From an uncultured bacterium (lineage in GTDB: Bacteria > Macinerneyibacteriota > Macinerneyibacteria > Macinerneyibacteriales > DSCS01): a stretch of 64,000 nt of DNA. The notes beneath the pieces were generated by a model. The model was not told the origin of the DNA. It did no database searches and saw nothing but the letters and a program-made list of their open reading frames with translations. A program made the translations under genes and the position numbers. Within the stretch, counting starts at the first letter, position 1, and each line of letters starts with the position of its first letter. Where the stretch lies: positions 80,206-144,205 of the forward strand of contig CAZNOX010000001.1 of the NCBI GenBank assembly GCA_964574875.1, read 5' to 3'. Positions 1 through 64,000 of this stretch are shown one piece after another.

Positions 1-88
1 TGACTTTCCCGTCTTCAATGGTCAGCGACACTCCTTTAAGGACGTCTTTTCCGTTAAAACTTTTGTGAAGGTCTCGTATTTCGATCAT
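1..88 (-). CDS. mlaF: ABC transporter ATP-binding protein, MlaF/Ttg2A type (5' part only, runs off the window)
   Basis: Manual translation MIEIRDLHKSFNGKDVLKGVSLTIEDGKV from ATG at 88; directly downstream of mlaE. Confidence 0.75.
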   Translation of the reverse strand, partial: MIEIRDLHKSFNGKDVLKGVSLTIEDGKV

Positions 89-94
89 AGCCCG

Positions 95-847
95 TCACCC
101 GAAAAAGAGGGCGGTGAGGAAATAGTCCGCCACAAGGATGAGAATTGAGGCGACGACAACGGCATTGGTGGTCGCTTTTCCCACTCCTTCGGCTCCGCCC
201 TGTGTAAAGTACCCGAAATAACTCCCGACGACAACGATGATCTGTGAAAAGACCATGCTCTTGAGCAGGCCCGAAAGGATATCCACAGAATCAAGGTAGA
301 AACGGATATTGTCAATGTATTTGAGAATATGAATATGCAGGATCTTGCCGGCCACAAGAAACGACCCTGCAATGGCAATGGCATCGGCAAAGACCGTGAG
401 CATGGGGATCATGACCAGCCCCGCCAGAAGACGGGGAGCCACGAGGTAATTCAAGGGGTTCACGGACATCACTTCCAGAGCATCGATCTGCTCCGATATC
501 CGCATGGTCCCCAGTTCGGCGGCGATCCCCGAGCTGATGCGTCCCGCCAGGATCATGGCAGCGAAAACAGGGCCCAGTTCACGGCAGACAGCCACTGCCA
601 CGATCCCTCCCACATACATCTCCGCGCCGAACGTCCGCAACTCATAGATGAGCTGATAAGACATGATGATCCCCATGAATGCCGAGACGAGGATGATGAT
701 GGGCATGGACCTCACACTGATCTCATAGAGGTCTTTGAACATATGGGCAAACGGCGGAAACGGGAAGAAGGAGCGATAGGAGCGGTCCACAAAGAGAGAA
801 AATCGTCCCACGTTTTCCGCAGCGGCAAGCAGACGTTTTTTAACCAT
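95..847 (-). CDS. mlaE: MlaE family phospholipid/lipid-asymmetry ABC permease
   Basis: Motifs RELGPVFAAMILAGRISSGIAAELGTMRISEQIDALEVM and GGAEGVGKATTNAVV; start moved to ATG 847 because a -10 box lies at 859-854. Confidence 0.92.
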   Translation of the reverse strand: MVKKRLLAAAENVGRFSLFVDRSYRSFFPFPPFAHMFKDLYEISVRSMPIIILVSAFMGIIMSYQLIYELRTFGAEMYVGGIVAVAVCRELGPVFAAMILAGRISSGIAAELGTMRISEQIDALEVMSVNPLNYLVAPRLLAGLVMIPMLTVFADAIAIAGSFLVAGKILHIHILKYIDNIRFYLDSVDILSGLLKSMVFSQIIVVVGSYFGYFTQGGAEGVGKATTNAVVVASILILVADYFLTALFFG

Positions 848-853
848 AGCCTG

Positions 854-917
854 ATGATAAATCATCCCGGGAAAAAGTCAACTTCAACTTGATTGAGACC
901 TCGGAAAGGGGTATAAT
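854..917. promoter_or_regulatory. Back-to-back sigma70-type promoters for mlaE (-) and the 924 gene (+)
   Basis: Minus: TTGACT(882-877)-N17-TATCAT(859-854). Plus: TTGATT(889-894)-N17-TATAAT(912-917). Confidence 0.6.
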
Positions 918-923
918 CCCCCT

Positions 924-1223
924 ATGCATGATGTGATCGTCGCCATATTCGGGAAGAATTCTCTTCTTTTCCTTCTGATCTCTCTTTTCGGGCTTCTCAT
1001 TCTGAAACTCTATGTCGCCGGAGAGACATCCAGGAGTCTTTCAGGGCAGGCCCTTATCACCCTGCTTCCTCTGGGCGCCGTACGAGCCTCTTTCCGTCAT
1101 TTTCCAAAGGGGAAAGCGCTCTTTATCCTTCTCTTCACCATCCTTGCCTGGGCTCTCATCCTTTTTTTCCTCTACGCCCACATCCAATACAGGAACTTTC
1201 TTCATCAACTCTCCATCTCGTGA
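924..1223 (+). CDS. Small hypothetical membrane protein (about 3 TM segments)
   Basis: 99-aa hydrophobic ORF filling the intergenic space, 6 nt downstream of TATAAT. Confidence 0.6.
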   Translation: MHDVIVAIFGKNSLLFLLISLFGLLILKLYVAGETSRSLSGQALITLLPLGAVRASFRHFPKGKALFILLFTILAWALILFFLYAHIQYRNFLHQLSIS

Positions 1224-1291
1224 GGGCTTCCGCTGTCAAAATTTATTGATTTCCCCCCCCTTCTGTGTTATTCTCTATGTGGAGTAAGACT

Positions 1292-2422
1292 ATGGCTAAA
1301 AAAAACAGTGAATTTTTAAACACCGTCATCATTTCCGGCAAGGAATACCAGATCAAGACTGTGGTGGACCGTTACAACACCATGCGGTCCAAGATCATCC
1401 ACAAGGGGAAGACCATCTCCGAAAAAACACTCAAGCTTGAGAATTCAAAAGACGAGAAGAGCATCATCCCCTACATCGAGAAACTCCACAGGGATTTTAT
1501 CCATGAACTCTCTATCCTCAACAACATCAATGAAGAGGAGGAGAACAAACAGAACATCAAGTTTATCCTCTTTCTGGGCGCTGTCTACTTCACCAAGGGC
1601 CTTCTTGAGGAGGCTAAAGAGATCTTTAAAAAAGCGCTCAAGTGGGACAGCAACTGTGTGGAAGCCTACAATTACCTTGGCGTCATCTATCTGAAAACGG
1701 GAAATATCCCCCAGGCCATCGATTATCTGAAAAAAGCGGCCGCCATGGCTCCGGATATCCCCGAGACCAAGATCAAGCTCATCGATGCCTACATGGAGCT
1801 GGACAATCTTAAAAAAGTCGAAGAGGAGCTTACACGTCTTCACAAACGCCAGCCGGATTATCACTATGTCTATTGGTATTTTGTCCTGACGAATCTCAAG
1901 AAACTTCTTTCAGGCCAGTATAAGGACAATGAGGACATCAAGCTTCTCGATAAGATCATCGAATGGATGAAACGGGGATATGACCTGGCCGGCGAGATCG
2001 TGGACAAAGAGCTCTTTGAGAAGGCCTATATCGATGTGAACGCCCGACAGTATGAATCAGCGTACAAGAATATCAAGGACCTCATCGAAGAGTGCAAAAA
2101 CACCTATTTCAATAAAGAGATCGACCATTTCCACATCTTTCTCATGAAATACAAAAAAGAGAAGGACCCGGCCCTTCTCAAAGAGACCCTGGACACGTTT
2201 ACGGAGATGTTGAAAAACGACCCCTCCAACAAGATCCTTCTCAATAAGGTGGGGATCCTTCATTTTCTTGCAGGGCAGGAAGCCCTGGCCCGGGCCAGGG
2301 ATGCGTTCAAAGATTCCCTGACAACGGATCCCGCCTACAGTTTTGCCCGTAAAAACCTCAATCTCACCCGCAATGCCATCCGCAATGTGGATAATCTCAT
2401 CTTTGATTTCTTAAAACAATAA
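1292..2422 (+). CDS. Tetratricopeptide repeat protein with an unassigned N-terminal domain
   Basis: TPR motifs (LGAVYFTKGLLEEAKEIFKKAL, AYNYLGVIYLKTGNIPQAIDYLKKA); GGAG RBS at 1281 and TTGATT-N17-TATTCT promoter at 1246-1274 favour ATG 1292. Confidence 0.8.
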   Translation: MAKKNSEFLNTVIISGKEYQIKTVVDRYNTMRSKIIHKGKTISEKTLKLENSKDEKSIIPYIEKLHRDFIHELSILNNINEEEENKQNIKFILFLGAVYFTKGLLEEAKEIFKKALKWDSNCVEAYNYLGVIYLKTGNIPQAIDYLKKAAAMAPDIPETKIKLIDAYMELDNLKKVEEELTRLHKRQPDYHYVYWYFVLTNLKKLLSGQYKDNEDIKLLDKIIEWMKRGYDLAGEIVDKELFEKAYIDVNARQYESAYKNIKDLIEECKNTYFNKEIDHFHIFLMKYKKEKDPALLKETLDTFTEMLKNDPSNKILLNKVGILHFLAGQEALARARDAFKDSLTTDPAYSFARKNLNLTRNAIRNVDNLIFDFLKQ

Positions 2423-2450
2423 AAAAAAAGGGCGCCGGAAGCGCCCTTCT
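2421..2450 (-). terminator. Intrinsic terminator between convergent genes
   Basis: AAGGGCGC-cggaa-GCGCCCTT hairpin preceded by an A-run (U-tract on the minus strand). Confidence 0.8.
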
Positions 2451-2471
2451 CAATGATTCCCCGGAGCCCTT

Positions 2472-3551
2472 TCAGAGGCCCAGGATCTCTTCGATGGTGT
2501 CCAGATAGGTCTTGATCTCCTCCTGTGTCCTCTCGGCCATATGAGCCACACGGAAGGAGTTGTTTTTCATCTTTCCGTAGCCGTTGGAGAAGACATAACC
2601 CCGTTTTCTGAGTTCCTTTGACAAGGCGCCCAGGTCAGCCTCTTTCGTGTTTTTAATCGTGGTGACCGTCCTGGAAGCGATCTTTTCATCCTTGATGTAA
2701 AGCTCAAAGTGTTTTTCAGCCCACCGTCTCACAAAGCGCATGTTCTCTTCATGCCGTTTAAAGACATTGTCCAGTCCGGTCTTGAAGATCCTGTCCAGGG
2801 AGACATTCAATGCGAAAAGATGAGAGATGCTGGGGGTGGAGGGGTACTGATGGGGTTTGTCCACAGCATATTTATAAAGCTGGACAAGGTCAAAATAGTA
2901 GCCCCTGTTTTCCACGGTCCTGGCTCTCTCGATGGCCTTTTTGGAAACGGAACAGACAGCGAGTCCCGGAGGAACGCCGAGCGCTTTCTGTGAGGAGGAG
3001 ATCAGGATGTCGATCCCCAGTTTGTCCGCTTCGATCTTCGCCCCGCCCAATGAGGAGACCGCATCCACGAGCCAGACCACATCAGGGTATTTTTTCATCA
3101 CGTCTGCGATCTCATAGACCGGGTTCATGATCCCCGTGGATGTCTCATTGTGGGTCAGCGCCATGACGTCATACTTCCCTGTGGACAGATACTCATCCAC
3201 AAGAGCGGGAGTGATGGGGTTGCCCCACTCCACTTCATGTTTGTCAGCAGGGACGTTGTTGCCCTCTGCGATCTCGAACCACCGGTTTCCGAAGGCCCCC
3301 ACAGAGAAGACAATAGCCCTCTTCTTTGTGCAGCTTCGGATCGACCCTTCCATGAGTCCGGTCCCCGAAGATGTGGAAAAGATAATGGGGTTGTCCGTAA
3401 ACATGAGTTTCTGCATCTTTTCGGCGCATTGCCCCTGAAGCTCCACACAGTCAGCGGCTCTGTGAGAGATCATGGGATGGGACATGGCCTGAAGCACTTC
3501 GTCGGCGACATCCACCGGGCCCGGGATGAACAGCGTCTGCTTTTTATCCAT
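2472..3551 (-). CDS. Class V PLP-dependent aminotransferase (alanine-glyoxylate/serine-pyruvate family)
   Basis: LFIPGP, THNETSTG, VDAVSS and SSQKAL (PLP lysine); GGAGG RBS before ATG 3551. Confidence 0.9.
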   Translation of the reverse strand: MDKKQTLFIPGPVDVADEVLQAMSHPMISHRAADCVELQGQCAEKMQKLMFTDNPIIFSTSSGTGLMEGSIRSCTKKRAIVFSVGAFGNRWFEIAEGNNVPADKHEVEWGNPITPALVDEYLSTGKYDVMALTHNETSTGIMNPVYEIADVMKKYPDVVWLVDAVSSLGGAKIEADKLGIDILISSSQKALGVPPGLAVCSVSKKAIERARTVENRGYYFDLVQLYKYAVDKPHQYPSTPSISHLFALNVSLDRIFKTGLDNVFKRHEENMRFVRRWAEKHFELYIKDEKIASRTVTTIKNTKEADLGALSKELRKRGYVFSNGYGKMKNNSFRVAHMAERTQEEIKTYLDTIEEILGL

Positions 3552-3582
3552 AAAAAACCTCCTTGTTAACTCGATTTTCTTC

Positions 3583-3610
3583 ATACTACTGGGGTTAAGC
3601 CTTTTGTCAA
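3583..3610 (-). promoter_or_regulatory. sigma70-type promoter of the aminotransferase
   Basis: TTGACA-N16-TAGTAT. Confidence 0.7.
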
Positions 3611-3623
3611 ATGAAATCGGATT

Positions 3624-4862
3624 TCAGCCGTTTTTCACCCAGGAGACCAGCTCTTTCCATGTGGGCTTTTTCCCGTAACTGAGGAGGCCGATCCTGTAGA
3701 TGCGCCCTGCCAGCCAGATCTCGATGGCGATGGTCACCAGCAGAAGTCCCATGGAGAGGGCGATCTGAGAAGCCGGGACTTCACTGATCCCGATCCTCAT
3801 GAGCATGATCGACGAGAGAAAGGGAACCAGCGAGATGCCCACTGAAAACGAGGATGAGGGGTCCTGGCTCACACCCATGAGAAAGATCATGGGCAGGACG
3901 CAGACGAGGATGGCCGGTGTCATGGCGTTCTGGGCATCCTGCATGTTGGAAAACATGGCGCCGATGATCCCGAAGATCAGAGCAAAGACAAGGAACCCCA
4001 TGAGGAAGTAGAGGATGAAAAAGATGAAGAGCGAGGGATGGAGAGAACCCAGAAGCGCTTTGATGGCGATCTGCGCCCCGGGAACAGCCTGTTTGAGCAG
4101 AACGATCCCCAGAAAAGCCATCACCGCCCAGATGAGATACTGAAAGACGCCGGCGGCGGCTGTGCCGCTGAGTTTTCCCGCCATGATCCCCGACGGTTTC
4201 ACATGGGAGACCAGCACTTCAGCCACACGGTTGCTTTTGTCTTCGATGGTGGAGCGGAGCATCTGGGGAGCCCAGGAGAGGACCGACATGTAGATGAGGA
4301 AGACCAGCAGATAGGCGATGGCAAAAGAGACTTCCGCACTCTTCTTTTTTGCTCCCTCTTCCTTTGTCACTTCAAAAGTCCTGGCTTTAGCCGATGCCAG
4401 AAGAGCGTTGATCTCTTCTTCTGAAAGGCCGCGGTCTGAAAATTTCCTCACCTGGATGATCCGGGAGATGACATTTTCAATAAGGGAGATCCTCTGGGAA
4501 TCGCTGATGGTCTCGGAGTAGTACTCAAAGGAGTACTCATCGAAGAGGTCACCGGGGAAGAAGAGAAGATTTTTGATCTCTTTCTGCCTCAGTGCTGTGA
4601 TGGCCTCCTCTTTACTTCCGTTCCAGGGAATCATCTTCATGGTCGCGGGGAGACGGCTCTCCAGCAGCGGGATGACTTGAGCGGTCTCGTCGATATAATG
4701 ATATTCGCGGACCTTCTCCATATTCTTCTTCTGGGTGACATAGATGATCCCGAAAAAGAGGATGATGAGAAGCGGGGTGAGGATCGTCCCCAGGATAAAG
4801 GATTTTGATTTGACCATATGCCAAAACTCTTTTTTAAAGACAATAAACCATTTATTTTTCAT
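3624..4862 (-). CDS. ABC-2 exporter permease (NatB/YhaP-like)
   Basis: KKEFWHMVKSKSFILGTILTP, IEDKSNRVAEVLVSHV, IMAGKL; 6 TM plus extracytoplasmic loop. Confidence 0.88.
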   Translation of the reverse strand: MKNKWFIVFKKEFWHMVKSKSFILGTILTPLLIILFFGIIYVTQKKNMEKVREYHYIDETAQVIPLLESRLPATMKMIPWNGSKEEAITALRQKEIKNLLFFPGDLFDEYSFEYYSETISDSQRISLIENVISRIIQVRKFSDRGLSEEEINALLASAKARTFEVTKEEGAKKKSAEVSFAIAYLLVFLIYMSVLSWAPQMLRSTIEDKSNRVAEVLVSHVKPSGIMAGKLSGTAAAGVFQYLIWAVMAFLGIVLLKQAVPGAQIAIKALLGSLHPSLFIFFILYFLMGFLVFALIFGIIGAMFSNMQDAQNAMTPAILVCVLPMIFLMGVSQDPSSSFSVGISLVPFLSSIMLMRIGISEVPASQIALSMGLLLVTIAIEIWLAGRIYRIGLLSYGKKPTWKELVSWVKNG

Positions 4863-5742
4863 TTTCGTCCCCTTTTGCTCCCACGGCTTCCAGAAAGATC
4901 GATTTCAGGCTGGGCAGGTCCACGCGGAATTCCGAAATGTCGAGCTTCTCTGCCACAGACCTCAGATAACCGGGATAGTCTTCGCGTTTTTTCAGGACCA
5001 CTTCGGCATACGTCCCGTAATCATCCACCGACTCCTCCATCCCGTTGCGCAGGAAACGTCCGTCTCCTGAATAGCGGATAAAGATATTCATCTTGCCGTA
5101 CTCTTCCTTGATCCGGCTCATCTCCCCGTCGACGACTTTCGTTCCCTTGTCGATGATGATCACATGGTTGCAGATGTTTTCCGCATGCTCCATGATATGG
5201 GTGGAAAAGAGGACCGTGGTCCCCCTTCGCATGAGACGGACGATCTCATCTTTAAAGAGTTGGATATTGAGGGGGTCCAGCCCTGAGAAAGGCTCATCTA
5301 AGATCAGAAAGCGCGGAGTGTTCATCGCTGTGATGATGAACTGGACCTTTTGCTGCATCCCCTTGGACAGCGCTTCCACCTTTTTCTCTTTCCACTCTCC
5401 CAGGTCGAAGTGGTCCAGCCACTCGTCCGTCCCGGCTTTGATCTCTTTTTTGTTCATTCCCTTGACCTGTCCGAAAAAATCGATGGTCTCGGCAACGGTC
5501 ATCTTGGGGTAGAGGCCCCGCTCCTCGGGAAGGTACGAGACTTCGTTATTCTTAAAAAAACGTTTGATCTCCCCCTGTTCAGGGTAGTAGATCTCCATGA
5601 TCATTCTGAGTGTGGTGGTCTTCCCGGCTCCGTTCCGGCCCAGGATCCCGTAGACCTTCCCTTCATCCAGGGAAAAAGAGAGGTCCTTCACGGCATGGAA
5701 TGACCCGTAATACTTATTGACACGCTCCAGTTGTAACAGCAT
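4852..5742 (-). CDS. ABC exporter ATP-binding subunit (NatA-like)
   Basis: Walker A GRNGAGKTT, signature LSKGMQQK, Walker B LILDEPFSGLDP. Confidence 0.93.
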   Translation of the reverse strand: MLLQLERVNKYYGSFHAVKDLSFSLDEGKVYGILGRNGAGKTTTLRMIMEIYYPEQGEIKRFFKNNEVSYLPEERGLYPKMTVAETIDFFGQVKGMNKKEIKAGTDEWLDHFDLGEWKEKKVEALSKGMQQKVQFIITAMNTPRFLILDEPFSGLDPLNIQLFKDEIVRLMRRGTTVLFSTHIMEHAENICNHVIIIDKGTKVVDGEMSRIKEEYGKMNIFIRYSGDGRFLRNGMEESVDDYGTYAEVVLKKREDYPGYLRSVAEKLDISEFRVDLPSLKSIFLEAVGAKGDENEK

Positions 5743-5771
5743 GACTCCTCCTCGGCTTGGTGTGATCGGAT

Positions 5772-6668
5772 CTATTTTTTCTTTTTGATCAGGTTTTTAA
5801 TATAGCGTAAAGCCAGGCCGGTGGAAAGGAGAATAATCCCCGAAAAGTAGAGCCACTGGATGGTGCTGAAGACCGAATGAGAGAACTGGATCCCGAACAC
5901 GGTGAGGATCAGGTCGATGATGGCATAGAAAAGAAAACCCAGGAAGAGGGCATTTTTATGGGACGGGAAAAGACGGGCCCCTGTCCAATGAAGAAGGACG
6001 ATGAAACCCACGAGAAGCGCAAAGACAAAGAGGATCATGAGAAAGATCAGGACCGGGATCCCGATGATGGTGACAACAAGAAGGATCATGGCCACGGGAA
6101 GCAGGATGTAAAACCCCAGCCCGATAAAAAAGTATTTCAGGGCATAGGAGCTCATGTCGTCCACGAAGGTCTTGATACGCGAGCCCACAAGAAAGTTCAC
6201 GATGAGGACCATGATGAAGAGGATGATATAGAAGAAGATCTTGTCCACGAGGGAGGCGTAGCGATACCGTTCCGATAATGTCCGTCCGTTGACATGTTCG
6301 CCTTCCTCATATTGAGCCCGTGACAGCGATGAACCCGGCAACTGCGCATAAGCAGCTGAGATCTCATTTTCGGCGGTGAGAAGCGTGGAGTCTTTGATAA
6401 AGACATTCCCCGCCACTTGTCCCTTTCCGCCCATGGAGACTGTGGAGTCCACGAGGAAGAGATTCCCCAGGACTGAAGCATTCATGACACAGTCGCTTTT
6501 CTGGATGATCAGGTCCCCGTGGTACTCGCCGGTGACCTCCTCGCCTTCTTCCAGTCCTGACACAAGAGCGGCTGATTTCTCTGCTTTATCCAGGATGGTT
6601 TCTTCAGCTGAACTGACAACAGCGAAAAAAGCTAATGCGATCACGAGAAAGATGAGATGACGTCTCAT
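5772..6668 (-). CDS. Membrane protein with signal peptide, short beta-helix (bactofilin/polymer-forming-like) segment and 4-5 TM C-terminal domain
   Basis: Repeating GDLII/GNLFL/GNVFI strands, then hydrophobic LLVVTIIGIPV region. Confidence 0.55.
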   Translation of the reverse strand: MRRHLIFLVIALAFFAVVSSAEETILDKAEKSAALVSGLEEGEEVTGEYHGDLIIQKSDCVMNASVLGNLFLVDSTVSMGGKGQVAGNVFIKDSTLLTAENEISAAYAQLPGSSLSRAQYEEGEHVNGRTLSERYRYASLVDKIFFYIILFIMVLIVNFLVGSRIKTFVDDMSSYALKYFFIGLGFYILLPVAMILLVVTIIGIPVLIFLMILFVFALLVGFIVLLHWTGARLFPSHKNALFLGFLFYAIIDLILTVFGIQFSHSVFSTIQWLYFSGIILLSTGLALRYIKNLIKKKK

Positions 6669-6680
6669 TCCATGCCTCCT

Positions 6681-7967
6681 TTACCGGGCGTGAAGGTAGT
6701 GGATCACATCGGACGGAGTGATCACCCCTACCATTTTATCCCCTTCTTCTACTATAATAAGAGACACATTTTCTTTAAAAAATGTTTCTCTCACCTGGTC
6801 TGCGGGGGTGTTCTGATCCAAAAAGAGGACTCTCTTGTCCATGATCCCCTTGACGGGGATATGGAGCTGCTCTTTACGGCGCATATCCATGATCTTTTCC
6901 TTGGAGACCAGTCCCACGATCCGCCCGTTGTCATCTTCAACGGGGACAGTCCGGTAATGGCTATAGATGATCTTTTCGATGACGTCCCCGAGGCGTTCGT
7001 TTTCTCCCAGAGTAAAGACAGGACGCGACATGATGTCGGCAGCCCGGACTCCGGGGACGGCTTTCTGCTCCAAAAGGGAGAGAAGCTGCTGTCTGGCCTC
7101 TTTGACCGTGGTGTTCATCAGCGTGGCCGAAGCGGCTTTGATATGGCCTCCCCCTCCGAAAAAAGCCATGATCTCATTCATGTTGAGGTCATCGGCTGTG
7201 GTCTTTCCCACCATATGGGTCTTCCTTCCCATCCCCACAATGGCGAAAGAGGTCTGAAGCTCTTCTCTCACGTGGATACGCTGGAGGATATCGCTGATCC
7301 CGCCGACGATCTCATCCAGGTCCGCTGTCGCGATGTGAAGGGGCAGCCCGTTGATGGTGAAGGATTCCATGGACTCCATGAGCATCTCCTGCAATCTCTG
7401 CTGAAGGGGATTGAACTCTCTGTTGAGGAAGGCCAGGATATTCTCGGGGCGGGCGCCCCTTTTCATAAGTTCTGCCACTACAGCGACATCCCGGTCTGTG
7501 GTGGTGGAATAGGTCAGCGCTCCGGTATCCTCATAGATCCCGAGAAGAAAGAGCGAGGCCTCCACAGGGTTGATGAAGATATCCTTCTCCAGGAGTTTTT
7601 CAACGAGAAGGGTGGTCACAGCTCCGGTGGAGTCCACCCAGGACTCGTCTCCGGTGATGTCTCCTCCCGGATGGTGGTCATAGACCACCACCCTGGCGTC
7701 TGTCTTCTCAAGAAAAGCGGAGAAACGGCCGAGCCTCTGCCTCCGCCGCGTGTCCACCATGATGATCTCCGTGATCTCGTTCAGGTCATTGAAACGCGAG
7801 AATTTCTCTATGGTAAAATACTTGTAATGCATCTTGAGAAAGAGGGCGACATTCTCCCTTTTTTTCCCCAGGCTGAGCATGATCCCGTCGCCGTAGAGCT
7901 TCCTTGCAGCGGCCATCCCTGCCAGGGAGTCGAAGTCCATCCCTTCATGACTGATGATCACTCTCAT
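6681..7967 (-). CDS. DHH/DHHA1 phosphoesterase (NrnA-like) with a C-terminal CBS pair
   Basis: SHEGMDFDS, MVDT, YDHH, GIYEDTG, GGGGHIKAASA; CBS repeats from AADIMSRPV to GVITPSDV. Confidence 0.85.
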   Translation of the reverse strand: MRVIISHEGMDFDSLAGMAAARKLYGDGIMLSLGKKRENVALFLKMHYKYFTIEKFSRFNDLNEITEIIMVDTRRRQRLGRFSAFLEKTDARVVVYDHHPGGDITGDESWVDSTGAVTTLLVEKLLEKDIFINPVEASLFLLGIYEDTGALTYSTTTDRDVAVVAELMKRGARPENILAFLNREFNPLQQRLQEMLMESMESFTINGLPLHIATADLDEIVGGISDILQRIHVREELQTSFAIVGMGRKTHMVGKTTADDLNMNEIMAFFGGGGHIKAASATLMNTTVKEARQQLLSLLEQKAVPGVRAADIMSRPVFTLGENERLGDVIEKIIYSHYRTVPVEDDNGRIVGLVSKEKIMDMRRKEQLHIPVKGIMDKRVLFLDQNTPADQVRETFFKENVSLIIVEEGDKMVGVITPSDVIHYLHAR

Positions 7968-7968
7968 A

Positions 7969-10437
7969 TCAGTGGGCTTCCTCCCAGTTTTTCCCTGAAG
8001 AGACTTCAGCTTTCATGGGAACGGAAAGCGGGAACGGGGTGGCCTCCATGACCTCGCGGATGAGGGGAAGGGTGTGTTCGAGCGCACTCTCTTTCACTTC
8101 AAAGAGAAGTTCATCATGGATCTGAAGAAGAAGGCGCACATTCCCGTCATCAGCCCACTTGTCATGGACACGGATCATCACCTCCTTGATGATATCGGCG
8201 GCACTCCCCTGTATGGGGGTATTCACGGCGATACGTTCTGCCGCTTCACGCATCATGCGGTTTTTCCCCTGAAGCCCGGGGACGCGCCGTCTTCTGCCTG
8301 ACAGGACGTCCACCCAGCCCTTTTCCCTGGCGTTCCTGATGGTCCTGTCGATAAAAGACCTGACTCCGGAAAAGCGTTCAAAATAGCGCCCGATGAGGGC
8401 TTCAGCTTCGGCAAGGGGAATATCAAGCTGTGAAGAGAGGCTGAAGGCCGACTGGCCGTAGATGATCCCGAAGTTGACGGCTTTGGCCCGATGACGCATC
8501 TCAGAGTCTGCGGTGCCGAAGAGGCGCCGTGCCGTCTCACTGTGGATATCTCCTCCCTGGCGGAAGATCGAAATCAGATTCTCATCTCCGGAATAGTGCG
8601 CCATGATGCGGAGTTCCATCTGGGAATAGTCAGCCGAGACGAGGGAATACCCCTCATCGGCCACAAAAAGCTGGCGCATGCGCTTTCCCCACTCCCCGTA
8701 GATGGGAATATTCTGAAGATTGGGGTTTTTCGAAGAGAGCCGCCCCGTCGCCGTTCCGCAATAATCCAGGGTGGAATGGAGCCGCCCGTTTCTGTCCACA
8801 GCATCCAGGTAGGGAAGGATGTAGGTGGAGAGGATCTTCTGGATCTTCCGGTATTCCAAAAGCATCTCTCCCACGGGGTGGACAGAGGCGACCTTCTGAA
8901 GGACCGACTCATCCGTGGCATAACCCGTTTTGGTCTTCTTCAGCCGTCCGGGGATCTTCAAAGCCATCTTCTCGAAAAGGACGTCTCCCAGCTGCTTGGG
9001 AGAACGGATATTGAACTCTTCTCCGCATTCACGGTAGATCTCCTTTTCCCGGTCGGATGTGGCCTCTTCCAGTTCAGTCCTGTAGGCCTCCAGAAGCGTT
9101 GTGTCGATCTTCACTCCGTACTCTTCCATGCTCCTGATGACCTCCGGAAGCCGCAGTTCAGTCGTGTCCAGATAATCCCAGTGCCCGCGCTGTTCAAGCT
9201 GGGAACGGGCCTGCAAGAAAAAGTCGCGGAGTTCCTGTATCGTCCGGATGGAGCGTTGCTCATAAAACCCTTTTGCCGTGGACGCGGTCTCCGAGTCATG
9301 GGCCCAGTAGTCCAGCAGGCGGAGGTCCCGGATTTTGCAGGATGCGTCATGTTCCCTGAGGAAGGTATGGGCGTCGTAGGTCCAGAGGAGAAGCCCCGGG
9401 CGCTTGAGAAAACCGGGTTCTCCCGGAACCGTGTAATACTCTTCCGTCTCCACGCCTCCGAGAAAAAAGCCCTCCTCTCCCTCCATGAGGAGGAACTCCC
9501 CCTTCTCACAGTCAAAGGGGCCGCTCTCATAGATGACCTCTCTGCCGGGAGCAGGCTTCTCTTCGGCCTTGTGGGCGATATATTTCATAAGAGAGAGAAA
9601 ACGCTGCTGAGTGAAATAGTCCCTGATGAGCTCAGGATCATAGGCCGGGAACCTCGCCTCTTCAAAGTCCAGGTCCATGGGAATCTGCCTGTTGATCACC
9701 ACGAGTTTTTTGGAGAGACGGAGCATCTCCTCCTGTTCTCTGATCTGATCCCTGGCCCGGGGGTTGGGGATCTCGTCTGACTGTTCAATAATGGATTCCA
9801 CATCCCCCAGGGCTTTGATGAGGTTTTTCGCCCCCTTGGGGCCGATCCCCTTCACACCGGGGATATTGTCAGAAGCATCTCCCATGAGGGCCAGGTAGTC
9901 GGTAAAATGCTCCAGGCCGAACCCGTACTCCTCTTCAAAAACCTTTCTGTCATAGCGCTTGTCTTCTTTGGGGCCGCTTCTCACCACACTCACATGGTTA
10001 TCGATGAGTTGAAGAAGGTCTTTATCAGGAGTGTAGACCAGGACCTCACACCCCCTTCTCTCCTTCACCTTCTCTGTGATAGTCCCGATAATATCGTCGG
10101 CTTCATGTCCGGAGATCTCGATGCGTTTGATCCGGGCCAGATCAAGGAATGATTTGATGTTTGCGATCTGAAGGCTCAACTCATCGGGCATGGGTTTCCG
10201 GTTGGCTTTATAATCAGCAAAAAGCTCGTGGTTGTCTGTCTTGCCCCGGGAATCAAAGGCGACATAGAGAAAATCCGGACGATGAGCCTCCAGCAGCCCG
10301 AAGAGCTTACGTAAAAATCCGTACAGGGCGCCCACGGGCTCCCCGCGGGGATTGGTCAGGTTCTGACGTTGAAAAGCATAAAAGGCCTGATAGGCCAGGG
10401 CATTACCGTCCACAAGGAAAAAACAGTCAGGTTTCAT
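7969..10437 (-). CDS. polA: DNA polymerase I (intact 5' nuclease, vestigial 3'-5' exonuclease domain)
   Basis: LVDGNALAYQAF, EADDIIGT, motif A DYSQMELR, motif B KAVNFGIIYG, motif C QIHDEL; start ATG 10437 overlaps the upstream stop. Confidence 0.96.
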   Translation of the reverse strand: MKPDCFFLVDGNALAYQAFYAFQRQNLTNPRGEPVGALYGFLRKLFGLLEAHRPDFLYVAFDSRGKTDNHELFADYKANRKPMPDELSLQIANIKSFLDLARIKRIEISGHEADDIIGTITEKVKERRGCEVLVYTPDKDLLQLIDNHVSVVRSGPKEDKRYDRKVFEEEYGFGLEHFTDYLALMGDASDNIPGVKGIGPKGAKNLIKALGDVESIIEQSDEIPNPRARDQIREQEEMLRLSKKLVVINRQIPMDLDFEEARFPAYDPELIRDYFTQQRFLSLMKYIAHKAEEKPAPGREVIYESGPFDCEKGEFLLMEGEEGFFLGGVETEEYYTVPGEPGFLKRPGLLLWTYDAHTFLREHDASCKIRDLRLLDYWAHDSETASTAKGFYEQRSIRTIQELRDFFLQARSQLEQRGHWDYLDTTELRLPEVIRSMEEYGVKIDTTLLEAYRTELEEATSDREKEIYRECGEEFNIRSPKQLGDVLFEKMALKIPGRLKKTKTGYATDESVLQKVASVHPVGEMLLEYRKIQKILSTYILPYLDAVDRNGRLHSTLDYCGTATGRLSSKNPNLQNIPIYGEWGKRMRQLFVADEGYSLVSADYSQMELRIMAHYSGDENLISIFRQGGDIHSETARRLFGTADSEMRHRAKAVNFGIIYGQSAFSLSSQLDIPLAEAEALIGRYFERFSGVRSFIDRTIRNAREKGWVDVLSGRRRRVPGLQGKNRMMREAAERIAVNTPIQGSAADIIKEVMIRVHDKWADDGNVRLLLQIHDELLFEVKESALEHTLPLIREVMEATPFPLSVPMKAEVSSGKNWEEAH

Positions 10438-10993
10438 CGCACCCCTCCCCGCGGGCCTGTTCCACGGCTTTCTGCCAGCTGCCGAACCTCCTGTAGGCCC
10501 GGGCATAGAGGGTCGGGTCATCTTTTGAGACCGTGGTCCGAAGCGGATTTTCAAGATAACGCCGGATCACACACAGAAGCTCATGGTCCTTAAACCGGGT
10601 CACAGCCTCCTCATGCCCCGCTTCCCTGAGCGCCGCTTTCCAGGAGCCGAACACTCGCCGGGCCGACGAGTAGAGACGGGGTTCGTCTCTGTAGACACGG
10701 CTGAGTTCTCCCGGGCTTTTTCCCCTCAGGATGTCCAGGATCTTCTCATGATCCCAAGCGTCCTTCTTTTTTCTCTCTTTTCGGGCTTTCCGGTACTCTT
10801 CGTCCGGATCAAGGCCGCATCGGTCCAAAGCGGCTTTCCAGTGTCCGTAATATTTTTTTCGGATAGCAGCATTAAAGAGCCGGGGGTTGACCCTGCGGAC
10901 AGACCCGGGAGTCAGAGGGACTCCGTTTCGTTTCAACGTGCGGATCTCTTCACAGATCTTCTCTTTATCCCAACGGATGTTTTTTTTAAGCAC
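10427..10993 (-). CDS. Protein of three helical repeats ending in (F/Y)G(S/H)W..A (homing-endonuclease-associated-repeat-like), no nuclease domain
   Basis: Repeats PRLFNAAIRKKYYGHWKAAL / PRLYSSARRVFGSWKAAL / PTLYARAYRRFGSWQKAV. Confidence 0.7.
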   Translation of the reverse strand: MLKKNIRWDKEKICEEIRTLKRNGVPLTPGSVRRVNPRLFNAAIRKKYYGHWKAALDRCGLDPDEEYRKARKERKKKDAWDHEKILDILRGKSPGELSRVYRDEPRLYSSARRVFGSWKAALREAGHEEAVTRFKDHELLCVIRRYLENPLRTTVSKDDPTLYARAYRRFGSWQKAVEQARGEGCDET

Positions 10994-10998
10994 AGAGA

Positions 10999-11481
10999 TT
11001 ACCTTTTATAACCGATGGTCCGTAAAAACGCCTGCCTTTTCTCAATATCCTCGTCGTTTTCCTGCCCCGCAGGCTTCTTGCCGTCGATCACGCCGATGAT
11101 TCCGCGTCCCTCTCCGTTATCGGCCACCAAAACGGTGAGAGGGTTCGCCGTGGCGGCAAAGATGGAGCAGACTTCGGGGACCTGCTTGACCGAGTTCAGG
11201 CAATTGACGGGAAAAGCATCCCGCATGATGATGAGAAACGCATGACCCGCGCCGATACGCTCCAGGTTTTCCGCTGCCGTCTTTCGCAATTCCGCATCCG
11301 TGCCTTCATGGCGGACCAGGCAGGGCCCGCTGGCCTCATTAAACGCAAGCCCGAACCGGATTCCGGGAAAAGCCTGCACCAGGGCTTCATAAAGGTCTTC
11401 CACTGTTTTAATGAAATGGGCCTGGCCCAGGATAATATTGTCATCGTCTTCTTTGTGAAGTTCCACACTGATTATGTCCAT
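10999..11481 (-). CDS. Adenosine-specific kinase family protein (DUF355)
   Basis: NIILGQAHFIKTVEDLYE, FGLAFNEASGPCLVR, IFAATANP, GRGIIGVIDG. Confidence 0.9.
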   Translation of the reverse strand: MDIISVELHKEDDDNIILGQAHFIKTVEDLYEALVQAFPGIRFGLAFNEASGPCLVRHEGTDAELRKTAAENLERIGAGHAFLIIMRDAFPVNCLNSVKQVPEVCSIFAATANPLTVLVADNGEGRGIIGVIDGKKPAGQENDEDIEKRQAFLRTIGYKR

Positions 11482-11510
11482 AGAGACTCCTTTTTTTGGC
11501 ACTTTCAATC

Positions 11511-11589
11511 ATTATAGAGCAATTTAGTCAAAGGTCAAGATGCCCCGAAGGGAAAAGAATCTTGACAAAAAGCCCCCGACTCTTAATAT
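11511..11589. promoter_or_regulatory. Divergent promoter pair for the adenosine-kinase/polA operon (-) and the DnaA-like gene (+)
   Basis: Minus: TTGACC(11538-33)-N16-TATAAT(11516-11). Plus: TTGACA(11562-67)-N16-TAATAT(11584-89). Confidence 0.7.
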
Positions 11590-11609
11590 TAAGAGAAAGG
11601 GAGGTTTTG

Positions 11610-13931
11610 ATGCAAAAGCTTTTTGAAATCAATGGAATCGGGATACATCTCACAACCCAGGCCTCTGATTCCCTGGGACACACCGGATTCCTTTCTATCG
11701 AAGGGTCCGTATCCCCGAATAATATCCAGAGTTTTGAAGCCGCTCTGAAAAAGATCAAGGCCTTCGATATCTCTGTGATCGTCATCGATTTCAGCAAAGT
11801 CTCTTCATTCTGTGATGAAGCCTGGGCCGTGATCCGGCAGCAAAAAGAGAACCTCTCCCGTCCCGGAGAAGAGATCTTTCTTCTCAGGATGCCTCCCACC
11901 CTTTTCGAACAGTTTCACGCCCAGGGACATGACGAAATCCTGAAGCATTTCAGGGCCTTCGGCGACCTGGACCGCTACATGGTCTCCGCATCAAACAAAA
12001 CGCTCGCTGCCCCTGAGACAGAGGCCCCGGACATCTCGGATGAAGACAAGCCCGATTCCACGGAGAAGGCCATGGACAAACCGGCTCAGCCCACTCCATT
12101 TTCTCATGAAGAGACTGAAGAAGTCCTGTCAGAGGATCTTCCGGAAATCCCTGAAGAGGACATTATGGAGGACAACGCCCCGCAAGTGATGCAGGAACGC
12201 TTCCCTCTCAATGAGAGCCGGGAAGTCTTCGAAGAGACGGAACTTGCCGACCTTCCCGAAGAAGATATCGAAGAGGCGCTTCCTTCAAAGTCCTTCGGAG
12301 CGGAATCCATCCCTGAGAAAATGATCGCTATCCGGGGAAAGCTGCGCTCCTTATTTGAAAACAAGATCTACGAATGGAAAAGCCTGGGGTACGACACCGC
12401 TTACCTGGATGCCTATCTGGATAAAAACCTGGACGAAGCCAAAAAAGCCTTTGCCCTCTACTCCAAGAACCTTGCAGACTGCCGCGAGATGGAAGCCGCA
12501 GCCGACATGATCGAAAATCCGGCCATGAAAAAGGATCTGCTTCTGACAAAATCCCTTCTGAAAAAACCCATGGAGATCGATAAGGCCCGTGAAGCCTTTT
12601 CCCGTCTTCTCAAAGAAGCGGAACAGCTTGACCATGATGCTTTTCTTCCCCTGGCCGACTACCAGTTTGACAATTTCATCAAAGGGAACAATAAAGACAC
12701 CATAGAGATGGTCCTTCACCTTGTCCACCATCTGGACGCCTACGACCGGCCTCTTCTGCTCCATGGAGCCAACGGGACGGGCAAGACCCATATCCTTAAC
12801 GCTATCGGAAACACCATCCGTCTGAAGACATCACGCTCAGTCAACTACATTCCCGCCAACAACTTCATCGTGGAGCTGGAAAACATGCGCGAACAGGGAA
12901 GGCTTCACCTTTTCAGAAAACGGTACATGTCCTGTGAGGTCCTTCTCTTCGATGATGTCCATCTGCTTGAAGACGCCTCGTCCGCCGCTCATGAGTTCCG
13001 GTTCCTCATGGACGCCCTGGCCAGACAGTCAAAGCTGCTGATCATGGCCTCCGTCCTCAAGGCCGATGATTTCAAGTTTGTGAGCAAAGACCTTCAGTCA
13101 CGCCTGAAAAGCGCCATCCACCTCACCATGGCACCGCCTGACGAAGCCACATTGTCGCGTATCCTGGACAAACGCATGGGAGAGCTGAAGATCGATTCAG
13201 AGAAAGGCGTTCCCCGCTATCTGGCTCAAATGGCTCCCGGAGACATCAGAAAAGCCTTCGGGCTTCTGGAAACACTGCACCTCTATGCCAAGACTTATCA
13301 TGAAAGCATCAGTTTCGAACTGGTCCGCGAACTGACCTCGTCCACACTCTCCTATGAAGAGATCCGTGAGATGACACCTCCCGCCCCTCCCCAGGAGACG
13401 ATCTTCCCTGAACGGGAGGACTCCTTTCCAAAAGAGGAGTCCATCGGGGAGATGGAAAACGAACCCGAAGAGTCCCTTTCTGCGGATGTCGAAGAGGAGG
13501 TCTCATTGACCCCGGACGAAGGAGAGGACACCGTGTCCCTTCCCGAAGGGATGGAGCACAGGCTTGAAGGCGATATCCCCGACTATCTCCCTGAAGAGGG
13601 CGACGAGCCGGAGTCCTTCTCTGAAGAAGAGAATATCGTCCTTCCCCGTGAAGAGACTCCGGAAAATGAAGAGGCCGTTGTCTCCCCGGAAGAAGAGGAA
13701 TCCTTTGAACTTCCTGCAGAGGAGACGCCTGCAGAAGAGGAGGAGAGCCTGATCTCCGAAGAAGAGAAGGCTCCTTTCAATGAAGAATCTCCGTCTGAAG
13801 ATGATTCAGACCCCTTTGCCGGGCTGGATGATGATGAAGAGGGCCGCCCTCTTAGCGATGTCACAGAGGACTCTGACCTTGACCTCTGGGATGAAGTGGA
13901 TGAAAACGAAGACGATCCCTTCGCCCTGTAA
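11610..13931 (+). CDS. Multidomain DnaA/Hda-family AAA+ ATPase: STAS-like N-terminus, helical linker, DnaA domain III, long acidic tail; no domain IV
   Basis: FDNFIKG, Walker A GANGTGKT (12765-12788), Walker B LLFDDVH, LQSRL, GDIRKAFG; STAS-like VIVIDFSKVSSFCDEAWAVI; AAGGGAGG RBS before ATG 11610. Confidence 0.8.
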   Translation: MQKLFEINGIGIHLTTQASDSLGHTGFLSIEGSVSPNNIQSFEAALKKIKAFDISVIVIDFSKVSSFCDEAWAVIRQQKENLSRPGEEIFLLRMPPTLFEQFHAQGHDEILKHFRAFGDLDRYMVSASNKTLAAPETEAPDISDEDKPDSTEKAMDKPAQPTPFSHEETEEVLSEDLPEIPEEDIMEDNAPQVMQERFPLNESREVFEETELADLPEEDIEEALPSKSFGAESIPEKMIAIRGKLRSLFENKIYEWKSLGYDTAYLDAYLDKNLDEAKKAFALYSKNLADCREMEAAADMIENPAMKKDLLLTKSLLKKPMEIDKAREAFSRLLKEAEQLDHDAFLPLADYQFDNFIKGNNKDTIEMVLHLVHHLDAYDRPLLLHGANGTGKTHILNAIGNTIRLKTSRSVNYIPANNFIVELENMREQGRLHLFRKRYMSCEVLLFDDVHLLEDASSAAHEFRFLMDALARQSKLLIMASVLKADDFKFVSKDLQSRLKSAIHLTMAPPDEATLSRILDKRMGELKIDSEKGVPRYLAQMAPGDIRKAFGLLETLHLYAKTYHESISFELVRELTSSTLSYEEIREMTPPAPPQETIFPEREDSFPKEESIGEMENEPEESLSADVEEEVSLTPDEGEDTVSLPEGMEHRLEGDIPDYLPEEGDEPESFSEEENIVLPREETPENEEAVVSPEEEESFELPAEETPAEEEESLISEEEKAPFNEESPSEDDSDPFAGLDDDEEGRPLSDVTEDSDLDLWDEVDENEDDPFAL

Positions 13932-13945
13932 ATGAAAGGAAAAGC

Positions 13946-14461
13946 ATGACCGACTCGCGACAAAAAATCCGCCGTTTTACATCCCTGGGAATCTTTACAA
14001 GCCTTGTCATTATCATGACTCTTTTCGCCCGTATTCCCATGCCTCAGATCAAAGGATACATCAACCTGGGAGACTCCATGATCCTCCTGGGGACGCTCTT
14101 CTTCGGCGGAGCCTTCGGTGCTGTCATCGGCTCATTCGGATCGGCTTTAGCTGACGTGATCGGAGGGTACCCGAACTTTGCCATCTTCACCTTTATCATC
14201 AAAGGGATCGAGCCCTTGATCTTTGCCCTGCTCATCCGCGCGGGACAGAAAAGAGGCTATTCCATTCCCCGCCTTCTCTACGGAGCCGCTTTTGCCATGT
14301 TCTGGATGGTCGCCGGCTATTTCTGGGTGGAATATTTCATGTTCGGAGCCCCGGCAGCCTTTGCTGAAGTCCCCGGCAACATCATCCAGGCGGTGGGATC
14401 CATCTTTATCAGCATCGGACTCTACAATATCGTCCGGAATACAGTGAAAACACCCGCTTAA
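13946..14461 (+). CDS. ECF transporter substrate-specific (S) component
   Basis: IPMPQIKGYINLGDSMILL, GSALADVIGGY, TFIIKGIE, EVPGNIIQA. Confidence 0.85.
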   Translation: MTDSRQKIRRFTSLGIFTSLVIIMTLFARIPMPQIKGYINLGDSMILLGTLFFGGAFGAVIGSFGSALADVIGGYPNFAIFTFIIKGIEPLIFALLIRAGQKRGYSIPRLLYGAAFAMFWMVAGYFWVEYFMFGAPAAFAEVPGNIIQAVGSIFISIGLYNIVRNTVKTPA

Positions 14462-16896
14462 CCCTTTTTCTCCGGGGCTTTCTCGAGAGAGACAAGCCCC
14501 TTCTTTTCATCCAGCAGAACATGATCCCCTTTTTGGAACCGCCCGGACAGGATATCCCGCGAAAGGGCCGCTGTGACTTCCTTCTGAAGCAGACGCTTGA
14601 GAGGCCGGGCTCCCATGGTGGGGTCATAACCCAAGTTCACCATAAGCTGAAGGAACCCTTGCGAATAATCCAGTGTGATTCCCTGAGCCTCCAGCCTTTG
14701 GGCGATCCTCTGAAGCTGAAGGATGACGATCTCACGGATCTCTTCTCTTGAAAGAGGGGTAAACAGCACCATCTCATCCACCCGGTTGAGGAACTCCGGT
14801 TTGAAGTATTGATGAAGAAGCCCCCTGATGATCTCATTGAGGTCTGTCATGGCCGTTTCAGCTGATCCGTTGTCTTCTGCGGTGAGCCTGTCGGAAATAT
14901 GCTGGGCTCCGATATTGGATGTCATGATGATGATGGTGTTCCTGAAATTGACATTCCGTCCTTTACCGTCAGTGAGTCGCCCCTCGTCAAAAAGCTGAAG
15001 CAGGATATTCATCACATCAGGATGGGCCTTCTCGATCTCGTCCAGGAGGATCACCGAAAAGGGCTTGCGCCGAACAAGTTCTGTGAGCTGCCCCCCTTCA
15101 TCATGGCCCACATATCCCGGAGGAGAACCGATGAGCCGGGCAACGGCGTGTTTTTCCATATATTCCGACATATCGATACGGATGAGAAGGGATTCGTCGC
15201 CGTAAAGGAACTCAGTGAGAGCTTTTGAGACCTCTGTCTTTCCCACTCCTGTGGGCCCTAAAAAGAGAAAGACTCCGGCGGGTTTGTCGGGATCAGAGAG
15301 CCCTGCCCGTGATGTCCTGACCACTTCACTCACTTTTCTGATGGCCTCTTCCTGGCCCACGACCCTTTTGTGCAGCCACGCTTCCATATCAAGGAAGCGG
15401 GCCGACTCTTCAGCAGTGAGCCGGTTAACGGGGATCCCCGTCCACCTGGAGATGATCCGGGCGACATCGTCCTGGCGGACCACGTTATCCCGCTGTTCCC
15501 GGGCCCGCTTGTCTTCCCACTCATCCTTGGCTTCTTTGAGTTTCTCTTCCAGCTGTTTTTCCTCGACGCCGAGGTGGGCGACTTTTTCATAATCGCCGTC
15601 ATTAAAGGCCGATTCCTTTTCACGCCGTATGGAATCGAGTTTCCGCTCAAGCTGAGAGAGTTCTTCAGGAGTCTTAAAGGCATTCAGCCTCACCATGGCG
15701 GCCGCTTCATCGATGAGGTCGACAGCCTTGTCAGGGAGATGCCTGTCTGAGATATAACGCGCTGAAAGGAAGACAGCCGATTCCAGGGCATCATCTGTGA
15801 TATGGACCCGGTGAAAAGTCTCGTACTTCTCTTTGATCCCCTTGAGGATCCGGACAGCATCGTCAAGCCCGGGTTCTTCCACAAAGATGGGTTGAAATCG
15901 TCTCTCCAATGCCGGGTCTTTTTCAATATAGGTGCGGTACTCATCCACCGTGGTGGCTCCGATACACTGGATCTCTCCGCGGGCGAGGACGGGTTTCAGG
16001 ATATTGGCGGCATCCATGGCTCCCCCGCTTCTTCCGGCCCCGATGATGGTGTGGATCTCATCGATGAAGAGGATGATCTCACGCCGCTCTCCGATGATCT
16101 CCAGGACTTTTTTCAGGCGTTCTTCGAATTCACCCATATATTTGGCTCCTGCCAGGAGAGCCGCCATGTCCAGGGAAAGGATCTTCTTTTCTCTGAGGAT
16201 CTCCGGGACGTCGTTTTCCATGACACGCAGGGCCAATCCTTCGACGATGGCGGTCTTCCCCACACCGGCGTCTCCGATGAGAACGGGATTATTCTTCATC
16301 CTTCTGGAGAGGATGTGAATGAGCCTCTCGATCTCCTTTTCCCTCCCGATGACAGGATCCAGTTTATTCTGACGGGCGCGGGTGATGAGATCGATGGAGT
16401 AGCGGTTCAGGTACTCATCCTGTTCGCTGACCTGTGCTCCCTCTTTCTGGCTCATCCGGGTATACTCCCGGACTTTCTGCCGGGCCAGATCCAGATCAGC
16501 TCCAAGACTTCTCAACACGCGGTAGGAGACATTCTCCGATTCCCGGAGGATCCCCAGGAAAAGATGCTCCGGGCCCACGTACTGATGCCCCATCTCATTG
16601 GCCTCTTCAAAAGCCAGCCGGAGGATCATCTTGACCCCGGGAGTCAGATTATCCTCTTCACCTCCGGGCTGCTGCCGCCCCGGCTGGATAAAGCGCTGGA
16701 GATCCCGGGAGACAGACTCGTCGGAAATATTCAGAGCTGCAAAGACTTTTTCGAGGACTTTCCCCTTATGATCCAGAAGCGCAAGCAAGAGGTGCTCCGC
16801 TCCGATAAAATTATTGTTGTATTGACGGGCATAAGCGCCGGCCTGATAGACCGCCTCCCTGGCCCGGTCACTGAATGTGTCAAAAATATTCATCAT
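14458..16896 (-). CDS. clpC: ATP-dependent Clp protease ATP-binding subunit, ClpC type
   Basis: Clp-N repeats, GDAGVGKT and GPTGVGKTE Walker A motifs, short UVR-like middle domain, RIDMSEYMEKH. Confidence 0.88.
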   Translation of the reverse strand: MMNIFDTFSDRAREAVYQAGAYARQYNNNFIGAEHLLLALLDHKGKVLEKVFAALNISDESVSRDLQRFIQPGRQQPGGEEDNLTPGVKMILRLAFEEANEMGHQYVGPEHLFLGILRESENVSYRVLRSLGADLDLARQKVREYTRMSQKEGAQVSEQDEYLNRYSIDLITRARQNKLDPVIGREKEIERLIHILSRRMKNNPVLIGDAGVGKTAIVEGLALRVMENDVPEILREKKILSLDMAALLAGAKYMGEFEERLKKVLEIIGERREIILFIDEIHTIIGAGRSGGAMDAANILKPVLARGEIQCIGATTVDEYRTYIEKDPALERRFQPIFVEEPGLDDAVRILKGIKEKYETFHRVHITDDALESAVFLSARYISDRHLPDKAVDLIDEAAAMVRLNAFKTPEELSQLERKLDSIRREKESAFNDGDYEKVAHLGVEEKQLEEKLKEAKDEWEDKRAREQRDNVVRQDDVARIISRWTGIPVNRLTAEESARFLDMEAWLHKRVVGQEEAIRKVSEVVRTSRAGLSDPDKPAGVFLFLGPTGVGKTEVSKALTEFLYGDESLLIRIDMSEYMEKHAVARLIGSPPGYVGHDEGGQLTELVRRKPFSVILLDEIEKAHPDVMNILLQLFDEGRLTDGKGRNVNFRNTIIIMTSNIGAQHISDRLTAEDNGSAETAMTDLNEIIRGLLHQYFKPEFLNRVDEMVLFTPLSREEIREIVILQLQRIAQRLEAQGITLDYSQGFLQLMVNLGYDPTMGARPLKRLLQKEVTAALSRDILSGRFQKGDHVLLDEKKGLVSLEKAPEKKG

Positions 16897-16941
16897 AACG
16901 CCTCCTTACACAACATAAACAAAAAGAAAGCGCTCAGGTTC

Positions 16942-19693
16942 CTAAAAAGGAAGGATGGCCCCGATCTCAAAAAAGCTCCCCTGGTTATCCGGATCTTCAA
17001 GATCCCAGGCGTATCCCCCGCCCACAGTGAAAAACCCGGTGCTGATACGCCCCAGGACTCCCGCTGTGGCCACTGAGCCGTCGGCTTCCAGACGTCCCTG
17101 GTCGAAAAAGGCTGTGTCGATGAAGAGAGCTCCTTCTGCGATACTGTAATTGTAGCGGATCTCTCCGCTCAAGGCCCCGATGAGACGGCTGGGGATATCA
17201 GTGTTCAGCCCCCTGACGGTGACTCTTTTGTCATACCGGAAGCCTGTAAAGGGTTCCTGAAACGAGTGGTTCTCGCTCCGGATCCGGGGAAGGTCCTGGG
17301 GAGCAGGTTCTCCCCATTGTTTATGCACTTCCCCATAGAGTGAGACGACAAAGGGGGAGATCCTGCGAACCAGATAGGCATCGCATTTCAGGTAGGTGGA
17401 CAGATCTCTCTCTCCCGCGAAGGGAAGCGAAAAGGCGATCCCTGTATGAACTCCCGTCTCATGATAGGGGTAAAAAAGGCGGGGATGGCTGTTCTTGTAG
17501 ATATAAGAAAAATAGAGATAGGGGTCACTGTAATCCCTGGGAAGCTGAGTCTCATCTCCCGAAAACGAATCCCCGTTGAGGATGTCGGCCTTCCGGTACC
17601 CCCCTCCCGTTTCGAAGATCCGTGTCACATAGCGGTTATGCGGATGATCCACGGGGAGGGAGAGAGAGAGAGATCTGCCCCCCGCTGATTCGCTGTCGAA
17701 GTTCTTTTGAAAGATAATCTTCTGTGCTGTCTCCATGGGACCAGGCCGAGATCCCGATATCAAAGGCTGTGCTCTTATTGGTATAGGAGATATTATAGAA
17801 GATATCCTCCCAGTTGGCATCATCGATCCCGGCAAAGACCTGAAATGTATGCCATCCCATGGGTTCGGAAAAGACGGTCATGAACCCCGGGTAGACCTCT
17901 TCGTCCATATAGAGGGGAAGAAAACTGATGAGACGAAGATTCCTGAAGGGGCGGTACGGGCCGTTGAAGGCCCCCTCTTCGGGGATATTCTGATTCAGGG
18001 AAGCCCGGGGCTTGATGGTCATCCAGGCAGGACGGTCCACATCCCGGGTGACATCGGGTTCTCTGTGGGGGTCGATGAGGCACACGCGCATGGAAGAGCG
18101 CTCACGTGAGCTGATGCACAGGATGCCGTCATCTGTCCATTGCACGGGTTTTAGAAATCCCCTCTGCCGTGTCACCTGCCTCAGAGAGCCGTCTTTGATC
18201 TCCACTCTGAAGAGGGACGCTCTCTCCCTGTCATCCATGGCGAAGAGGACCGTCTGCTCATCAGGGGAGACCACCGGTGAAAACGGACGCTGGGGAAGCG
18301 GAAAGAGCTGAGCTGTCTCTGAAGGAATGTCGTAAAGGAAAAGATAGTATCTTCGTTCAGAAGGATGAAAGAGCGCCGCAGCCAGTGTGGACCCTTGTCC
18401 GGTGAGATCATAGATCTCTTCTCCGGAAAGAGGACTGAAAAGGGTCACGGGCTCTCCGTTCCCCCCTGTCCGGGCAATCACGGCGGTTCCGTGTCCGGTA
18501 TTCCTGAGGTAATAGAGCGTCCCGTTCATGGACACGGGATCGAAAGCGCGTTCATCCCGTGTCAACGCTCTCTCTCCGTGTCCCTGTTTGGAAAGGAAAT
18601 AGATGTCGCTGTAAAGAGATCCGTGTTTTCCCCGGATGGTCTTACCGTAGTAGAACCCCTTCTCATCGGCGAAGATTTTGCCGAAAAAGGGCTGTTCCGT
18701 GATCCGTTTCAGTCTCTGCCGGCGGGGGTCATACACATAGAGCCCCTGAGCCGGTTCCTTTGTCTTCCGTGTCCCCGTGATGATGAACCGGCCGTCTGCG
18801 GCCATGAGGCCATCCAGGACGTCAAAAGAGGGGATCTCAAGGTCTTCAGAGATCTCTGAAAGGCTTTCCAGGGAATCGGCCTTCTCCCTATAGTACTGTT
18901 CCATGGCCTTTCTCCAGCGCTTCGTGTAATCCTTGTAGGATTCGCCGAAACTCTCTTCGAAGGCCTTTTTAAAAAGAAACGTTCCGAAAAAATCACGTCT
19001 TTTAAAGAGACGGCCGAATTCGGCCGCCTTTTCAGGATGCTCGGCATAGAGAGTGCGGATCTGGGAAAATCCCTTGGCGTAGAGAAGAGGGCCGTCATCA
19101 GGCGTGATCCCCCATGTCTTCCATGAGCTGAAGAGTGCTGCGTTTTCCAGCCAGCGCTCTCCCCTCATGAGCCCCCAGGGCTCTAAAGCAAAAAACTGAG
19201 CATAACCTTCATGGACTTCAGCGGGGACATCCAGGGACGGGCCGAAGATATTCGTCCAGGATTTGGTGTTTTCAAAGATGAGGGCATGGACCATCTCATG
19301 GGCGATGACCTTTTCAAGCCAGGGCTGGTCCCCGGTGAAGTGGTCCAGATAACGTGAGGGAGAGACCCAGATGAAAAAGTATCCGTAGGGAAGTGTGGCT
19401 CCATTGGCGATATCGTCCACATCGGAGATGAAGATGGAATATTTCTTTTTGAAAGAGAGCCCCAGGTTTTTCTCATGCATGGCATAGACCTGTTCACTGA
19501 TGCCCCCCGCTTCACGGGCTGTCTCTTCAAGGCCGGTGCTGTAAATGATCCGGAAGTTCTCTGTCTCATAGACCCGCCAGGTGAGCTCGGGATGATTCCT
19601 GTGATTCATGAGGGAGAATGTTCCCAATCCCGCTACCGGGACTGCCGCCAGGAGAAAGAGGACACCACAGAGAGCAATTCGTTTCAAGACCAT
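16942..19693 (-). pseudogene. Frameshifted outer-membrane protein: gluzincin (MA-like) peptidase domain + beta-propeller + beta-barrel; split into ORFs 17636..19693 and 16942..17835
   Basis: Signal peptide, HEMVH...EGYAQFF, propeller-like repeats; frame 1 ends QISLSLPPRGSSA* and frame 2 continues SLSLPVDHPH to a C-terminal FFEIGAILPF beta-signal; the switch falls in the (TC)7/G6 tracts. Confidence 0.75.
17660..17673 (-). repeat. (TC)7 dinucleotide simple sequence repeat at the frameshift site
   Basis: Plus strand GAGAGAGAGAGAGA at 17660-17673; adjacent C6 run at 17678-17683. Confidence 0.9.
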
Positions 19694-19720
19694 GAAGGCT
19701 CCTTTTTTTCAATCAGGGTT

Positions 19721-21442
19721 TCACTTCAATTCACTCAGGGCTTTTTTTGTAAACTCGACGATATCTTTGAGATAAGACCTGTTAAAATGGAACTGGAGCC
19801 CCGCTGTCTCGTAAAGGTCCTCTACCGGGCAGGAATAACCCAAAGCGAGAAAGGCATCATACTCTTTCAGTGTGGACTCCTTCCCCTGTGTCTTATAGTT
19901 CCTGTAGAGAGCCAGAGCCCCCAGCTGGGCCATACCGTATTCGATGTAGTAGAAGGGAACTTCGAAGATATGGAGCTGATACATCCAGCTGATGATCTTT
20001 TCTGTCTCAAGCCCGCTCCAGTCCACACCGGGGTTGAAACGGTCCATGAGCCCCGAAAAGAAGGCGTCCCGCTCTTTGACTGTGTGCTCAGGGTGCGTGT
20101 AGATCCACTGCTGGAAGGCATCCACGATCATGCACCAGGGGAGAAACTTCAAAGCTCCTTCAAGCTCGTCGCGCCTGGCTTTTTCCAGGTCAGAGGCATC
20201 ATTGTAGAAGTGTCCCCAGTAATCCATGGTCAAAAACTCCATTCCCATGGACGCCAGCTCGGCGACTTCGCTGGGAGTATGAAGATACGGGGTGATGGTG
20301 ATGTCGCGTGTGGCAAAAGTATGCATGGCATGCCCGGATTCATGAAGCAGCGTGACCACATCCCTGTGCAGCCCCACGGCATTCATGAAGATAAAGGGCG
20401 CTTTTGTCTCAGCCAGGGGGTAGTTGTACCCTCCGGGGGCTTTGCCTTTCCGGTTCTCCAAATCAAGGAGCCCGGTGTTCTTCATCATCTCCAGTTTTGC
20501 TGCATAATCGGTCTTCACGTCTTTCAGGACACGGATGGCCCCGTCGATGAGCTCTTCGGAATCCTGAAACGGTTTCAAAGTCTTTCCGTCCAGGTCCACG
20601 GAGGTATCCCAGGGACGGACAGAATCCACACCCAGAGCCTTTCGGCGCTCTTCATTGAGTTGTCTCAGGAAAGGAATGACTTCGTGCTCCACAGCATCGT
20701 GAAAAGCCATGATATCGACAGGACTATAGGAAAAGCGCCCCAACTCGCGATGTTTATAATCACGGTAATTATCAAAGCCGGCGTTGTGAGCCTGTTTGAT
20801 ACGGACCTCTTTCAACTGGTCGAAGAGAGAGTCCAGCTTCTCTTTGGCTGACCCCAGGGTCTCCATCCTGAGACGCCAGGCTTTTTCACGGATATCCCTG
20901 TGAGGATCTTTGAGATAGACCCCGAGCTGAGAGAGTGTCTTCTCCTCCCCGTCGAAAGGGGCTGTGAGTTGAGAGTTGATCGCTCCGTACTTGGTGGAGA
21001 GTTCTGATTCCTTCACCTGGAGAGGGATATTCTCCTCCCGGTAAAGCTCCATATCGTTGGCGATGATCTTTTGAAGATGGCCGAACTTCTCCCGGGGAAG
21101 CTTTTGAAAATAATCATTTTCATAGATCTTCTTTTTGAACGCGAAATCATAGGGTTTCATCTGTGAGACCACAGAAGCATAGAAGGTGTGAAAAGCCTTC
21201 CCCTTCTCCTCATCGTCAGCAAAACGAGTCATGGCGATGTAGCGGCGGGCGGCCTCTTCATGGACGATGTTTTCAAGCTCCCCGTATTTTTCAAGAAAAG
21301 TGATGAGCTCCCCTTCTGAACTCAGGGCTTCACCCGTCATCTCCTCAAGAAGAGGTTTCACTTCTTCCCATGACGAGATATCAAGGTCTTCGCTGAAATA
21401 TCGGCGTTGCGGTTTTTCGATTTTTTTATCCGTGACGATCAT
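19721..21442 (-). CDS. M3 family oligoendopeptidase (PepF-like)
   Basis: RKGKAPGGY, HESGH zinc motif, EVAELASM, HIFEVPFYYIEY. Confidence 0.92.
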   Translation of the reverse strand: MIVTDKKIEKPQRRYFSEDLDISSWEEVKPLLEEMTGEALSSEGELITFLEKYGELENIVHEEAARRYIAMTRFADDEEKGKAFHTFYASVVSQMKPYDFAFKKKIYENDYFQKLPREKFGHLQKIIANDMELYREENIPLQVKESELSTKYGAINSQLTAPFDGEEKTLSQLGVYLKDPHRDIREKAWRLRMETLGSAKEKLDSLFDQLKEVRIKQAHNAGFDNYRDYKHRELGRFSYSPVDIMAFHDAVEHEVIPFLRQLNEERRKALGVDSVRPWDTSVDLDGKTLKPFQDSEELIDGAIRVLKDVKTDYAAKLEMMKNTGLLDLENRKGKAPGGYNYPLAETKAPFIFMNAVGLHRDVVTLLHESGHAMHTFATRDITITPYLHTPSEVAELASMGMEFLTMDYWGHFYNDASDLEKARRDELEGALKFLPWCMIVDAFQQWIYTHPEHTVKERDAFFSGLMDRFNPGVDWSGLETEKIISWMYQLHIFEVPFYYIEYGMAQLGALALYRNYKTQGKESTLKEYDAFLALGYSCPVEDLYETAGLQFHFNRSYLKDIVEFTKKALSELK

Positions 21443-21445
21443 GAT

Positions 21446-22732
21446 TTAATCCTTTCGTTTCAGAATAGTCGTTTTTCCGTTCATATAGGGCTGGAGTGCT
21501 TCGGGTATGCTCACAGACCCGTCAGCGTTCTGATAGTTCTCCATCACGGCGATGAGGAGACGTCCCACAGCCAGGGCCGAACCGTTGAGGGTATGGACAA
21601 ATTCATTTTTTCCCGATTCGTTCTTATACCGGATCCCGGCCCGTCGGGCTTGAAAATCTTCAAAGTTGGTACAGGATGAGACTTCCCTGTACCGTTCCTG
21701 TGACGGGATCCAAGCTTCGATGTCATAAGTCTTGGCTGATGAAAAACTCATGTCCCCGGTGCAAAGAAGAAGGACCCGATACGGGATCTTCAAAGCCTCA
21801 AGGACTTGCGCTGCATCCCGGACCAGTATCTCAAGCGCTTCGTAGGACTCCTCAGGGCGGACAAAGTTGACCAGTTCGACTTTATGAAACTGGTGCTGCC
21901 GCAGGATCCCCCGGACATCTTTTCCATGTGAAAACTTCTCCCTGCGGAAACAGGGCGTGTGTGATGTCACCTTGACAGGAAGAGAATCCGGAGGGAGGAT
22001 CTCCCTGGCGAAGAGATTGGTCAGGGGGACTTCCGCCGTGGGAATGAGAAAAAGGTCATCTTCTTCCAGCCTGTAGAGATCGTCTTCGAATTTCGGAAGC
22101 TGCCCGGTCCCGGTCATGGCCTCACGGTTGACAAGGAACGGAACACTGTATTCCACATACCCGTGCTGCCGGGTATGCATATCCAGCATAAAATTGATCA
22201 ACGCTCTTTCCAGAAGCGCCAGTTCATCTCTTTTGTAGTGAAACCGGGCCTGGGACACTTTGACACCCCGCTCCAGGTCAAGGGCGTTTCCGTGTTCACC
22301 CAGGGTGACATGGTCCAGCACGGGGAAGTCGAATTTCGGAATCTCTCCCCATGTCCTCACCACGACATTCTCCTCTTCTCCGGCTCCGTCGGGAACGGAA
22401 GGATGAGGGATGTTGGGAAGAGAGAGAAGCATAGTATTCATCTCCTCTTGCACCCTGGCGATGAGGGCATCCTTTTCCTTGATCGTCTCCCCTATCCCGC
22501 TGATCTGATTCATCACAGGTTCTGTCTCTTTTCCTTCTTTTTTCAGTTGGCCGATCTTTTTCGATGATTCATTGCGTTCACGTTTGAGCTCTTCCGTAGC
22601 CGTGATGGCATCACGTCTCTCTCTGTCCAGGTCGATGAGTCTTGTGATCTCATGGCTGAAATCCTGATTTTTGCGTTTCAGCCCCTCGATGACATCAGAC
22701 GGTTCTTTGACGATTCTTCGAATATCAAGCAT
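21446..22732 (-). CDS. serS: Seryl-tRNA synthetase
   Basis: GTGQLPKFEDD, LIPTAEVPLTN, PCFRRE, RQHQFHKVE, REVSSCTN, HTLNGSALAVGR; GGAGG RBS 9 nt before ATG 22732. Confidence 0.97.
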   Translation of the reverse strand: MLDIRRIVKEPSDVIEGLKRKNQDFSHEITRLIDLDRERRDAITATEELKRERNESSKKIGQLKKEGKETEPVMNQISGIGETIKEKDALIARVQEEMNTMLLSLPNIPHPSVPDGAGEEENVVVRTWGEIPKFDFPVLDHVTLGEHGNALDLERGVKVSQARFHYKRDELALLERALINFMLDMHTRQHGYVEYSVPFLVNREAMTGTGQLPKFEDDLYRLEEDDLFLIPTAEVPLTNLFAREILPPDSLPVKVTSHTPCFRREKFSHGKDVRGILRQHQFHKVELVNFVRPEESYEALEILVRDAAQVLEALKIPYRVLLLCTGDMSFSSAKTYDIEAWIPSQERYREVSSCTNFEDFQARRAGIRYKNESGKNEFVHTLNGSALAVGRLLIAVMENYQNADGSVSIPEALQPYMNGKTTILKRKD

Positions 22733-22806
22733 ATTAGTCATCCTCCTCCAGTTTTTGTACCATAAAAACCCTCTTTTAGCAAGGAGAAAGAAAGTCACCC
22801 TTTTCC

Positions 22807-22834
22807 TTGATTTTTTAGATTATCGTTCTATATT
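22807..22834 (+). promoter_or_regulatory. sigma70-type promoter of the OMP gene
   Basis: TTGATT-N16-TATATT. Confidence 0.55.
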
Positions 22835-22867
22835 AAATGGAAATGCATTAGCCAAGGAGGTTGTGTT

Positions 22868-23356
22868 ATGAAAAAATGGTTTGTTGTCTTTGTGATTCTT
22901 CTCTCTGCTGCCGGCCTGGCCCAGGGAGCGTCTAATCTGGCTCTTTCCCGTGCTTCGGTCAAAGCCGGTTACAACTTTGATTTTGAGCAGCTCGTCATCG
23001 GTGCCGATCTCAATATGGGGACTCTGGCCAGAGACCTCTATCTTGTCCCCCAGCTTGAGTTCTCATTGGGCGGAGATTACAGTGTCTTCTCCATTGACGG
23101 CACACTCCAGTACTATTTCCCCACATCAGGGACCATCCGCCCCTATGCCGGCGGAGGGCTCGGATTCCGGACGGTGAGTTGGGATTTCGGCAACGGCCTT
23201 GATGGTTCCGACACCGATTTTGTCCTTTGTGCCTTGGGCGGTGCCGACTTCGATATCGGGAACCCCCGCATGCATCTCTTTACCGATCTGAAGATCCGTT
23301 TCATGGGTTGGGGCTCCGATATGGGCCTGTGGGTCGGCCTCTCATTCGCCCTGTAG
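22868..23356 (+). CDS. Small 8-stranded outer-membrane beta-barrel protein (OmpA-TM/OmpW-like)
   Basis: Signal peptide, amphipathic strands, IRPYAGGGLGF, terminal VGLSFAL. Confidence 0.8.
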   Translation: MKKWFVVFVILLSAAGLAQGASNLALSRASVKAGYNFDFEQLVIGADLNMGTLARDLYLVPQLEFSLGGDYSVFSIDGTLQYYFPTSGTIRPYAGGGLGFRTVSWDFGNGLDGSDTDFVLCALGGADFDIGNPRMHLFTDLKIRFMGWGSDMGLWVGLSFAL

Positions 23357-23366
23357 AACCTTCTTA

Positions 23367-23392
23367 TGAGAGAGGGGACATCCCCTCTCTCA
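23367..23392. terminator. Perfect 11-bp inverted repeat, likely bidirectional terminator
   Basis: TGAGAGAGGGG-acat-CCCCTCTCTCA between the convergent OMP gene and gpmI. Confidence 0.7.
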
Positions 23393-24958
23393 CCTCTTTT
23401 CAATCAGGTTTTGTCCGTCCATCTCCGGCGGGATCTCCAGCCCCATGAGGGTGAGGAGTGTCGGTGCCAGGTCGGCGAGTCTGCCTTTGTCTTTCAAGAT
23501 GACATGCTCTTTCTGAAGATCCTTTCGTCGTGAGATCAGGCTGAGCCAGACAGGATTTGTGGTGTGGGCTGTCTGTACCTCTCCCGTCTCGGGATCCGCC
23601 ATCTGTTCGGCATTCCCGTGATCTGCTGTGAGCAGGACCACACCGTCTTTTTCCAGGACTTTGTCCACCACCTGTCCCACAGCCTCATCCACCACATGGC
23701 AGGCTTTCACAGCTGCATCAAAGACCCCGGTGTGGCCCACCATATCAGGGTTCGCATAATTAAGGACGATCACATCGTAGATCTCTTTGTCCAACGCTTC
23801 CAGGACTTTTTCCGTCACCCGGGGCGCCGACATCTCCGGCTGGAGGTCATAGGTGGCCACTTTTGGAGAATCCACAAGGATACGGTCCTCACCGGGGAAG
23901 ACAATATCCTGCTGCCCGTTGAAGAAAAAAGTCACATGAGCGTACTTTTCAGTCTCGGCAATTCGGAGCTGGGTCTTCCCGGCCTGGGACAGGACCTCTC
24001 CCAAAAGGTGATCCATTTTGATGAGAGGGAAGGCCACTGCCACTTCAGCCCGCGACGAGTCGGTGATCCCCTCGTAATATTCCGTCGTGGCCAGGAAAAA
24101 AAAGTCCTTGATGTCGAGGACCGGGAAAGAATCAAAACCGTTCTCAATCAAAGCCCTGGTGATCTCTCTGGCCCGGTCGAAACGGTAATTGAAAAAGACG
24201 AGCCCGTCTCCTTCTCCGAGAGGGGCAAAGCCTGCGACCTTGCGCGGTGTGATAAACTCATCAGTCTCACCCCGGGCGTAAGCATCGTCAACGGCCGATC
24301 CGGCTGACGGAAAGAGATCCGAATCACTCTTGCCCCGGGTGAGCAGGTCGTAAAACCTGCGGACCCGCGCCCACCGGTTATCCCTGTCCATGGCGTAATA
24401 GCGGCCGGTCACCGAAGCAATATGCCCAAGATCCTCTTTTTTCAGGACCTCTTCCAGAGGGGTGATATAATCCATGGCTGACTGCGGGGGAGTGTCCCTC
24501 CCGTCGGTGATCACGTGGACAGCCACCCGGCTGCCGCTGATGCCGTGATCCCGGAATGCACGCAGATAGGCGATCAAATGATCAGAATGGGCATGGACGC
24601 CCTGGTCCTGGACAAGCCCGAAGATATGGATCATTCCGCCGGTCTTCAAGACATGGCCTGTGAGCTTTTCCAGGGCCGGATTCTCAGCGAATCTCTCTTC
24701 CCGGACAGCCTTGCTGATCCGGACAAGATTCTGATAGACCACCCGACCGGCCCCCATGTTCAGATGTCCCACTTCAGAGGACCCCTGATATCCGTCAGGA
24801 AGCCCCACGGCACTCCCGGAAGCTCCGATGAAAGCGACAGGATAGTCTTTGATATATTGATTATGAAAACGGGGACGGCACTGGGTGATGGCGTTATACT
24901 CCGCTGAAGGATTGTATCCCCATCCGTCACGGATAATGAGCATATAAGGTTTTTTCAT
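23390..24958 (-). CDS. gpmI: 2,3-bisphosphoglycerate-independent phosphoglycerate mutase
   Basis: LIIRDGWG, GSSEVGH, GRYYAMDRD, IAETEKYAHVTFFFNG, NPDMVGHTG, TADHGNAE. Confidence 0.96.
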   Translation of the reverse strand: MKKPYMLIIRDGWGYNPSAEYNAITQCRPRFHNQYIKDYPVAFIGASGSAVGLPDGYQGSSEVGHLNMGAGRVVYQNLVRISKAVREERFAENPALEKLTGHVLKTGGMIHIFGLVQDQGVHAHSDHLIAYLRAFRDHGISGSRVAVHVITDGRDTPPQSAMDYITPLEEVLKKEDLGHIASVTGRYYAMDRDNRWARVRRFYDLLTRGKSDSDLFPSAGSAVDDAYARGETDEFITPRKVAGFAPLGEGDGLVFFNYRFDRAREITRALIENGFDSFPVLDIKDFFFLATTEYYEGITDSSRAEVAVAFPLIKMDHLLGEVLSQAGKTQLRIAETEKYAHVTFFFNGQQDIVFPGEDRILVDSPKVATYDLQPEMSAPRVTEKVLEALDKEIYDVIVLNYANPDMVGHTGVFDAAVKACHVVDEAVGQVVDKVLEKDGVVLLTADHGNAEQMADPETGEVQTAHTTNPVWLSLISRRKDLQKEHVILKDKGRLADLAPTLLTLMGLEIPPEMDGQNLIEKR

Positions 24959-25032
24959 ATCCCTTCCTTTCGGCCTGTATTATAGAGGAGAAGAGGGAAA
25001 ACGGCAAGAGATACGGGAAAAAGAGACAGATC

Positions 25033-25785
25033 CTATAATTCCCTGATATCCAGGATCTCTCCGTCAGGAAAAAAATCGAGAAAAAGGATCTCTTTGATCT
25101 TTTCAGCCACATCCATGGGTTTTTTCAAGGCTCCCGATTTATGAAACTCAATAAACTTGCCCACATAGATAAAATTTTCCCGGGGCTGTTTTCTGATCTG
25201 CTGCTGCATGTCCGTATCCACGATCCCCGGAGCCAGGCTTAATATCTTGACACGGTCCTCCTCTTTCCGTTCTTTCTGCTCTTCGGCAAAGACCCGGCTG
25301 GCCATATCCAGGCCGGCCTTTGTCGAGCAGTACGAGGACCATCCGTAATAGGGATGTTTTCCCGCTCCTGAAGAGATGTTCAGGATCCTCTTCTCACAGC
25401 GGAAGGGCTGGGCCTGCCGGACAAACTCATTCATCAGGATGAGGGGAGCTGAAAGGTTGACGTTGACAGCTTCTCCGATCTTCTCCGACTCGATCTTTCC
25501 CAGGGGGCCCACAGGGGCGAGGACAGCGGCATTATTGATCAGGCCGATAAATTCCGGTTCTTCAATATGAGCGAAAATGGACTCCATAAGCCCCGTCAGC
25601 CCTTCAAGACGTGACAGGTCATACGGATAGGTGACGATCCCCCCCACTTTCTCATCGACGGATTCAGCCAGGTCATCCAATCGGGTTCTGGCGATACAAT
25701 GAAGGACAAAATTCCCGTAGGCTAAAGACTGGACAAGGGCCCGGCCCACACCCCGGGATGCTCCGGTGATAATGACATGCTTCAT
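25033..25785 (-). CDS. SDR oxidoreductase (benzil reductase YueD/sepiapterin-reductase-like)
   Basis: TGASRGVG, LINNAA, NISSGAG, YCSTK. Confidence 0.85.
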   Translation of the reverse strand: MKHVIITGASRGVGRALVQSLAYGNFVLHCIARTRLDDLAESVDEKVGGIVTYPYDLSRLEGLTGLMESIFAHIEEPEFIGLINNAAVLAPVGPLGKIESEKIGEAVNVNLSAPLILMNEFVRQAQPFRCEKRILNISSGAGKHPYYGWSSYCSTKAGLDMASRVFAEEQKERKEEDRVKILSLAPGIVDTDMQQQIRKQPRENFIYVGKFIEFHKSGALKKPMDVAEKIKEILFLDFFPDGEILDIREL

Positions 25786-25788
25786 TCT

Positions 25789-26748
25789 CTACTCCTTTTT
25801 CAGTTTGGCAGCCAGTTTTTTCAAAGCGTTTTTTTCGATCTGAGAGACCCGCTGTTTGGAGATCCCCAAAAGGTCTCCGATCTCCCGCAGCGAGATGACA
25901 TCTTCTCCATAGATCCCGTATCGGTAGTCGAGGATGGTCCTCTCCCGTTCATTGAGTTCTGTCAAAGCTTTCAGGAGCCTTTCGTGGACGGCGTTTTTCA
26001 TCATCATCTCTTCTGAGCGGTCCTCCACAGAGACTGTCTCTGTCCCGTTCCCGGGTGTATCCGCCTCCTCTTCGAGCTGAAGAGGGCGATAGAAAAGAGA
26101 GGAGAGGACCATGAGGGAATAGGAATCCACATTGAGTTCTTTTTTCAACTCCTCTTCATTCACCTGGGAATTCACGGAGTTCTTATGGTTCACGATCTTT
26201 TTATACCGCAGATACTTGTGAAAGACACGGTCTGAGAATTTTAAGATCGATGTGTTTTTGTAGAGATACTCCTGGATATAATGTTTGATCCAGTAGGCGG
26301 CATAGGTGGCAAAGCGGTTTTCACGGTTGGGGTCATATTTTTCAATGGCGATCATCAGGCCGATATTCCCCTCTTCCACAAGATCGAGAAGCATGGATTT
26401 GTTGTCTCTGTTGATATATTTGCGCGCAATATTGATGACAAGGCGCAAGTTGGTCTTGATCAGAAGGTTGCGCATCCCCTTGTCAGGATGCCTCCGGTAT
26501 TGGGTAAAGGCTTTTTTCTCCTCCTCCTCGCCCAGCAAGGGGTAATTGTTCACTTCAGCCATATAGTGGTCCAGAGCGTCGAGCCCGGCGCGGGAGAGTC
26601 CTGTCTTGACCCTGTCGTAGGCCGCATTGAAGACCTCCTGGAAACACTCGGGGGGGACCCCCATCTCATTGATAATATCAGGGATCTCATCCACAGAATA
26701 ATTGCGGTACTCCTGATGGAGTGTTTTGATGAAACCTTGACAATCCAT
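25789..26748 (-). CDS. sigma70-family RNA polymerase sigma factor (alternative, group 2/3-like)
   Basis: Region 1.2 YMAEVNNYPLL, region 2 NLRLVINIARKY..DLVEEGNIGL..FATYAAYWI, region 4 SLREIG..ISKQRVSQIE. Confidence 0.9.
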   Translation of the reverse strand: MDCQGFIKTLHQEYRNYSVDEIPDIINEMGVPPECFQEVFNAAYDRVKTGLSRAGLDALDHYMAEVNNYPLLGEEEEKKAFTQYRRHPDKGMRNLLIKTNLRLVINIARKYINRDNKSMLLDLVEEGNIGLMIAIEKYDPNRENRFATYAAYWIKHYIQEYLYKNTSILKFSDRVFHKYLRYKKIVNHKNSVNSQVNEEELKKELNVDSYSLMVLSSLFYRPLQLEEEADTPGNGTETVSVEDRSEEMMMKNAVHERLLKALTELNERERTILDYRYGIYGEDVISLREIGDLLGISKQRVSQIEKNALKKLAAKLKKE

Positions 26749-26751
26749 AGT

Positions 26752-27039
26752 CTAGAATCTTACCTCGAACATTTGGGCCTCGGGATCATCCGGGACGATA
26801 TCGCTCTCTGCCCCGGTGATCTGCGCAAAGGCAGGGCCTTTTCTCACAAGACGGGTAAATTCATCGATCTGGGAGGGCGTTCCATAGGCCCTCACCAGGA
26901 GAGACCCGTCAGGGAGGTTTTTCACATATCCGCGGACACCCAGGCGCTGGGCATGCCGGACACAAAAATAGCGGAACCCCACTCCCTGGACCCGTCCTGA
27001 TATCACCATCTGCCGTCCTGTCGTCTCCATTTTTTCCAC
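26752..27039 (-). CDS. acyP: Acylphosphatase
   Basis: ISGRVQGVGFR, GYVKNLPDGS. Confidence 0.93.
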   Translation of the reverse strand: MEKMETTGRQMVISGRVQGVGFRYFCVRHAQRLGVRGYVKNLPDGSLLVRAYGTPSQIDEFTRLVRKGPAFAQITGAESDIVPDDPEAQMFEVRF

Positions 27040-27111
27040 CTTTTCGATAACATTCTCATTATAACACAGAGAGAATTGCCTGACAATTTAAAACATTTTC
27101 TTTATTTCCCC

Positions 27112-27139
27112 TTGACAAAAAAGAGTTTCTGAATAAGAT
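27112..27139 (+). promoter_or_regulatory. Promoter of tRNA-Asn
   Basis: TTGACA-N16-TAAGAT, 16 nt upstream of the tRNA. Confidence 0.75.
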
Positions 27140-27155
27140 TAACAGGCGTTGATAC

Positions 27156-27227
27156 TCCTCCGTAGCTCAACGGTAGAGCAACCGGCTGTTAACCGGTTTG
27201 TTGCTGGTTCGAGTCCGGCCGGGGGAG
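27156..27227 (+). tRNA. tRNA-Asn (GTT), CCA not encoded
   Basis: Cloverleaf: acceptor TCCTCCG/CGGGGGA, D-arm GCTC/GAGC, anticodon arm ACCGG-CT-GTT-AA-CCGGT, T-arm with TTCGAGT, discriminator G. Confidence 0.97.
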
Positions 27228-27232
27228 CTCAT

Positions 27233-27260
27233 AAGCCCTGCTGAAAGCAGGGCTTTTTTT
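27233..27260 (+). terminator. Intrinsic terminator after tRNA-Asn
   Basis: AAGCCCTGCT-gaa-AGCAGGGCTT followed by a T-run. Confidence 0.9.
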
Positions 27261-27353
27261 ATTGAAACTCTTATCTGAGTGCCATACACCTAACCTGTCA
27301 ATCAGAAGGCTGCAGAAACATCATGACTGATATCTCTTCTCTTTTTTGTCTGT

Positions 27354-28106
27354 TTAGCATTTATCCGTTTTGGTACAGATGATCATCATCTCAATGTCAT
27401 CCGGGTCAAGGGGCTGTCTATTGAACTCCCCTGGTTTGCACCCCAGGATTTCGACACGGCTGAATCCCGCCATTTCGCATAACATTGTTAATTCAGCCGG
27501 GATATAGACTCGTTGAATATCTTGAAGCCTTTCCCCATGAGCGTGATCATCGTACCACTCATCGGGTAATTGCCAGTGAACCAATCCCTGAAGGTAATCA
27601 AAGCTTTTTGCTTTTATCCTCTCGCCTCTATATTTCCTTAAGCCGTTGTAGGTTGTCAGGATCAACTTCGCACCATCGTTCAAGGAACCATGAATCGTCT
27701 TGAGTACGGAGAGATCCTGTTGCCATCCCAGAGTCCCCAATCCGGATTCACAGATACAGATCGCTCCATCGAATGTTTTCACAGGGCCGTTCAGCAATTC
27801 TGATAAGCGAAGAATGTCACTTTCAAGGAGGGTGAGTGTGACCTTGTTCTTCTCAGCCCTTTGTCTTGCTTCATCAAGCATCTTCGGAGAGATATCTATA
27901 CCGGTAACAACACATCCTGCTTTGGCTAATCCAATTGAGTGTCTCCCCGCTCCGCAACCGATATCAAGGATCGTTGAGCCGGTTTCAGCCCCAAGTTCGC
28001 TGATGATAAATCGGACCTCCTGTGGAGTTCCCTGCAGGAAATTCCGGTCGATGTGCTCCAGGCTTTCAGAAGCGAATTTCTCACTTTTCCAGGGATTCAT
28101 CATCAA
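27354..28106 (-). CDS. Class I SAM-dependent methyltransferase
   Basis: ILDIGCGAGRHS motif I, VTGIDIS, FDGAICI. Confidence 0.88.
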   Translation of the reverse strand: MMMNPWKSEKFASESLEHIDRNFLQGTPQEVRFIISELGAETGSTILDIGCGAGRHSIGLAKAGCVVTGIDISPKMLDEARQRAEKNKVTLTLLESDILRLSELLNGPVKTFDGAICICESGLGTLGWQQDLSVLKTIHGSLNDGAKLILTTYNGLRKYRGERIKAKSFDYLQGLVHWQLPDEWYDDHAHGERLQDIQRVYIPAELTMLCEMAGFSRVEILGCKPGEFNRQPLDPDDIEMMIICTKTDKC

Positions 28107-28190
28107 TTTGACTTCCTTTCCCCTTTGAACACTCTTTTGACTGGCACTTGGACATGTGTTTGTGCTCCTGTCAACGGAAGATAATAAAGA

Positions 28191-30665
28191 TTACTCTTTC
28201 TTCTCATCCAGCAGCTGGCGGACACGTCTCAGGACCTCTTCAGGGCCGTAGGGTTTCTGGATGAGCTGCATCTCTTCGTTCAGGATGAAATTCGCATGAA
28301 CCGCCGTTTTGCTGTACCCGCTGGAAAAGAGGACGGGGAGATGAGGGTCTCTCATCCTGATCTCTTCCCAGACTTCATAGCCGTTTTTCACAGGCATGAC
28401 CACATCCAGGAGAAGCAGGCGGATCTTTTCGCTGTTGCTATAATACATCTCCAGGGCTTCTTCTCCGTTTCTGGCACTCAGGACGGTATACCCGGCCTCT
28501 TCGAGGACACTCACAGCCATCTTCCGGACCGCCGGGTCGTCTTCGGCCACGAGAAGAGTCTCGTTCCCTCCTCTGACGGCTCCCTGGATCAACGGTCCCA
28601 CCGCGGCTGCTTGGCGCTCGGTCACGGGCAGGTAGATCTTGAACGTTGATCCCTGGCCGGGTTCACTGTAGGCCGTGATCATTCCTTCATGCTGTTTGAT
28701 GATCCCGAAAGCCGTAGAAAGCCCCAGCCCGGTCCCCTTCCCTTCACCTTTGGTGGTAAAGAAGGGCTCAAAGACCATCTCCAGAGTCTCTTTATCCATT
28801 CCCACTCCGGTATCCGTTACGCTGAGAAGAACAAACCGTCCCGGTTCAGCCCAGAGATGGTGAGAACAATATTCGGTATCGATGAGGACATTCTGAGTCT
28901 CAATGATCAATGTCCCCCCTTCCGGCATGGCATCCCTGGCATTGACCACCAGGTTCATCAGCACCTGCTCCATCATGGCACTGTCGGCATAGACCTCTCC
29001 CAGACGGGCACCCGGAATCCATTCCAGGCGGATATGTTCACCGATGATCCGCTGAAGCATATTCAACAGGTTTTTCACCAGGTTATTGAGCTGCAGTACC
29101 CGGGGTTCCATGACTTGCCTGCGGCTGAATGCCAGAAGCTGCTTTGTGAGGACGGAGGCTCTTTCGGCCCCTCTGATGATCTCTGCCACATATTCTCCCG
29201 ACTTGTCACCCTCTTGACAGCGGGTGGACAGAAGCTGAGCATATCCCAGGACCACCTGGAGGATATTATTGAAATCGTGAGCGATCCCGCCGGCCAGATG
29301 GCCCACAGCTTCCATTTTATGAGCCTGTCTGTACTCCTCTTCCAGGGCCAGTTCACGGGTGACATCCTGTTTCACCGCCACAAAACTTGTGATGGCGCCG
29401 TCCTCCCCCAGGATGGGAGAGATGACGCTCTTTTCCGTAAAGAGGCTCCCGTCTCTCCTCTTGTTCACCATGAGCCCCTGCCAGGTCTTGCCATGGATAA
29501 GGGCATCCCACATGGCTTCGTAAAACTCATGGTCCCGGGTCCCGCCTTTCAAAAAGGAGGGGTTTTTCCCCAGGACTTCCCGGGCAGAATAACTGGTGAC
29601 TTTTTCAAAGGCGGGGTTCACATACTGGATCGCCCCCGCACGGTCGGTGATCATGATGCTCTCCCCGGCCTGTTCAATCGCCTTGAGGAGAAGCGCATGC
29701 CTGGCCTCTTCCTCTTTTCGTTTTGTGATATCCCTTGTGACACCCAGAATTGAAACCGGCCTGTTATTGTTATAGATGATAGAAACCGACATTTCTGTCC
29801 AGATCAGCCGGCCGTCTTTATGTCTCTGCTGACATTCCAGGACTTCCCCAGGCCGAAGTCCTCCTTTTCTCTCAGCATCGATAAGCCATTGTTTGATCCG
29901 CTCTCTCCCTGAATCAGGAAGATGTACAGAGAGGTCATTCCGCAAAACCTCTTCGGGAGTAAATCCCAGGATACGTTCAATCGAAGGTGAAACATAGGTG
30001 TATTTTTTCCTCTCCAGATCCCATGCCCATACGATGTCCGCCATCTGCTCTGCCAGATGTCTGTATTTTTCTTCTTCTTTAGCCAGTTTCCGCTCCAAAC
30101 TCCTTTTTCTCCAGCTTTCCAGAAAGACAGCAGCGATGATGACAAAGGCGGGAGGATAGAAAAGCAGGACAAAGGGGCCCACCCTCCGGGCCACATCCCA
30201 TCCCATTCCTCCGGGAAGGGCCAGCTGCAACAGCATCATGATGATATGGACGATAAGCGAAGAGAGCCACAGGGGAAGGATCTTTTCCCAGCGCTTGTCT
30301 CTGCGCCTGAGTGAATAGTGGATGGACCCCACCAGAGCCGCTTCTGCGATCACCCCCACGCCCACCCAGGCTCCGGCCCCGCCGATAGAGAGGCGGAAAG
30401 CTCCGGCCATGAGGAGACTCACAAGAGCCGTGAGGGGGCCTCCGAAAAAGCCCGCCAGGCTGATGATAATGGAACGTCCGTCATAAATGACTCCGGGGGC
30501 GAATCGTAAGGGAGTCATCATCCCCGCAATGGCTGTGAGGCCAAAAATGACCCCCGTGAGAAGGCGGAAAAGTCCCTTGCGGCTCTCGATACGGCCGGCA
30601 AAAAAAAGGATAAAGACGCCCAGCGTGACAAGAAGAGTGATATTATGGACGAGTTCCAGTAACAT
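28191..30665 (-). CDS. Hybrid sensor histidine kinase: 5TM-LytS/YhcK-type input, two PAS domains, HisKA, HATPase, REC
   Basis: GVIYDGRS, PAS motifs, H-box LAGGIAHDFNNIL, NLVVNARDAM, DTGVGM, PFFTTK, GTGLGL, REC LLLDVVMP. Confidence 0.92.
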   Translation of the reverse strand: MLLELVHNITLLVTLGVFILFFAGRIESRKGLFRLLTGVIFGLTAIAGMMTPLRFAPGVIYDGRSIIISLAGFFGGPLTALVSLLMAGAFRLSIGGAGAWVGVGVIAEAALVGSIHYSLRRRDKRWEKILPLWLSSLIVHIIMMLLQLALPGGMGWDVARRVGPFVLLFYPPAFVIIAAVFLESWRKRSLERKLAKEEEKYRHLAEQMADIVWAWDLERKKYTYVSPSIERILGFTPEEVLRNDLSVHLPDSGRERIKQWLIDAERKGGLRPGEVLECQQRHKDGRLIWTEMSVSIIYNNNRPVSILGVTRDITKRKEEEARHALLLKAIEQAGESIMITDRAGAIQYVNPAFEKVTSYSAREVLGKNPSFLKGGTRDHEFYEAMWDALIHGKTWQGLMVNKRRDGSLFTEKSVISPILGEDGAITSFVAVKQDVTRELALEEEYRQAHKMEAVGHLAGGIAHDFNNILQVVLGYAQLLSTRCQEGDKSGEYVAEIIRGAERASVLTKQLLAFSRRQVMEPRVLQLNNLVKNLLNMLQRIIGEHIRLEWIPGARLGEVYADSAMMEQVLMNLVVNARDAMPEGGTLIIETQNVLIDTEYCSHHLWAEPGRFVLLSVTDTGVGMDKETLEMVFEPFFTTKGEGKGTGLGLSTAFGIIKQHEGMITAYSEPGQGSTFKIYLPVTERQAAAVGPLIQGAVRGGNETLLVAEDDPAVRKMAVSVLEEAGYTVLSARNGEEALEMYYSNSEKIRLLLLDVVMPVKNGYEVWEEIRMRDPHLPVLFSSGYSKTAVHANFILNEEMQLIQKPYGPEEVLRRVRQLLDEKKE

Positions 30666-30775
30666 GTCTCCCCTCTCAGATGATCAGGACATGCGGATTG
30701 TAATCTTTTCAGTATTCTTTTTTAACTATACCAGATTCTTTCCTGTTGAACAGTTTTTTTATAAGAGAGCGGTGG

Positions 30776-32353
30776 TTATTGAATCTCTGTCCGGGCCCCG
30801 GGAAGGAAAATACGCATGACGGTTCCCTTTTTTTTATGCGACTCCACCTCGATGCGTCCGTCCATATTCATGATGTTTTTTTTGACGATGGCCAGGCCCA
30901 ATCCGGCGCCCTTTTTCTTTTTGGAGTAGAAAGGCGTAAAAATATGATTCAATTCCCCGGGGTCCATGCCGATTCCCTTGTCCCTGACTTCCACACAGCA
31001 TTCCCCGTTCTCATCCCTGATGTCCACTTCGACAGGGCCTTCTGTGGTTTCAGAGGCTTCCACGGCATTCCAGATGAGGTTGTTGAATGTCTGGATCAGG
31101 AGATTCCTGTCTCCCACCACAAAGAGAGGTTCTCCTGTGAGCCGGATCTCTTTTTCTGTGAGGACAGAGAGCATGAGGATCACTTCACGGATGAGCTCCT
31201 TGATGGGAACCGCCTTCTTTTCCACCTGCTCCCCTTTGACAAAATCAAGAAAATCGGTCACGATCTTGTTGAGCCGCTCCGCTTCCCTTAAGATCAGTCC
31301 GTAGAGGTGTTTGTCTTTTTCATTGAAGGGCCTCTCGTCCAGAAGCTGGATGCTTCCGTAGAGAGACGCCAGGGGGTTTCTGAGTTCATGGGCCATTCCG
31401 GCCCCTAACGTCCCCAGGTAGGCCAGTTTATCCATCTCCATAAGTTTCTCTTCCAGGGCTTTTCTGGCTGTGATGTCATGGACAAGGACCATGTAGCCCA
31501 TGTCGTTGTCGTTTTTACGGATGGCGGAGATCTGCACATTGAACGATTGCTGTCCTCTCTTGAGGTCGTCCCCGTAATTCTCCACATGATGCTGGTAGAC
31601 TTTCTTCATGGCAATGGTGATCTCATCAGGAAGGACCTGGGCATAGGGAAGCCCCAGCTTCAGCCGTTTCCCCGCAAAAATCTCCCCGAGAGAGTTCCAA
31701 CGGCTGAGAAGGCCCTGATGATCAAAGACAAAGAGAGAAAACGTCACATTTTCGAAAATATCGTCCAGAAGGATCCGCTGGACTTCAAACTCCTCCCCTT
31801 TTTTCAAATAGGCCATCCCGAGGTTCGAGATGACATAGCTGGCGATATAGAAGAGGACCAGGTTGATAAAGAGGGTCAAAAAGGCCATCTCCTGGGTGGC
31901 TGCGGGATTCATGAGGGCCCCGGTGACATCACGGACGGGGATCTGCTCGGTGAGGAGAAGCACAAAGGAGCTGATATAGAAAAGACTCACCACTGTGGCC
32001 ACAAGGACGGAACCCCGGTCATAGAAGAAGACTCCTGCAGCCAGGATGATGAGGTAGAAGAGGAGAGGAAGGTCACTGTCCACCACTCCTCCGTCAAAAA
32101 AACTCAGCGCTGTGATCAGAAAGACATCAAAGAAAAAATGGGCATAGAGGAAAGTCTTGACGCTTTGGAGACGATGCAGAAGAGCCAGGGAAAAGAGAAA
32201 AAGAAGGTTGACCCCGATCAACGTCCCCAGAAAAAATGTTTTTGAGAGATTGGGCGCCGAGCTCATGAAGAAGAGAAAAGCAGCGACAAAATTGATGATA
32301 GCGATGCGGACGATGAGATAGACGAATGTCTTTTTGCGGAGATCAGGGTTCAT
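30776..32353 (-). CDS. Membrane sensor histidine kinase, PilS/NtrB-like (about 6 TM, PAS-like, HisKA, HATPase)
   Basis: H-box MAHELRNPL, NLIWNA, DKGIGM, FYSKK, GAGLGL; start ATG 32353 overlaps the yraN stop. Confidence 0.88.
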   Translation of the reverse strand: MNPDLRKKTFVYLIVRIAIINFVAAFLFFMSSAPNLSKTFFLGTLIGVNLLFLFSLALLHRLQSVKTFLYAHFFFDVFLITALSFFDGGVVDSDLPLLFYLIILAAGVFFYDRGSVLVATVVSLFYISSFVLLLTEQIPVRDVTGALMNPAATQEMAFLTLFINLVLFYIASYVISNLGMAYLKKGEEFEVQRILLDDIFENVTFSLFVFDHQGLLSRWNSLGEIFAGKRLKLGLPYAQVLPDEITIAMKKVYQHHVENYGDDLKRGQQSFNVQISAIRKNDNDMGYMVLVHDITARKALEEKLMEMDKLAYLGTLGAGMAHELRNPLASLYGSIQLLDERPFNEKDKHLYGLILREAERLNKIVTDFLDFVKGEQVEKKAVPIKELIREVILMLSVLTEKEIRLTGEPLFVVGDRNLLIQTFNNLIWNAVEASETTEGPVEVDIRDENGECCVEVRDKGIGMDPGELNHIFTPFYSKKKKGAGLGLAIVKKNIMNMDGRIEVESHKKKGTVMRIFLPGARTEIQ

Positions 32354-32699
32354 CAAAAGCTCCTTCAATATGGACAAGTGTCTCGTCTGAAAGGCCGATG
32401 GCGTCAAACCGGAATGTCGTTTTCGCGGGCCATCTCTTCCCATGAGTCCTGATATAGGAGTAGGCTGCTTTCACGATCTTTTTCTGTTTTTCAGTTGTGA
32501 TGACCTCAAGGGAGGGAGGGGCCGCGCCTTTTCTGTATTTCACCTCGCAAAAGACGATATCCCCACGGTCCCGGGCAACGATATCGATCTCCCCCAGTGG
32601 AGTCGTGTAATTTCTCGCCAGGATCTGATATCCCTTTTTTTCCAGATACACGGCTGCCCGCTGTTCAGCAGAAAACCCGATGTCCCGGCTCTTATCCAC
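32343..32699 (-). CDS. yraN: YraN family protein (UPF0102, PD-(D/E)xK-like)
   Basis: AEQRAAVYLEKKGYQILARN, GEIDIVA, FCEVKYR, RFDAI. Confidence 0.93.
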   Translation of the reverse strand: MDKSRDIGFSAEQRAAVYLEKKGYQILARNYTTPLGEIDIVARDRGDIVFCEVKYRKGAAPPSLEVITTEKQKKIVKAAYSYIRTHGKRWPAKTTFRFDAIGLSDETLVHIEGAFDEP

Positions 32700-34083
32700 G
32701 TTTCACCCCGGTGACTTTATAGACGGTCACAGGCTCCACCCGGTTTTTGACGATAAAATCCCCGAGCGGGACACACTCCACAAGATCACGGACCTCTTCA
32801 TATGTCGCTGCCGAGATGAGAAGCTCATTTTCTCCTGCCAGCCCTTCAAGGCGCGAAGCGGTGTTCACCGTATCCCCGATAACCGTATACTCCGTCCGTT
32901 GTCCTGATCCGATATTTCCCACCAGGGTATCCCCGGAGTTGATCCCGATTCCCAGGTAGATGGGCTCTTCGCCCCAGGAAAGACGCTGCTTGTTATACTC
33001 AGCCATGTGTTCGATCATGGCCAGCCCTGCCTGAATAGCGTGATAAGCGTGGTTTTCATCAGGGACAGGGGCGCCATAGATGGCCAGCAGGCCGTCACCG
33101 AGGAATTTATCCAGGGTCCCGTGATATTGGAAGACGATATCCACCATGCGTGTGAGGTAACTGTTGAGAAAACGCACGATATCTTTCGGCGGAAGCTTCT
33201 CGCTGAATGAGGTGAATCCCCGGATATCGGCAAACATAATGGATAACCGGACCACCTCGCCGCCGAAACTCACTTTGTCTCGGTTTTTCAGGATAAAATC
33301 GGCGATATCCGGGCTGAGGTACTTGGAAAACATATCCCTGATGATCTCTTTTTCCCGGAGGCTGGCCACCATGGTATTGAATTCACGGGTCAGGTCACCG
33401 ATCTCGTCGTTGCTCTTCACGCGCACAGCGGTCTGGTAGTTTCCCCGGGCCAGGGCTTCCACCCCCTGATGAAGCTGGTTCAAGGGCTTCACAATAACAG
33501 TAAAGATCAGGTAGACAAAGATGACGACGATGACCAGGTCGGCTGCCGTGAGGCCGATGGTCTTCAGAAGGACCCGCTGAAGAAGCCTCCCGATGGCTTC
33601 CCTGGAATATTTCACGCTAATGGTCCCCCGTGATTCTCCCCCCCAACGCCTGATATCCGCTTTCAGCGTGTAGAGCCCCTCGCGATAACGTGTCACCGAT
33701 GTCTCCCGCCGTAAAAGAACCTCGCCGTTCTCCGGTTCAGGTGATTCAGAGATTCCGTTTTTCAACCGCTCGATATCAGAATGGGCGATGAGTTTCCCCT
33801 GGTTATCGATCAACGTGACTTCCCGGACATCGGGATTCTTCCGGATATTCACCACGATCTGCTGAAGAGAGAGGAGGTCAGACCGGTTGAGGGCCATGTA
33901 CTCTTCGGCGATCACTGCCGCATTTTCCGCCACTGTCGCCATGGTCTCCAGGCGTTCTTTTTCCAGGTTCTCGGCCACCTCTTTAAAGATCAGGATATTG
34001 AAAACAATATAAGTGGGGAGAAACGCCAGCAAAAACCCGATGAGGAATTTCGTCTTCAGTGAGATCCGTAAGCGCTCTTTCAT
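32692..34083 (-). CDS. Membrane-anchored class III adenylate cyclase with sensor (Cache-like) and HAMP domains
   Basis: MFADIRGFT, DKFLGDG, YTVIGDTVNTASRLE; HAMP KPLNQL..DEIGDLTREFNTM. Confidence 0.92.
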   Translation of the reverse strand: MKERLRISLKTKFLIGFLLAFLPTYIVFNILIFKEVAENLEKERLETMATVAENAAVIAEEYMALNRSDLLSLQQIVVNIRKNPDVREVTLIDNQGKLIAHSDIERLKNGISESPEPENGEVLLRRETSVTRYREGLYTLKADIRRWGGESRGTISVKYSREAIGRLLQRVLLKTIGLTAADLVIVVIFVYLIFTVIVKPLNQLHQGVEALARGNYQTAVRVKSNDEIGDLTREFNTMVASLREKEIIRDMFSKYLSPDIADFILKNRDKVSFGGEVVRLSIMFADIRGFTSFSEKLPPKDIVRFLNSYLTRMVDIVFQYHGTLDKFLGDGLLAIYGAPVPDENHAYHAIQAGLAMIEHMAEYNKQRLSWGEEPIYLGIGINSGDTLVGNIGSGQRTEYTVIGDTVNTASRLEGLAGENELLISAATYEEVRDLVECVPLGDFIVKNRVEPVTVYKVTGVKRG

Positions 34084-36107
34084 GGAGTGATCCGCTTTCG
34101 CGCCCTTTCCAGATAGTCAGAGACGTTCTTATATCCGGGGATGAGGGATTCCGCCTGTTCCCAGGCTTCGATAGCTTCCCTGAAATGGCCTTCCGTATAG
34201 TAGCGGATCCCTTCCAGATAGAGGCTTTCGGCCTTGTCTGACTTGATATTCTCTTCCAGAAGCCCCAGGTCCACCGCCCTGGCCCTCGCCCAGGCATCAC
34301 CGGGACGGATAAAGAGGATCTCATTGATAGCGGCTTTCATGGCCGGGACATCCTGGTTCAGCTGATGAAGAAGATACTGATCCTTCAATTCCTGGACTGT
34401 CTCGTTCTCCCGCCGTGAGATCAGGCGGAGCATCCGGGAGGCCTCCTTCTGATAATCGGCATAAGCCAGGGCCCTGTTGAAATACGAACGGGCACGCCTG
34501 AAATTGTTTTTATCCAGATAATACCGCCCTGTATTCAGGAGAGAGCGGACAGTCCGGCGCTCTTTCTTTGCTTCCATGGAAAGGATCTCGGCTTTGTATT
34601 TTTCTGCCGTCTCTCCGGAGAGGAGTGTCTTTTCCTTCTCCAGGGCCCGGGAGGCCTCCTGATAAGCTCCCGAAGCGATGAGTTTGTCCAATGATGAAAG
34701 CAACCGCTCCTGCTTCACCTGATAGAGGGGATAGAGCCGGATGTAGAGCTCCTCTCCCTGGGGATTATTCGGCCAGAGGCTCAGGCCCTTGACCAGATAA
34801 TGGTAGGCTTCACCTGGAGATTCCTTTTTAAAAAGATCCTCAGCCAGGCGGCAGTAGACCGTCGAAGCTTTCAGCCTTTTTTTCCCGTTTTTATCCTCCC
34901 AGAGACGGAGAAGCTCGTTTTTTTGAGCCAGGGTACCGTCCCCCTTCAGAGGATCCCGGACACTTCCGGAGATCTCGGCTTCGATGTGTTGTGTGATCAG
35001 GGCCTCTTCAAGATCCCCCTCCTCAGCCAATCGTTTTTTATCTTCCTGCAGAAGGGCGATGTACTTCTCTCTGATCGCCTGGAACCGGCTGACATTCTCA
35101 GCGTTCTGTTCCCGTTCCATGGCTTTCTTGGAATAGTAGTAGGCAGGCTCCCACTCTTTGACCCCGGCAAAATAGAGAGCGATATTTTTCATGACTTCCA
35201 GGGGAGCGCCCATGGTGTTCATCATGATCCCGTAGATCTCCAGCGCCGTCATGAGGTCATCGTCTTCTGTCAACCCCTTGGCCGCCTGCTGAAGGAGCTC
35301 TTCGATCCCCGGGTAATGGGGCTCATATTCAAGAAGACGCGTCAACGCATCCACAGCCCTTTCCCATTGTTTCTTCTGAATAAAATATCCCGACTCAAAC
35401 GCGAGGATCTCAGAGGCTTCCCGGACACGGCTCTCCCTCTTTTCGATCAAAAAAAGGATGGGGGCGCGGGCTTGATCAAGAGAGGCTTCGCAGCTCTTCT
35501 CCTCGCCTCTGTAATATTCAAAATGGATCAGGCGGTTATAAGCGACGACCAATGCCGCGGCGGCTTTTCCTTTCAGAGACTCCTCACCCCGGGCAAAGGC
35601 TTTCTCATAATACGCCACCGCTTTTTCATCATGTCCCTGGTTGACAGCGATCTCCCCCAGATAGAAATGAAGGAGAGGGTCTTCAGAATGTCCCTCCAGG
35701 GCCTTTTCGAAAATATACCGGCTGGAGAGGTAGTCGCCCTTATCGTAGAGCCCCTTTCCCAGAGAATAAAGAAGGCCGTAAAAATCATCTGTATAGGGAC
35801 CCTTTCTCATCTTGTCATAGGGAAGGAAATAGAACGAGGCGCTGTCATAATCCTGTCTGGCCAGATAGGCCCTGATGAGAAGCTCCAGGGTCCGCGCATC
35901 ATCTTCATCTTTTTCGATCATCTCACGGGCCAGAGCGATGGTATCGAGGAAGTACCCCGAGGTATAATAGGCTTCCAGGAGATTCCTTTTCAGAGTGATA
36001 TTGCCGGGCTCAAGAGAGAGCCCTTTTTTCAGCGTATCGATGTCTAAGGCTTTCAGAGAGAGGAGGCAGGTCAGGAGGAGAAAGAGGACAAGGGCCGGAC
36101 GTCTCAT
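34080..36107 (-). CDS. Exported tetratricopeptide repeat protein
   Basis: Signal peptide MRRPALVLFLLLTCLLSLKA; multiple TPRs ending YLEGIRYYTEGHFREAIEAWE. Confidence 0.8.
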   Translation of the reverse strand: MRRPALVLFLLLTCLLSLKALDIDTLKKGLSLEPGNITLKRNLLEAYYTSGYFLDTIALAREMIEKDEDDARTLELLIRAYLARQDYDSASFYFLPYDKMRKGPYTDDFYGLLYSLGKGLYDKGDYLSSRYIFEKALEGHSEDPLLHFYLGEIAVNQGHDEKAVAYYEKAFARGEESLKGKAAAALVVAYNRLIHFEYYRGEEKSCEASLDQARAPILFLIEKRESRVREASEILAFESGYFIQKKQWERAVDALTRLLEYEPHYPGIEELLQQAAKGLTEDDDLMTALEIYGIMMNTMGAPLEVMKNIALYFAGVKEWEPAYYYSKKAMEREQNAENVSRFQAIREKYIALLQEDKKRLAEEGDLEEALITQHIEAEISGSVRDPLKGDGTLAQKNELLRLWEDKNGKKRLKASTVYCRLAEDLFKKESPGEAYHYLVKGLSLWPNNPQGEELYIRLYPLYQVKQERLLSSLDKLIASGAYQEASRALEKEKTLLSGETAEKYKAEILSMEAKKERRTVRSLLNTGRYYLDKNNFRRARSYFNRALAYADYQKEASRMLRLISRRENETVQELKDQYLLHQLNQDVPAMKAAINEILFIRPGDAWARARAVDLGLLEENIKSDKAESLYLEGIRYYTEGHFREAIEAWEQAESLIPGYKNVSDYLERARKRITP

Positions 36108-36460
36108 AACGTACGGATCACGCCATTGTTCTCCCCTAAAACGATAACTTTCGGTGTGTACGATCGGGCTTCTTCAGGGGTCATCAGAGCATAGGAGATG
36201 ATCACGACTTCATCGCCCACCATCCCTTTCCGGGCCGCCGGGCCGTTGAGCCCGATCTGCCGTTTTCCACGCTCGCCGACGATGACATAGGTCTCCAGAC
36301 GTTCTCCGTTGCTCTTGTTCACCACCTGGACCTTTTCGCCGGGCAGGAGCCCGGCCATATCCATCAGTTCTTCGTCTATGGTAATGCTCCCCTCATAATC
36401 GAGATGAGCATAGGTGATCTGCGCCTTGTGGAGTTTGCACTTCATGATCTGTATGAGCAT
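36104..36460 (-). CDS. panD: Aspartate 1-decarboxylase
   Basis: KLHKAQIT, YEGSITID (Gly-Ser self-cleavage site), NGERLETY, NGPAAR. Confidence 0.96.
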   Translation of the reverse strand: MLIQIMKCKLHKAQITYAHLDYEGSITIDEELMDMAGLLPGEKVQVVNKSNGERLETYVIVGERGKRQIGLNGPAARKGMVGDEVVIISYALMTPEEARSYTPKVIVLGENNGVIRTL

Positions 36461-36557
36461 AGTTCCCCCTTTCACACAACTATAATGAAACTTGCCCCGA
36501 TTTTCAAGTGCTATTTATCTCCTTGCAAGCATGGGGAAGCCTGCTATTCTCAAGAGG

Positions 36558-37256
36558 ATGAAAAAGATCATTCTTTCCCTGCTCCTCATCCATCTTGTCT
36601 CCCCTGTTCTCTTTTCGGCTGAAATATGCGAGTATAAGGTCACCGCTTACGGCATCTCCTTTGCCCGGGCGACGATCGTCACAAGAGAACAGAACGGCCG
36701 CCTTGACCACTATGTCCATGTGAAGAACACTTTTCCCGCTTCTCTCATCCGCTCAGTGGACAACCGCTATCTGACCCAGATCGATATCAAGACAGGGTCC
36801 CCTTTGAAACAGGAAAAATACCTGGGAGGACTGAACGGGGAGTATCACATCAACATCTTTACACCGGGAGAGGACGGGTTCTTCGGTGACGGTAAACATT
36901 ATCAGGCCCCTGACACACCTCTTCACACGCTCTTTTCTCTCTTCGAACTGATCCGCCGGACGCGCCCTGTCAAACCAGCTCGATTTTCCGCAGTCTCCTG
37001 CAACACCCTATGGACCGTGACCGTGATGCCTCTCTCTTCTGCCTCCTACCGCCTGACTTTTGCATCGGATGCTCCCATCAATGAGTTAAAAACACGCTAT
37101 GACGACATCTTTTTAAAAGAGGTCTTCTGGAACTCCGGAGAAGTGGACCTTTTCTTCAATCCCCATGGCCCATTGGACAAGGCCGTTCTCAACTCCTTTT
37201 CACCTCCGGTGACACTCTCACTTACCGGGTGGAGCATGTCTCTCAATAAACCTTGA
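36558..37256 (+). CDS. Exported hypothetical protein (possibly DUF3108-like)
   Basis: Signal peptide MKKIILSLLLIHLVSPVLFSA; TTGCAA-N16-TATTCT promoter at 36523-36550 immediately upstream. Confidence 0.55.
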   Translation: MKKIILSLLLIHLVSPVLFSAEICEYKVTAYGISFARATIVTREQNGRLDHYVHVKNTFPASLIRSVDNRYLTQIDIKTGSPLKQEKYLGGLNGEYHINIFTPGEDGFFGDGKHYQAPDTPLHTLFSLFELIRRTRPVKPARFSAVSCNTLWTVTVMPLSSASYRLTFASDAPINELKTRYDDIFLKEVFWNSGEVDLFFNPHGPLDKAVLNSFSPPVTLSLTGWSMSLNKP

Positions 37257-37280
37257 CAGAAGGGGCATTTCCAGTATATT
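37253..37280 (+). promoter_or_regulatory. Promoter of proS
   Basis: TTGACA-N16-TATATT, then AAGGAG RBS. Confidence 0.7.
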
Positions 37281-37304
37281 TAGCAAAAATGAAGGAGTGA
37301 TGGT

Positions 37305-39032
37305 ATGAGAATGAGTCATTTTGTGGGAAAACAGCTGAAAGAGGATCCCAAAGACGCCCAGATGGTGAGTCACAAGTTTTTAATCCGCGGGGGCTATATC
37401 CGCCAGCTCTCCACGGGCATCTACTCATTCCTGCCATTGGGATTCCGTGTAAAGATGAAGATCGAGGAGATCATCCGCGAGGAGATGAATGCCGTGGGCG
37501 GCCAGGAAGTGGTCATGCCTGTGGTCCATCCCGCCGATATCTGGAAAGAGACGGGACGCTTTGATGCCATCGACGAATCCCTCCTCCGCTTCAAGGACCG
37601 CTCAGACAAGGACCATGTCCTGGCCATGACTCATGAAGAGGCCGCGGTGCACCTGGTCCGTAATGATGTGAGCTCCTACAAGCAGCTTCCCTTTATGATC
37701 TATCAGATCCAGACCAAGTTCCGGGATGAAGCCCGGAGCCGGGGCGGGCTCATCCGCGTTCGGGAGTTTACGATGAAAGACGCCTACTCCTTCCACGCTG
37801 ATACACATTGTCTTGAAAAATACTATGCTGTGATGCATGAAGCCTATATGCGGATCTTCAGACGCAGCGGGCTGAAAGACTTTATCTCTGTCCAGTCTGA
37901 TTCGGGCATCATGGGAGGAGGGATCTCCCATGAGTTCATGTCCGTCAACCCCGCCGGGGAGGACACCCTCTTTCTCTGTGAATGCGGATATAATGCCAAC
38001 CGCGAGATCGCTGACGGGCGCCTGCCCGGAAAAGTGTCACACTCGGATCTTCCCCTGGAAGAGGTCTCCACGCCGGGGAAAAAGACCATCCAGGATGTCT
38101 GCGATCTTCTGAAGATCACGCCTGACCAAACAGCCAAGTGTGTCTTCTACACTTCGGAAAATGGGCTCATCCTTGTGGTGATCCGGGGCGACCGGGAAGT
38201 GAACGAAACACGCCTGAAAGCCCATCTCCAAATAGAAAAACTGATCTACGCCGACGATGAAACCATCCGCGGGTGCGGCGCTGTCCCGGGCTATGCCTCC
38301 CCCCTGGGGCTGGATAATGACAAGCTTACGATCGTCCTGGATGCTTCCGTGGCGGAAGGCTCTTATGTCTGCGGCGCCAATAAAGAGAACACCCATATGA
38401 GACACTTCACCCCGTCGCGGGATATGGAAAATATTCCTCATACAACAGCTTCTGTCTACACCACCATGGAAGGAGACCTCTGCCCCGAATGCTCAAAACC
38501 CCTCTCCATGGCCCGGGGTATCGAGATCGGAAACATTTTCCAGCTGGGGACAAAATACTCCGCGCCCATGAAGGCTCTTTTCCTGGATGACAAGGGTGAA
38601 TCCAGAGAGATGATCATGGCCTCCTACGGCATCGGCGTGGGACGGCTCATGGCCACGGTCATCGAAGACAATCACGACGATTACGGCCCCATCTGGCCGG
38701 CGGCGGTGGCTCCTTTTCACGTTCATCTCAATGCGCTGAATTTGAAAGAAGAGACGGTGCGCAAAACGGCCGAAGCCCTCTATGACGCTTTTGTCCAAGA
38801 CGGGATCGATGTTCTCTACGACGACAGGGATGAGCGTCCGGGAAGCCAGTTCAGCGATGCCGACCTCATCGGAGCTCCTCTGCGTGTCATCGTCTCCACG
38901 CGTAACCTGGACAAGGGAGAGGTGGAGATCAAACGGCGCGGGGAGAAGTCAAGTGTGACTGTTCCTGTGGACAAGGCTCTCTCCACAATCAAAGAGCGCC
39001 TGGCCGAACTTTTATCGTCAACGGAGATTTGA
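37305..39032 (+). CDS. proS: Prolyl-tRNA synthetase (bacterial type with INS editing domain)
   Basis: SHKFLIRGGYIRQ, LAMTHEE, QTKFRDEARSRGGLIRVREFTMKDAYSF, GIEIGNIFQLGTKYS. Confidence 0.97.
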   Translation: MRMSHFVGKQLKEDPKDAQMVSHKFLIRGGYIRQLSTGIYSFLPLGFRVKMKIEEIIREEMNAVGGQEVVMPVVHPADIWKETGRFDAIDESLLRFKDRSDKDHVLAMTHEEAAVHLVRNDVSSYKQLPFMIYQIQTKFRDEARSRGGLIRVREFTMKDAYSFHADTHCLEKYYAVMHEAYMRIFRRSGLKDFISVQSDSGIMGGGISHEFMSVNPAGEDTLFLCECGYNANREIADGRLPGKVSHSDLPLEEVSTPGKKTIQDVCDLLKITPDQTAKCVFYTSENGLILVVIRGDREVNETRLKAHLQIEKLIYADDETIRGCGAVPGYASPLGLDNDKLTIVLDASVAEGSYVCGANKENTHMRHFTPSRDMENIPHTTASVYTTMEGDLCPECSKPLSMARGIEIGNIFQLGTKYSAPMKALFLDDKGESREMIMASYGIGVGRLMATVIEDNHDDYGPIWPAAVAPFHVHLNALNLKEETVRKTAEALYDAFVQDGIDVLYDDRDERPGSQFSDADLIGAPLRVIVSTRNLDKGEVEIKRRGEKSSVTVPVDKALSTIKERLAELLSSTEI

Positions 39033-39800
39033 GCGTCCGATCAGTCTTACGATCCATCCCCGAGGGAGGGTATGGGCGGCTGCGGCCATGATTTTATTGC
39101 TCATCCCGGGAATGATGACGGTTTTTCCTTTCAATGCTTTTTTTAACGCGTAACGGGCTGTTTTTTCCGGTGACATGACGAGAAAATCAGCCCGTTTCCC
39201 CTTCTCCCCCCGTTGACTCAGCATGTCCGTATCCAGGGGCCCCGGGCAAAGCAATGAGACCTTCACCGGACTCTTTGCATTCTCAAAAGAAACAGCCAGT
39301 GTGAGATTCATGACAAAGCTTTTGGAGGCATAATAGAGCGCAGCTCCCGGGCCCGGAGTGAAGGCTGCCGTGGAGGCCACATTGATGAGATGCCCCCGAG
39401 GCATGATCTCCAGGGCCAGCCGGGTCATCGCGGTGAGTGAAAGGACATTGAGACGGACGATTTCGGACTCCTCTTCCGGGGTCGTGCAGGTGAACCGCTC
39501 AAAATGCGCTCGACCGGCATTGTTGATCCAGACTTGAGGAGTGATCTTTTTCTCGTTCAGGATCTTCGACAACCGGGAGGCCGATTCTTCCTGTGAAAGG
39601 TCCAGGGGAAGGATCTCCACACGCCGATCTCCCTCTGATCGTAAAGAGTCTGCAGCCCGGCGGAGCCTCTCCGCTGTTTTGGAGATGAGGAACAGGTGAT
39701 ATCCCTTTCGAACGCACTCCCGGGCAAAGGCATAACCCAGCCCCCGGGATCCTCCTGTGATCAAAGCCCATTTTTGGTTTACGGCTGACAACTCCGGCAT
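39018..39800 (-). CDS. SDR family oxidoreductase (DltE-like)
   Basis: ITGGSRGLG, INNAG, NVAS, YYASK, LCPGP. Confidence 0.88.
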   Translation of the reverse strand: MPELSAVNQKWALITGGSRGLGYAFARECVRKGYHLFLISKTAERLRRAADSLRSEGDRRVEILPLDLSQEESASRLSKILNEKKITPQVWINNAGRAHFERFTCTTPEEESEIVRLNVLSLTAMTRLALEIMPRGHLINVASTAAFTPGPGAALYYASKSFVMNLTLAVSFENAKSPVKVSLLCPGPLDTDMLSQRGEKGKRADFLVMSPEKTARYALKKALKGKTVIIPGMSNKIMAAAAHTLPRGWIVRLIGRSNLR

Positions 39801-40414
39801 GGCGATAATCCCTCCAGGTAGGCCTCTTCCTTGGAAAAGAAGAAGCGGATATTCTCATTTCTGATAAACCGGGCCCAGCGGCATCGGGGCCGGTGAAAGA
39901 CATGGGACTTGTCCGAGGAGATATAGTAATGTTCTGTCTCCACAAGCCTGAGTTTCCAGAACCCCCGGCGAAGGAGAAGAGCTTCGCGCTGGGCTAAAAG
40001 CAGGGTCTCTTCATACTTTTCTTGTTTGTTAACGATGTAAACATGCCCCAGCCCTTCACGTAAGATCTCTTCATTGAGAAAATGCTGTTCTTGTCGGTAT
40101 TCATAATGGACATAGGCTAAGAGGCGTCCATAGTCGTCTTTGCTTTCCGGGCCATACTCCAAAAGCACTTTTTTGCCCAACACTCTTTTTCGGACATAGT
40201 CTTTCGCCCGCGCATAATATTCCTGCCCTTTTTCAGGGGTATCGATCCCGAGCAAACGGACGAAATGGCCTGTCTGGAGCTGGATCGTATCTCCGTCGGC
40301 CACGAAAATGACTTTTGCTTCTCCGGGGAGAGCCTCCCTGCCGTAAACGGCTTCGGTCATGGAGAGGGCCGGGAGGAAAAGAAGGATCAGAAGACTACAG
40401 AGTCTTCTTGTCAT
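39779..40414 (-). CDS. Thermonuclease (SNase) family protein with C-terminal Ada-type metal-binding domain
   Basis: VADGDT, VRLLGIDTPE, DDYGRLLAYV; FHRPRC...GLSPCRSCQP. Confidence 0.85.
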   Translation of the reverse strand: MTRRLCSLLILLFLPALSMTEAVYGREALPGEAKVIFVADGDTIQLQTGHFVRLLGIDTPEKGQEYYARAKDYVRKRVLGKKVLLEYGPESKDDYGRLLAYVHYEYRQEQHFLNEEILREGLGHVYIVNKQEKYEETLLLAQREALLLRRGFWKLRLVETEHYYISSDKSHVFHRPRCRWARFIRNENIRFFFSKEEAYLEGLSPCRSCQP

Positions 40415-41030
40415 AACAACACTCCTCTATTAAGAGACACTCCCTGCACCGGGGTTTCCGCGCTGTACAAAAGTAGCGGCCGAAAAGGACAAGCCCGATG
40501 CTCAGAAGAGTCCATGTCTTTCGGGGGAACCGGGCCATGAGGTCTTTTTCAACTTTTTCAGGCTGCTCGGAGCCGGTGAGTCCCAGGCGCAGCGAGACCC
40601 GTTTCACGTGGGTATCCACCACGATCCCGTCGGCTTTTTTAAACCAGGCACTGAGGATGACATTGGCTGTCTTTCGCCCCACTCCGGGGATCCGGGTCAA
40701 CTCTTCCATGGATCCGGGGACCCGGCCTCCGTGGCGTTCAGCCAGGTAACGGGCTGCTCCGATGATATGGCGGGCTTTGTTTTTGTAAAACCCGGTGGAA
40801 TAGATGAGGGTCTCCAGCTCGCCTGTGTCCATATCTGTGTAATCGGTGATGTCAGGATACTTTGAAAAGAGCGTCTGTGTGGTCATGTTCACCCGCTCAT
40901 CCGTGCATTGGGCCGAAAGGATGACCGCCACAAGCAGCTGCCAGGCACTTTCATAGCGAAGCTCCACGGCAGGAGCCCCGAAGCGGCGCAGGATCTCTTC
41001 AATGACCTTCTCTTCTTTTGTTTTCTTCAT
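40395..41030 (-). CDS. nth: Endonuclease III
   Basis: LVAVILSAQCTDERVN, HhH IPGVGRKTANV, VDTHVKRV, Fe-S motif CTARKPRCRECLLIEEC. Confidence 0.96.
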   Translation of the reverse strand: MKKTKEEKVIEEILRRFGAPAVELRYESAWQLLVAVILSAQCTDERVNMTTQTLFSKYPDITDYTDMDTGELETLIYSTGFYKNKARHIIGAARYLAERHGGRVPGSMEELTRIPGVGRKTANVILSAWFKKADGIVVDTHVKRVSLRLGLTGSEQPEKVEKDLMARFPRKTWTLLSIGLVLFGRYFCTARKPRCRECLLIEECCYDKKTL

Positions 41031-41033
41031 AAA

Positions 41034-41067
41034 ATAAAAAAGGGGAAGGCCTTGTCAACCTTCCCCT
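41034..41067 (-). terminator. Intrinsic terminator after rpsA
   Basis: AGGGGAAGG...CCTTCCCCT hairpin preceded on the plus strand by an A-rich run. Confidence 0.8.
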
Positions 41068-41097
41068 CATGCTTACAGGATCACAGGCAAAGACATA

Positions 41098-42924
41098 TCA
41101 GTCTTCTTTATTCTCTTCGCCCCCGTCTTCTTCAGCTTCTTCAGGAGTCTCAACGGGAGTCTCGTCTTCGCTTTTTTTCTTCGCGGCCTTCTTTTTCGGG
41201 GCAGCTTTCGTCTTTTTTTCTGTTTCTCCGGCGATGTTATCCACCATCTCCTGTTCGATGACATCTTTCAGGCTGACTTTGTCATGATTGCCGGATTCCC
41301 CTTTGATCTCGTCGAGGATCTGCTTTTCGGTATCCTGTTTCAGGGCTTTGATGCTGAAATCGATCTTTCTTTCATTCTTCTGGATCTTGATGATCTTCAC
41401 CTCGATCTCATCACCCACATTGACCACGTCGTCCACCTTTTCCACATGCTTGGTGTCCAGCTGGGAAATGGCCAGGAATCCTTCGATCCCGTTTTCCATC
41501 TTGCAGATGGCGTTGTTTTTCGTGATCTTGGAAACAGTGACCGTGACCACGTCACCCACTTTATAATCACTCATCATCTCATCCCAGGGATTGGGAAGAG
41601 TCTGCTTGATACCCAGGGCTACTTTTCGCTCGTCTTCATTGATCTTGAGGATCATGACTTTGATCGTGTCACCAACGTTGAGGACATCCTGAGGCTTGTC
41701 GACTCTCTCCCAGGAGATATCGGAGACATGGAGGAGTCCTTCCACGCCGGGGACGATCTCGACGAAAGCACCGAAATCGGTGATATTCTTGATCTCGCCT
41801 TCCACGACATCACCTTCGCTGAAATCATCGCGGATCTTTTCCCAGGGATCGCCGTCCACCTGTTTGATACCCAGGGAGACTTTATGGTTCTCAACGTCCA
41901 TCTTCAGGATCATGACTTCGATCTTGTCCCCTTCATTGAGGATCTGTGCCGGAGTCTTGAGGTTTTTATCCCAGGACATCTCAGAGATATGGACAAGGCC
42001 TTCCACGCCGGGGACGATCTCGACGAAAGCGCCGTATTCCACGATGGAGACCACAGTTCCCTCGACGACATCGCCGTCTTTGAATTTCTCTTCGAGGATA
42101 TCCCAGGGATTCTTTTCCAGCTCTTTGAGGCTCAGAGAGATCCGGTTGTTCTTTTCATCGTAGTCCAGGACTTTGACATTGACATCCTGCCCCACAGCAA
42201 GCACATCGGTGGGATGGCTGATCTTTTTCCAGGTGATATCGTTCATATGGAGAAGGCCGTCGATTCCGCCCAGGTCGATGAAGGCACCGAAATTGGTGAT
42301 GTTCTTCACACGCCCGGGAAGAATAGCGCCGGCATGGATCTTGTTGTCCATCTCCTCTTTCATCTTTTTGTAGCTCTCTTCAAGGATCACACGGCGGGAG
42401 ACAACGATGTTCCTCCTCTTTTTGTTCATCTTGAGGATCTTGACATCGATCTTTTCTCCCACATAGGCATCCAGGTCTTTGACCAGTTTGACGTCGAGCT
42501 GAGATGCCGGCAGGAAGGCCGGGACACCGATATTGACGATAAAGCCGCCTTTGACGCGCTTCTTAATGGTGCCCGAAATGACCATATCTTTGTGGTATTT
42601 GTCTTCAAGAATACCCCAGGCTTCGATATAGTCAGCTTTGATTTTTGACAGTTTGACCAGGCCTTCCTGATCATCTGTCGATTCCAGAAGAACCCGGACG
42701 CTGTCCCCTTCTTTCAGTTCGTCTGAATTATGGAACTCATTCAGGGATACGATGCCTTCAGCCTTGTATCCGATATCCACCAGGACTTCATTTCCCATGA
42801 TCTTCACGATCACGCCGTCCACGACGGATCCGGGCCTCAGGTCTTTGAAGGACGCTGCATAGAGCTCCTCCATGGTCATTTCGTCATGCTCAAGTTCTTC
42901 GTGTTTCTTGTTTTCTTCCAACAT
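41098..42924 (-). CDS. rpsA: 30S ribosomal protein S1
   Basis: Six S1 domains (e.g. VKNITNFGAFIDLGGIDGLLH); charged C-terminal tail. Confidence 0.97.
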   Translation of the reverse strand: MLEENKKHEELEHDEMTMEELYAASFKDLRPGSVVDGVIVKIMGNEVLVDIGYKAEGIVSLNEFHNSDELKEGDSVRVLLESTDDQEGLVKLSKIKADYIEAWGILEDKYHKDMVISGTIKKRVKGGFIVNIGVPAFLPASQLDVKLVKDLDAYVGEKIDVKILKMNKKRRNIVVSRRVILEESYKKMKEEMDNKIHAGAILPGRVKNITNFGAFIDLGGIDGLLHMNDITWKKISHPTDVLAVGQDVNVKVLDYDEKNNRISLSLKELEKNPWDILEEKFKDGDVVEGTVVSIVEYGAFVEIVPGVEGLVHISEMSWDKNLKTPAQILNEGDKIEVMILKMDVENHKVSLGIKQVDGDPWEKIRDDFSEGDVVEGEIKNITDFGAFVEIVPGVEGLLHVSDISWERVDKPQDVLNVGDTIKVMILKINEDERKVALGIKQTLPNPWDEMMSDYKVGDVVTVTVSKITKNNAICKMENGIEGFLAISQLDTKHVEKVDDVVNVGDEIEVKIIKIQKNERKIDFSIKALKQDTEKQILDEIKGESGNHDKVSLKDVIEQEMVDNIAGETEKKTKAAPKKKAAKKKSEDETPVETPEEAEEDGGEENKED

Positions 42925-42930
42925 ATTGTT

Positions 42931-43764
42931 TTACCCCCCAAAATAATTTTTTAGCCGGCTGGTCAGCTCCCTGATACTGGTATCAGGTGTCGACGCCCCA
43001 GCAGTTATCCCGATTGTATCATACTTTGTCAGTTCGTCAACTCTAAGTTCATCTGCTGATTCCACGTGGAGAGCAGGCTTGATCTCACGCACGATGTCAT
43101 AAAGCTTCCGCGTGTTGGCGCTGTTCTTCCCCCCCACCACGATCATAAAATCAGCCTTCCGGGCAATGCGTACCGCATCCTCCTGACGCTCTGTGGTGGC
43201 CAGGCAGATGGTGTTGAAGATGCGCAGTTCCTGGCTTTTCCTCAAGACTTCTCCACAAAAGAGAGAGAAGGCTTTTCTGCTCCGGGTGGTCTGGGAGACG
43301 ACCCCGGCCTTTTTGAAAATCTCATCCCCGAGTTCATCAGGGCTGTTCATTACCCGCGCTGCGCCTTCTGTATAGGAGTAGAGCGAACGGACTTCAGGAT
43401 GCATCTTTTCGCCGAATATCAGGACAGCATAACCTTTCTCATGAAGAAAACGGGCCTTGTTCTGGGCTGTCTTGACAAAGGGGCAGGTGGTATCCACGAT
43501 ATTGAGTCCCCTCCGCCTGGCCTCTTCTTCGGTCTCCTTTTCCACTCCGTGGGTCCGGAAAAGGACAAGAGCCCCCGGAGGGACATCATCCAGGCTTTGG
43601 ACCACGGTGACTCCCCGAGTTTCAAGGTCCCGGACTGCACGCGGGTTATGGATCAGGGGGCCCAGGCTGTAGACAGGGCCTTTCTCTGCGGCGCGTCGGG
43701 CCATCTCCATGGCTCTCTGAACGCCGTAGCAAAATCCGGCAAAGGGGGAGACTATGATCTCCAT
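42931..43764 (-). CDS. ispH: 4-hydroxy-3-methylbut-2-enyl diphosphate reductase
   Basis: AGFCYGV, LIHNP, RTHG, DTTCPFV, SQTT, TICLAT, GGKNSANT, TAGASTP. Confidence 0.96.
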   Translation of the reverse strand: MEIIVSPFAGFCYGVQRAMEMARRAAEKGPVYSLGPLIHNPRAVRDLETRGVTVVQSLDDVPPGALVLFRTHGVEKETEEEARRRGLNIVDTTCPFVKTAQNKARFLHEKGYAVLIFGEKMHPEVRSLYSYTEGAARVMNSPDELGDEIFKKAGVVSQTTRSRKAFSLFCGEVLRKSQELRIFNTICLATTERQEDAVRIARKADFMIVVGGKNSANTRKLYDIVREIKPALHVESADELRVDELTKYDTIGITAGASTPDTSIRELTSRLKNYFGG

Positions 43765-44369
43765 TCCATCCCTCCTATGACATCGGTCACCGCTTTGGCC
43801 AGGGCCTTGAAACGGGCCTTCTCCTCCAGGGATGCAAACAGGGCCCGGTTGATACAGAAGGCCCCTCCGTAGAGAATATCGAAGTAGCGCCTTTTCCCTC
43901 TCTTCCCTGTCCAGATGCGCACGGGCATCACAGGGGGATAGCCTGTCTTGTCCAGCAGAAAACCGATCCCCGGTTTCCCCCGACGGACATCATTATCACG
44001 GCTGCGCGTCCCTTCGGGAAAGATGAAAACACGTCCCTTCTTATGAAGGATCTGCTGCATGGCTGTCAGGCTTCTCATGTCAAAGACCGCTCTGTTCACG
44101 GGAAAAGCTCCCACGGCTTTCAGGATGGCTCCGGCAACGGGGTTGTGAAACAACTCTTTTTTGGCCATGTAAAAATAGGTCTGAAAGGAGAGAACACCGA
44201 TGAGCGGCGGGTCGAACACTGTCCTGTGGTTAGAGGCGACGATGACAGGCCCTTTTTTCCAGCGGGGCCGTGTATAGACGAGCTTGATGCGGAACATAAG
44301 GAAGAAAAGGGGAATAAGAATCAGACGGGCCAGATTTTGAGTAAACGTGACAACGTGTTTTAATATCAT
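43752..44369 (-). CDS. plsC: 1-acyl-sn-glycerol-3-phosphate acyltransferase
   Basis: SNHRTVFD (HX4D), FPEGTRS; start ATG 44369 overlaps the cmk stop. Confidence 0.88.
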   Translation of the reverse strand: MILKHVVTFTQNLARLILIPLFFLMFRIKLVYTRPRWKKGPVIVASNHRTVFDPPLIGVLSFQTYFYMAKKELFHNPVAGAILKAVGAFPVNRAVFDMRSLTAMQQILHKKGRVFIFPEGTRSRDNDVRRGKPGIGFLLDKTGYPPVMPVRIWTGKRGKRRYFDILYGGAFCINRALFASLEEKARFKALAKAVTDVIGGMEWRS

Positions 44370-45028
44370 GTTTTGATATGAGATAAAATCTCGTCGACAA
44401 CCTCCTCCAAGGACAGATTTGTGGTATCGATGACACAGGCGCCGTCGGGGATCCTGAGAGCTCCCCACTCCCTGTTCCGATCGGCTGTATCCCTGCGGAT
44501 GATATCGGTCGCGATCTCTTCAAGTGAGGGCGGAACCGTCTTCTGCGCCAGCTGATCGTAACGCCTCCGGGCTCTCTCCTCAACAGACGCATCAAGGTAG
44601 AACTTGTAGCGTGCCTGGGGAAAGACAACGGATCCTGTATCACGCCCCTCCAGAACGATGGAGTGCCCGCTGGCAAAAAGGCGCTGCTTTTCGATGAGGT
44701 GTTGGCGGACATCTCTCATGGCGGCCACACGCGAGACCTCTTTATCGGCCTGAGGAGTCCGGATCTTCAGGGTGACATCCTCACCGTTTGCCAGAATGCG
44801 TTTTTCTCCTGTTTCGGAATAGATGATCTGAAAATCGAGGGTACGGGCCACATCCACAGGATCGCGGCTGTCACGGGCGGACAGCAACCCGACAGAACGG
44901 TACATGGCTCCGGTATCCAGATAGAAGGCTCCGATGGCTTCGGCGACTCTTCTGGCGACACTGCTCTTCCCCGCTCCGGCAGGGCCGTCAATGGTGACAA
45001 CAAAGTTTTCCATGTGCAGAATATACAC
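44366..45028 (-). CDS. cmk: Cytidylate kinase
   Basis: TIDGPAGAGKSS, LDTGAMYR, EGRDTGSVVFP, RDTADRNR; alternative start ATG 45013. Confidence 0.96.
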   Translation of the reverse strand: MYILHMENFVVTIDGPAGAGKSSVARRVAEAIGAFYLDTGAMYRSVGLLSARDSRDPVDVARTLDFQIIYSETGEKRILANGEDVTLKIRTPQADKEVSRVAAMRDVRQHLIEKQRLFASGHSIVLEGRDTGSVVFPQARYKFYLDASVEERARRRYDQLAQKTVPPSLEEIATDIIRRDTADRNREWGALRIPDGACVIDTTNLSLEEVVDEILSHIKT

Positions 45029-45077
45029 TCCTCATGGTTTTGTGCAAGGATTATCCTCGGCTCACTCTCATGGGTCC

Positions 45078-45515
45078 TTATCGCTGTTCGGCCGCCCCCT
45101 CTTCATAATAGCGGTCAAACTGGTCTGATGAGAAGTCAGTCTCCTCCACAATATATTTCATAAAATGGCGGAGCCGGCTCATGGTGACTTTATGGAGGTA
45201 GTGCTCGATGATACAGGCATCCTCTTCTGCAATAGTCATGGGGACTTTCAGGATCCTGGTAAAGAAATTCATAATGAGCACATGGCGGTCGTAGATGTTT
45301 CGCGCGTACTCGATTCCTCCGGATGTCAGCTCGATGTATCCGTAGTGCTCGTGCCGGACCAGACCGTTCTCCTCAAGGCCCCGCATGGCTTTGATCACAG
45401 AAGGGTTCCTCACTTTCAAAAAGGCGCCCACATCCTTGACCCGGACGACTTTTTTGTTCTTGGCGATCACATAGACGGCTTCCAGGTAATCTTCCATGCT
45501 TTTGGACAGTTTCAT
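45078..45515 (-). CDS. DtxR/MntR family metal-dependent transcriptional regulator
   Basis: SMEDYLEAVY, VRNPSV, YGYIELT, RH, AEEDACIIEHYL. Confidence 0.92.
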   Translation of the reverse strand: MKLSKSMEDYLEAVYVIAKNKKVVRVKDVGAFLKVRNPSVIKAMRGLEENGLVRHEHYGYIELTSGGIEYARNIYDRHVLIMNFFTRILKVPMTIAEEDACIIEHYLHKVTMSRLRHFMKYIVEETDFSSDQFDRYYEEGAAEQR

Positions 45516-45526
45516 GGCGTTCTCCT

Positions 45527-46213
45527 TTACACTATTTCTCCGAGCAGAAGCTGACGGCTCTTTCCCCTTTCACTCATGACAGAGAGGGAGAGGTCGTCGT
45601 TGACCCGGATGATCCGGGCAGTGATCTCTCCGTCCGGTGTCTTCAGACGGGCATATTCTCCCCTGCTCCAGAGGTGGGCGTTGAGATACTCCACGATGTC
45701 ATCGCGGGGGATCTCCTTCTGCAGAATATCCGTCCAGGAGTGAAAGAGTTCTGACGGTGACGGGGTCTTTGATCCCAGGAGATCTTCCAGAAAGACGGCT
45801 TCTACGGGAATCTCCGTGTGGTTCACATTGATCCCGATCCCCACAAGGAGGATCCCTTCCCCCGACAGGACGATACGCCGGCTCAGGAGGCCTCCGAGCT
45901 TTCGATTTCCCACATAGAGGTCGTTGGGCCATTTGATCTTGACTCCGTCCAGCCCTGCAGCCGCCAGTTCGCGGTGGATGAGATGAGCACAGCGCAGGGG
46001 GTGGAGGAGACTCTCCTTTTCTCCGGGAGCGCTGAAAACCGCTGTCATGTAGAGCCCCCCCACAGGGGAGGCCCAATGACGGCCCCGCCTTCCCTTTCCG
46101 GCAGTCTGCTCATCTGCCCTGAAAAAAGAGGGAAGATCCTCTGTCCCGTGAGTCCTCAGCCACTCCTCGGCCAGATCGTTGGTGGAGTCCACCCTCCTCT
46201 TTTCAATGATCAT
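45527..46213 (-). CDS. birA: Biotin-[acetyl-CoA-carboxylase] ligase without N-terminal HTH
   Basis: DSTN, QTAGKGRRGRHW, KWPND, KLGGLL, GIGINV. Confidence 0.92.
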   Translation of the reverse strand: MIIEKRRVDSTNDLAEEWLRTHGTEDLPSFFRADEQTAGKGRRGRHWASPVGGLYMTAVFSAPGEKESLLHPLRCAHLIHRELAAAGLDGVKIKWPNDLYVGNRKLGGLLSRRIVLSGEGILLVGIGINVNHTEIPVEAVFLEDLLGSKTPSPSELFHSWTDILQKEIPRDDIVEYLNAHLWSRGEYARLKTPDGEITARIIRVNDDLSLSVMSERGKSRQLLLGEIV

Positions 46214-46611
46214 CAGGGTTCTCCCTGTGTGAGTAGGGCGAATTCTTCCGGGGAAAGGCGGATCACCCGTCCGGAATCATCCACAAAAGCATGCCGCGTC
46301 GTCCCCCTGGCCAGGAGCTCGTCACCCCTGAAGACTTCATACCGGAAAAGGAGAGAAGAGCGGCTGCTTTTCCCGATATCACATCGGATCTCCAGGAGGT
46401 CATCATACCGGGCTCCGGCCATATAATCACACCACGCTTCTTTCACCGGAAGAAAGATCTTCTTTTTTTCCATGTCACGGTAGAGGACCCCCCTGCCACG
46501 GAAATATTCGTTTCGCCCGATCTCGAAAAGCCTGAAATAGTTGGCGTGATACATCACACCCATCTGATCCGTGTCGCCGTAGATCACCCTGTAGAGAATC
46601 CTGTGGTCCAC
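46213..46611 (-). CDS. Acyl-CoA thioesterase, YbgC/FadM family
   Basis: RVIYGDTDQMGVMYHANY, FEIGR. Confidence 0.9.
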   Translation of the reverse strand: MDHRILYRVIYGDTDQMGVMYHANYFRLFEIGRNEYFRGRGVLYRDMEKKKIFLPVKEAWCDYMAGARYDDLLEIRCDIGKSSRSSLLFRYEVFRGDELLARGTTRHAFVDDSGRVIRLSPEEFALLTQGEP

Positions 46612-46669
46612 AATTCCTCCATTAAATTATCTTTATCTAACTTTGTTATATCCCCGCTCCCGGGAAAAG

Positions 46670-47254
46670 TCAAGGAGAAAGCGAATACCGGGCTTTTTCC
46701 GTCACGATGAGGTCAACCGGCCTGTCATGGGGCTCCACAGGGAGACGGCGGACCACCTGGAAGTCAAAAGCCGGAGCCACGCAGAAGGTCTTCTGCTGCT
46801 CAAGAAAACGGTCGTAAAACCCTCCTCCGTAACCCAGACGGTTGAGCTTTTTGTCATAGGCGACACCGGGGAGAAGAATGAGGTCGGCATGGCCGGTAAA
46901 GAGGAGGTTTTCCACTCTCGGCTCATGCATATGAAACTGTGTGGGCTCCAGATCATCAAAGGAACGGACGATGTAGTTGAGAAGCCTCTTTTCGGCGAAA
47001 TCGGTGCGGGGCATGACCACACGTTTCCCGTTCGCCCAGAGCCACCGGATCAGCGGCCTGATATCCACCTCGTTATTCATGGGAAATGTCACGTGAAAAG
47101 TCTCATAACGGTGAAATAATCCCGTATGAAGAAGCTTCTCCACAATGGCTTTGCTTCTCAGGGTCCACTCTTCCGGAGTCAGGCTCTTGCGCTCTTTCAA
47201 CATCTCTCTCCTGAGATGTTTCTTTTCAGGATTCAATTCCATAGAGGACCTCAC
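46670..47254 (-). CDS. 5-formyltetrahydrofolate cyclo-ligase
   Basis: KKHLRREML, NEVDI, LILLPGVAYD, RLGYGGGFYDRFL, EPHDRPVD. Confidence 0.93.
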   Translation of the reverse strand: MRSSMELNPEKKHLRREMLKERKSLTPEEWTLRSKAIVEKLLHTGLFHRYETFHVTFPMNNEVDIRPLIRWLWANGKRVVMPRTDFAEKRLLNYIVRSFDDLEPTQFHMHEPRVENLLFTGHADLILLPGVAYDKKLNRLGYGGGFYDRFLEQQKTFCVAPAFDFQVVRRLPVEPHDRPVDLIVTEKARYSLSP

Positions 47255-48242
47255 GACCGGTATAGGTGCGGAGACGGTACTTTCCCCCTTCTTTGGAGAG
47301 GGTGTCTGAAGGCCCCAGAAGGACTTTCCCCAGCCCTCCGGGGAGATCCACGGCCAGGTAGGGCAGGGCCAATCCGGAGATATGGCCCTGAAGCGCTTTC
47401 AGCAGGGCGACTCCACGGGAGAGGTCCACCCAGAAATGAGTCACCCCGCGGACCAGGTCGCATTGATGGATATAGTAGGGTTTCACTCCCCGCTCAAGAA
47501 GCCCCATGAAGAGTTTTCTCAGGACTGAAGCATCGTCATTGACCCCTTTGAGAAGGACACTCTGATTCATGAGGATCAGGCCGTTCTCCCTCATCCTGCG
47601 AAGCAGAGCATCTCCCTGCGGAGTCCATTCGGCCGGATGGTTGTAGTGCAGCATGATATAGAGGGGCCCTCTTTTTGAAAGCTCCCTGAGAAGAGACCCG
47701 GTGACCCGTCCCGGATCCACGACGGGGAGACGCGTTCCCACACGGATGACCTTCAGGCCTCCCCTTTCCCTGAAAAGGGCGATCATCTCTCCCAGGAGTC
47801 CCGGGGAGAGAAGAAACGGATCGCCTCCCGAGATGATGATATCCTCGATCCCGTTGTGACGGCAGTAGTCAGCCGCCTCTTTCACCTCATCCGGAGATGC
47901 GGACGAGGGCTTTTCCTTCCAGATGCGTTTGCGCATGCAGTGCCGGCAGTTGGAAGCGCAGAAATTGTCCGCCAGAAAGACGGCGCGCTGAGGATAACGG
48001 TGGATCAGGCGCGGAACAGACATCTTCTCTTCCTCCAGAAAAGGATCGGGAGAGTGAACGGACGCGACCTCGTCATCAGAGGGGACGATCTGTCGAAAAA
48101 CAGGGTCGTCCGGAGAGAATGTCCGGACAAGAGAGAGATAATACTCTGTTGTTTTGAAGGGATACTCCTCTGCAGCGAGGAGAGCCTCTTTTGACAGGAC
48201 GAAGGGCTCGAGAGCGCGGAGCCCGGTGACTATTCTTGACAT
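47226..48242 (-). CDS. KamA/EpmB family radical SAM aminomutase (short form)
   Basis: HRYP, CASNCRHCMRK, IISGGDP, IRVGTR, NHPAE, NQSVLLKGVND, PYYIHQCD, LPGGLGK. Confidence 0.9.
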   Translation of the reverse strand: MSRIVTGLRALEPFVLSKEALLAAEEYPFKTTEYYLSLVRTFSPDDPVFRQIVPSDDEVASVHSPDPFLEEEKMSVPRLIHRYPQRAVFLADNFCASNCRHCMRKRIWKEKPSSASPDEVKEAADYCRHNGIEDIIISGGDPFLLSPGLLGEMIALFRERGGLKVIRVGTRLPVVDPGRVTGSLLRELSKRGPLYIMLHYNHPAEWTPQGDALLRRMRENGLILMNQSVLLKGVNDDASVLRKLFMGLLERGVKPYYIHQCDLVRGVTHFWVDLSRGVALLKALQGHISGLALPYLAVDLPGGLGKVLLGPSDTLSKEGGKYRLRTYTGREVLYGIES

Positions 48243-48658
48243 TCAAGCATGGATTCCAGGGTATCCCTGAGAACTTCCAGCTGTGTCGTGTCGATCCCCC
48301 GGCTGAGTTCTTTCACATAACGGACCCGGGCGTCGATAACCGAAATAACGATTTTTTTGCTCTCTTCGGTAAGATCGATGAGGATCTTTCTCTTGTCCTG
48401 TTCGTCCTTCTTTTTAATGACCAGCCCGGCGTCTTCCATACGGACGATCATCTCTGAAATGGTGCTCGGAGCAAGGACAAGGCGCTCACAGAGGTCTTTG
48501 AGGCTCTGGGGGCCCTGAAAGTAGACCGTGACGATAATATTGAACTGAGAGCCCGAGATCCCGAACTTGGCCAGCTCTCCCCTTCCGTATCGGAAAAGGT
48601 TGATATAAAAACGCCGGAAAGCCAGCTCCAACTGTGCATACAGGGTCTGTTCACTCAT
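48230..48658 (-). CDS. MarR family transcriptional regulator
   Basis: ISGSQFNII, LAPSTISEMIVRMEDAGLV, DEQDKRKILIDLT; ATG 48658 overlaps the pyrI TGA. Confidence 0.88.
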   Translation of the reverse strand: MSEQTLYAQLELAFRRFYINLFRYGRGELAKFGISGSQFNIIVTVYFQGPQSLKDLCERLVLAPSTISEMIVRMEDAGLVIKKKDEQDKRKILIDLTEESKKIVISVIDARVRYVKELSRGIDTTQLEVLRDTLESMLECQE

Positions 48659-49125
48659 CAGCGGCCGTCCTTTTCGATCATATTCGGTTTGACTTCCCAC
48701 ACCCGTTCACAGTAACGGCACTTGACCTTGACCTTCTCTTTATCGATGACATCGAAGGCGGCCTTGACTTTTTCCTGGTTGGTGATGCAGTTGGGATTCA
48801 TACAGGTGAGAAACCCTTCAATGGCGTCAGGGACATCAATGTCGCGTTTTTCCACGACTTTGCCCTCTTTGATGATATTGATCGTCGCCTGGGGAGCCAC
48901 AAGGGCGATCTTGTCCGTCTCCTCTTTTTTAATGATCTTATGTTCAAATTTGATCAGGTCTTTTTTGCCCACCTGACGGGAATCAAAATTGAGCCCGATG
49001 GAAATCATCCCTTCGTTTTTATGTCCTAAAATGTCCAGGACCAGAAGCCCCAGAGGTGAAGGGATGTGGTCGATCACAGTCCCCTCTTCTATTTTGAAGA
49101 CACGGAAACTCCTGTCGCTGCTCAT
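48658..49125 (-). CDS. pyrI: Aspartate carbamoyltransferase regulatory chain
   Basis: IEEGTVIDHIP, KKDLIK, APQATINII, zinc ligands CMNPNCI and CRYC. Confidence 0.95.
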   Translation of the reverse strand: MSSDRSFRVFKIEEGTVIDHIPSPLGLLVLDILGHKNEGMISIGLNFDSRQVGKKDLIKFEHKIIKKEETDKIALVAPQATINIIKEGKVVEKRDIDVPDAIEGFLTCMNPNCITNQEKVKAAFDVIDKEKVKVKCRYCERVWEVKPNMIEKDGR

Positions 49126-49136
49126 TGCCGACCTCC

Positions 49137-50060
49137 TTATTTTATGGTTCCCAGGACAAGCCCCAGGAGAGCCTGCCGGACGGGAACACCGTTATGAGCT
49201 TGTTCAAAATAGATGGCCCGATGATCATCGTCCACATCTTCTGAGATCTCGTCCACCCTCGGGAGGGGATGCATGATGTAAGTGCTCTCTCCGAGAAGGG
49301 CGATGCTCTCCCTGTCCAGGATGTAGGATCCTTTCACACGCTCATATTCCATGGGGTCGAAAAAGCGTTCTTTTTGAATGCGCGTGCAGTAGAGAAAATC
49401 AAGTGAGGATGCATCCTGATCCAAAAGATCACGCTCTTCGAAATCGATTTTTTTCGTTTTGAGAAAATCTGTGTAGTGTTCGGGCATCTTCAGCTCTTTG
49501 GGAGAGATGAAGACGAGCCTGACGTTGAAAAAAGAGAGGGCGATGAGCAGAGAATGGGTCGTCCGGCCGTATTTCAGATCTCCCATGAGTCCGATGGTCT
49601 TGCCGTCGAGCGAGCCCTTCTTTTCCATCATGGTAAAGATATCCAGAAATGTCTGTGTGGGATGCTGATTGGCGCCGTCTCCGGCATTGATCACCGGGAC
49701 AGTGGCCGCCTGGGAAGCGCGCCGGGCTGCCCCTTCGATCTTATGGCGCATGACAATGGCATCGCAATATCCCGTGATCGTCTTGATGGTATCGGTGAGT
49801 GACTCCCCCTTCTGAACCGAAGAGGAGGCTGAGGACGAAAACCCGAAAATACTCCCCCCCTGCTGAAGGACCGCTGTCTCGAAAGAGAGCCGTGTCCTCG
49901 TCGAGGGTTCGAAAAAGAGTGTGGCCACGGTCTTCCCTTGTAAAAACCCTTTATGTTTCCCCTCTTTGACTTCAGCAGACTTTTCCATGAGATAAAGCAA
50001 TTCATCCTTATCCATATCATTCAGCGAAATGAAAGACCGCCCTGTAAAATTAAGCCCCAT
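49137..50060 (-). CDS. pyrB: Aspartate carbamoyltransferase catalytic chain
   Basis: FFEPSTRTRLSF, KGESLTDT, NAGDGANQHPTQ, GDLKYGRT, MHPLPR. Confidence 0.97.
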   Translation of the reverse strand: MGLNFTGRSFISLNDMDKDELLYLMEKSAEVKEGKHKGFLQGKTVATLFFEPSTRTRLSFETAVLQQGGSIFGFSSSASSSVQKGESLTDTIKTITGYCDAIVMRHKIEGAARRASQAATVPVINAGDGANQHPTQTFLDIFTMMEKKGSLDGKTIGLMGDLKYGRTTHSLLIALSFFNVRLVFISPKELKMPEHYTDFLKTKKIDFEERDLLDQDASSLDFLYCTRIQKERFFDPMEYERVKGSYILDRESIALLGESTYIMHPLPRVDEISEDVDDDHRAIYFEQAHNGVPVRQALLGLVLGTIK

Positions 50061-50562
50061 TCTTCTCCCCCTTCTCATCTTGTTTTCTGTGCTCTTTAAA
50101 AAACAGGATTATACAGACAATACCAACAAAAATAAAAGCGTCAGCTGCGTTGAAGACAGGCCAGCGCGTCTGCGCATTGATCCCGAAATCAAGAAAATCA
50201 CGGACGCTGTTGAATCTTATCCGGTCGAGGATGTTCCCGATGGCTCCGCCGAAGATAAGGCCGTAGGCGGCTAAGACCACCGGACGCTGCTGAGTGATCC
50301 CCCGGAAGGCAAAGATCAGGATCACCACGACGATGAGAGAGACCCAGAGCAGAAGCGAGGAGAATCCCTGAAAGATCCCGAAGGCGATCCCCGAATTTTT
50401 CAGATAAGTGAGCCGGAAGAGATCCCCGAGGACAGAAATGCTCTGGTTCAGCATCATGCGGGATGCGATCCACTCCTTGGTGATGATGTCCACCGCCAGG
50501 GAGAAGAGGAAAGCGGCGGCGATGATGATGTGGCTATTTTGTCTTATTCTTTTCATATTCAC
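50050..50562 (-). CDS. lspA: Lipoprotein signal peptidase II
   Basis: DIITK, KNSGIAFG, GGAIGNILDR, VRDFLD, VFNAAD. Confidence 0.95.
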   Translation of the reverse strand: MNMKRIRQNSHIIIAAAFLFSLAVDIITKEWIASRMMLNQSISVLGDLFRLTYLKNSGIAFGIFQGFSSLLLWVSLIVVVILIFAFRGITQQRPVVLAAYGLIFGGAIGNILDRIRFNSVRDFLDFGINAQTRWPVFNAADAFIFVGIVCIILFFKEHRKQDEKGEKNGA

Positions 50563-50917
50563 TTTTACAGGTTATACAGCGGACAGCATAGGGCATGACT
50601 TCCAGACGCTCGTCTGAGATCCTGGCTCCGCAATCCTGACAGATCCCGTAGGTCCCCTCTTCGATCCTTTTTAACGCAGCATCGATGGCTGCCAGAATGA
50701 TCTCTTCGGAGTTCTTCAGTTTAAACCCCAGTTCCGCTTCTGTGAGGGAGTCTGCAATATCAGCCAGATGGATGGGATAGGCGGAGTCGCCGTACTCTTT
50801 GGCGCTGGAATGGTGGATGTGCTGGTCCTCAATGGAGTCCAGGTCTTCCAGGATACTGTTTTTCAATTCGGTCAATATGCTTTTATAATACTCGAGGCGT
50901 TCTTTTTTCATGGGCAC
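50534..50917 (-). CDS. TraR/DksA C4 zinc-finger protein
   Basis: HLADIAD, ALKRIEEGTYGICQDC..ERLEVMPYAVRCITC. Confidence 0.92.
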   Translation of the reverse strand: MPMKKERLEYYKSILTELKNSILEDLDSIEDQHIHHSSAKEYGDSAYPIHLADIADSLTEAELGFKLKNSEEIILAAIDAALKRIEEGTYGICQDCGARISDERLEVMPYAVRCITCKSEYEKNKTK

Positions 50918-53677
50918 TCACCTGCCTTCTTCTTGGACAACGCGGACACAGCGGCTGCACAGGTCCGGATGGTTCTCACTTTTTCCTACTGTCGGGGAAT
51001 ATTCCCAGCAACGCGAACACTTCTCATGAGGCGATTTGACAGCCCCTATGGAGAGGCCCGGCCAGTCGCTGCACGGGCTCATCCCGTCCTTTTTTTCCAC
51101 AAAGACAGAAGAGACGATGTTCATCCGGCGCAGATCGTCCAGATGGCTTCTCAGGAAAGCTTCATCGTCCTGATCGTCTGTATGAAGATAAATATAGGCA
51201 TCCAGAGAGTGTCCGATCTCTCCGGAGTTTCGTTTGGCTTCAAGGATACGGCGGATATCGTCACGTAACGAGTCAAGACGCTCCCATTTTTCTGTGAGCT
51301 CTCTCTCCTCAGGGCAACTGATCTCCGGCCAGAGGGACAGATGAACGCTCTCTTCCAGAGAGGCCATCTCACGGAGATATCCCCAGACTTCTTCGGCCGT
51401 AAAGGGGATGAGAGGGGCAAGCATCCGGGTCAGGGCGGTGACCGTCTCCCAGACTACAGTCAATGTGGCCCTCCGGCTCATCCATTCTTTCCCGTCGGCA
51501 TAGAGGTTGGATTTACTCCCGTCCAGGTAAGACGAGGAGAGTTTCACCGTGCAATAGTTGTGAATCGTATGGAAGACCTTGTGAAACTCAAAAGCCTCAT
51601 AGGCCTTGTCCACATCCCTGGTGAGGGATTTCAGTTCCAGCATCATGTGACGGTCGATCTCAGGCATCTTCTCATAATCCACACGCCCCTTCTCCACATC
51701 AAACCCGTGGAGGACACCCAGCATAAAGCGCAGGGTGTTCCTGATCCTCCGGTAGGCTTCTGCGATGCGTTTCATGATCTCTGCAGAGAGCGGGACATCG
51801 TTACGGTAGTTTTCAGAAGCGATCCAGAGCCTGAGGACGTCAGCTCCGTACTCCCTGATGACATCCTGGGGGTCCACACCGTTCCCCTGGGACTTGGACA
51901 TCTTCCGTCCTTCTCCGTCGACGATAAAACCGTGGGTCAGGACTGTTTTGAAGGGAGCTCTCCCCTGTTCTGCCGTACTCAGGGTAATGGCGCTGTTGAA
52001 CCATCCCCTGTGCTGGTCCGACCCTTCGAGATAGAGGTCAGCGGGGAGGCCAAGAGCCTCAGACTTTTCCACAACACTCTTGTAGCTGGATCCCGATTCA
52101 AACCAGACGTCCAGAATATTCATATCTTTTTCAAGCCCCGCATGGCCGCAGGAGGGGCAGCGGTTGAGTTCCCCCAGGATCTCGTCTTCTGTCCTGGTGA
52201 ACCATCCGTCAGAGCCCTCTTCACCGATAAACTCCGCAGCTCGCTTCATGATCTTCTCGTCCACGGCATACTCAGAGCATTCCGGGCAGTGAAACATCGT
52301 GATGGGGACTCCCCAGCTTCTCTGCCGTGAGATACACCAGTCGGGACGGTCCTGGACCATCCCCCTGATCCTGTTTTCTCCCCATTCGGGGATCCATTCT
52401 GTCTGTCCGATCTCATCGAGGATATGCTTTCTGAGATCCTTATGGTCGATCTTGACAAACCACTGCTCCGTGGCCCGGAAGATGACAGGCTTTTTGCACC
52501 GCCAGCAATGGGGATAGGAGTGAGAGATGGTTCCGGCGTGAACGAGAGCCTTCTTCTGCCGCAGAAGTTCCATGATAGGCTCATTGGCTTCAAAGACCGA
52601 GACGCCCTCCATGGGTTTGAACTCCGCAGTAAAACGCCCGTTGTCATCCACGGGGTTCAATATGGGAAGGCCGTACTTCAGCCCTGTGATATAATCCTCC
52701 TGCCCGTGTCCCGGGGCAGTATGGACACATCCGGTCCCTGTATCATCAGTCACATAGTCCGCCAGGACGACCCGGCTCAGACGTCCGTCAATGAAGGGAT
52801 GTCTCGCTTCGCGCCCTTCCAGCTCTCGTCCGGTGAACTTCTCCGTGACGGTGTACTCTGTGATCCCGATCTCCTCCATCATCTTTTCAAGAAGAGGTTC
52901 TCCGACGATCCAGTGTTCGCCGTTCACAGCCACATCCACATAGGTGAAGTCAGGATGAAGAGCGATGGCCACATTGGCGGGGAGGGTCCATGGCGTGGTG
53001 GTCCAGATGATGAAAAAAGTCCCCTTCTTTTCACTGTCTTCAAACTTGACCGTGATGGAGGGAGAGGCATGATCCCCGTATTCGATCTCGGCTTCTGCCA
53101 GTGCTGTGGTGCAGTGTGAACACCAGTAAACGGGTTTTTTCTGTCTGAAGATATAACCGTCCATCACAAGTTTTGTAAAGATCTCGACGATCCCCTTTTC
53201 ATAACTCCTGTCGATGGTCAGGTAAGGCTTGTCCCACTCTCCGAAGATCCCCAGCCGTTCAAAATCCCTGCGCTGTTTTTCCACGTATTTCAAAGCGTAA
53301 TTCCGGCACTTCCTCCGGAATTCAGGAACCGAAAGAGCTTCGCTCCCCGGCTGTTTGGAGACTTCCAGTTCAATGGGGAGACCGTGACAGTCCCATCCGG
53401 GGATATAGGGGGTCTTGTACCCCTTGAGTGATTTGTACTTCAGGATAAAGTCTTTTAATGTCTTGTTCAGGGCATGCCCCATGTGGATCATGCCGTTGGC
53501 ATAGGGAGGGCCGTCGTGGAGAATATATTTCCCGCCGTTTTCCCTTTTTTTTATGATCTCTTCATAGATCCCCTTGTCCCGGCTCCATTGTTCAATGATC
53601 TCTTTTTCCCGGACAGGGAGATTGGCTCTCATGGGAAAATCGGTTTTGGGTAAATTCAAAGTCTCTTTGTAATCCAC
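50918..53677 (-). CDS. ileS: Isoleucyl-tRNA synthetase (type 1, with C-terminal zinc finger)
   Basis: LHDGPPYANG, HMGH, PGWDCHGLP, DWCISRQR, KMSKS, CSRCW...CSRC. Confidence 0.98.
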   Translation of the reverse strand: MDYKETLNLPKTDFPMRANLPVREKEIIEQWSRDKGIYEEIIKKRENGGKYILHDGPPYANGMIHMGHALNKTLKDFILKYKSLKGYKTPYIPGWDCHGLPIELEVSKQPGSEALSVPEFRRKCRNYALKYVEKQRRDFERLGIFGEWDKPYLTIDRSYEKGIVEIFTKLVMDGYIFRQKKPVYWCSHCTTALAEAEIEYGDHASPSITVKFEDSEKKGTFFIIWTTTPWTLPANVAIALHPDFTYVDVAVNGEHWIVGEPLLEKMMEEIGITEYTVTEKFTGRELEGREARHPFIDGRLSRVVLADYVTDDTGTGCVHTAPGHGQEDYITGLKYGLPILNPVDDNGRFTAEFKPMEGVSVFEANEPIMELLRQKKALVHAGTISHSYPHCWRCKKPVIFRATEQWFVKIDHKDLRKHILDEIGQTEWIPEWGENRIRGMVQDRPDWCISRQRSWGVPITMFHCPECSEYAVDEKIMKRAAEFIGEEGSDGWFTRTEDEILGELNRCPSCGHAGLEKDMNILDVWFESGSSYKSVVEKSEALGLPADLYLEGSDQHRGWFNSAITLSTAEQGRAPFKTVLTHGFIVDGEGRKMSKSQGNGVDPQDVIREYGADVLRLWIASENYRNDVPLSAEIMKRIAEAYRRIRNTLRFMLGVLHGFDVEKGRVDYEKMPEIDRHMMLELKSLTRDVDKAYEAFEFHKVFHTIHNYCTVKLSSSYLDGSKSNLYADGKEWMSRRATLTVVWETVTALTRMLAPLIPFTAEEVWGYLREMASLEESVHLSLWPEISCPEERELTEKWERLDSLRDDIRRILEAKRNSGEIGHSLDAYIYLHTDDQDDEAFLRSHLDDLRRMNIVSSVFVEKKDGMSPCSDWPGLSIGAVKSPHEKCSRCWEYSPTVGKSENHPDLCSRCVRVVQEEGR

Positions 53678-53721
53678 GTCTCTTTCCTCCTCTAAAGCCC
53701 CTTGCGGGGTGTTGCCGTCTT

Positions 53722-54663
53722 CTACCAGCTCAATCCGTAGGAAATACGGTGGGTGGCCCCCATATCACCGTACGGAGCATAAGCATAATCCAGATGCCCG
53801 TCGAGTTTTTTGATCTTTTCACGGACTCCGAAACCGAAACTGATGCAATCCATGACATCATAATTCTCTTTGTGGCGGTATCCGGCCCTCACTGAAAGCC
53901 AGTCCGTCCACAGATACTCTACGCCTCCCGAAGGGGTGTATGTCTGCTCCCAATAGCCCTCGATATCCGCAGTCAGGACCAGTTTGTCTTTCATCTCCCC
54001 GTTTCTGAAGGTGTAGGAGATCCCCGCATTTGCCGTGAGCGGCATGGGAAAATCCCGCAGCTCAGTGTATCCGATCCGTGTTGTGGATGCATTCCGGACA
54101 GAGGCGGCCAGTTTGATCCGCTGATCCATAAGCATGATCTTGATTCCGCCGTTGAATCCCCAGTTGAGATCATCATACCCGTCGAGTCCGGTGTGTTCAT
54201 AGATCCCCGAGACGCTGCCCCCGAGAAACATATTCTCACTCACGGGGAGCCCCACGCCGAAACTGCCGGCTATATTGTAAAAATGAAGGCTCTCGCCTGT
54301 CTCCAGGCCTGTATTATCCCTTTCGTCCATGGTGAACGTGATCCCCCGGAGGTCGAGCCCGAAGATCATGCCGAAATACTTTTTTGCAAAAGCCAGGTAT
54401 TCAGCCCGCACATCACCGAACATCTCATTATGGGAAAAGGTGATCTCCATGTGCTCCACATGGGCCAGGCCTGCAGGATTCAGGCAGAAGGCATCCAGCC
54501 CGGACAAGACCGCCAGGCCTCCTCCGCCCAGAGCCAGGCTGCGTGCAGACATGTTCATCCGGAGAAGCTGTGCGCCTGTCCGGCCGGTTCCGGTGGTCTC
54601 AAAAGCCCGGGCCCCGCCTGCAAGGATCACAGCAAAGAGTAAAATGGCCAGAATCTTTTTCAT
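53722..54663 (-). CDS. PorV/PorQ family outer-membrane barrel (T9SS-associated, FadL-like fold)
   Basis: Signal peptide; GAQLLRMNMSARSLALGG, NPAGLA, SHNEMFGD, RAGY, DYAYAPYGDMGATHRISYGLSW. Confidence 0.82.
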   Translation of the reverse strand: MKKILAILLFAVILAGGARAFETTGTGRTGAQLLRMNMSARSLALGGGGLAVLSGLDAFCLNPAGLAHVEHMEITFSHNEMFGDVRAEYLAFAKKYFGMIFGLDLRGITFTMDERDNTGLETGESLHFYNIAGSFGVGLPVSENMFLGGSVSGIYEHTGLDGYDDLNWGFNGGIKIMLMDQRIKLAASVRNASTTRIGYTELRDFPMPLTANAGISYTFRNGEMKDKLVLTADIEGYWEQTYTPSGGVEYLWTDWLSVRAGYRHKENYDVMDCISFGFGVREKIKKLDGHLDYAYAPYGDMGATHRISYGLSW

Positions 54664-54672
54664 AGCCCCCCC

Positions 54673-55065
54673 TTAATCGATAAAGACGAATTTGCCCTTG
54701 TAGGCTTCGTCGTCAGTCCCTGTCGCCGTGGGAAACGTCACGGTGAGGGCATAAAAGTAGACCCCGCCTGCCACGACCCAGCCGTTGTCGTTTTGGCCGT
54801 TCCAGGTGACTGTTCCCGTGGAGAGGAGGGCCAGGTCAGTGACCTTGACCAGGCGGACCCGGTCGCCGTTGAGATTGTAAATCGTCAATTCCGCTGTGAC
54901 AGCGTCTGCCCTGATATTGAAATCGATCCCGCCATTGGCAGAGTTGTTTTCTCCGAAACGCCACGGATTGGGGTGTGGTGCCGGTTCCACGGCAAAGAGC
55001 ACCCCGGTGAGCACAAATGCCATAAGGAAAAGCGTCAGGAATTTTGAAAAAGCTTTCAAAATCAA
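54673..55065 (-). CDS. Small exported protein consisting only of a T9SS type-A CTD / FlgD-Ig-like domain
   Basis: Signal peptide then PHPNPW, LTIYNLNGDRVR, TWNGQNDNG..VAGGVYFY, terminal KGKFVFID. Confidence 0.72.
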   Translation of the reverse strand: MILKAFSKFLTLFLMAFVLTGVLFAVEPAPHPNPWRFGENNSANGGIDFNIRADAVTAELTIYNLNGDRVRLVKVTDLALLSTGTVTWNGQNDNGWVVAGGVYFYALTVTFPTATGTDDEAYKGKFVFID

Positions 55066-55090
55066 CCTCCTTTGGTTTCAGATACTACGT

Positions 55091-55915
55091 TTATTTCACT
55101 TCTCTGTCAAGTTCTTTAATGACACGGGCGATGACACGCGCCAAAAGCTCTCCGCTTTGAGAAGCCGTGGTCACAACATCCTCAAAAGACCCTTTATTTG
55201 CGCCTTTTCCGCCGAATTTATTGGCGATGACAGAAAATCCCAGAACTCGCATTCCGCAATGGACAGCGGCGATCACCTCCGTGACCGTGGACATGCCCAC
55301 AGCATGCGCTCCCAGAAGACTCACCATGCGGTATTCGGCATCCGTCTCCATCGAGGGGCCCCGTAATCCGAAATAGACTCCTTCTTTCAGAGGAACCCCT
55401 TCGTCAGCAGCGGCCTTCCGGGCCAGCCTCTGCAGTTCCGGGTCATAAGCTTTGTCCATTTCAGGAAAGCGCGGGCCGAGACTGTCATCATTGGGCCCGG
55501 TGAGAGGGTTGCCCCCTGTGAAGTTGATATGGTCTGTGATCAGCATGAGGTCACCGGGGTCAAGATGGCTTCCCACTCCGCCGGCGGCATTGGAGACGAT
55601 ATAGACCCGGCATCCCAGAAGGCGCATGACGCGCACGGGGAAGGCGATGTCAGCAGGCCCGTAGCCCTCATACAAGTGAAAACGGCCCTGCATGAAGAGG
55701 ACATTCCGGTTTCCCACGCGGTTCATGGCAAGGATCCCCTCATGGGTCCCCACCGTGGAGAGGGGAAACCCGGGGATCTCCTGATAGGGGATCTCGGCCA
55801 GACGTTCTCCCGACCGGGCCAATCCACCGAGTCCGGTTCCCAGGACCACGCCGATGCCGGGGTCTGAAAAGCCCCTTTCCCTGAGATATTCTGCTGTCTT
55901 CCGGTATTGTTCCAT
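55091..55915 (-). CDS. punA: Purine-nucleoside phosphorylase (trimeric PunA/XapA type)
   Basis: VVLGTGLG, GRFHLYEG, SNAAGG, GPRFPEM, GPSMET, VGMST. Confidence 0.93.
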   Translation of the reverse strand: MEQYRKTAEYLRERGFSDPGIGVVLGTGLGGLARSGERLAEIPYQEIPGFPLSTVGTHEGILAMNRVGNRNVLFMQGRFHLYEGYGPADIAFPVRVMRLLGCRVYIVSNAAGGVGSHLDPGDLMLITDHINFTGGNPLTGPNDDSLGPRFPEMDKAYDPELQRLARKAAADEGVPLKEGVYFGLRGPSMETDAEYRMVSLLGAHAVGMSTVTEVIAAVHCGMRVLGFSVIANKFGGKGANKGSFEDVVTTASQSGELLARVIARVIKELDREVK

Positions 55916-55954
55916 AGCATCCTTCCTTTTTAAAACGGCTTTCCCGGCCCGGGG

Positions 55955-56812
55955 TCAAAAAATGAAATTGATGATCAGGATGAGAAACCACCGGACAATG
56001 ATCATCACAGCGATGGCCACCACAGGGGTAAAATCCAGCCCGATCTTGTAAGGAGGAAAGAGGCGCCGGAGCGGCATGAGGAGGGGCTCGGTGAGAAAGA
56101 CGAGGTTTTCCATGATAAAGTTGTTCTGGGGGACGGCAAACCAGGAAAAGAGAGCCCTGAGAATGATGAGAATGACCCAGAGGGACATAAACATGTTGAC
56201 CAGAGCTTCCAGCCCGCGGCCGAGGTTTTCCATGAAAGAGACAGCGTCTCCCAACAGGCCGCTGAGCAGGGTCATGATGAACGCACTGAGAAGAAGGACA
56301 AAAAAGATCCCCAGGAATGGTGTATAATCCCTCCTCTTTCCGCACAGCCCGGGGAAGACCCTTCTCCAGGGGGCGATGACCGTGTCGCTTGCAAAATGGA
56401 TGATCCGGGCGAGCTCACCGTAAGCATAGGGGCCCCGCATGAGGATGAAAAAGTCGGCGATGAAAAGAAAACAGAAGAGGTAGAAAAAATAGGTCACGAA
56501 AGAGGCTGTCATATAGACGAGCCCTCCGAACGCTGTCTTGTCCGGATTGTCAAAAATCCAGAAAAAGGAATAGAGGCTGACAAAGATGATGGTGACATAG
56601 AGGGCACGGACATCATGTTTCCGCGCAGTCACCTTCTTGTGCCCGAAAAGGCGCAGAACAGGTTCTGTCGCGTAATAGATCACCTTATAAAGACGGTTGA
56701 AGATGATCTGTTTTCTGAACGGCACAAAAAGCCGGATGATAAAAAACATGATGTAGGTGTTCAGGAGGATGACAATCAAGTTCAGAGAATATGTAAACCG
56801 TACAATATGCAT
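55955..56812 (-). CDS. yggT: YggT family membrane protein with two tandem YggT domains
   Basis: ATEPVLRLF, DTVIAPWRR..DYTP, LTEPLLMPLRR..GLDFTPVVA; start ATG 56812 abuts the yggS stop. Confidence 0.75.
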   Translation of the reverse strand: MHIVRFTYSLNLIVILLNTYIMFFIIRLFVPFRKQIIFNRLYKVIYYATEPVLRLFGHKKVTARKHDVRALYVTIIFVSLYSFFWIFDNPDKTAFGGLVYMTASFVTYFFYLFCFLFIADFFILMRGPYAYGELARIIHFASDTVIAPWRRVFPGLCGKRRDYTPFLGIFFVLLLSAFIMTLLSGLLGDAVSFMENLGRGLEALVNMFMSLWVILIILRALFSWFAVPQNNFIMENLVFLTEPLLMPLRRLFPPYKIGLDFTPVVAIAVMIIVRWFLILIINFIF

Positions 56813-57498
56813 CAGACACCCCTCTCTCCAAATAGTGCAGTCCCGATCCGTATGAGATTGCTTCCTTCTTCCACAGCGACGAGGTAATCCTGGCTCATTC
56901 CCATGGAAAGCCACTCCACAGCGATGTTGTTTCCGTTGTTCCAGGACCGTAATGTCTCGTAGATCCTGTAAGCTTCCGCCGCTTTTTTATGAAGAAGGCT
57001 CTTATCATCAGACAGCGGCAGCATGGTCATGAGTCCGGTCACCCTGACCCTTTCGCATTCTGCGGCCTCTCCCATGACCTCCCCGACCCTTTCAGGGGAA
57101 AACCCGTACTTGGACTCTTCCCCGGCGACATTGACTTCTATAAAAAGATCCATCTCCCTGTCCCGTTTCACAGCAGCCAGATCCAGCGCTCTCAGAAGGT
57201 CGATGCTGTCCACGGACTGGATACAGGAAAAGAGGTCGAATGTGTATTTGATCTTGTTCTTCTGCAGATGCCCGATGAAATGGCGCCGGGCTTCGGGGAC
57301 GAAAGGATACTTCTCCCGCGCTTCCTGTATGCGGTTTTCGCCTACCATATCGACTCCGCCCCGAAGAGCCTCTTTGACCTCGTCCAGGGAGCGGGTCTTT
57401 GTCGCTGCGCACAGAGCCACTCTCTGTGAGAGCCCCTTTTTCGCCTGAACAGTCTCAACGGCCTCCCTGACGCGGAGGATATTCTCTTTAATACTCAT
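56812..57498 (-). CDS. yggS: PLP homeostasis protein YggS/PLPBP
   Basis: CAATKT, GENRIQEA, HFIGHLQKNK, IEVN, LSMGMSQDY, EGSNLIRIGTALFG. Confidence 0.96.
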   Translation of the reverse strand: MSIKENILRVREAVETVQAKKGLSQRVALCAATKTRSLDEVKEALRGGVDMVGENRIQEAREKYPFVPEARRHFIGHLQKNKIKYTFDLFSCIQSVDSIDLLRALDLAAVKRDREMDLFIEVNVAGEESKYGFSPERVGEVMGEAAECERVRVTGLMTMLPLSDDKSLLHKKAAEAYRIYETLRSWNNGNNIAVEWLSMGMSQDYLVAVEEGSNLIRIGTALFGERGV

Positions 57499-57601
57499 AC
57501 TCCTGCCTTTGCAGATAATTCGTCTTCCCTAACTTTATTCTAATTCAAGACGGATAAAATTCAAGTCCATTTTTCGACGCATTCTTCTCTCTTCTCCGGG
57601 T

Positions 57602-58144
57602 TCACTCCTCTTCATCAAGAAGTTCGTCCAGTGTTTTCACATAGAGAGCAAGATCCCGGGGTGTGTAGAGGACAAAGCGGATATGCTCCACGATATGCAG
57701 GCCCGGAAGAAGCGAGAGGACTGTTTTCAGAGCCACAAGAGCGGCCTCTTCCGCCGGATACCCGAAAATCCCCGTGGAGAGGGCCGGGAAAGCGACTGAA
57801 CGGATCTCATGGGTCTCGGCCAGGTGCAATGCCGCTCTGTAGCAGGAACTCAAAAGCTCTTTTTCAGGCTTGTCCACCCCGTAGACAGGCCCCAGGCAAT
57901 GGATGACAGCCCTGTTGGGAAGGCGGTGGGCACCGGTGATCACAGCCTCCCCCGGCCTGATGGGTCCCAGGGGGAGAGCCTCTTTTTCCAGCCCGGGCCC
58001 GGCAGCCCGGTGAAGCGCTCCGGCCACTCCACCACCGCTTCTCAGAAAAGCATTGGACGCATTGACCACCGCCTCCATATCAGGCTGACAGGCAATATCT
58101 CCGCACAGGCAGGAGAGGGTCTTTGCGCGGATAAGGCGTTCCAT
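57602..58144 (-). CDS. Macro domain protein (O-acetyl-ADP-ribose deacetylase/YmdB-like)
   Basis: GDIA, VVNASN, GGGVAGALH, IHCLGP, AFPALSTGIFGYP; GGAGG RBS before ATG 58144. Confidence 0.92.
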   Translation of the reverse strand: MERLIRAKTLSCLCGDIACQPDMEAVVNASNAFLRSGGGVAGALHRAAGPGLEKEALPLGPIRPGEAVITGAHRLPNRAVIHCLGPVYGVDKPEKELLSSCYRAALHLAETHEIRSVAFPALSTGIFGYPAEEAALVALKTVLSLLPGLHIVEHIRFVLYTPRDLALYVKTLDELLDEEE

Positions 58145-58226
58145 GGCACCTCCTTGGGCCGGGGTCATCCTGATACATTAGCAAAGAGAGGAGGTTTTTC
58201 AATACTTTTCCCTCCTCTTCCCTTTA

Positions 58227-58254
58227 TTGACTTTCCCTGCTTTTCTCTTATAAT
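58227..58254 (+). promoter_or_regulatory. Promoter of the DUF368 gene, 6 nt from its ATG
   Basis: TTGACT-N16-TATAAT. Confidence 0.7.
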
Positions 58255-58260
58255 CATCCC

Positions 58261-59163
58261 ATGGAAAAACAGGACGTTCCTTTTACCATCGTGATCAAAG
58301 GTTTTCTCATGGGGATCGCCGATATCATCCCGGGGATCTCCGGCGGGACCATCGCCCTTCTCGCGGGGATCTACACCCCCTTTATCGACGGGCTCAGCGC
58401 CCTGACCTCCCTTTTTACAGACAGGAGAGCCTTTCGGCCCCATAGAAATTTTCTTCTTCTCCTTGGAGCCGGGATCCTCACCGCCCTGGTCACAGGCATC
58501 AAGGTCATGAGCTTTCTTCTTTCCCGCTTCCCTGCTGCGACCTATGCCTTTTTTATCGGGCTCATCCTCTTCTCGCTCCATGAGCCCCTGAAAGAGTCTC
58601 TCCCCCTCAGGAGAGGCCGGCTTGCGGCCCTGGCTGCAGGTTTCACCGCCGCCTTCCTCATCTCAGGCCTTCCTGTGCAGGAAGCCGGCCTTCCCGGTGC
58701 CGCGCTCTTCTTCCCCGCAGGGATCCTGGCCGTGAGCGCCATGATGCTTCCGGGGATCAGCGGATCGTTTATCCTGCTGATCACGGGTTTTTACGAAGCG
58801 GTCATCATCTACGGGAACCGGTTCATCGATTATCTCATCTCCCTTTTTTCGGCCCCCCTCCCCTTTCCCGGAGAGGCCTTTTTGGCCCTTGTCTCTCTTT
58901 TTGCGGGAATCGCCCTGGGGCTCATGACTGTCTCCAAGGGGATCAAAGCCCTCCTGGTGAAGCATCACGGGATCACCCTCGCGTTTCTGACCGGTTTTAT
59001 CGGAGGGGCCCTGAGAAAGCCAGTGACCCTGGTGATAACCCATTCCGGGCCCCGTTATGAAGAGCTCCTTCCCGTCCTGCTCTTTTTTCTGTTGGGCGGC
59101 GGCACAGCCGTGCTTCTGCTGACTCTGGAAAAGAGAAGGCGTCAGGGAGAAAGACGTCCCTGA
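58261..59163 (+). CDS. DUF368 family membrane protein (undecaprenyl-phosphate translocase family)
   Basis: KGFLMGIADIIPGISGGTIA and AMMLPGISGSFILL repeats. Confidence 0.92.
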   Translation: MEKQDVPFTIVIKGFLMGIADIIPGISGGTIALLAGIYTPFIDGLSALTSLFTDRRAFRPHRNFLLLLGAGILTALVTGIKVMSFLLSRFPAATYAFFIGLILFSLHEPLKESLPLRRGRLAALAAGFTAAFLISGLPVQEAGLPGAALFFPAGILAVSAMMLPGISGSFILLITGFYEAVIIYGNRFIDYLISLFSAPLPFPGEAFLALVSLFAGIALGLMTVSKGIKALLVKHHGITLAFLTGFIGGALRKPVTLVITHSGPRYEELLPVLLFFLLGGGTAVLLLTLEKRRRQGERRP

Positions 59164-60017
59164 AAACGTCCTGACCGGGCCATGGTTCTTCTGATATCAG
59201 CAAGGATCTCGTCTTTGGACATGGGCCAGTGCGGAGCCAGGAGACGTCCGCTCCTCTCTTCACCGAGAATACGATGCACCACGATATCACTCCGCAGGTT
59301 TTCAAGACAGACGATGAGATCCTCTTTATACTCGTCATAGGTCAGAGGTGTGTAAGAACCGGATTCATAGAGACGCGCCAGTTCTGTCCCCCTGAGGACA
59401 TAGAGATGATGAAACTTGATCCCCTGTATGGGAAGACGGGAGAGACGGCGGACACTTTCGGCCATCATCTCCCGGGTCTCCCCGGGAAGCCCCAGGATCA
59501 TGTGCACCGTGCATTTGATCCCTGTCCCTTCCAGCAGAGCCAGGGCCCGGATAAAATCGTCATAGGTATGGCCCCGTTTCACTCTCTGAAGAGTCTCGTT
59601 GAACGTGGACTGGAGCCCGAACTCCACCCAGACATCATATGAAGAGGCATAACTCGCGATCAGGCTGATGATCTCCGGGCTCACGGCATCGGGACGGGTC
59701 CCGATGATCAGGCCGATAAAGGGGAGGATGGAGAGCCCGCGGTCATAGAGGCTTCTGAGCTCCTCTGCGGGAGCGGCTGTGTTTGTCCCTTTTTGAAAAT
59801 AGAGATAGAAATCCCGCGCCTTATAGCGCTTTTCATAAAACGCTTTCAGCCGCAGGACCTGGTCTTCGAGACTCTCTTCGGGAGGGCTGTAATAGCTGTT
59901 CTCACAATAGATGCACTGCCCTGAACATCCCAGGAAACCATCCACGGAGATCCTGAATGCTTTGGTCTTGTAACGATCCCGGATATAACGGGCAAACGTG
60001 AGGTAAGGAGCAGCCAT
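59142..60017 (-). CDS. TIGR01212/YhcC family radical SAM protein
   Basis: CSGQCIYC, YFQKGTNT, IGTRPD, EFGLQS, RGH, HMILGLPGE, GIKFHHL. Confidence 0.88.
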   Translation of the reverse strand: MAAPYLTFARYIRDRYKTKAFRISVDGFLGCSGQCIYCENSYYSPPEESLEDQVLRLKAFYEKRYKARDFYLYFQKGTNTAAPAEELRSLYDRGLSILPFIGLIIGTRPDAVSPEIISLIASYASSYDVWVEFGLQSTFNETLQRVKRGHTYDDFIRALALLEGTGIKCTVHMILGLPGETREMMAESVRRLSRLPIQGIKFHHLYVLRGTELARLYESGSYTPLTYDEYKEDLIVCLENLRSDIVVHRILGEERSGRLLAPHWPMSKDEILADIRRTMARSGRFQGRLSP

Positions 60018-60067
60018 GACCCCATCTTATCACAGAAGCCGGGAAGCGCCAGTTTTTTGTCTTTTCC

Positions 60068-60095
60068 TTGCGTCTCCCGCTGTTTCTTCTATAAT
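60068..60095 (+). promoter_or_regulatory. Promoter of tadA, 6 nt from its ATG
   Basis: TTGCGT-N16-TATAAT. Confidence 0.6.
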
Positions 60096-60101
60096 CCTCT
60101 C

Positions 60102-60581
60102 ATGCAGCACGATCCCTTTATGCGCCAGGCTCTGAAGGAGGCTCTGAAAGCCTACGCCGCAGGTGAAGTCCCTGTGGGGGCTGTGGTCGTCTCTTGCGGA
60201 GAGATCATCGGCCGGGGGCATAACCTCCGCGAAGAGAGCCAGGACCCCACCACACATGCCGAGATCATCGCCATCAGGGACGCGGCACACACCCTGGGGA
60301 GCTGGCGGCTTGAAGAGTGCGACCTCTATGTCACCCTGGAGCCCTGTCTCATGTGTGCAGGCGCCATCTCCCTGTCCCGGATCCGTAAGGTCTACTTCGG
60401 AACCCCTGATCCCAAGGCCGGTGCCCTGGTCACGTGTGTCAGGGCCTACGATTTTCAATGGCTGAACCATATCCCCGAATTTGAAGAAGGCCTTGGCCGG
60501 GCCACGTCCTCGGCCCTGCTCAGCCGTTTTTTTGAACATCTGCGCCGGAGGAAAAAGGCCCTCAACGGCGAATCGAGATAA
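60102..60581 (+). CDS. tadA: tRNA adenosine(34) deaminase
   Basis: GEVPVGAVVV, HAEIIAI, TLEPCLMCAGA, DPKAGA, FFEHLRR. Confidence 0.95.
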   Translation: MQHDPFMRQALKEALKAYAAGEVPVGAVVVSCGEIIGRGHNLREESQDPTTHAEIIAIRDAAHTLGSWRLEECDLYVTLEPCLMCAGAISLSRIRKVYFGTPDPKAGALVTCVRAYDFQWLNHIPEFEEGLGRATSSALLSRFFEHLRRRKKALNGESR

Positions 60582-61407
60582 GGATTCCCGCCAGGATCAA
60601 AACGATCCCTCCCCACTGAAGCAGGACAAGACGCTCTCCCAGGATGAGAAAGGCCAGGAGTGTGGCAAAGACAGGTTCCGACAGATAGATGATCCCTGCC
60701 ACGGTGGGAGAGATCCTCTTCTGTATGAAAAACTGCATGGCAAAGGGGATGAATGTCCCGAAAACCGTCAGAAAAGCCAGAGCCCCCATGACATCCCACC
60801 GGAGAAAATCCGTCCCCCTGACGATCCCGCCCTGAAACAGGATCATGACCAGGCCCAGGAGGAAGGTGACAGCAAATTGCATGAAGACAAGGGAGAAGGT
60901 GTCATAAAAGCGGCCGTAATAGCTGATCAGGTAGATCTGAAGAGCAAAGATGACCCCGCAGAAGACGGTGAGGATATCTCCCCTGTTCAGGTGAAGGAGG
61001 GCACCCCCGGTGGAGAGGAGATAGATCCCTCCCAGGCTCAGAAGGATGCTCAATGGAATCGTCCGGCTGATTTTTTTCTTCCACCCCAGGTATTCCAGGA
61101 TGGGGACGAAGACAATATAGACCGAGGTGATGAAGCCTGAATTGGTGGCTGTGGTGTACTGCAGCCCGATGAGTTGAAGAAACATCGCCGCCCCGTTGGC
61201 CAGGCCGATGAACAGGCCGGCCCTGATCACTTTTCTGTCCAAGGTGATCTGTCTGCCGAAAAGCAGGAAGAGGAGGAGGGCTGAGACAAAGAACCGGACA
61301 AAGAGGATAAAGGCCGGAGAGAAATGGGGCAGGACCACTTTGGAGAAGATAAATGTGCTCCCCCAGAGAAAGGTGATCACAAAGAGAAGCCCTGTCATCC
61401 GCTTCAT
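60562..61407 (-). CDS. DMT/EamA family transporter
   Basis: LWGSTF, 10 TM, TTATNSGFITS, LSEPVFA. Confidence 0.9.
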   Translation of the reverse strand: MKRMTGLLFVITFLWGSTFIFSKVVLPHFSPAFILFVRFFVSALLLFLLFGRQITLDRKVIRAGLFIGLANGAAMFLQLIGLQYTTATNSGFITSVYIVFVPILEYLGWKKKISRTIPLSILLSLGGIYLLSTGGALLHLNRGDILTVFCGVIFALQIYLISYYGRFYDTFSLVFMQFAVTFLLGLVMILFQGGIVRGTDFLRWDVMGALAFLTVFGTFIPFAMQFFIQKRISPTVAGIIYLSEPVFATLLAFLILGERLVLLQWGGIVLILAGILISIRR

Positions 61408-62774
61408 TCTGATTTTTCTCCGTCAGGGTTGAAAAGAGCCCTGATCCTCACATAGGGGCCATGCCCGGGTTCGTTGACCCCTTCTCCCTCGCTCACATCC
61501 ACCACGGCCCAGATGCGCTGGCGATCTGCGATCATGATGAGGTTGTCCCGGGAGACCCGGGGAATCTTCATGTCGTTGAGGTACTTCTTCATCTTTTTGC
61601 GTTTTCCCCCCGCGGGGGTGAACACGTCTCCCCGGAGCCGGGTCCGGGCACAGAGGGATCCGGTGTGACACAGGTCCGCAGGAATCAGATATTCATTCTC
61701 TCCGATGGAAAAGGGAAACTCCTCTTCGAAACTTATCTCCACAGTGAGATGATAGGAGGGGATCTCTGTCTTCCCCGGCTTCAACTCAAAGCGGTCCAGA
61801 GAAAAAAAGCCTTCGGGAGGTTTAAAGAAAAGACGGTCATAATTGAGGTGAGCCACCCATTTCCGTGACAGGTCCATGCGTTTTCCCGAGACACCGCGCC
61901 GGACCATCTCTTCAAGCAGGGAGAGGTCTTTCCAGGAGAGGGTCAGGCCGAATGTCTTCCCGGCGATCCTTTTGACAAGCATCTTGAGGGCTGCAGGAGA
62001 CAACCCCTTCAGCTCAAGGACATATCCGGCCCGGTCTGTCTTGAAGCGTTCCCGTAAAAGCTCTTGAGCATATTCATCGATCAGCGCCTGGCTGTCTGCA
62101 GCGATGGACCGGAACCGCAGCAGAGATTCCCGGTAGCGGGGATTGACCTTTTTCAGCACGGGGAGAGCCTCGTGACGGATAAGATTCCGGTCAAATGTCG
62201 TCATGGAGTTTGTCTGATCCGTTCTGCAGGTGATCCCGTTCTCTTGAAGCCACGCAAGGATCTCCTCAGTCTCGACGGACAGAAGAGGGCGGATGATGTT
62301 TCCCCTCATTTCGCGGATCCCCATGATCCCCTCCAGCCCGCATCCCTTCACAAGACGGAAGAGGATCGTCTCGGCCTGGTCGTCCAGAGTATGCGCCGTG
62401 GCGATCTTATCGAATCCCTGTTTCCGGGAGACCTGGTCAAAAACAGCATATCTCACCTGCCTCCCTGTCTCTTCCAGGGACAGCTTCCACAGGAGAGCCA
62501 GGTATTTGATGTTGGCTCTTTCTACAAAAAGCGGGATATGAAGAGAATTGCAAAGGTCACGGCAGAAGGCCTCATCGCCGTCACTCTCGGCTCCTCTGAG
62601 ACGGTGGTTCACATGGACAGCGCCGATCCGCCCCAAAGAGAGCTCCTCTCTGAGCCGGACAAGGGCATGAAGAAGGAAGACGGAATCTTTCCCGCCGGAA
62701 AGGGCCACAAGAACGGAATCCCCTGGCCTGAAGAGGCCGTTATCAGTCAAGACCCTTCTGATATCCATGATCAC
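61404..62774 (-). CDS. tilS: tRNA(Ile)-lysidine synthetase
   Basis: VALSGGKDS, HVNHRLRG, TAHTLDDQAET, IRPLL, NLIRH; C-terminal TilS-C domain. Confidence 0.96.
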   Translation of the reverse strand: MIMDIRRVLTDNGLFRPGDSVLVALSGGKDSVFLLHALVRLREELSLGRIGAVHVNHRLRGAESDGDEAFCRDLCNSLHIPLFVERANIKYLALLWKLSLEETGRQVRYAVFDQVSRKQGFDKIATAHTLDDQAETILFRLVKGCGLEGIMGIREMRGNIIRPLLSVETEEILAWLQENGITCRTDQTNSMTTFDRNLIRHEALPVLKKVNPRYRESLLRFRSIAADSQALIDEYAQELLRERFKTDRAGYVLELKGLSPAALKMLVKRIAGKTFGLTLSWKDLSLLEEMVRRGVSGKRMDLSRKWVAHLNYDRLFFKPPEGFFSLDRFELKPGKTEIPSYHLTVEISFEEEFPFSIGENEYLIPADLCHTGSLCARTRLRGDVFTPAGGKRKKMKKYLNDMKIPRVSRDNLIMIADRQRIWAVVDVSEGEGVNEPGHGPYVRIRALFNPDGEKSE

Positions 62775-63733
62775 TGGCCCAGAAAGATCTCCACATCATT
62801 GAACATGCGCTGCCGGCCTGTCCATCTGGCATCGGGAAACTCCTTGATGAGGTCGGAATAGCGTTTCATCTTGGCGTCGATGTTATCCAGAAGATGGACA
62901 AGATAGGCTTCTATGGTCATGGGGAGGACAGCGGCTCCGTATTCCCGCATCCCGTGATGAGACAGGATGATGTGCTGTAGCGGAAGAGCAACGGAGGGAT
63001 CGACCCCCTCCTCTTCGGCTTTCCGCCCCACATACTCGGAACCGATGATGATGTGTCCCATGAGTTTCCCCTGGTCAGTCACATCGATGGATCCCATCTG
63101 ATTATCGTACTCCCATATTTTCCCAATATCGTGGACAAGAATCCCCCCGATGAGAATATCGGCATTGATGAGTCCCGAAGGATAGACCTCCAGAAGCTTC
63201 TGTCCCAGACGGGCGATGAAGAGGGTGTGTTCCAGAAGCCCGGAGAGATAGTTGTGGTGATATGTCTTGGCGGCAGGGGCATCAAAAAAGAGTTCCCTGA
63301 CCTCGTCATCGAAAAGAGCTCTGAGCAGACGGCCGGTCTCTTCATCGTTGATATGGAGCAGAAGTTCGTCAAACTCTTTGATCATCTCCTCGCGGTTCAG
63401 GGGGGAGCGGGGAAGAAAGTTTCTGTAATCGGCCCCGTCCAGAATATCCATACGGTCGATGCGCAGCTGGAGACTGCCGTTGAACTCATCCACAGTCCCG
63501 TCAGTGGAGACCACCAGTCCTTTTTTTCCCAGAAGGAGTTCATAGACCCGGGGAAAGACAGCGGCCCATCGCGCACTGTTCCATATTTTCCCGGAGAGGT
63601 TCTCCTCGCCCCGTGTGAGAGTCAGATCGATATAAGTGTTTCCGTTACGGTCCAGACGCTCATTCGCTCCTGTGACAAGCGCCTCCACCGTCACCCTCTG
63701 CCCCTTTTCTAATTTTGAAAAATCACTTGTCAT
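62771..63733 (-). CDS. OB-fold + HD domain protein, YhaM/Cbf1 3'-5' exoribonuclease family
   Basis: PAAKTYHHNYLSGLLEH, HDIGK, GHI, HIILSHHG, EAYLVHLLDNIDA. Confidence 0.9.
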   Translation of the reverse strand: MTSDFSKLEKGQRVTVEALVTGANERLDRNGNTYIDLTLTRGEENLSGKIWNSARWAAVFPRVYELLLGKKGLVVSTDGTVDEFNGSLQLRIDRMDILDGADYRNFLPRSPLNREEMIKEFDELLLHINDEETGRLLRALFDDEVRELFFDAPAAKTYHHNYLSGLLEHTLFIARLGQKLLEVYPSGLINADILIGGILVHDIGKIWEYDNQMGSIDVTDQGKLMGHIIIGSEYVGRKAEEEGVDPSVALPLQHIILSHHGMREYGAAVLPMTIEAYLVHLLDNIDAKMKRYSDLIKEFPDARWTGRQRMFNDVEIFLGQ

Positions 63734-63783
63734 AGATCCCTCCTCAAAGGATAGTTTACCACATTCTCCCCCCGGGGGCAATA

Positions 63784-64000
63784 TCAGGAGACAAGGCCGT
63801 TCTTGTCCAGGAGGTGGGCCGCCACATCTTCAGGCGCTGCGAAGAGGGCATCCGGATCCTCTGAAACAAGTTCCGCTTCTGTCCGAAAACCCCATAAGGC
63901 TGCTCCTGAAAAGAGGCGGCAGGCTTTGGCTGCGCGGATATCGATCTCTGAATCCCCCAGGAAGAGGGTCTGACCGGGGTCAGCGCCGAGAAGACGAAGG
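63784..64000 (-). CDS. HAD family hydrolase, phosphoglycolate-phosphatase-like (3' part only)
   Basis: Manual translation ...TLFLGDSEIDIRAAKAC..ALWGFRTEAEL..PDAL...VS*. Confidence 0.75.
   Translation of the reverse strand, partial: LRLLGADPGQTLFLGDSEIDIRAAKACRLFSGAALWGFRTEAELVSEDPDALFAAPEDVAAHLLDKNGLVS

Follow-up and report, generated by a model that had tools for sequence, protein, structure and literature searches.

An open reading frame at positions 11610..13931 (+) of the window, by which we mean the whole 64-kb stretch of DNA analysed here, encodes a 773-aa protein in which a STAS domain, a helical module, a DnaA-type domain III and an acidic tail follow one another. The best explanation for this protein is that it represents a lineage-specific paralogue of DnaA; it is probably a lineage-specific regulator, its function being predicted.

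Gene and domain architecture

The coding sequence extends from an ATG at 11610 to a TAA at 13929-13931. A Shine-Dalgarno sequence, GGAGG (11600..11604, +), sits 5 nt before this ATG, which makes the alternative in-frame TTG found upstream, at 11496, the less likely start. A sigma-70-like promoter (TTGACA-16-TAATAT; 11562..11589, +; 10 of 12 matches) was found for this gene, and a divergent one (TTGACC-16-TATAAT; 11538-11511, -; 11 of 12 matches) for the neighbouring adenosine-kinase-like/HNH-repeat/polA cluster; six promoter-like sites were recorded in the region, against 1.9 expected. An earlier sequence-only reading of this DNA had described a 773-aa frame with its own promoter and ribosome-binding site, and both are indeed present, the former as a promoter-like site by sequence; all the protein motifs that it quoted were also found where it had placed them, among them KIYEWKSLGYDTAYL (aa 252-266), which belongs to the helical segment.

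The N-terminal domain (aa 1-132; 11610..12005, +), previously proposed to be STAS-like, is predicted with confidence to adopt this fold (pLDDT ~90), its AlphaFold model giving Foldseek TM-scores of 0.80-0.89 against SpoIIAA, RsbV and RsfB. The Pfam STAS model (PF01740) scores 21.6 bits in the 773-aa protein, just below the cut-off of 22.6, and 32-46 bits, over the threshold, in the orthologues, while the family profile matches SpoIIAA at E=1.9e-5. MlaB (6xgz) and prestin/SLC26 are likewise among the fold matches, the anti-sigma antagonists being closer. The strongest conservation within the domain, D60-x-S62...W72, maps to the partner-binding face of SpoIIAA (beta3-alpha2). The position of the SpoIIAA phospho-Ser58 is occupied by Glu70 in the 773-aa protein and, over the five clusters of the family, by Glu, Glu, Lys, Ser or Gly; a conserved phospho-acceptor Ser/Thr is thus absent at this position across the five clusters. 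We therefore rejected classical partner-switch phosphorylation of the STAS domain as a family feature, and consider it an unlikely gate. No gene for an RsbW-type kinase, a PP2C phosphatase or another signalling partner was found in the 64-kb window.

The STAS domain is followed, as the same reading had stated, by an acidic linker (aa 133-231; 12006..12302, +; 31% D+E over aa 126-235) and then by a helical module (aa 232-345; 12303..12644, +), for which helices are modelled at residues 234-258, 264-270, 274-298, 304-317 and 320-344. AlphaFold pLDDT values are below 50 across nearly all of the linker and of the C-terminal tail (aa 589-773), in keeping with disorder. Two short motifs are conserved in the linker, TPFSHEETEEV (aa 162-172) and FPLNESRE (aa 198-205), and residues F198, P199, L200, S203 and R204 of the latter are invariant in all nine family sequences, on which all the residue-invariance counts given here rest. 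The helical module corresponds to one copy of a ~97-aa repeat (EWKxxGYxVxxLE...LKDPxxI) that is widespread in giant archaeal and bacterial proteins. It matched no Pfam family and, by sequence, no solved structure at a meaningful E-value; the Foldseek lists for the 773-aa protein were filled by AAA+ and STAS matches. This repeat is an undescribed element, and it is new with respect to the earlier note, as are the conserved linker and tail motifs FPLxxSR and DD[PF]F-x-x (C-terminus).

The AAA+ domain with its lid (aa 346-588; 12645..13373, +) carries FDNF (aa 353-356), Walker A GANGTGKT (aa 386-393), Walker B LLFDDVH (aa 445-451), the arginine-finger motif LQSRL (aa 495-499, finger R498) and the sensor II motif GDIR (aa 544-547, R547). 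Its core was checked against Pfam Bac_DnaA (PF00308), which matches aa 350-502 at E=7e-24, and its AlphaFold model superposes on solved DnaA domain III structures (TM 0.76 with 8bv3 and 0.83 with 2z4r). The DnaA model TIGR00362 gave 152.2 bits (equivalog cut-off 343.9) over profile positions 105-346 of 437, that is, over domain III only. Lower scores were obtained for Hda (TIGR03420; 82.4 bits, cut-off 194.8), IstB (NF038214; 54 bits, cut-off 200) and DnaI (NF006505; 30 bits, cut-off 228), and PF01695, the DnaC/IstB-type model, matched aa 327-475 with 37 bits, above its cut-off. Since Foldseek also ranked DnaA structures first and Hda second, the AAA+ domain is nearest to that of DnaA among the library models and solved structures.

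The nine family sequences, whose identity falls to 25%, all carry K392/T393, D448/D449, R498 (R285 of E. coli) and R547 (R334), and this invariance argues for a working, interface-dependent ATPase, a predicted property. The counterpart of R498 (in D-L-Q-S-R-L) within the Hda motif D-L-A-S-R-L is the Arg finger that Hda needs to stimulate the hydrolysis of DnaA-bound ATP, the role of R498 being likewise predicted, and the initiator-specific helical insertion is kept at the length it has in DnaA. In contrast, other DnaA-specific residues are replaced. Val211 (H motif), Lys243 and Arg245 (B motif) of E. coli DnaA, whose roles are described in PMC5742627, become Glu424, Ala456 and Ser458, and equivalents of these single-stranded DNA-binding H/B residues and of Lys243 are not conserved in the family alignment; Arg281 of box VII is changed to Asp and sensor-1 Asp269 to Val, and the equivalent of R227 is also lost. 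The description of domain III as complete was thus overstated: all the motifs cited in its favour are present, but the equivalents of Asp269, Arg281, Lys243, Val211 and Arg245 have changed.

The C-terminal ~185 residues, reported to be Glu/Asp-rich, form a polyanionic disordered tail (aa 589-773; 13374..13928, +), with 40% D+E, 3% K+R and a net charge of -68 in aa 591-773. As neighbouring proteins contain ~16% D+E, the tail does not simply reflect an acidic proteome. Across the family its length ranges from 137 to 304 aa, its net charge from -52 to -101 and its sequence identity from 17 to 53%, so that charge is conserved and sequence is not. What is conserved is the final ~40 residues, together with the linker motifs, as expected for interaction peptides; in the 773-aa protein the conserved end motifs of the tail are DPFAGL (aa 734-739) and DLDLWDEVDENEDDPFAL-COOH (aa 756-773).

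Relation to DnaA and Hda, and distribution of the family

DnaA domain IV, the part that binds DnaA boxes and that was said to be missing, was sought in two ways. The 773-aa protein has no match to its HTH model (Bac_DnaA_C, PF08299), and tblastn with three full-length canonical DnaA proteins matched only positions 12660-13349 of the window, so that no other frame conceals a domain IV; nor did tblastn find a canonical dnaA within the 64 kb. Domain I is equally absent, DnaA_N (PF11638) having no match in the protein and the N-terminus being a STAS fold. A regex search for the beta-clamp-binding motif (QL[SP]LPL or QLxLxL) found none conserved among the nine family sequences, in agreement with the sequence-only reading, with scattered non-homologous matches in single sequences. 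The protein is consequently neither the initiator nor a standard Hda, as had been concluded before: its equivalog scores lie far below the cut-offs, domains I and IV are absent, other residues stand in place of the H/B residues, K243, R281 and the sensor-1 Asp, and no clamp motif is conserved. The last point and the score of 82.4 bits led us to reject canonical Hda as such.

The family is very small: it makes up five clusters at 50% identity out of 1.84 billion representatives, and a census of 185,579 species genomes found the gene in 4. All members with an informative name belong to Candidatus Mcinerneyibacteriota. Carriers of the gene include the MAGs DSCS01 SpSt-1200, CAZGIO01, CAZMFS01 and CAZIJP01 and the Mcinerneyibacteriales TPA assemblies that encode HOO59754.1, HPJ69398.1 and MBN2726586.1. 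Orthologues down to 25% identity keep both the architecture and the motifs, which shows that this arrangement is not due to chance. The databases label the members only as 'DnaA/Hda family protein' and no published description of a STAS-DnaA fusion appeared in the searched literature, so that the architecture appears, as suggested, to be undescribed.

That the gene could be an assembly artefact or a decaying dnaA pseudogene has a practically nil probability. Elsewhere in the window one gene is indeed frameshifted at a (GA)n run, but the 773-aa reading frame is unbroken, its catalytic residues and short motifs are invariant, and the same architecture recurs in independent ENA, JGI, NCBI and Logan assemblies; these independent orthologues already refute such a reading, and with the tblastn result they dispose of an assembly error concealing domain IV. 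A mobile-element helper (IstB) or a phage or plasmid gene was also rejected, given that a search of 50,697 phage and 72,556 plasmid records with the N-terminal 345 aa yielded no match and that the neighbourhood is of housekeeping type, as was an anti-phage defence ATPase, for which PADLOC gave only weak, P-loop-centred matches (best PDC-M01A, E=7e-6).

Gene neighbourhood

The ATPase gene is followed, 14 nt past its stop, by a gene for an ECF-transporter S-component-like membrane protein (171 aa; 13946..14461, +). The second gene has a ribosome-binding site to itself (AAAGGA), and the space between the two contains no terminator. This S component is an ordinary one (PF07155, 101 bits). Its gene lies directly downstream of the ATPase gene in all six distinct loci examined, at a distance of 14-18 nt, and the pair stayed together through an inversion. 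In L005, the locus of a 26%-identical orthologue, riboflavin biosynthesis genes lie ~8 kb upstream of the S-component gene, which may thus simply serve vitamin uptake; riboswitch control of this gene was rejected, since Rfam detected nothing in the window but a tRNA and only 14 nt separate it from the ATPase gene. This membrane transporter subunit is the only strictly conserved operon partner, a fact that a partnership of the ATPase with DnaA does not explain.

On the opposite strand lies a conserved cluster (7969..11481, -) made up of an adenosine-kinase-like gene (PF04008; 10999-11481, -), a gene for a basic HNH-repeat protein (188 aa, pI 9.9; 10427-10993, -) and polA (7969-10437, -). It adjoins the ATPase gene even in L005, where the orthologue is only 26% identical against 46-59% for the neighbours, the ATPase protein evolving much faster, and wherever a locus has enough flanking sequence the ATPase gene stands next to polA. 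This constant position, just upstream of the S-component gene and beside the polA cluster, is new with respect to the earlier note. With polA, clpC and the transporter gene as neighbours, no IS21 transposase or replicative helicase gene was found near the ATPase gene. The cumulative GC skew of the window declines almost monotonically; DnaA-box-like 9-mers are over-represented across the window, and no DnaA-box cluster was found at the promoter or locus.

Possible functions and known counterparts

We tentatively favour, at rather less than even confidence, the view that the protein, itself blind to DNA, partners or caps assemblies of DnaA in an ATP-dependent manner. The protein appears to have kept the domain III core needed for ATP binding, hydrolysis and the oligomer interface, and to have lost every DNA-contacting element. 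It would bind ATP and use its AAA+ faces to attach head-to-tail to DnaA protomers or to the end of a DnaA filament and, because it cannot itself hold DNA, the initiator assembly would be capped, poisoned or inactivated. Such capping would work like that by Hda, with a different recruitment: the handles for recruitment or input may be the face of the STAS domain together with the peptides FPLxxSR and DD[PF]F-COOH, while the tail, with a charge of about -70, may mimic nucleic acid or an SSB-type tail, intra- or intermolecularly, and would sit on a basic surface that normally binds DNA, such as that of DnaA domain IV or of the neighbouring HNH-repeat protein. Support for a DnaA partner comes from the AAA+ scores (152 bits for DnaA, 82 for Hda, 54 for IstB), from the insertion, which has the DnaA length where Hda has a deletion, from the disappearance of the DNA-binding determinants (no domain IV; V211, K243 and R245 replaced), from the Hda-like Asp at the box VII position, from the conserved tail charge and short motifs, and from the place of the gene, a chromosomal housekeeping one, beside polA across deep divergence. 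The Hda route itself is excluded by the missing clamp-binding motif. Co-assembly with DnaA is not guaranteed, and the synteny, known from one phylum only, could reflect inertia. The functions put forward in the sequence-only reading, a signal-gated regulator of initiation, a DnaA co-oligomer or decoy and a DNA-mimicking tail, would likewise fit this anatomy. A more specific version, in which an AAA+-docked DnaA antagonist is switched by its STAS domain rather than by the clamp and uses its tail as a DNA mimic that strips or blocks the DNA-binding domain of the initiator, is conceivable but doubtful.

Four other functions have to be weighed against a DnaA partner. The protein might be a self-contained ATP-driven switch or scaffold without any link to DnaA, homo-oligomerising on ATP, with the STAS domain, helical repeat unit and acidic peptides connecting the AAA+ domain to a signalling or envelope process. 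We judge this unlikely, if the likeliest of the four: residues for DnaA-DnaA contact and tight nucleotide binding (K243, R281, R227 and sensor-1 D269) are lost, STAS domains are typically signalling modules, the helical unit is found elsewhere in giant repeat proteins that have nothing to do with replication and the partner conserved in the operon sits in the membrane, but the AAA+ domain is clearly more DnaA-like than other AAA+ clades and keeps the initiator-specific insertion, the gene sits next to polA wherever enough flank is available, and kinase and phosphatase genes of the RsbW and PP2C types are absent from the window. Improbable in our view is a replisome adaptor or helicase loader resembling DnaC/DnaI, whose AAA+ core would act on the replicative helicase or at forks and whose SSB-tail-like C-terminus would recruit it to SSB-interacting proteins or Pol I. 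The above-cut-off PF01695 match, the combination, as in loaders, of an N-terminal partner-binding region with an AAA+ domain devoid of HTH, the likeness of the acidic/aromatic end to the SSB tail and the polA linkage would fit such a role; the IstB and DnaI scores (54 vs 200 and 30 vs 228) do not, and neither do the non-conservation of the basic residues by which DnaA and DnaC contact single-stranded DNA, the Phe being not C-terminal, unlike in SSB tails, and the lack of a helicase gene nearby.

Still less probable is a regulatory ATPase of the co-transcribed ECF S component, with the STAS domain docking on the transporter or on an ABC ATPase, in the manner of MlaB on MlaF and of the STAS domains of SLC26/SulP transporters. 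It would account for the invariable downstream S-component gene and for the MlaB and prestin/SLC26 fold matches, yet the closest STAS matches are anti-sigma antagonists, the S component is of an ordinary kind that may, from its setting in L005, merely serve vitamin uptake, and no DnaA-type AAA+ domain is known to us to act in transport. Finally, there is very little probability that the protein forms the ATPase part of a non-canonical, split initiator whose origin recognition would come in trans, for instance from the HNH-repeat protein bound through the acidic tail. Although the ATPase motifs are intact and a basic protein with DNA-binding-type repeats is conserved next door, the protein no longer has the residues with which DnaA holds and opens the unwound strand, the window is without an origin, judging from its GC skew and the absence of a DnaA-box cluster at the locus, the protein diverges much faster than its neighbours, and canonical DnaA is, to our knowledge, close to universal in bacteria.

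Control of the Hda type, where a paralogue of DnaA turns the initiator off, has been characterised mainly in proteobacteria, other phyla using unrelated regulators of initiation (YabA, SirA, Soj and HobA). Were the protein a STAS-switched DnaA antagonist with a DNA-mimicking tail, it would constitute an independent, non-proteobacterial form of Hda-like control with a different recruitment logic; as a second, independently derived DnaA paralogue it would make capture of an AAA+ paralogue a recurrent way to regulate initiation, and it would offer a natural protein separating DnaA oligomerisation from DNA binding. The ~97-aa helical repeat and the conserved acidic-aromatic peptides, both undescribed, are newly exposed. 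With an uncultured host and a very narrow distribution, the practical impact is limited.

Among known systems, DnaA itself (PF00308; 8bv3, 2z4r and 1l8q) is the best match in sequence and fold, sharing the F-D-N-F strand, GxxGxGKTH, hhhhDD, S-R-[LF], the sensor II Arg, the lid and the insertion length; the 773-aa protein differs in lacking domain I, a typical domain II and the HTH domain IV, and in its added STAS domain, helical module and polyanionic segments. The DnaC/DnaI/IstB proteins (PF01695) have a comparable architecture, a DnaA-clade AAA+ domain without HTH behind a partner-binding N-terminal region, but match much more weakly than DnaA and have different N-terminal domains. SpoIIAA, RsbV and RsfB resemble the N-terminus in fold and in the position of the conserved patch; they are, however, single-domain proteins, whereas this STAS domain is fused to an AAA+ ATPase, stands near no cognate kinase or phosphatase gene and, without a conserved Ser at the site phosphorylated in SpoIIAA (S58), does not have Ser-phosphorylation control as a family feature. 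The acidic C-terminal tails of SSB and of phage T7 gp2.5 and gp4 dock on basic DNA-binding surfaces, and these tails, like DNA mimics, resemble the long polyanionic disordered end of the family, where acidic residues followed by an aromatic one (DD[PF]F-x-x-COOH) are reminiscent of the E. coli SSB tail DDDIPF; the Phe of SSB is terminal, whereas the aromatic of the 773-aa protein lies two residues from the end, and the family tail of 137-304 aa is far longer than the SSB tip. Hda (3bos) is also a DnaA-derived AAA+ protein that has kept the Arg finger without DNA-binding domains; its DLASRL motif places an Asp at box VII as does D-L-x-S-R-L here, the sensor II context R-K-A-F resembles its R-T-L-F, and its docking on the AAA+ domain of DnaA is the mode of action that we predict for the 773-aa protein. 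Hda nevertheless consists of the AAA+ domain only (~230 aa) and is without part of the initiator-specific insertion, whereas the 773-aa protein is far larger and keeps it, and characterised Hda/HdaA proteins come from proteobacteria, while the present family is confined to Mcinerneyibacteriota.

Domain architecture of the ATPase gene product

The ATPase gene lies on the + strand, from an ATG at 11610 to a TAA at 13929-13931, and encodes a 773-aa protein. This ATG is a likelier start than the in-frame TTG located upstream at 11496, because it is preceded by GGAGG (11600-11604, +). A promoter-like site, TTGACA-16-TAATAT, occupies 11562-11589 (+), and the neighbouring cluster is faced by a divergent promoter on the opposite strand.

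Pfam matched aa 350-502 to Bac_DnaA (PF00308; E=7e-24), and the NCBIfam DnaA model was covered over profile positions 105-346 of 437 only, corresponding to domain III and the lid. The nearest solved structures by sequence were DnaA domain III of B. subtilis, T. maritima and A. aeolicus. The protein had no match to Bac_DnaA_C, and tblastn with full-length DnaAs matched only 12660-13349 in all frames of the window; domain IV, which an earlier sequence-only reading had reported missing, is thus absent from the other frames as well. The acidic tail described in its place was also recovered, D+E making up 40% and K+R 3% of aa 591-773 (net charge -68), and, since neighbouring proteins contain only ~16% D+E, this acidity belongs to the ATPase protein and not to the proteome. 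Each of the motifs listed in that reading was found at the residues it named.

A full-length AlphaFold model, computed from a 7-sequence family alignment, comprised three confident blocks (aa 1-132, pLDDT ~89; aa 234-344, ~90; aa 362-586, ~85), with pLDDT falling below 50 throughout aa 589-773 and over almost the whole of aa 133-231. DnaA structures ranked top in Foldseek (TM 0.76-0.83 on target), followed by Hda (0.60-0.64). The STAS comparison used a second model, of aa 1-345, whose STAS fold superposed on SpoIIAA, RsbV, RsfB and TM1442 with TM 0.80-0.89; together with the detection of SpoIIAA at E=1.9e-5 by a family profile of aa 1-132, this bears out the STAS-like N-terminus proposed earlier. 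The ATPase protein narrowly misses the Pfam STAS cut-off (21.6 vs 22.6 bits), which its orthologues clearly exceed (32-46 bits). The SpoIIAA phospho-acceptor S58 aligns with Glu70 in the ATPase protein and with E, K, S or G in the other clusters, and on this alignment the phospho-acceptor is not conserved in the family's STAS domain; the most conserved part is the adjoining D60-x-S62...W72 patch. Unusually good scores on the family's STAS profile were also obtained by P0024, P0030 and P0066, clusters of large proteins in which STAS occurs three times in tandem, one example combining a SpoIIE phosphatase and an HTH domain with 3x STAS.

Short peptides are conserved within the disordered regions. 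All nine family sequences share F198-P199-L200-x-x-S203-R204 in the linker without change, and the TPFSHEETEEV motif there contains E167 and E170, both invariant in the seven-sequence alignment, E170 remaining so after extension to nine. Across the family, the tails share only 17-53% identity yet carry net charges of -52 to -101 throughout, and in every cluster the C-terminal end consists of a hydrophobic/aromatic-acidic motif, typically [LF][WF][DES][DE], an acidic run and DD[PF]F-x-x-COOH (DDPFAL, DDFFE, DDFFS, DDPFKF).

The helical module (window 12303-12644) represents one repeat unit of ~97 aa. When 1.84 billion representatives were searched exhaustively with a profile of aa 1-345, this module (profile positions ~238-338) turned up in 5-19 tandem copies, with the consensus EWKxxGYxVxxLE...LKDPxxI, in large proteins of 750-3,143 aa devoid of Pfam families. 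The clusters with tandem copies include P0018, P0019, P0021, P0025, P0029, P0053 and P0064, the named examples coming from Bathyarchaeia and Thermoproteota MAGs. As the module has neither a Pfam family nor a solved relative by sequence, the repeat looks like an undescribed family.

Retained and altered residues of the AAA+ core

The AAA+ domain was aligned with E. coli DnaA and Hda (NC_000913.3) and with seven canonical DnaAs, the roles of the compared E. coli DnaA residues being summarised in PMC5742627. Walker A K392/T393, Walker B D448/D449, the Arg finger R498 (E. coli R285) and sensor II R547 (E. coli R334) are invariant in 9/9 family sequences, which indicates that selection acts on the nucleotide site and on the trans-acting Arg. 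The two-helix initiator-specific insertion is as long as that of DnaA, unlike in Hda, which has a deletion at this place. Other positions are changed: the ssDNA-binding H-motif V211, a position hydrophobic in all canonical DnaAs aligned, is Glu424 (E/D/K/N across the family), K243 is Ala456, the B-motif R245 is Ser458, and the AID-1 R227 is Ser441. The box VII R281 corresponds to an invariant Asp494, creating a D-L-x-S-R-L resembling the DLASRL of Hda, and the DnaA-specific sensor-1 Asp269 to Val482 (V/A/T across the family). Everything touching DNA has thus been lost, together with some of the residues serving DnaA homo-oligomer function.

With an NCBIfam DnaA score of 152 bits against a cut-off of 344, no domain IV and replaced DNA-contact residues, the protein is not the initiator, and with an Hda score of 82 against 195 and no clamp motif it is not a standard Hda, both as originally suggested. 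It is a DnaA/Hda-clade AAA+ paralogue of undescribed architecture.

A second unusual DnaA-domain-III architecture (P0009, 765 aa) was noted at another locus, L006 8001-10298. Its N-terminal domain is followed by one EDWKSKGY helical unit, then a zinc ribbon, then a DnaA AAA+ domain with Leu at the Arg-finger position (RLVSLF), and the protein has a DUF835 at the C-terminus; JGI gives the cluster mate P0179 the name 'DnaA', and the L006 neighbourhood looks archaeal (RPA-like OB protein, KaiC-like ATPase).

Distribution and genomic neighbourhood

Among the 1.84 billion representatives, the full architecture occurs in five 50%-identity clusters only (P0001, P0006, P0007, P0020, P0028), and it was found in 4/185,579 species-representative genomes. 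All members with an informative name are Candidatus Mcinerneyibacteriota, Mcinerneyibacteriales or Mcinerneyibacterium, and the family is confined to one candidate phylum; the MAG of locus L007, one of the four genomes, bears the record label Bacillota. Annotations of the members read 'DnaA/Hda family protein' or 'ATP-binding protein'. The N-terminal 345 aa had no match in phage and plasmid collections, and no relevant paper on the architecture was found in the literature searched.

An ECF-transporter S-component gene (PF07155) lies 14-18 nt 3' of the ATPase gene in 6/6 distinct loci: in the window it directly follows at 13946-14461, no terminator intervening, and it is likewise present in L001, L004, L005, L007, L009 and L010. 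In L005, riboflavin biosynthesis genes occur ~8 kb upstream of the S-component-like gene. Four more genes are adjacent in the loci with enough flank (the window, L001, L004, L005 and L007), encoding an adenosine-kinase-like protein (PF04008), a basic 188-aa HNH-repeat protein, polA and a CBS-DHH protein. L005, whose orthologue is 26% identical, keeps this adjacency with every gene on one strand; in the window lineage, an inversion turned the ATPase/S-component pair divergent from the adjacent genes, the pair moving together. With 26% identity, against 46-59% for the neighbouring proteins, the ATPase is the faster-evolving of these genes.

The HNH-repeat protein (10427-10993, -; pI 9.9, 24% K+R) is composed of homing-endonuclease-associated repeats (PF18780), and its gene overlaps the polA start, a position kept in all loci with enough flank. 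The DHH-DHHA1-CBS protein (6681-7967, -; 428 aa), adjoining polA and conserved there, matches the 'A-adding tRNA nucleotidyltransferase' model over positions 1-428/880 with 258 bits and appears to be a stand-alone version of its N-terminal half. At 16942-19693 (-), two overlapping ORFs together correspond to an orthologous 915-aa gene that L001 has in one piece (15345-18092). A frameshift near 17657-17679, in a (GA)n run 4 nt longer than in L001, causes the split and may reflect slippage, an error of sequencing or a genuine pseudogene. The remaining window genes are housekeeping (clpC, serS, proS, ileS, rpsA, ispH, pyrBI, tilS), plus signalling proteins; no other DnaA homologue is encoded in the window.

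The window has no origin signature, GC skew falling almost monotonically with no DnaA-box cluster at the ATPase locus. DnaA-box-like 9-mers (TTATCCACA, <=1 mismatch) number 30 vs 9.9 +/- 2.7 expected, mostly on the + strand, an excess that may reflect coding bias; ileS contains three of them within 93 bp (51606-51698), and no cluster occurs at the ATPase promoter.

Possible function

Overall, the gene is a conserved, expressed-looking, single-copy chromosomal one, and its product is a DnaA-derived AAA+ protein in which the ATP site and the Arg finger are intact and DNA-binding determinants are absent; it also combines a STAS fold, one undescribed helical-repeat unit and polyanionic disordered regions with conserved peptides. 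As the trans-acting Arg and the helical-filament insertion are kept while DNA holding is lost, docking on another DnaA-type AAA+ face would be its simplest mode of action. Two DnaA paralogues provide precedents: Hda docks on the AAA+ domain of DnaA (PMC5742627). DnaC has been reported to dock there too. On the strength of this mode and these precedents, we tentatively prefer a role in which the protein would cap or inactivate DnaA assemblies in an ATP-dependent manner. The STAS face and short peptides would then serve as recruitment and input handles, and the acidic tail would occupy a basic surface as a nucleic-acid mimic. Three lost DnaA-DnaA contact residues and the missing clamp motif count against such a cap, which also does not account for the constant association with a transporter subunit.

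That association accompanies the notion of a transporter regulator, which we regard as very doubtful for a protein with a DnaA-type core. An autonomous switch or scaffold, with STAS as a signalling-type fold, is a serious though rather unlikely alternative; the window contains no partner-switch genes. A helicase loader or replisome adaptor is improbable, the NCBIfam IstB score reaching 54 vs a cut-off of 200. A split initiator, of which this protein would be the ATPase subunit, is highly improbable, and an artefact is scarcely credible.

The architecture and the helical repeat are new. On evidence for function that is purely anatomical, and from uncultured hosts, they suggest that control of initiation through a paralogue has been reached a second time, by a route independent of Hda.

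Follow-up and report, generated by a model that had tools for sequence, protein, structure and literature searches.

A seven-unit TC tract disrupts the gene of a predicted peptidase-propeller-barrel protein: probably a recent slipped-strand null allele

The locus described here lies in 64 kb of DNA from an uncultured digester bacterium (the window, by which this whole stretch is meant) and consists of a single minus-strand gene split into two open reading frames (ORFs) of 685 aa and roughly 230 aa. It belongs to a syntenic neighbourhood of housekeeping genes. A window ORF of 919 aa (50918-53677) was considered as a paralogue and rejected, as it is IleRS. The features of the locus are listed below.

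16942-19693, minus strand: whole disrupted gene, between pepF (19721-21442) and a clpC-like gene (14458-16896); intact orthologues have 913-916 aa
19699-19704, minus strand: ribosome-binding site AAGGAG, 5 nt before the ATG and preceded by an A7 run (A6 in contig L001)
17636-19693, minus strand: ORF A, 685 aa, running from the signal peptide through the HExxH peptidase domain and beta-propeller to the fifth or sixth barrel strand
18854-19591, minus strand: predicted peptidase domain, residues ~35-280, alpha/beta and then helical
19286-19300, minus strand: HEMVH zinc-binding motif (H132, E133, H136), invariant in 19 homologues
19208-19210, minus strand: E162, candidate third ligand, invariant in 19 homologues
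18074-18826, minus strand: TolB/tricorn-like beta-propeller, residues ~290-540
17678-17683, minus strand: G6 run, upstream of the tract; GGGGGA in the 95% lineage
17674, minus strand: A/G polymorphism (Ile/Val674) adjoining the tract; A in all (TC)7 carriers and in the (TC)5 contig of X9, G in the other (TC)5 alleles
17660-17673, minus strand: (TC)7 tract, coding for Ser-Leu repeats in a barrel strand; all in-frame relatives have (TC)5, shorter by 4 nt (TCTC)
17653-17656, minus strand: CCC-C quadruplet (frame A CCT CCC CGT) between tract and premature stop; hypothetical leak site
17636-17638, minus strand: premature stop TAA
16942-17659, minus strand: remainder of the gene in the +1 frame, approximately barrel strands 6-16 and the C-terminal beta-signal

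The sequence around the break, read directly from the window, is GGGGGG-CAG-A-(TC)7-CCTCCCC-GTG on the minus strand, which confirms the motif CAG-A(TC)7-CCTCCCC-GTG given in the initial annotation; on the plus strand the tract appears as (GA)7 and the G run as C6. ORF A ends in ISLSLPPRGSSA. The second frame is fully open down to 16942, where FFEIGAILPF are the last residues, and it lacks a signal peptide of its own. When the tract is altered in silico, a single ORF results with 8 units (917 aa), with 5 units (915 aa) and with G5 in place of G6 (916 aa), in accordance with the earlier claim of a stop after 685 aa at 7 units and of ~915 aa with 8 or 5 units or with one G fewer. The repeat is located within the ORF and its unit number sets the reading frame, as at phase-variable loci driven by simple sequence repeats (SSR). 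For the G6 run, no length differences were found among the alleles compared. In annotation, the 685-aa and ~230-aa ORFs should be merged and marked as one disrupted gene.

The intact gene is predicted to encode a conserved, single-copy, exported protein in which a signal peptide is followed by an HExxH zinc peptidase, then a TolB-like propeller and finally an Omp85-like barrel of ~16 strands. The structure was taken from an AlphaFold2 model of a 96%-identical intact orthologue (pLDDT 84.9, pTM 0.86). In this model the barrel comprises ~16 long strands between residues 587 and 910 by DSSP count, a short linker (541-574) separates it from the propeller, and residue 674 falls in strand 663-681, approximately strand 6 of ~16. 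The model agrees with the proposal that the greater part of the barrel is lost at the break, with peptidase and propeller left in place. The conserved HExxH motif and downstream Glu suggest a putative MA-clan (gluzincin-type) zinc metallopeptidase, and Peptidase_MA_2 is matched by 3 of the 19 distant members (best E 7e-12). Pfam gives no family for either ORF part or for the intact orthologue, and the NCBIfam matches, to flagellinolysin HExxH and TolB, are sub-threshold. BamA is among the Foldseek matches, and the C-terminus (...GAILPF) carries a terminal aromatic beta-signal, as is the case for an Omp85-superfamily barrel. Pfam Omp85 (PF01103) is matched by the homologue P0004 only, with a score of 17.4 bits where the gathering cut-off is 24 (E 0.0034), and not by the close orthologue. 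At E<=0.01 none of the 19 homologues matches a POTRA family. In the Omp85 superfamily the N-terminal domains are normally periplasmic; with a barrel of this likeness, the designation of the product as a "surface" protein is unproven. An HExxH peptidase and a TolB-like propeller joined to a POTRA-less Omp85-like barrel form an uncharacterised architecture which may merit a study of its own.

The (TC)7 frameshift is a real mutation and not a sequencing or assembly error, because separate assemblies of two JGI samples and of one Logan run yield the same allele. CAGA(TC)7 is present in JGI samples 3300010349 (L005) and 3300009778 (L006), whose contigs align to the window gap-free at 99.85-99.9% identity, and in Logan contigs of the public run X2 (depth 7.3); no other indexed run contains the words that span the tract. 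The sequencing error that the initial annotation had kept as an option is thereby ruled out. In favour of an artefact, with an organism that truly has an in-frame tract, it may be said that repeats are prone to error and that the window comes from a metagenome-assembled genome of a strain mixture, in which assembly bubbles are seen. Such an artefact is nevertheless extremely improbable: the 7-unit allele recurs in three more assemblies, made independently with different assemblers from two or more samples, two gene callers give the identical 685-aa product (P0033), and 20 kb contain no other coding indel. At the protein level, the 90% cluster contains six intact variants and, three times, the split form. 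No contig record came up for the window's own 685-aa product, and the split form was found by way of this cluster.

Comparison of 20.3 kb with a 96.8%-identical syntenic contig reveals three indels, of which two are single-base and intergenic and the third is the tract. The 4 nt of the tract are the only coding indel over this distance, and also the only indel in the gene when it is compared with the 95% orthologue. The claim that the region is free of other frameshifts is therefore supported for these 20.3 kb. The tract is the longest dinucleotide run of the 64 kb window and the sole one above 5 units. Runs of at least 7 units occur in 1-2% of composition-matched simulated windows and runs of at least 5 units in 64-94%; on these frequencies the 7-unit tract is beyond chance, whereas the ancestral 5-unit tract is not. 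The enrichment in long SSRs in surface genes that would be expected of a genome with contingency loci was not found in the 64 kb window.

Tract alleles were read from assembled contigs, in which minority lengths within a sample may be missed, as Logan contigs omit rare variants. Exact-pattern scans of a metagenome contig collection, with both tract flanks and a variable gap or with the downstream flank alone, gave no match; these contigs are absent from that collection, so its silence has no bearing on allele frequency. (TC)7 preceded by A is carried by the window, X2, L005 and L006. A(TC)5 occurs in a contig of X9 that is otherwise identical to the window across 351 nt, and G(TC)5 in X1 and L007-L009. 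The in-frame length is found in X1, X9, X5, X7, X12, X8 (two lineages), X17, X19 and X20, as well as in L001-L004 and L007-L018; these populations, from sludge, digester, lagoon and marine sediment, range from >99% down to ~77% nucleotide identity. ON and OFF alleles are thus both present in closely related natural populations, as phase variation would have it. In more than 20 contigs and runs, only 5 and 7 units were observed; alleles of 6 or 8 units were not found among them, nor were multiple tract lengths or recurrent independent changes (homoplasy).

A local block (17560-17674) is common to all A(TC)7 carriers and is present also in X1 with G(TC)5 and in X9 with A(TC)5. The alleles form the nested series G(TC)5, A(TC)5, A(TC)7. 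Because the carriers share one local haplotype and the series is nested, the sequences indicate a single origin of the OFF allele. SNPs situated farther off (18132, 18524, 16789) do not sort with the ON or OFF state of the carriers, which could reflect recombination or chimeric consensus and weakens strict clonal arguments. A recurrent origin of (TC)7 was considered, as D/G521 and other distant SNPs appear in all four combinations with the tract state; it was rejected since the compound state of A plus 7 units always lies on the same local block and sites over 400 nt from each other can be reassorted by recombination or in a metagenome consensus. Downstream of the break there is no secondary decay, and the downstream frame is intact in all (TC)7 carriers. 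Among the OFF carriers four of the six in-gene SNPs are synonymous, and the OFF allele stands at consensus level in at least two samples.

The perfect TC repeat is confined to the 95-100% clade, and more distant orthologues retain the Ser-Leu-Ser-Leu peptide with interrupted codons. In the 85% lineage (seven contigs from seven assemblies) the tract is interrupted as CTCTCTCTTTCACTCC and in the 77% lineages as TTATCTCTTTCC and TTATCACTTTCC, all with the conserved peptide (I/V/L)SLSLP(V/L)D. The orthologue at 58% amino acid identity has no TC repeat. Upkeep of the tract as a repeat was not found across the related lineages; what is conserved is the peptide.

The explanation preferred here, with a probability of about 0.7, is a recent slipped-strand loss-of-function allele that segregates in a Mcinerneyibacteriota-related population, that is, a segregating null or nascent pseudogene with no dedicated switch. 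In the 95-100% clade, a perfect (TC)5 would have arisen by synonymous codon choice at the Ser-Leu-Ser-Leu codons of a barrel strand. Replication slippage would then have added TCTC in a single sub-lineage, whose haplotype already bore the G-to-A change (Val674Ile). The resulting (TC)7 shifts the frame to a stop 11 codons on, at the cost of ~10 of the ~16 barrel strands and the C-terminal beta-signal. From the removal of these elements we infer that the truncated product could no longer be inserted into the outer membrane; slippage as the mechanism and the absence of rapid switching are inferred likewise. The null allele would be young and without a second lesion, stably inherited, and in coexistence with intact alleles in related digester and sludge populations, possibly neutral and possibly favoured by a local pressure. 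Two points count against a one-off slippage, namely that no 6-unit intermediate was seen and that a two-unit slippage step is rarer than a one-unit step. The OFF allele also persists in two or more samples while its downstream frame remains intact, as might be expected if the state were reversible or of continued use.

A reversible state is what the initial annotation had in mind when it proposed a contingency locus captured in the OFF state. In a true locus of this kind, (TC)n slippage would turn the outer-membrane peptidase ON and OFF again and again, at a high rate. A contingency locus is expected to display many tract lengths and recurrent changes and to maintain the repeat as a repeat. 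Part of the proposal stands: there is a frameshift at an SSR with the stamp of slippage, the two ORFs belong to one gene of ~915 aa, and ON and OFF alleles exist in nature, even in such proximity as the A(TC)5 allele that otherwise matches the window over 351 nt. The in-ORF position with unit number determining the frame, the lack of secondary decay, and an 8-unit revertant that would insert one extra Ser-Leu and preserve strand alternation are in keeping with it, as is the fact that CT/TC tracts switch H. pylori outer-membrane protein genes ON and OFF (PMC10564699). The reversible switch itself is not sustained, because only two tract states were seen, the OFF allele appears to have arisen once, on one local haplotype, the ON length is constant over at least 5% divergence and several habitats and unchanged down to 77% identity, and neither the 85% nor the 77% lineages have an uninterrupted repeat. 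The comparison of tract length in related genomes, suggested earlier as a check, hence speaks against it; in oipA, 29 CT patterns have been counted in 536 sequences, with 5-11 units across both states (PMC10564699), as opposed to two states in more than 20 contigs and populations here. The window without SSR enrichment and the position of the tract, which lies in a structural strand in the middle of a core, syntenic gene, argue in the same direction, and phase variation is considered rather unlikely. The same low credence is given to a working reversible switch born under local pressure (phage, grazers) in an uncultured, free-living Mcinerneyibacteriota-related anaerobe, and to the reversion that such a newborn switch would entail, either by the gain of one unit (an added Ser-Leu, tolerated in the strand) or by the loss of two.

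The truncation may alternatively have been spread by selection, if loss of the barrel removes an outer-membrane component (a phage receptor, a costly protease) or frees a soluble periplasmic peptidase-propeller. This is compatible with the consensus-level OFF allele in at least two samples, with the ORF of peptidase and propeller kept intact together with its signal peptide, and with the mostly synonymous in-gene SNPs of OFF carriers (4/6). Nevertheless, the substitutions are too few for a selection test, the samples may be related, and five and a half orphan barrel strands would likely lead to misfolding or degradation, so that adaptive loss is deemed unlikely. It has also to be considered that expression might bypass the lesion, a +1 ribosomal slip at CCC-C (17656-17653) yielding some full-length protein with one extra Pro from a leaky or recoded allele. 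CCC-C is a known +1-prone site in bacteria from work on m1G37 and EF-P; frame A reads CCT CCC CGT, where re-pairing of tRNA-Pro on CCC in +1 enters exactly the downstream frame, and this frame is intact in all carriers. Bypass is very unlikely all the same: basal slip rates are low, no stimulatory element (upstream internal Shine-Dalgarno, rare or stop codon in the A site) is present, four more sense codons follow CGT, and the site is a by-product of the mutation, unconserved as a recoding site.

The segregating null allele, as the favoured reading, offers a worked example in which a repeat-linked frameshift of a metagenome-assembled genome is shown to be real and is set in its population context from public assemblies alone. 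It is through this context that a null allele from a single slippage event can be distinguished from a contingency locus. A tract that did switch would represent a contingency locus at birth outside host-associated pathogens, and SSR phase variation would then reach into a free-living candidate phylum; the evidence does not favour this.

The protein can be compared with members of the Omp85 superfamily (BamA, TamA) and with type Vd autotransporters such as PlpD, which consists of a passenger, a POTRA domain and a 16-strand barrel. Shared are the C-terminal barrel of ~16 strands, the aromatic beta-signal and a large N-terminal module, and the likeness is expressed in the Foldseek match to BamA, in the low-scoring PF01103 match of one homologue and in a profile match, likewise weak, to the barrel of the POTRA-domain protein 9ccg_A. 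In contrast to these systems, POTRA was not detected, the N-terminal module is an HExxH peptidase with a TolB-like propeller, and the Pfam score is under the gathering cut-off. The propeller resembles TolB and the N-terminal propeller of tricorn protease (Tricorn_N, PD40) by profile (TolB structures, E 1e-12) and by fold, and PD40 and Tricorn_N are present in distant homologues. Unlike TolB, it shares its polypeptide with a metallopeptidase and a membrane barrel, scores far under the TolB equivalog cut-off and lies outside a Tol-Pal operon.

With regard to the tract, the closest parallel among switching genes is Helicobacter pylori oipA (hopH), and likewise sabA and hopZ, in which a CT/TC run lies in the ORF of a beta-barrel outer-membrane protein. 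In oipA slipped-strand mispairing alters unit number and frame, and ON and OFF alleles are found in nature (PMC10564699). The oipA tract is positioned in the 5' signal-peptide region, remains a repeat in every strain and shows strong polymorphism, whereas the tract described here sits in a mid-gene structural strand, has two states and a single-origin OFF allele, and is a repeat only in the 95% clade of a free-living anaerobe. Ordinary slipped-strand frameshift pseudogenes and strain null alleles likewise arise by a one-off gain of units at a chance short run, and they too combine truncation, intact alleles in sister strains and, while young, no other lesion. From these the present allele shows no essential difference; its one unusual feature is that several metagenomes allow both the allele and the A(TC)5 form directly preceding it to be traced.

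The gene on the minus strand at 16942-19693 is interrupted at a dinucleotide repeat. Between 17683 and 17650 the minus strand reads GGGGGG CAG A (TC)7 CC TCCCC GTG, and the +1 frame is open from the tract down to 16942, where it ends in ...FFEIGAILPF. The elements of the gene are the following.

17636-19693, minus strand: ORF A, the 5′ part of the gene, 685 aa, ending in ...GGQISLSLPPRGSSA*
17660-17673, minus strand: the (TC)7 tract, (GA)7 on the plus strand
17653-17656, minus strand: in-frame CCC-C quadruplet (CCT CCC CGT) created by the frameshift, five codons upstream of the premature stop
17405-17414, plus strand: second short run, (TC)5, coding for GERD in the barrel

Edited in silico to 8 units, to 5 units or to a G5 run, the sequence gives one ORF of 917, 915 or 916 aa, respectively, and the initial annotation had described the tract, the 685-aa stop and these repairs accurately. 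The window has no other dinucleotide run as long as the tract; in simulated 64 kb sequences of matched composition, runs of at least 7 units occur in 1-2% and runs of at least 5 units in 64-94%. At the quadruplet, judged from the sequence, a +1 slip would bring back the downstream frame with one added Pro. No relative or run showed a change in the length of the second run.

The homologues retrieved with the read-through protein are full-length, at 910-945 aa; the nearest have identities of 96% (P0001, 915 aa), 78% and 58%. The gene order pepF, gene, clpC recurs on the homologues' contigs across the range of 58% to 96% identity. The window and the related contig L001 share 96.8% identity over 20.3 kb, and only three indels separate them: single-base intergenic ones at 25028 and 19703, and the tract. 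In the gene, 95% identical in L001, the only indel consists of four extra bases in the tract, where L001 has CAGG(TC)5. The lesion is therefore specific and the assembly otherwise clean, and the earlier remark that no other frameshift was noticed holds over this span. Just upstream of the AAGGAG ribosome-binding site of the gene, the A-run at 19703-19709 is one A longer in the window (7) than in L001 (6).

The (TC)7 allele has been recovered repeatedly. Logan contigs of the public sequencing run X2 match the window exactly over 17360-17908, 7 units included, at a word depth of 7.3, and among the indexed runs X2 alone holds the 31-mers across the tract. The 90% protein cluster around P0001 holds the split form three times.

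P0033+P0028: 216,981-nt NCBI contig, equal to the window's product
P0034+P0030: JGI contig
P0029: another JGI contig

Both JGI contigs carry CAGA(TC)7; they come from samples 3300010349 (L005) and 3300009778 (L006), and their alignments to the window are gap-free, with 99.90% and 99.85% identity, respectively. As different assemblers agree across no fewer than two samples, an artefact is ruled out to the extent that contigs allow, and the sequencing error considered initially is a most improbable explanation. In the X1 Logan contigs, bubbles (17530-17646, 14635 and elsewhere) show two strains present together at roughly equal depth, and the X2 contigs carry several SNPs. At most sites the window is nearer to the X1 consensus, yet its tract allele is that of X2; the genome as assembled may therefore be a consensus that mixes strains.

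The architecture of the intact protein and its homologues (P0001-P0019) is uncharacterised. A signal peptide is followed by an HExxH...E peptidase, a TolB/tricorn-like propeller and an Omp85-like barrel with about 16 strands; family searches of the homologues found no POTRA domain. With a 19-sequence alignment as input, AlphaFold2 gives a confident model of P0001 (pLDDT 84.9, pTM 0.86). After a hydrophobic signal at the N-terminus come a domain of mixed α/β and helical structure (about 35-280), the propeller (about 290-540), a linker and, by DSSP count, about 16 long strands (587-910). H132, E133, H136 and E162, which make up HExxH plus Glu, are invariant in the alignment. Close members match no Pfam family; distant ones match Peptidase_MA_2 and PD40/Tricorn_N. 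The family profile finds TolB (E 1e-12) and, weakly, the barrel of the POTRA-domain protein 9ccg_A (E 0.0017); Foldseek matches are TolB, tricorn and BamA, and the C-terminus of one homologue gives a sub-threshold Omp85 match (17.4 bits).

In the model, residue 674 falls within roughly the sixth barrel strand (663-681). The truncated product is thus predicted to retain the peptidase and propeller along with some five and a half strands and to lose the remaining barrel with its C-terminal β-signal, much as first proposed. From what is established on outer-membrane protein biogenesis, such a product should not be assembled by BAM. An Omp85-like barrel would probably place the N-terminal domains in the periplasm, and the designation "surface peptidase" is therefore unproven.

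Within the genome collection the closest match (78% aa) comes from a MAG assigned to Candidatus Mcinerneyibacteriota, and the sequence occurs in metagenome runs from sludge, digester, lagoon and marine sediment. The surrounding genes have housekeeping functions (PepF, ClpC, SerRS, PolA, IleRS, ProRS, S1, TilS). Two other loci were observed.

27264-28197, about 930 nt: SAM-dependent methyltransferase gene (ORF 27354-28106, minus strand), present in the window and L005 and missing from the 96.8%-identical L001; close lineages thus differ in the presence of this gene
11496-13931, plus strand: 811-aa ORF (773 aa in L001) with DnaA/IstB-like AAA+ Pfam matches, adjoining an ECF transporter S-component and conserved in all related contigs

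Tract alleles in the runs were read from Logan contigs.

Tract states in runs and related contigs
X1 (sludge): G(TC)5; one further SNP relative to the window
X9: A(TC)5; otherwise identical to the window over 351 nt
X5, X7, X12, X8 (marine sediment): 4 nt shorter than the window's
X17, X19, X20 (sludge; lineage about 87% alike at the tract region): 4 nt shorter in X17 and X19; the X20 contig aligns to the window only as far as 17669, its continuation fitting 5 units
L007-L009 (98.5-99.3% in the gene): G(TC)5
L001, L017, L018 (95%): G(TC)5
85% lineage (seven contigs, seven assemblies): CAG CTC TCT CTT TCA CTC CCT
77% lineages: TTATCTCTTTCC and TTATCACTTTCC
58% (aa) orthologue: no repeat

Every population examined other than the (TC)7 carriers has the in-frame length, and (TC)5 is unchanged through at least 5% sequence divergence. 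In place of the repeat, the peptide (I/V/L)SLSLP(V/L)D is conserved across lineages. As the peptide is conserved and the repeat is not, the perfect (TC)5 is a by-product of synonymous codon choice within a β-strand of alternating Ser and Leu.

All (TC)7 carriers have a common haplotype block, 17560-17674, also found in X1 with G(TC)5 and in X9 with A(TC)5, the preceding base being the Ile/Val674 polymorphism at 17674. These alleles on one block form a nested series, G(TC)5, A(TC)5, A(TC)7, which points to one origin of (TC)7. SNPs farther off (18132, Asp/Gly521; 18524; 16789) occur in every combination with the tract state; recombination, or a consensus that mixes strains occurring together, is taken as the cause. 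Recurrent expansion to (TC)7 is unlikely, the compound of A and 7 units being absent from all other local backgrounds.

The lesion was likely caused by a slipped-strand change of the dinucleotide run. The initial annotation read it as a phase-variable locus caught OFF; slippage and the existence of both ON and OFF alleles agree with that reading, but the hallmarks of a contingency locus are absent. The comparison of relatives yields only 5- and 7-unit states (no 6- or 8-unit allele among the runs and contigs compared, at contig level). Given two states, an OFF allele of single origin, a stable ON length and an unconserved repeat, the favoured reading, with a probability of roughly 0.7, is a null allele that arose recently through a single slippage event and segregates in the population. 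True phase variation is improbable, an adaptive or neofunctional truncation slightly more so, and leaky +1 bypass at the quadruplet, judged from sequence, would be a distinctly unlikely rescue. In Helicobacter pylori oipA, an example of a contingency locus, 536 sequences yielded 29 patterns of the CT tract in the signal-peptide region (PMC10564699), whereas the tract described here, without repeat conservation, shows two states.

Follow-up and report, generated by a model that had tools for sequence, protein, structure and literature searches.

In Candidatus Mcinerneyibacteriota (the organism would be assigned to Ca. Mcinerneyibacteriales by the NCBI naming of its barrel cluster), a small protein made up of a signal peptide and a single Ig domain of the C-terminal domain (CTD) type is encoded directly upstream of an outer-membrane barrel of the PorV/PorQ family, and this gene pair is a core, vertically inherited feature of the whole candidate phylum. 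The literature assigns CTD sorting domains and PorV-type carriers to type IX secretion (T9SS) in Bacteroidota and the wider FCB group, and holds that species lacking a T9SS have no CTD proteins. The interest of the present case is that cargo-CTD genes with a PorV/PorQ-like barrel gene of their own directly behind them prove to be common in several phyla outside FCB that are not known to have a T9SS, and that in one of these a passenger-less version has become fixed in the core genome, with both genes under purifying selection. The reading that we favour, and that we hold to be probable, though by no means secure, is that the two proteins form a constitutive outer-membrane complex in which the Ig domain is docked on its own barrel.

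The locus and its two proteins

The window, by which is meant the whole stretch of 64,000 nucleotides analysed, carries the pair on the minus strand between two genes that are also its conserved neighbours, punA upstream (purine nucleoside phosphorylase, PNP_UDP_1; 55091..55915) and ileS downstream (50918..53677), so that the initial annotation was right in placing it there. The small gene occupies 54673..55059 and the barrel gene 53722..54663, with ileS following 44 nt past the barrel stop and itself followed by dksA/traR, lspA, pyrB and pyrI. As had also been stated, exactly 9 nt (GGGGGGGCT, 54664..54672) separate the TAA of the small gene from the ATG of the barrel gene; together with that stop codon the spacer forms a Shine-Dalgarno-like AAGGGGG which, as far as can be read from the sequence, is consistent with translational coupling, and in orthologues the corresponding gap is 1–12 nt. 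A sigma-70-like match (TTGACA-17-TAGTAT, 55082..55110, minus strand; a consensus match only, at 10/12 positions) falls within the 3' end of punA and is a possible promoter belonging to the pair itself. A terminator scan of the intervals from the small gene through the barrel gene to ileS gave no terminator-like site on the minus strand, and Rfam returned nothing near the pair, its only match in the window being a tRNA at 27156-27227. A look for co-transcription in public RNA data found no run covering the region.

The small open reading frame had been listed as starting at 55065, which is indeed 25 nt from the end of punA, and its product as having 130 residues. This length has to be revised: translation almost certainly begins at the second TTG (55059), for a protein of 128 aa, because a putative Shine-Dalgarno sequence AGGAGG (55066..55071, minus strand) sits 6 nt upstream of this codon as against 0 nt from the first TTG, and because the orthologues are 120–128 aa long, with a TTG common to the four lineages compared. 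Residues 1–23 (MKAFSKFLTLFLMAFVLTGVLFA, then VEP; 54991..55059, minus strand) read as a signal peptide, in which there is no lipobox cysteine; in the AF2 model residues 2–23 form a helix and 24–29 a low-confidence linker, and the orthologues have equivalent N-termini. The absence of any passenger, as originally proposed, stands, since the stop-to-stop frame comprises only 134 codons and therefore leaves no hidden passenger that a frameshift could join to it; with punA complete and the orthologues having the same architecture, a frameshifted passenger was rejected. A flagellar FlgD was likewise rejected, given the Sec signal peptide, the lack of the FlgD N-terminal region and the lack of flagellar neighbours.

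The predicted mature Ig-like domain (residues 24–128; 54676..54990, minus strand) extends from a PNPW motif to KGKFVFID at its end. Over its full length it can be aligned with the domains that close the large proteins encoded upstream in other phyla; an iterated HMM of those CTDs finds it with an i-E of 2e-26. The domain had initially been credited with the full signature of a type-A CTD and FlgD Ig domain, of which the second part holds, Pfam FlgD_ig (PF13860) scoring 32.6 bits against a cutoff of 27 (E 8e-8), while the first finds no confirmation in the curated models, as TIGR04183, the type-A CTD model, gives 14.8 bits against 23 and PF18962 (Por_Secre_tail) gives no match to the small protein at E≤1. 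The type-B CTD model CHU_C (PF13585) also stays below its cutoff for the window protein (21.9 bits against 27), and precomputed PF13585 matches exist for several of its orthologues; the best NCBIfam match is to the C-terminus of PorU. The AF2 model is a beta-sandwich (pLDDT 86) whose best fold matches are FlgD and the uncleaved CTD of PorU, although the Ig fold alone, as modelled, cannot tell a CTD from FlgD. Type-A CTDs are Ig-like 3+4 beta-sandwiches with a conserved Gly opening beta4 and a Lys in the last strand (PMC11285876, PMC10994853), and an Ig-like beta-sandwich, the conserved Gly and the terminal-strand Lys (in KGKFVFID) are all found here; the Gly, G65, is invariant in the small-protein family and nearly so across the 56 tails compared. 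A type-A CTD sits at the C-terminus of a passenger and depends on a T9SS (SprA/Sov, PorKLMN) of the same genome; what is missing here is the passenger, as the mature protein starts 2–8 residues before the domain. It must be remembered, too, that the same type of domain occurs as 11–15 tandem repeats in giant subtilases and is fused C-terminally to related barrels, apparently as a periplasmic domain, so that a match to FlgD_ig, being a match to a general Ig module as well, does not by itself prove a role as sorting signal.

The barrel (313 aa) has a signal peptide at residues 1–20 (ARA then FE), a hatch-like N-terminal region of 52 residues and 14 beta-strands joined by short loops, and its last residue is aromatic (W). 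Its assignment to the PorV family was sound at the level of the family, but not at that of the individual proteins: the PorV/PorQ family model NF033709 scores 100.8 bits against a cutoff of 90 (E 1e-28, covering 29–311 of the 313 residues) and NCBI names the members of its cluster "PorV/PorQ family protein", whereas the equivalog models for PorV (NF033710, 22.4 against 250) and PorQ (NF033711, 66.1 against 220) fall far short of their cutoffs. The matches to NF033709 and FlgD_ig are both well beyond chance. No PorP/SprF model appears among the NCBIfam and Pfam matches of the barrel at E≤1, and an identity as BamG was dismissed, the match to its model being negligible (E 0.02, 13.9 bits against a cutoff of 250). 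Searched against PDB sequences, the barrel family profile finds PorV (6h3i_F) at E 3e-37 and the best protein of the FadL/TodX type at about 5e-10. The AF2 model has 14 strands (pLDDT 79.6) and a PorV-like fold, its best Foldseek matches being PorV 8gl6_F (TM 0.72) and 6h3i_F, so that F. johnsoniae PorV is the closest solved relative in both sequence and fold. Short loops, of 5–17 residues each and 56 in total, are predicted on the extracellular side; their conservation score, 0.51, does not exceed that of strands and periplasmic turns, 0.59, a comparison that singles out no partner-binding face.

Conservation within the phylum and the cassette in other phyla

The small-protein family is discrete, its members (120–128 aa) being set apart by a jump in E-value from 1e-36 to 1e-10, and in all of its contexts that were examined (10/10) the order is punA, small gene, barrel gene, ileS, which also disposes of the possibility that the pairing might prove unconserved. 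The surrounding cluster reads yggS-yggT-(divIVA)-punA-[pair]-ileS-lspA. Lineages with the pair share only 55–64% IleRS identity and range in GC content from 29% to 53%; dN/dS is 0.09–0.16 for the small gene and 0.06–0.09 for the barrel, and both genes are under purifying selection.

Outside the phylum, the comparison covered 81 distant barrel homologues from Elusimicrobiota, Aerophobetes, FCPU426, Firestonebacteria, Rhodothermales and others. At these loci the adjacent upstream gene on the same strand encodes a protein ending in the domain in 58 of 69 cases, as against 26 of 325 other genes (odds ratio 61, p 1e-37); these upstream proteins are 300–1984 aa long, and include a subtilase, a NosD beta-helix protein, DUF11 proteins and a GH38 enzyme. 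PF18962 matches 19 of the 56 tails (54 of them the tails of upstream proteins from other phyla) at E≤0.01. Adjacent genes are known to encode cognate pairs of CTD and barrel (PMC12618676, PMC10202324), and the corresponding arrangement, a barrel gene directly downstream of a CTD-ended gene, is present and conserved here. Given this association across phyla, the Mcinerneyibacteriota pair represents a widespread cassette of cargo-CTD and cognate barrel in its passenger-less form, and loss of the passenger is its likely history, since all of the relatives outside the phylum carry cargo. As the small gene and the barrel gene also keep together both in the small-protein family and, in the form of the cassette, at the distant loci, the dedicated relationship between domain and barrel for which the initial annotation argued is well founded. 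That the pair is the minimal member of such a cassette, and the core property of a candidate phylum, had escaped that reading.

A proposed docked complex and its rivals

In the scheme that we consider probable, Sec would export the small protein, and removal of the signal peptide would leave an Ig-like domain of 105 residues, of a type normally found as the C-terminal sorting or anchoring domain of large secreted proteins; the barrel is a 14-strand protein of FadL fold belonging to the PorV/PorQ family. Characterised members of this family hold CTD-type domains non-covalently. The Ig domain would then dock stoichiometrically on its cognate barrel and stay there uncleaved, by analogy with the CTD of PorU on PorV, that of PorZ on PorQ, and type-B CTDs on SprF/PorP; physical binding at 1:1 stoichiometry is what we infer, and synthesis in equal amounts would be in keeping with the translational coupling that is likely for the two genes. 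In this way the passenger-less pair could have become a constitutive, core-genome component of the envelope in Mcinerneyibacteriota. The loops of PorV are reported to bind the CTD (PMC10994853), and by analogy with PorV the domain would lie at the cell surface, the periplasmic side being the alternative. As to physiological role, our preferred guess is a capped or stabilised structural barrel; the "plug" or "decoy" suggested initially is pure conjecture.

PorV wraps long loops round the CTD, and the short loops of the present barrel weigh against docking by comparison. Against docking at the surface there is also the point that no translocon is known that would carry the Ig domain there. An explanation placing the complex on the other side of the membrane takes this last point in its favour: the Ig domain would bind the barrel on its periplasmic side, or else the cell wall, as a split version of the barrel-FlgD_ig-OmpA_C fusions, and would tether or organise the outer membrane. 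Related barrels do carry C-terminal extensions (FlgD_ig+OmpA_C+TPR, SH3_3 or OmpA_C), taken to be periplasmic because they are C-terminal, and the pair sits within a cluster of division and envelope genes. However, the small protein lacks a peptidoglycan-binding domain, its family HMM prefers the CTDs of upstream cargo (i-E 1e-3 to 1e-8) to the FlgD_ig domains fused to barrels (about 0.1), and even where the barrel is fused, a separate CTD protein is encoded upstream, all of which makes this version unlikely.

Alternatively, the pair might be part of a genuine T9SS whose other genes lie elsewhere in the genome. The barrel would then act as the PorV or PorQ of the lineage, and the small protein as a minimal cargo or a regulator, occupying carrier or translocon in the manner of PorA or Plug. 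The family identity of the barrel would suit this, and so would the precedent of PorA, which is small, carries a CTD, binds PorV and signals to PorXY (PMC12152298). It nevertheless appears decidedly unlikely, as the equivalog scores lie so far below their cutoffs, and as the window holds no T9SS machinery gene, sprA/sov and porKLMN included (a point on which the first reading was correct), and no other CTD or barrel open reading frame; nor do 135 kb of orthologous loci contain a T9SS gene or another CTD protein. T9SS genes are moreover reported to be absent outside the FCB phyla (PMC11285876), and NCBI taxonomy does not list this phylum in FCB. PorV proper, finally, docks on the SprA/Sov translocon and carries many type-A cargoes. 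Related phyla pair each cargo with a barrel of its own, the opposite of one PorV serving many, and this too argues against a general PorV shuttle.

In one of the two remaining explanations the barrel would be a FadL-type channel for the uptake of hydrophobic compounds, with the small Ig protein an unrelated or loosely accessory neighbour; FadL/TodX fold matches and weak matches to Toluene_X and UPF0164 are indeed found, and PorV-like and UPF0164 barrels occur in phyla without a T9SS as well, yet the barrel profile is so much nearer to PorV than to FadL/TodX, the pair so invariant across deep lineages at its spacing of a few nucleotides, and the upstream genes in other phyla so strongly enriched for CTD-ended proteins, that we regard it as highly improbable. 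The other would have the pair as a decaying remnant of a cargo cassette from which the passenger was deleted, without current function, as the cargo carried by every relative outside the phylum might suggest. This is scarcely credible: the small gene evolves under the constraint indicated by its dN/dS, it has kept its length and architecture (and, where compared, its type of start codon) across the divergence of IleRS noted above, and it shows no frameshifts or internal stops, so that the idea is effectively refuted by the data on selection and conservation.

A more far-reaching variant of the docked complex, unlikely in our estimation, is that the cassette is an autonomous module for surface display or export, working without the T9SS translocon and motor in non-FCB diderm phyla (Elusimicrobiota, Aerophobetes, FCPU426, Firestonebacteria and Mcinerneyibacteriota), of which the Mcinerneyibacteriota pair would be the bare core, with an Ig "handle" kept permanently on the barrel as a housekeeping and possibly essential component. 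If this were true, the interaction of carrier and CTD would predate the T9SS, or exist independently of it. Our literature search turned up nothing relevant on T9SS or PorV in Elusimicrobiota, Aerophobetes, Firestonebacteria or Mcinerneyibacteriota, and no paper linking the non-FCB phyla that have the cassette with T9SS. On any reading in which the two proteins interact, the minimal pair (105 + 293 mature residues) would be a compact natural system for studying how a CTD is recognised and held by a carrier barrel, and could show whether that interaction works without a translocon; it is possibly also a new conserved outer-membrane component in an uncultured phylum.

Comparison with known systems

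The nearest parallels to the docked complex that we favour are PorU-PorV and PorZ-PorQ of the P. gingivalis T9SS attachment complex, which hold an uncleaved Ig-like CTD on a 14-strand barrel of the PorV/PorQ family; the small protein matches PorU both in its C-terminal sequence and in the fold of its CTD, and the barrel passes the PorV/PorQ model. PorU and PorZ, however, are enzymes or carriers of 750–1100 aa, whereas the present pair has no passenger at all, and the barrel is much smaller than PorV or PorQ, with short loops. The host, moreover, lies outside Bacteroidota as well as FCB, and the pair is known there without the context of a translocon, a sortase or A-LPS.

In gene order the closer likeness is to the operons of Bacteroidota in which a type-B CTD substrate is followed directly by its own SprF/PorP-like shuttle, with PorE in addition (PMC12618676, PMC9143113), an adjacency that implies stoichiometric, cognate pairing. 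The barrels of related phyla that are fused to OmpA_C/TPR recall PorE, and the CHU_C matches of the small-protein family recall type-B CTDs; in contrast to those systems, the barrel here is of the PorV/PorQ family with no PorP/SprF match, and the window protein, which has no cargo moiety, stays under the CHU_C cutoff.

PorA (PGN_0123) of P. gingivalis is likewise a small Sec-exported protein whose functional part is its CTD, found bound to PorV. Unlike the protein described here, it has 246 aa, with an N-terminal domain of 135 residues, is modified with A-LPS, signals to PorY, and is encoded by a gene that does not adjoin porV. A further likeness is to BamG-BamH of the Bacteroidota BAM complex, where a 14-strand barrel of FadL fold docks its partner by the extracellular face (PMC12578637). 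The partner of BamG is a large surface lipoprotein, unlike the small protein here, and no linkage to BamA is seen at the present locus; the paralogous pair BamG2-BamH2, on the other hand, is encoded in a single operon (PMC12578637), which recalls the adjacency of the two genes described here.

Gene order and conservation of the pair

The small gene (54673-55065, minus strand), which encodes a signal peptide and a single C-terminal domain, lies between punA (55091-55915, minus), coding for a complete PNP_UDP_1 protein, and a 313-aa ORF (53722-54663, minus) for a barrel of the PorV/PorQ family; ileS (50918-53677, minus) is the downstream neighbour of the barrel gene, and past it on the same strand lie dksA/traR, lspA, pyrB and pyrI. 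Between the TAA of the small gene and the ATG of the barrel the sequence reads GGGGGGGCT. As listed, the small ORF begins with TTG at 55065, directly against a Shine-Dalgarno AGGAGG (55071-55066, minus), but an alternative TTG at 55059, with a 6-nt spacer from AGGAGG, is favoured as the start because its 128-aa product fits the orthologues (120-128 aa) and a TTG start is common to the four lineages compared. The N-terminus (MKAFSKFLTLFLMAFVLTGVLFA, then VEPAPHPNPW...) is a Sec signal peptide lacking a lipobox, and the domain begins a few residues past it and extends to the C-terminus. Since the stop-to-stop frame comprises only 134 codons and punA is complete, a passenger hidden by an upstream frameshift, as considered in the initial annotation, is impossible. 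A sigma-70-like promoter match, at consensus level only (TTGACA-17-TAGTAT, 10/12; 55082-55110, minus), lies in the 3' end of punA, a short way upstream of the small gene, while a consensus-level scan of the barrel-ileS interval found no terminator-like site.

Searches of 1.8 billion representative proteins (full HMMER scan) and of 5.8 billion clusters (by profile) define the small protein as a discrete 120-128-aa family (P0001-P0003, P0022, P0033, P0040, P0057 and P0171-P0173), separated by a gap in E-value (1e-36 vs 1e-10) from generic proteins bearing the C-terminal domain (CTD) of T9SS cargo; every member whose sequence was read consists of a signal peptide and this single domain. The proposed CTD-only plus barrel pairing proved to be conserved, all retrieved contexts (the window and loci L001-L008, L011, L012 and L091-L099) sharing the order (yggS-yggT-[divIVA])-punA-small-barrel-ileS-dksA-lspA-pyrB-pyrI, with barrels of 309-318 aa and 1-12 nt between small gene and barrel. 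The lineages concerned are deeply diverged, with identities between them of 55-64% for IleRS, 37-47% for the barrel and 31-42% for the small protein, and a locus GC content of 29-53%. This conserved context, together with dN/dS values in the closer lineages of 0.09-0.16 for the small gene and 0.06-0.09 for the barrel (ileS, 0.03-0.06), shows both to be functional, vertically inherited core genes rather than remnants. In the window (50050-57498) and in four further loci (L091, L096, L098, L099) the surrounding order extends to marR, and the cluster is the end portion of the division cluster of Firmicutes type (ylmE-ylmG-divIVA-ileS-lspA); divIVA is missing from this position in the window lineage and present in more distant relatives.

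Among genome loci the nearest carry the label Candidatus Mcinerneyibacteriota (L011, barrel identity 88%), a phylum placed by NCBI taxonomy under candidate phyla outside the FCB group, and identical or near-identical barrels in NCBI are named 'PorV/PorQ family protein [Candidatus Mcinerneyibacteriales bacterium]'. One MAG contig with the full synteny, L012 (DSCS01000018.1), is labelled 'Bacillota bacterium SpSt-1200', a label that is probably wrong given an IleRS 81% identical to that of the window. In 135 kb of Mcinerneyibacteriota sequence there was no CTD or barrel match besides the pair.

Domain and fold assignments

The basic observation of a CTD-only gene beside a PorV-family barrel, flanked by punA and ileS, is confirmed, as the small protein passes the Pfam FlgD_ig cutoff (32.6 bits, E 8e-8, cutoff 27) and the barrel that of the NCBIfam 'PorV/PorQ family' model NF033709 (100.8 bits, cutoff 90). 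Scores of the small protein fall below the cutoffs of CHU_C, the type-B CTD (21.9, cutoff 27), and TIGR04183, the type-A CTD (14.8, cutoff 23), and PF18962 gives no match; in NCBIfam it aligns best with the PorU sortase model, over the final 75 residues of that model. AlphaFold2 (8-sequence alignment) confidently predicts an Ig-like sandwich (pLDDT 86, residues 30-128 mostly >90), whose closest structural neighbours, at weak E-values of ~3e-3, are FlgD and the P. gingivalis PorU CTD. The modelled fold is that of FlgD_ig/CTD, which alone cannot tell one from the other. FlgD_ig occurs generally as an Ig module. The small-family profile has its strongest matches in giant subtilases (P0021, P0023, P0025; 1292-2295 aa) with 11-15 tandem copies, so the domain serves also as an internal repeat. 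At least one more 120-aa protein with only a signal peptide and FlgD_ig (P0083, JGI 3300075153 contig, gene 4318-4680) has an unrelated context, with a response regulator, a sigma-70 and a TPR protein upstream and no barrel neighbour.

For the barrel, a profile built with 13 homologues found F. johnsoniae PorV among all PDB sequences at E 3e-37, well ahead of FadL/TodX-type channels (~5e-10 or weaker), while scores against the PorV and PorQ equivalog models were far under their cutoffs. AlphaFold2 models it (pLDDT 79.6) with 14 strands, a signal peptide and a hatch-like N-terminal region of 52 residues; in fold it is closest to PorV chains of SprA translocon structures (8gl6_F, TM 0.72; 6h3i_F), then to TodX and FadL. 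The C-terminal residue is aromatic, as is usual for outer-membrane barrels.

A two-gene cassette in other phyla

Scanning genome collections with the most conserved motif of the barrel gave 80 loci (24-32% identity) from Elusimicrobiota, Aerophobetes, FCPU426, Firestonebacteria, Hydrogenedentota, WOR-3, Rhodothermales and others. An HMM built solely from the small family matches, at about 50 of the 80, the extreme C-terminus of the gene directly upstream of the barrel. With one round of iteration the domain stands at the end of 58 of the 69 upstream genes that adjoin the barrel on its strand; the corresponding counts are 6 of 52 for downstream neighbours and 26 of 325 for the remaining genes of these loci (odds ratio 61, Fisher p 1e-37). 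With synteny, these figures support the dedicated domain-barrel pairing proposed in the initial annotation, although its type-A assignment misses the TIGR04183 cutoff. Among 56 C-terminal tails, two of which are the window and L012 small proteins, FlgD_ig matches 39, CHU_C 39 and Por_Secre_tail 19 at E<=0.01. The entire mature small protein aligns to the tail pattern, YPNPF ... IYT.xGELV ... WDG.N..G..VAsGVY.Y ... K...I(K/R). Complete upstream proteins have 300-1984 aa (median 978) and modules typical of secreted or surface proteins (subtilase, NosD/beta-helix, DUF11, fn3); the passenger is absent only in the Mcinerneyibacteriota version.

Among the distant loci L013-L090, a cassette of two genes, for a large secreted-type, CTD-ended protein and then a PorV/PorQ-like barrel, is widespread in Elusimicrobiota, Aerophobetes, FCPU426, Firestonebacteria, Hydrogenedentota and WOR-3 (e.g. 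L024:1070-5962 + 5959-6894; L052:3187-5892 + 5929-6807; L023:1687-4254 + 4396-5535). In Rhodothermales (L043, L046, L072, L074, L085, L087) CTD-ended genes flank the barrel on both sides (e.g. L043:3997-5835, 5851-6873, 6870-9728), the upstream gene encoding a 612-aa protein of unassigned function and the downstream one, which overlaps the stop codon of the barrel gene by 4 nt, a GH38 alpha-mannosidase-like protein of 952 aa that bears FlgD_ig/Por_Secre_tail. A conserved ~407-aa protein without Pfam match follows the barrel in many Elusimicrobiota loci (L038, at 6950-8173, L039, L044, L059, L061, L062, L078, L088), and a TIG/IPT-domain protein of 420-428 aa does so at L040 and L084, loci of Melioribacteraceae and Marinimicrobia-like type; both are possible third components of the cassette.

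Possible arrangement and role of the pair

In known systems, PorV extracellular loops bind type-A CTDs (PMC10994853), the CTDs of PorU and PorZ are not cleaved and remain bound to PorV and PorQ (PMC10202324), and type-B substrates require an SprF-like barrel encoded directly downstream, apparently stoichiometrically (PMC12618676). By analogy with these, and from the gene-order statistics, we consider it most likely that the mature Ig domain, of 105 residues, would dock non-covalently on its own barrel and that the two would form a constitutive unit in the outer membrane, a cargo/anchor cassette reduced to its anchoring core. As the barrel is predicted to have short extracellular loops (56 residues in total) that show no marked conservation, the binding mode may differ from the loop-wrapping of PorV. 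Our preferred guess as to role, a tentative one, is structural or capping, for a conserved envelope barrel, because the pair is core, passenger-less and inside a division/envelope cluster near lspA.

That the pair belongs to a true T9SS encoded elsewhere, with the small protein PorA-like or Plug-like, is disfavoured by the low equivalog scores of the barrel, the one barrel per cargo seen in relatives, a phylum outside FCB and the fact that the sequence sampled contains no further CTD protein. The view that the barrel is just a FadL-type channel, with the small gene beside it by chance, is contradicted by the distances in the profile search and by the statistics of gene order, and decay to a remnant is refuted by selection on, and conservation of, both genes.

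A periplasmic complex or tether seems improbable, though it draws support from related barrels in several phyla that bear C-terminal, hence periplasmic, extensions: FlgD_ig + OmpA_C + TPR (FCPU426, Firestonebacteria), SH3_3, OmpA_C alone or TPR (L020:5926-8070 and L028:5941-8046, with, by length, L034, L035, L045, L051, L057, L067 and L082; L033:5986-7401; L037:5974-7413; L029:5822-7390). Such FlgD_ig fusions show that the domain can occupy the periplasmic side, so that the small protein could lie on either; however, it is much nearer to the CTDs of upstream proteins (i-E 1e-3 to 1e-8) than to the fused domains (~0.1), and it has no peptidoglycan-binding domain. The extended barrels themselves look like a carrier barrel fused to a peptidoglycan anchor resembling PorE, and could represent a type of outer-membrane tether not yet described; they parallel the static wall-anchored complex that a type-B substrate is proposed to form with its cognate SprF/PorP barrel and peptidoglycan-binding PorE in F. 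johnsoniae and P. gingivalis (PMC12618676).

That a CTD can be held by a cognate PorV-like barrel whose gene is adjacent is already known from Bacteroidota. Reviews describe T9SS genes and CTD proteins as absent outside FCB (PMC11285876), and a literature search found no T9SS papers on the phyla carrying the cassette. What is new is a CTD that is exported by Sec, has no passenger at all and forms with its barrel a fixed core pair in a candidate phylum outside FCB; the recognition of this pair as the minimal member of a widespread cassette; and the barrel fusions to peptidoglycan-binding domains.

Elsewhere in the window, three signal-peptide proteins without Pfam match (17636-19693, minus, 685 aa; 5772-6668, minus, 298 aa; 36492-37256, plus, 254 aa) are uncharacterised envelope or secreted proteins of the phylum, and the only Rfam gathering-level match is a tRNA gene (27156-27227, plus).
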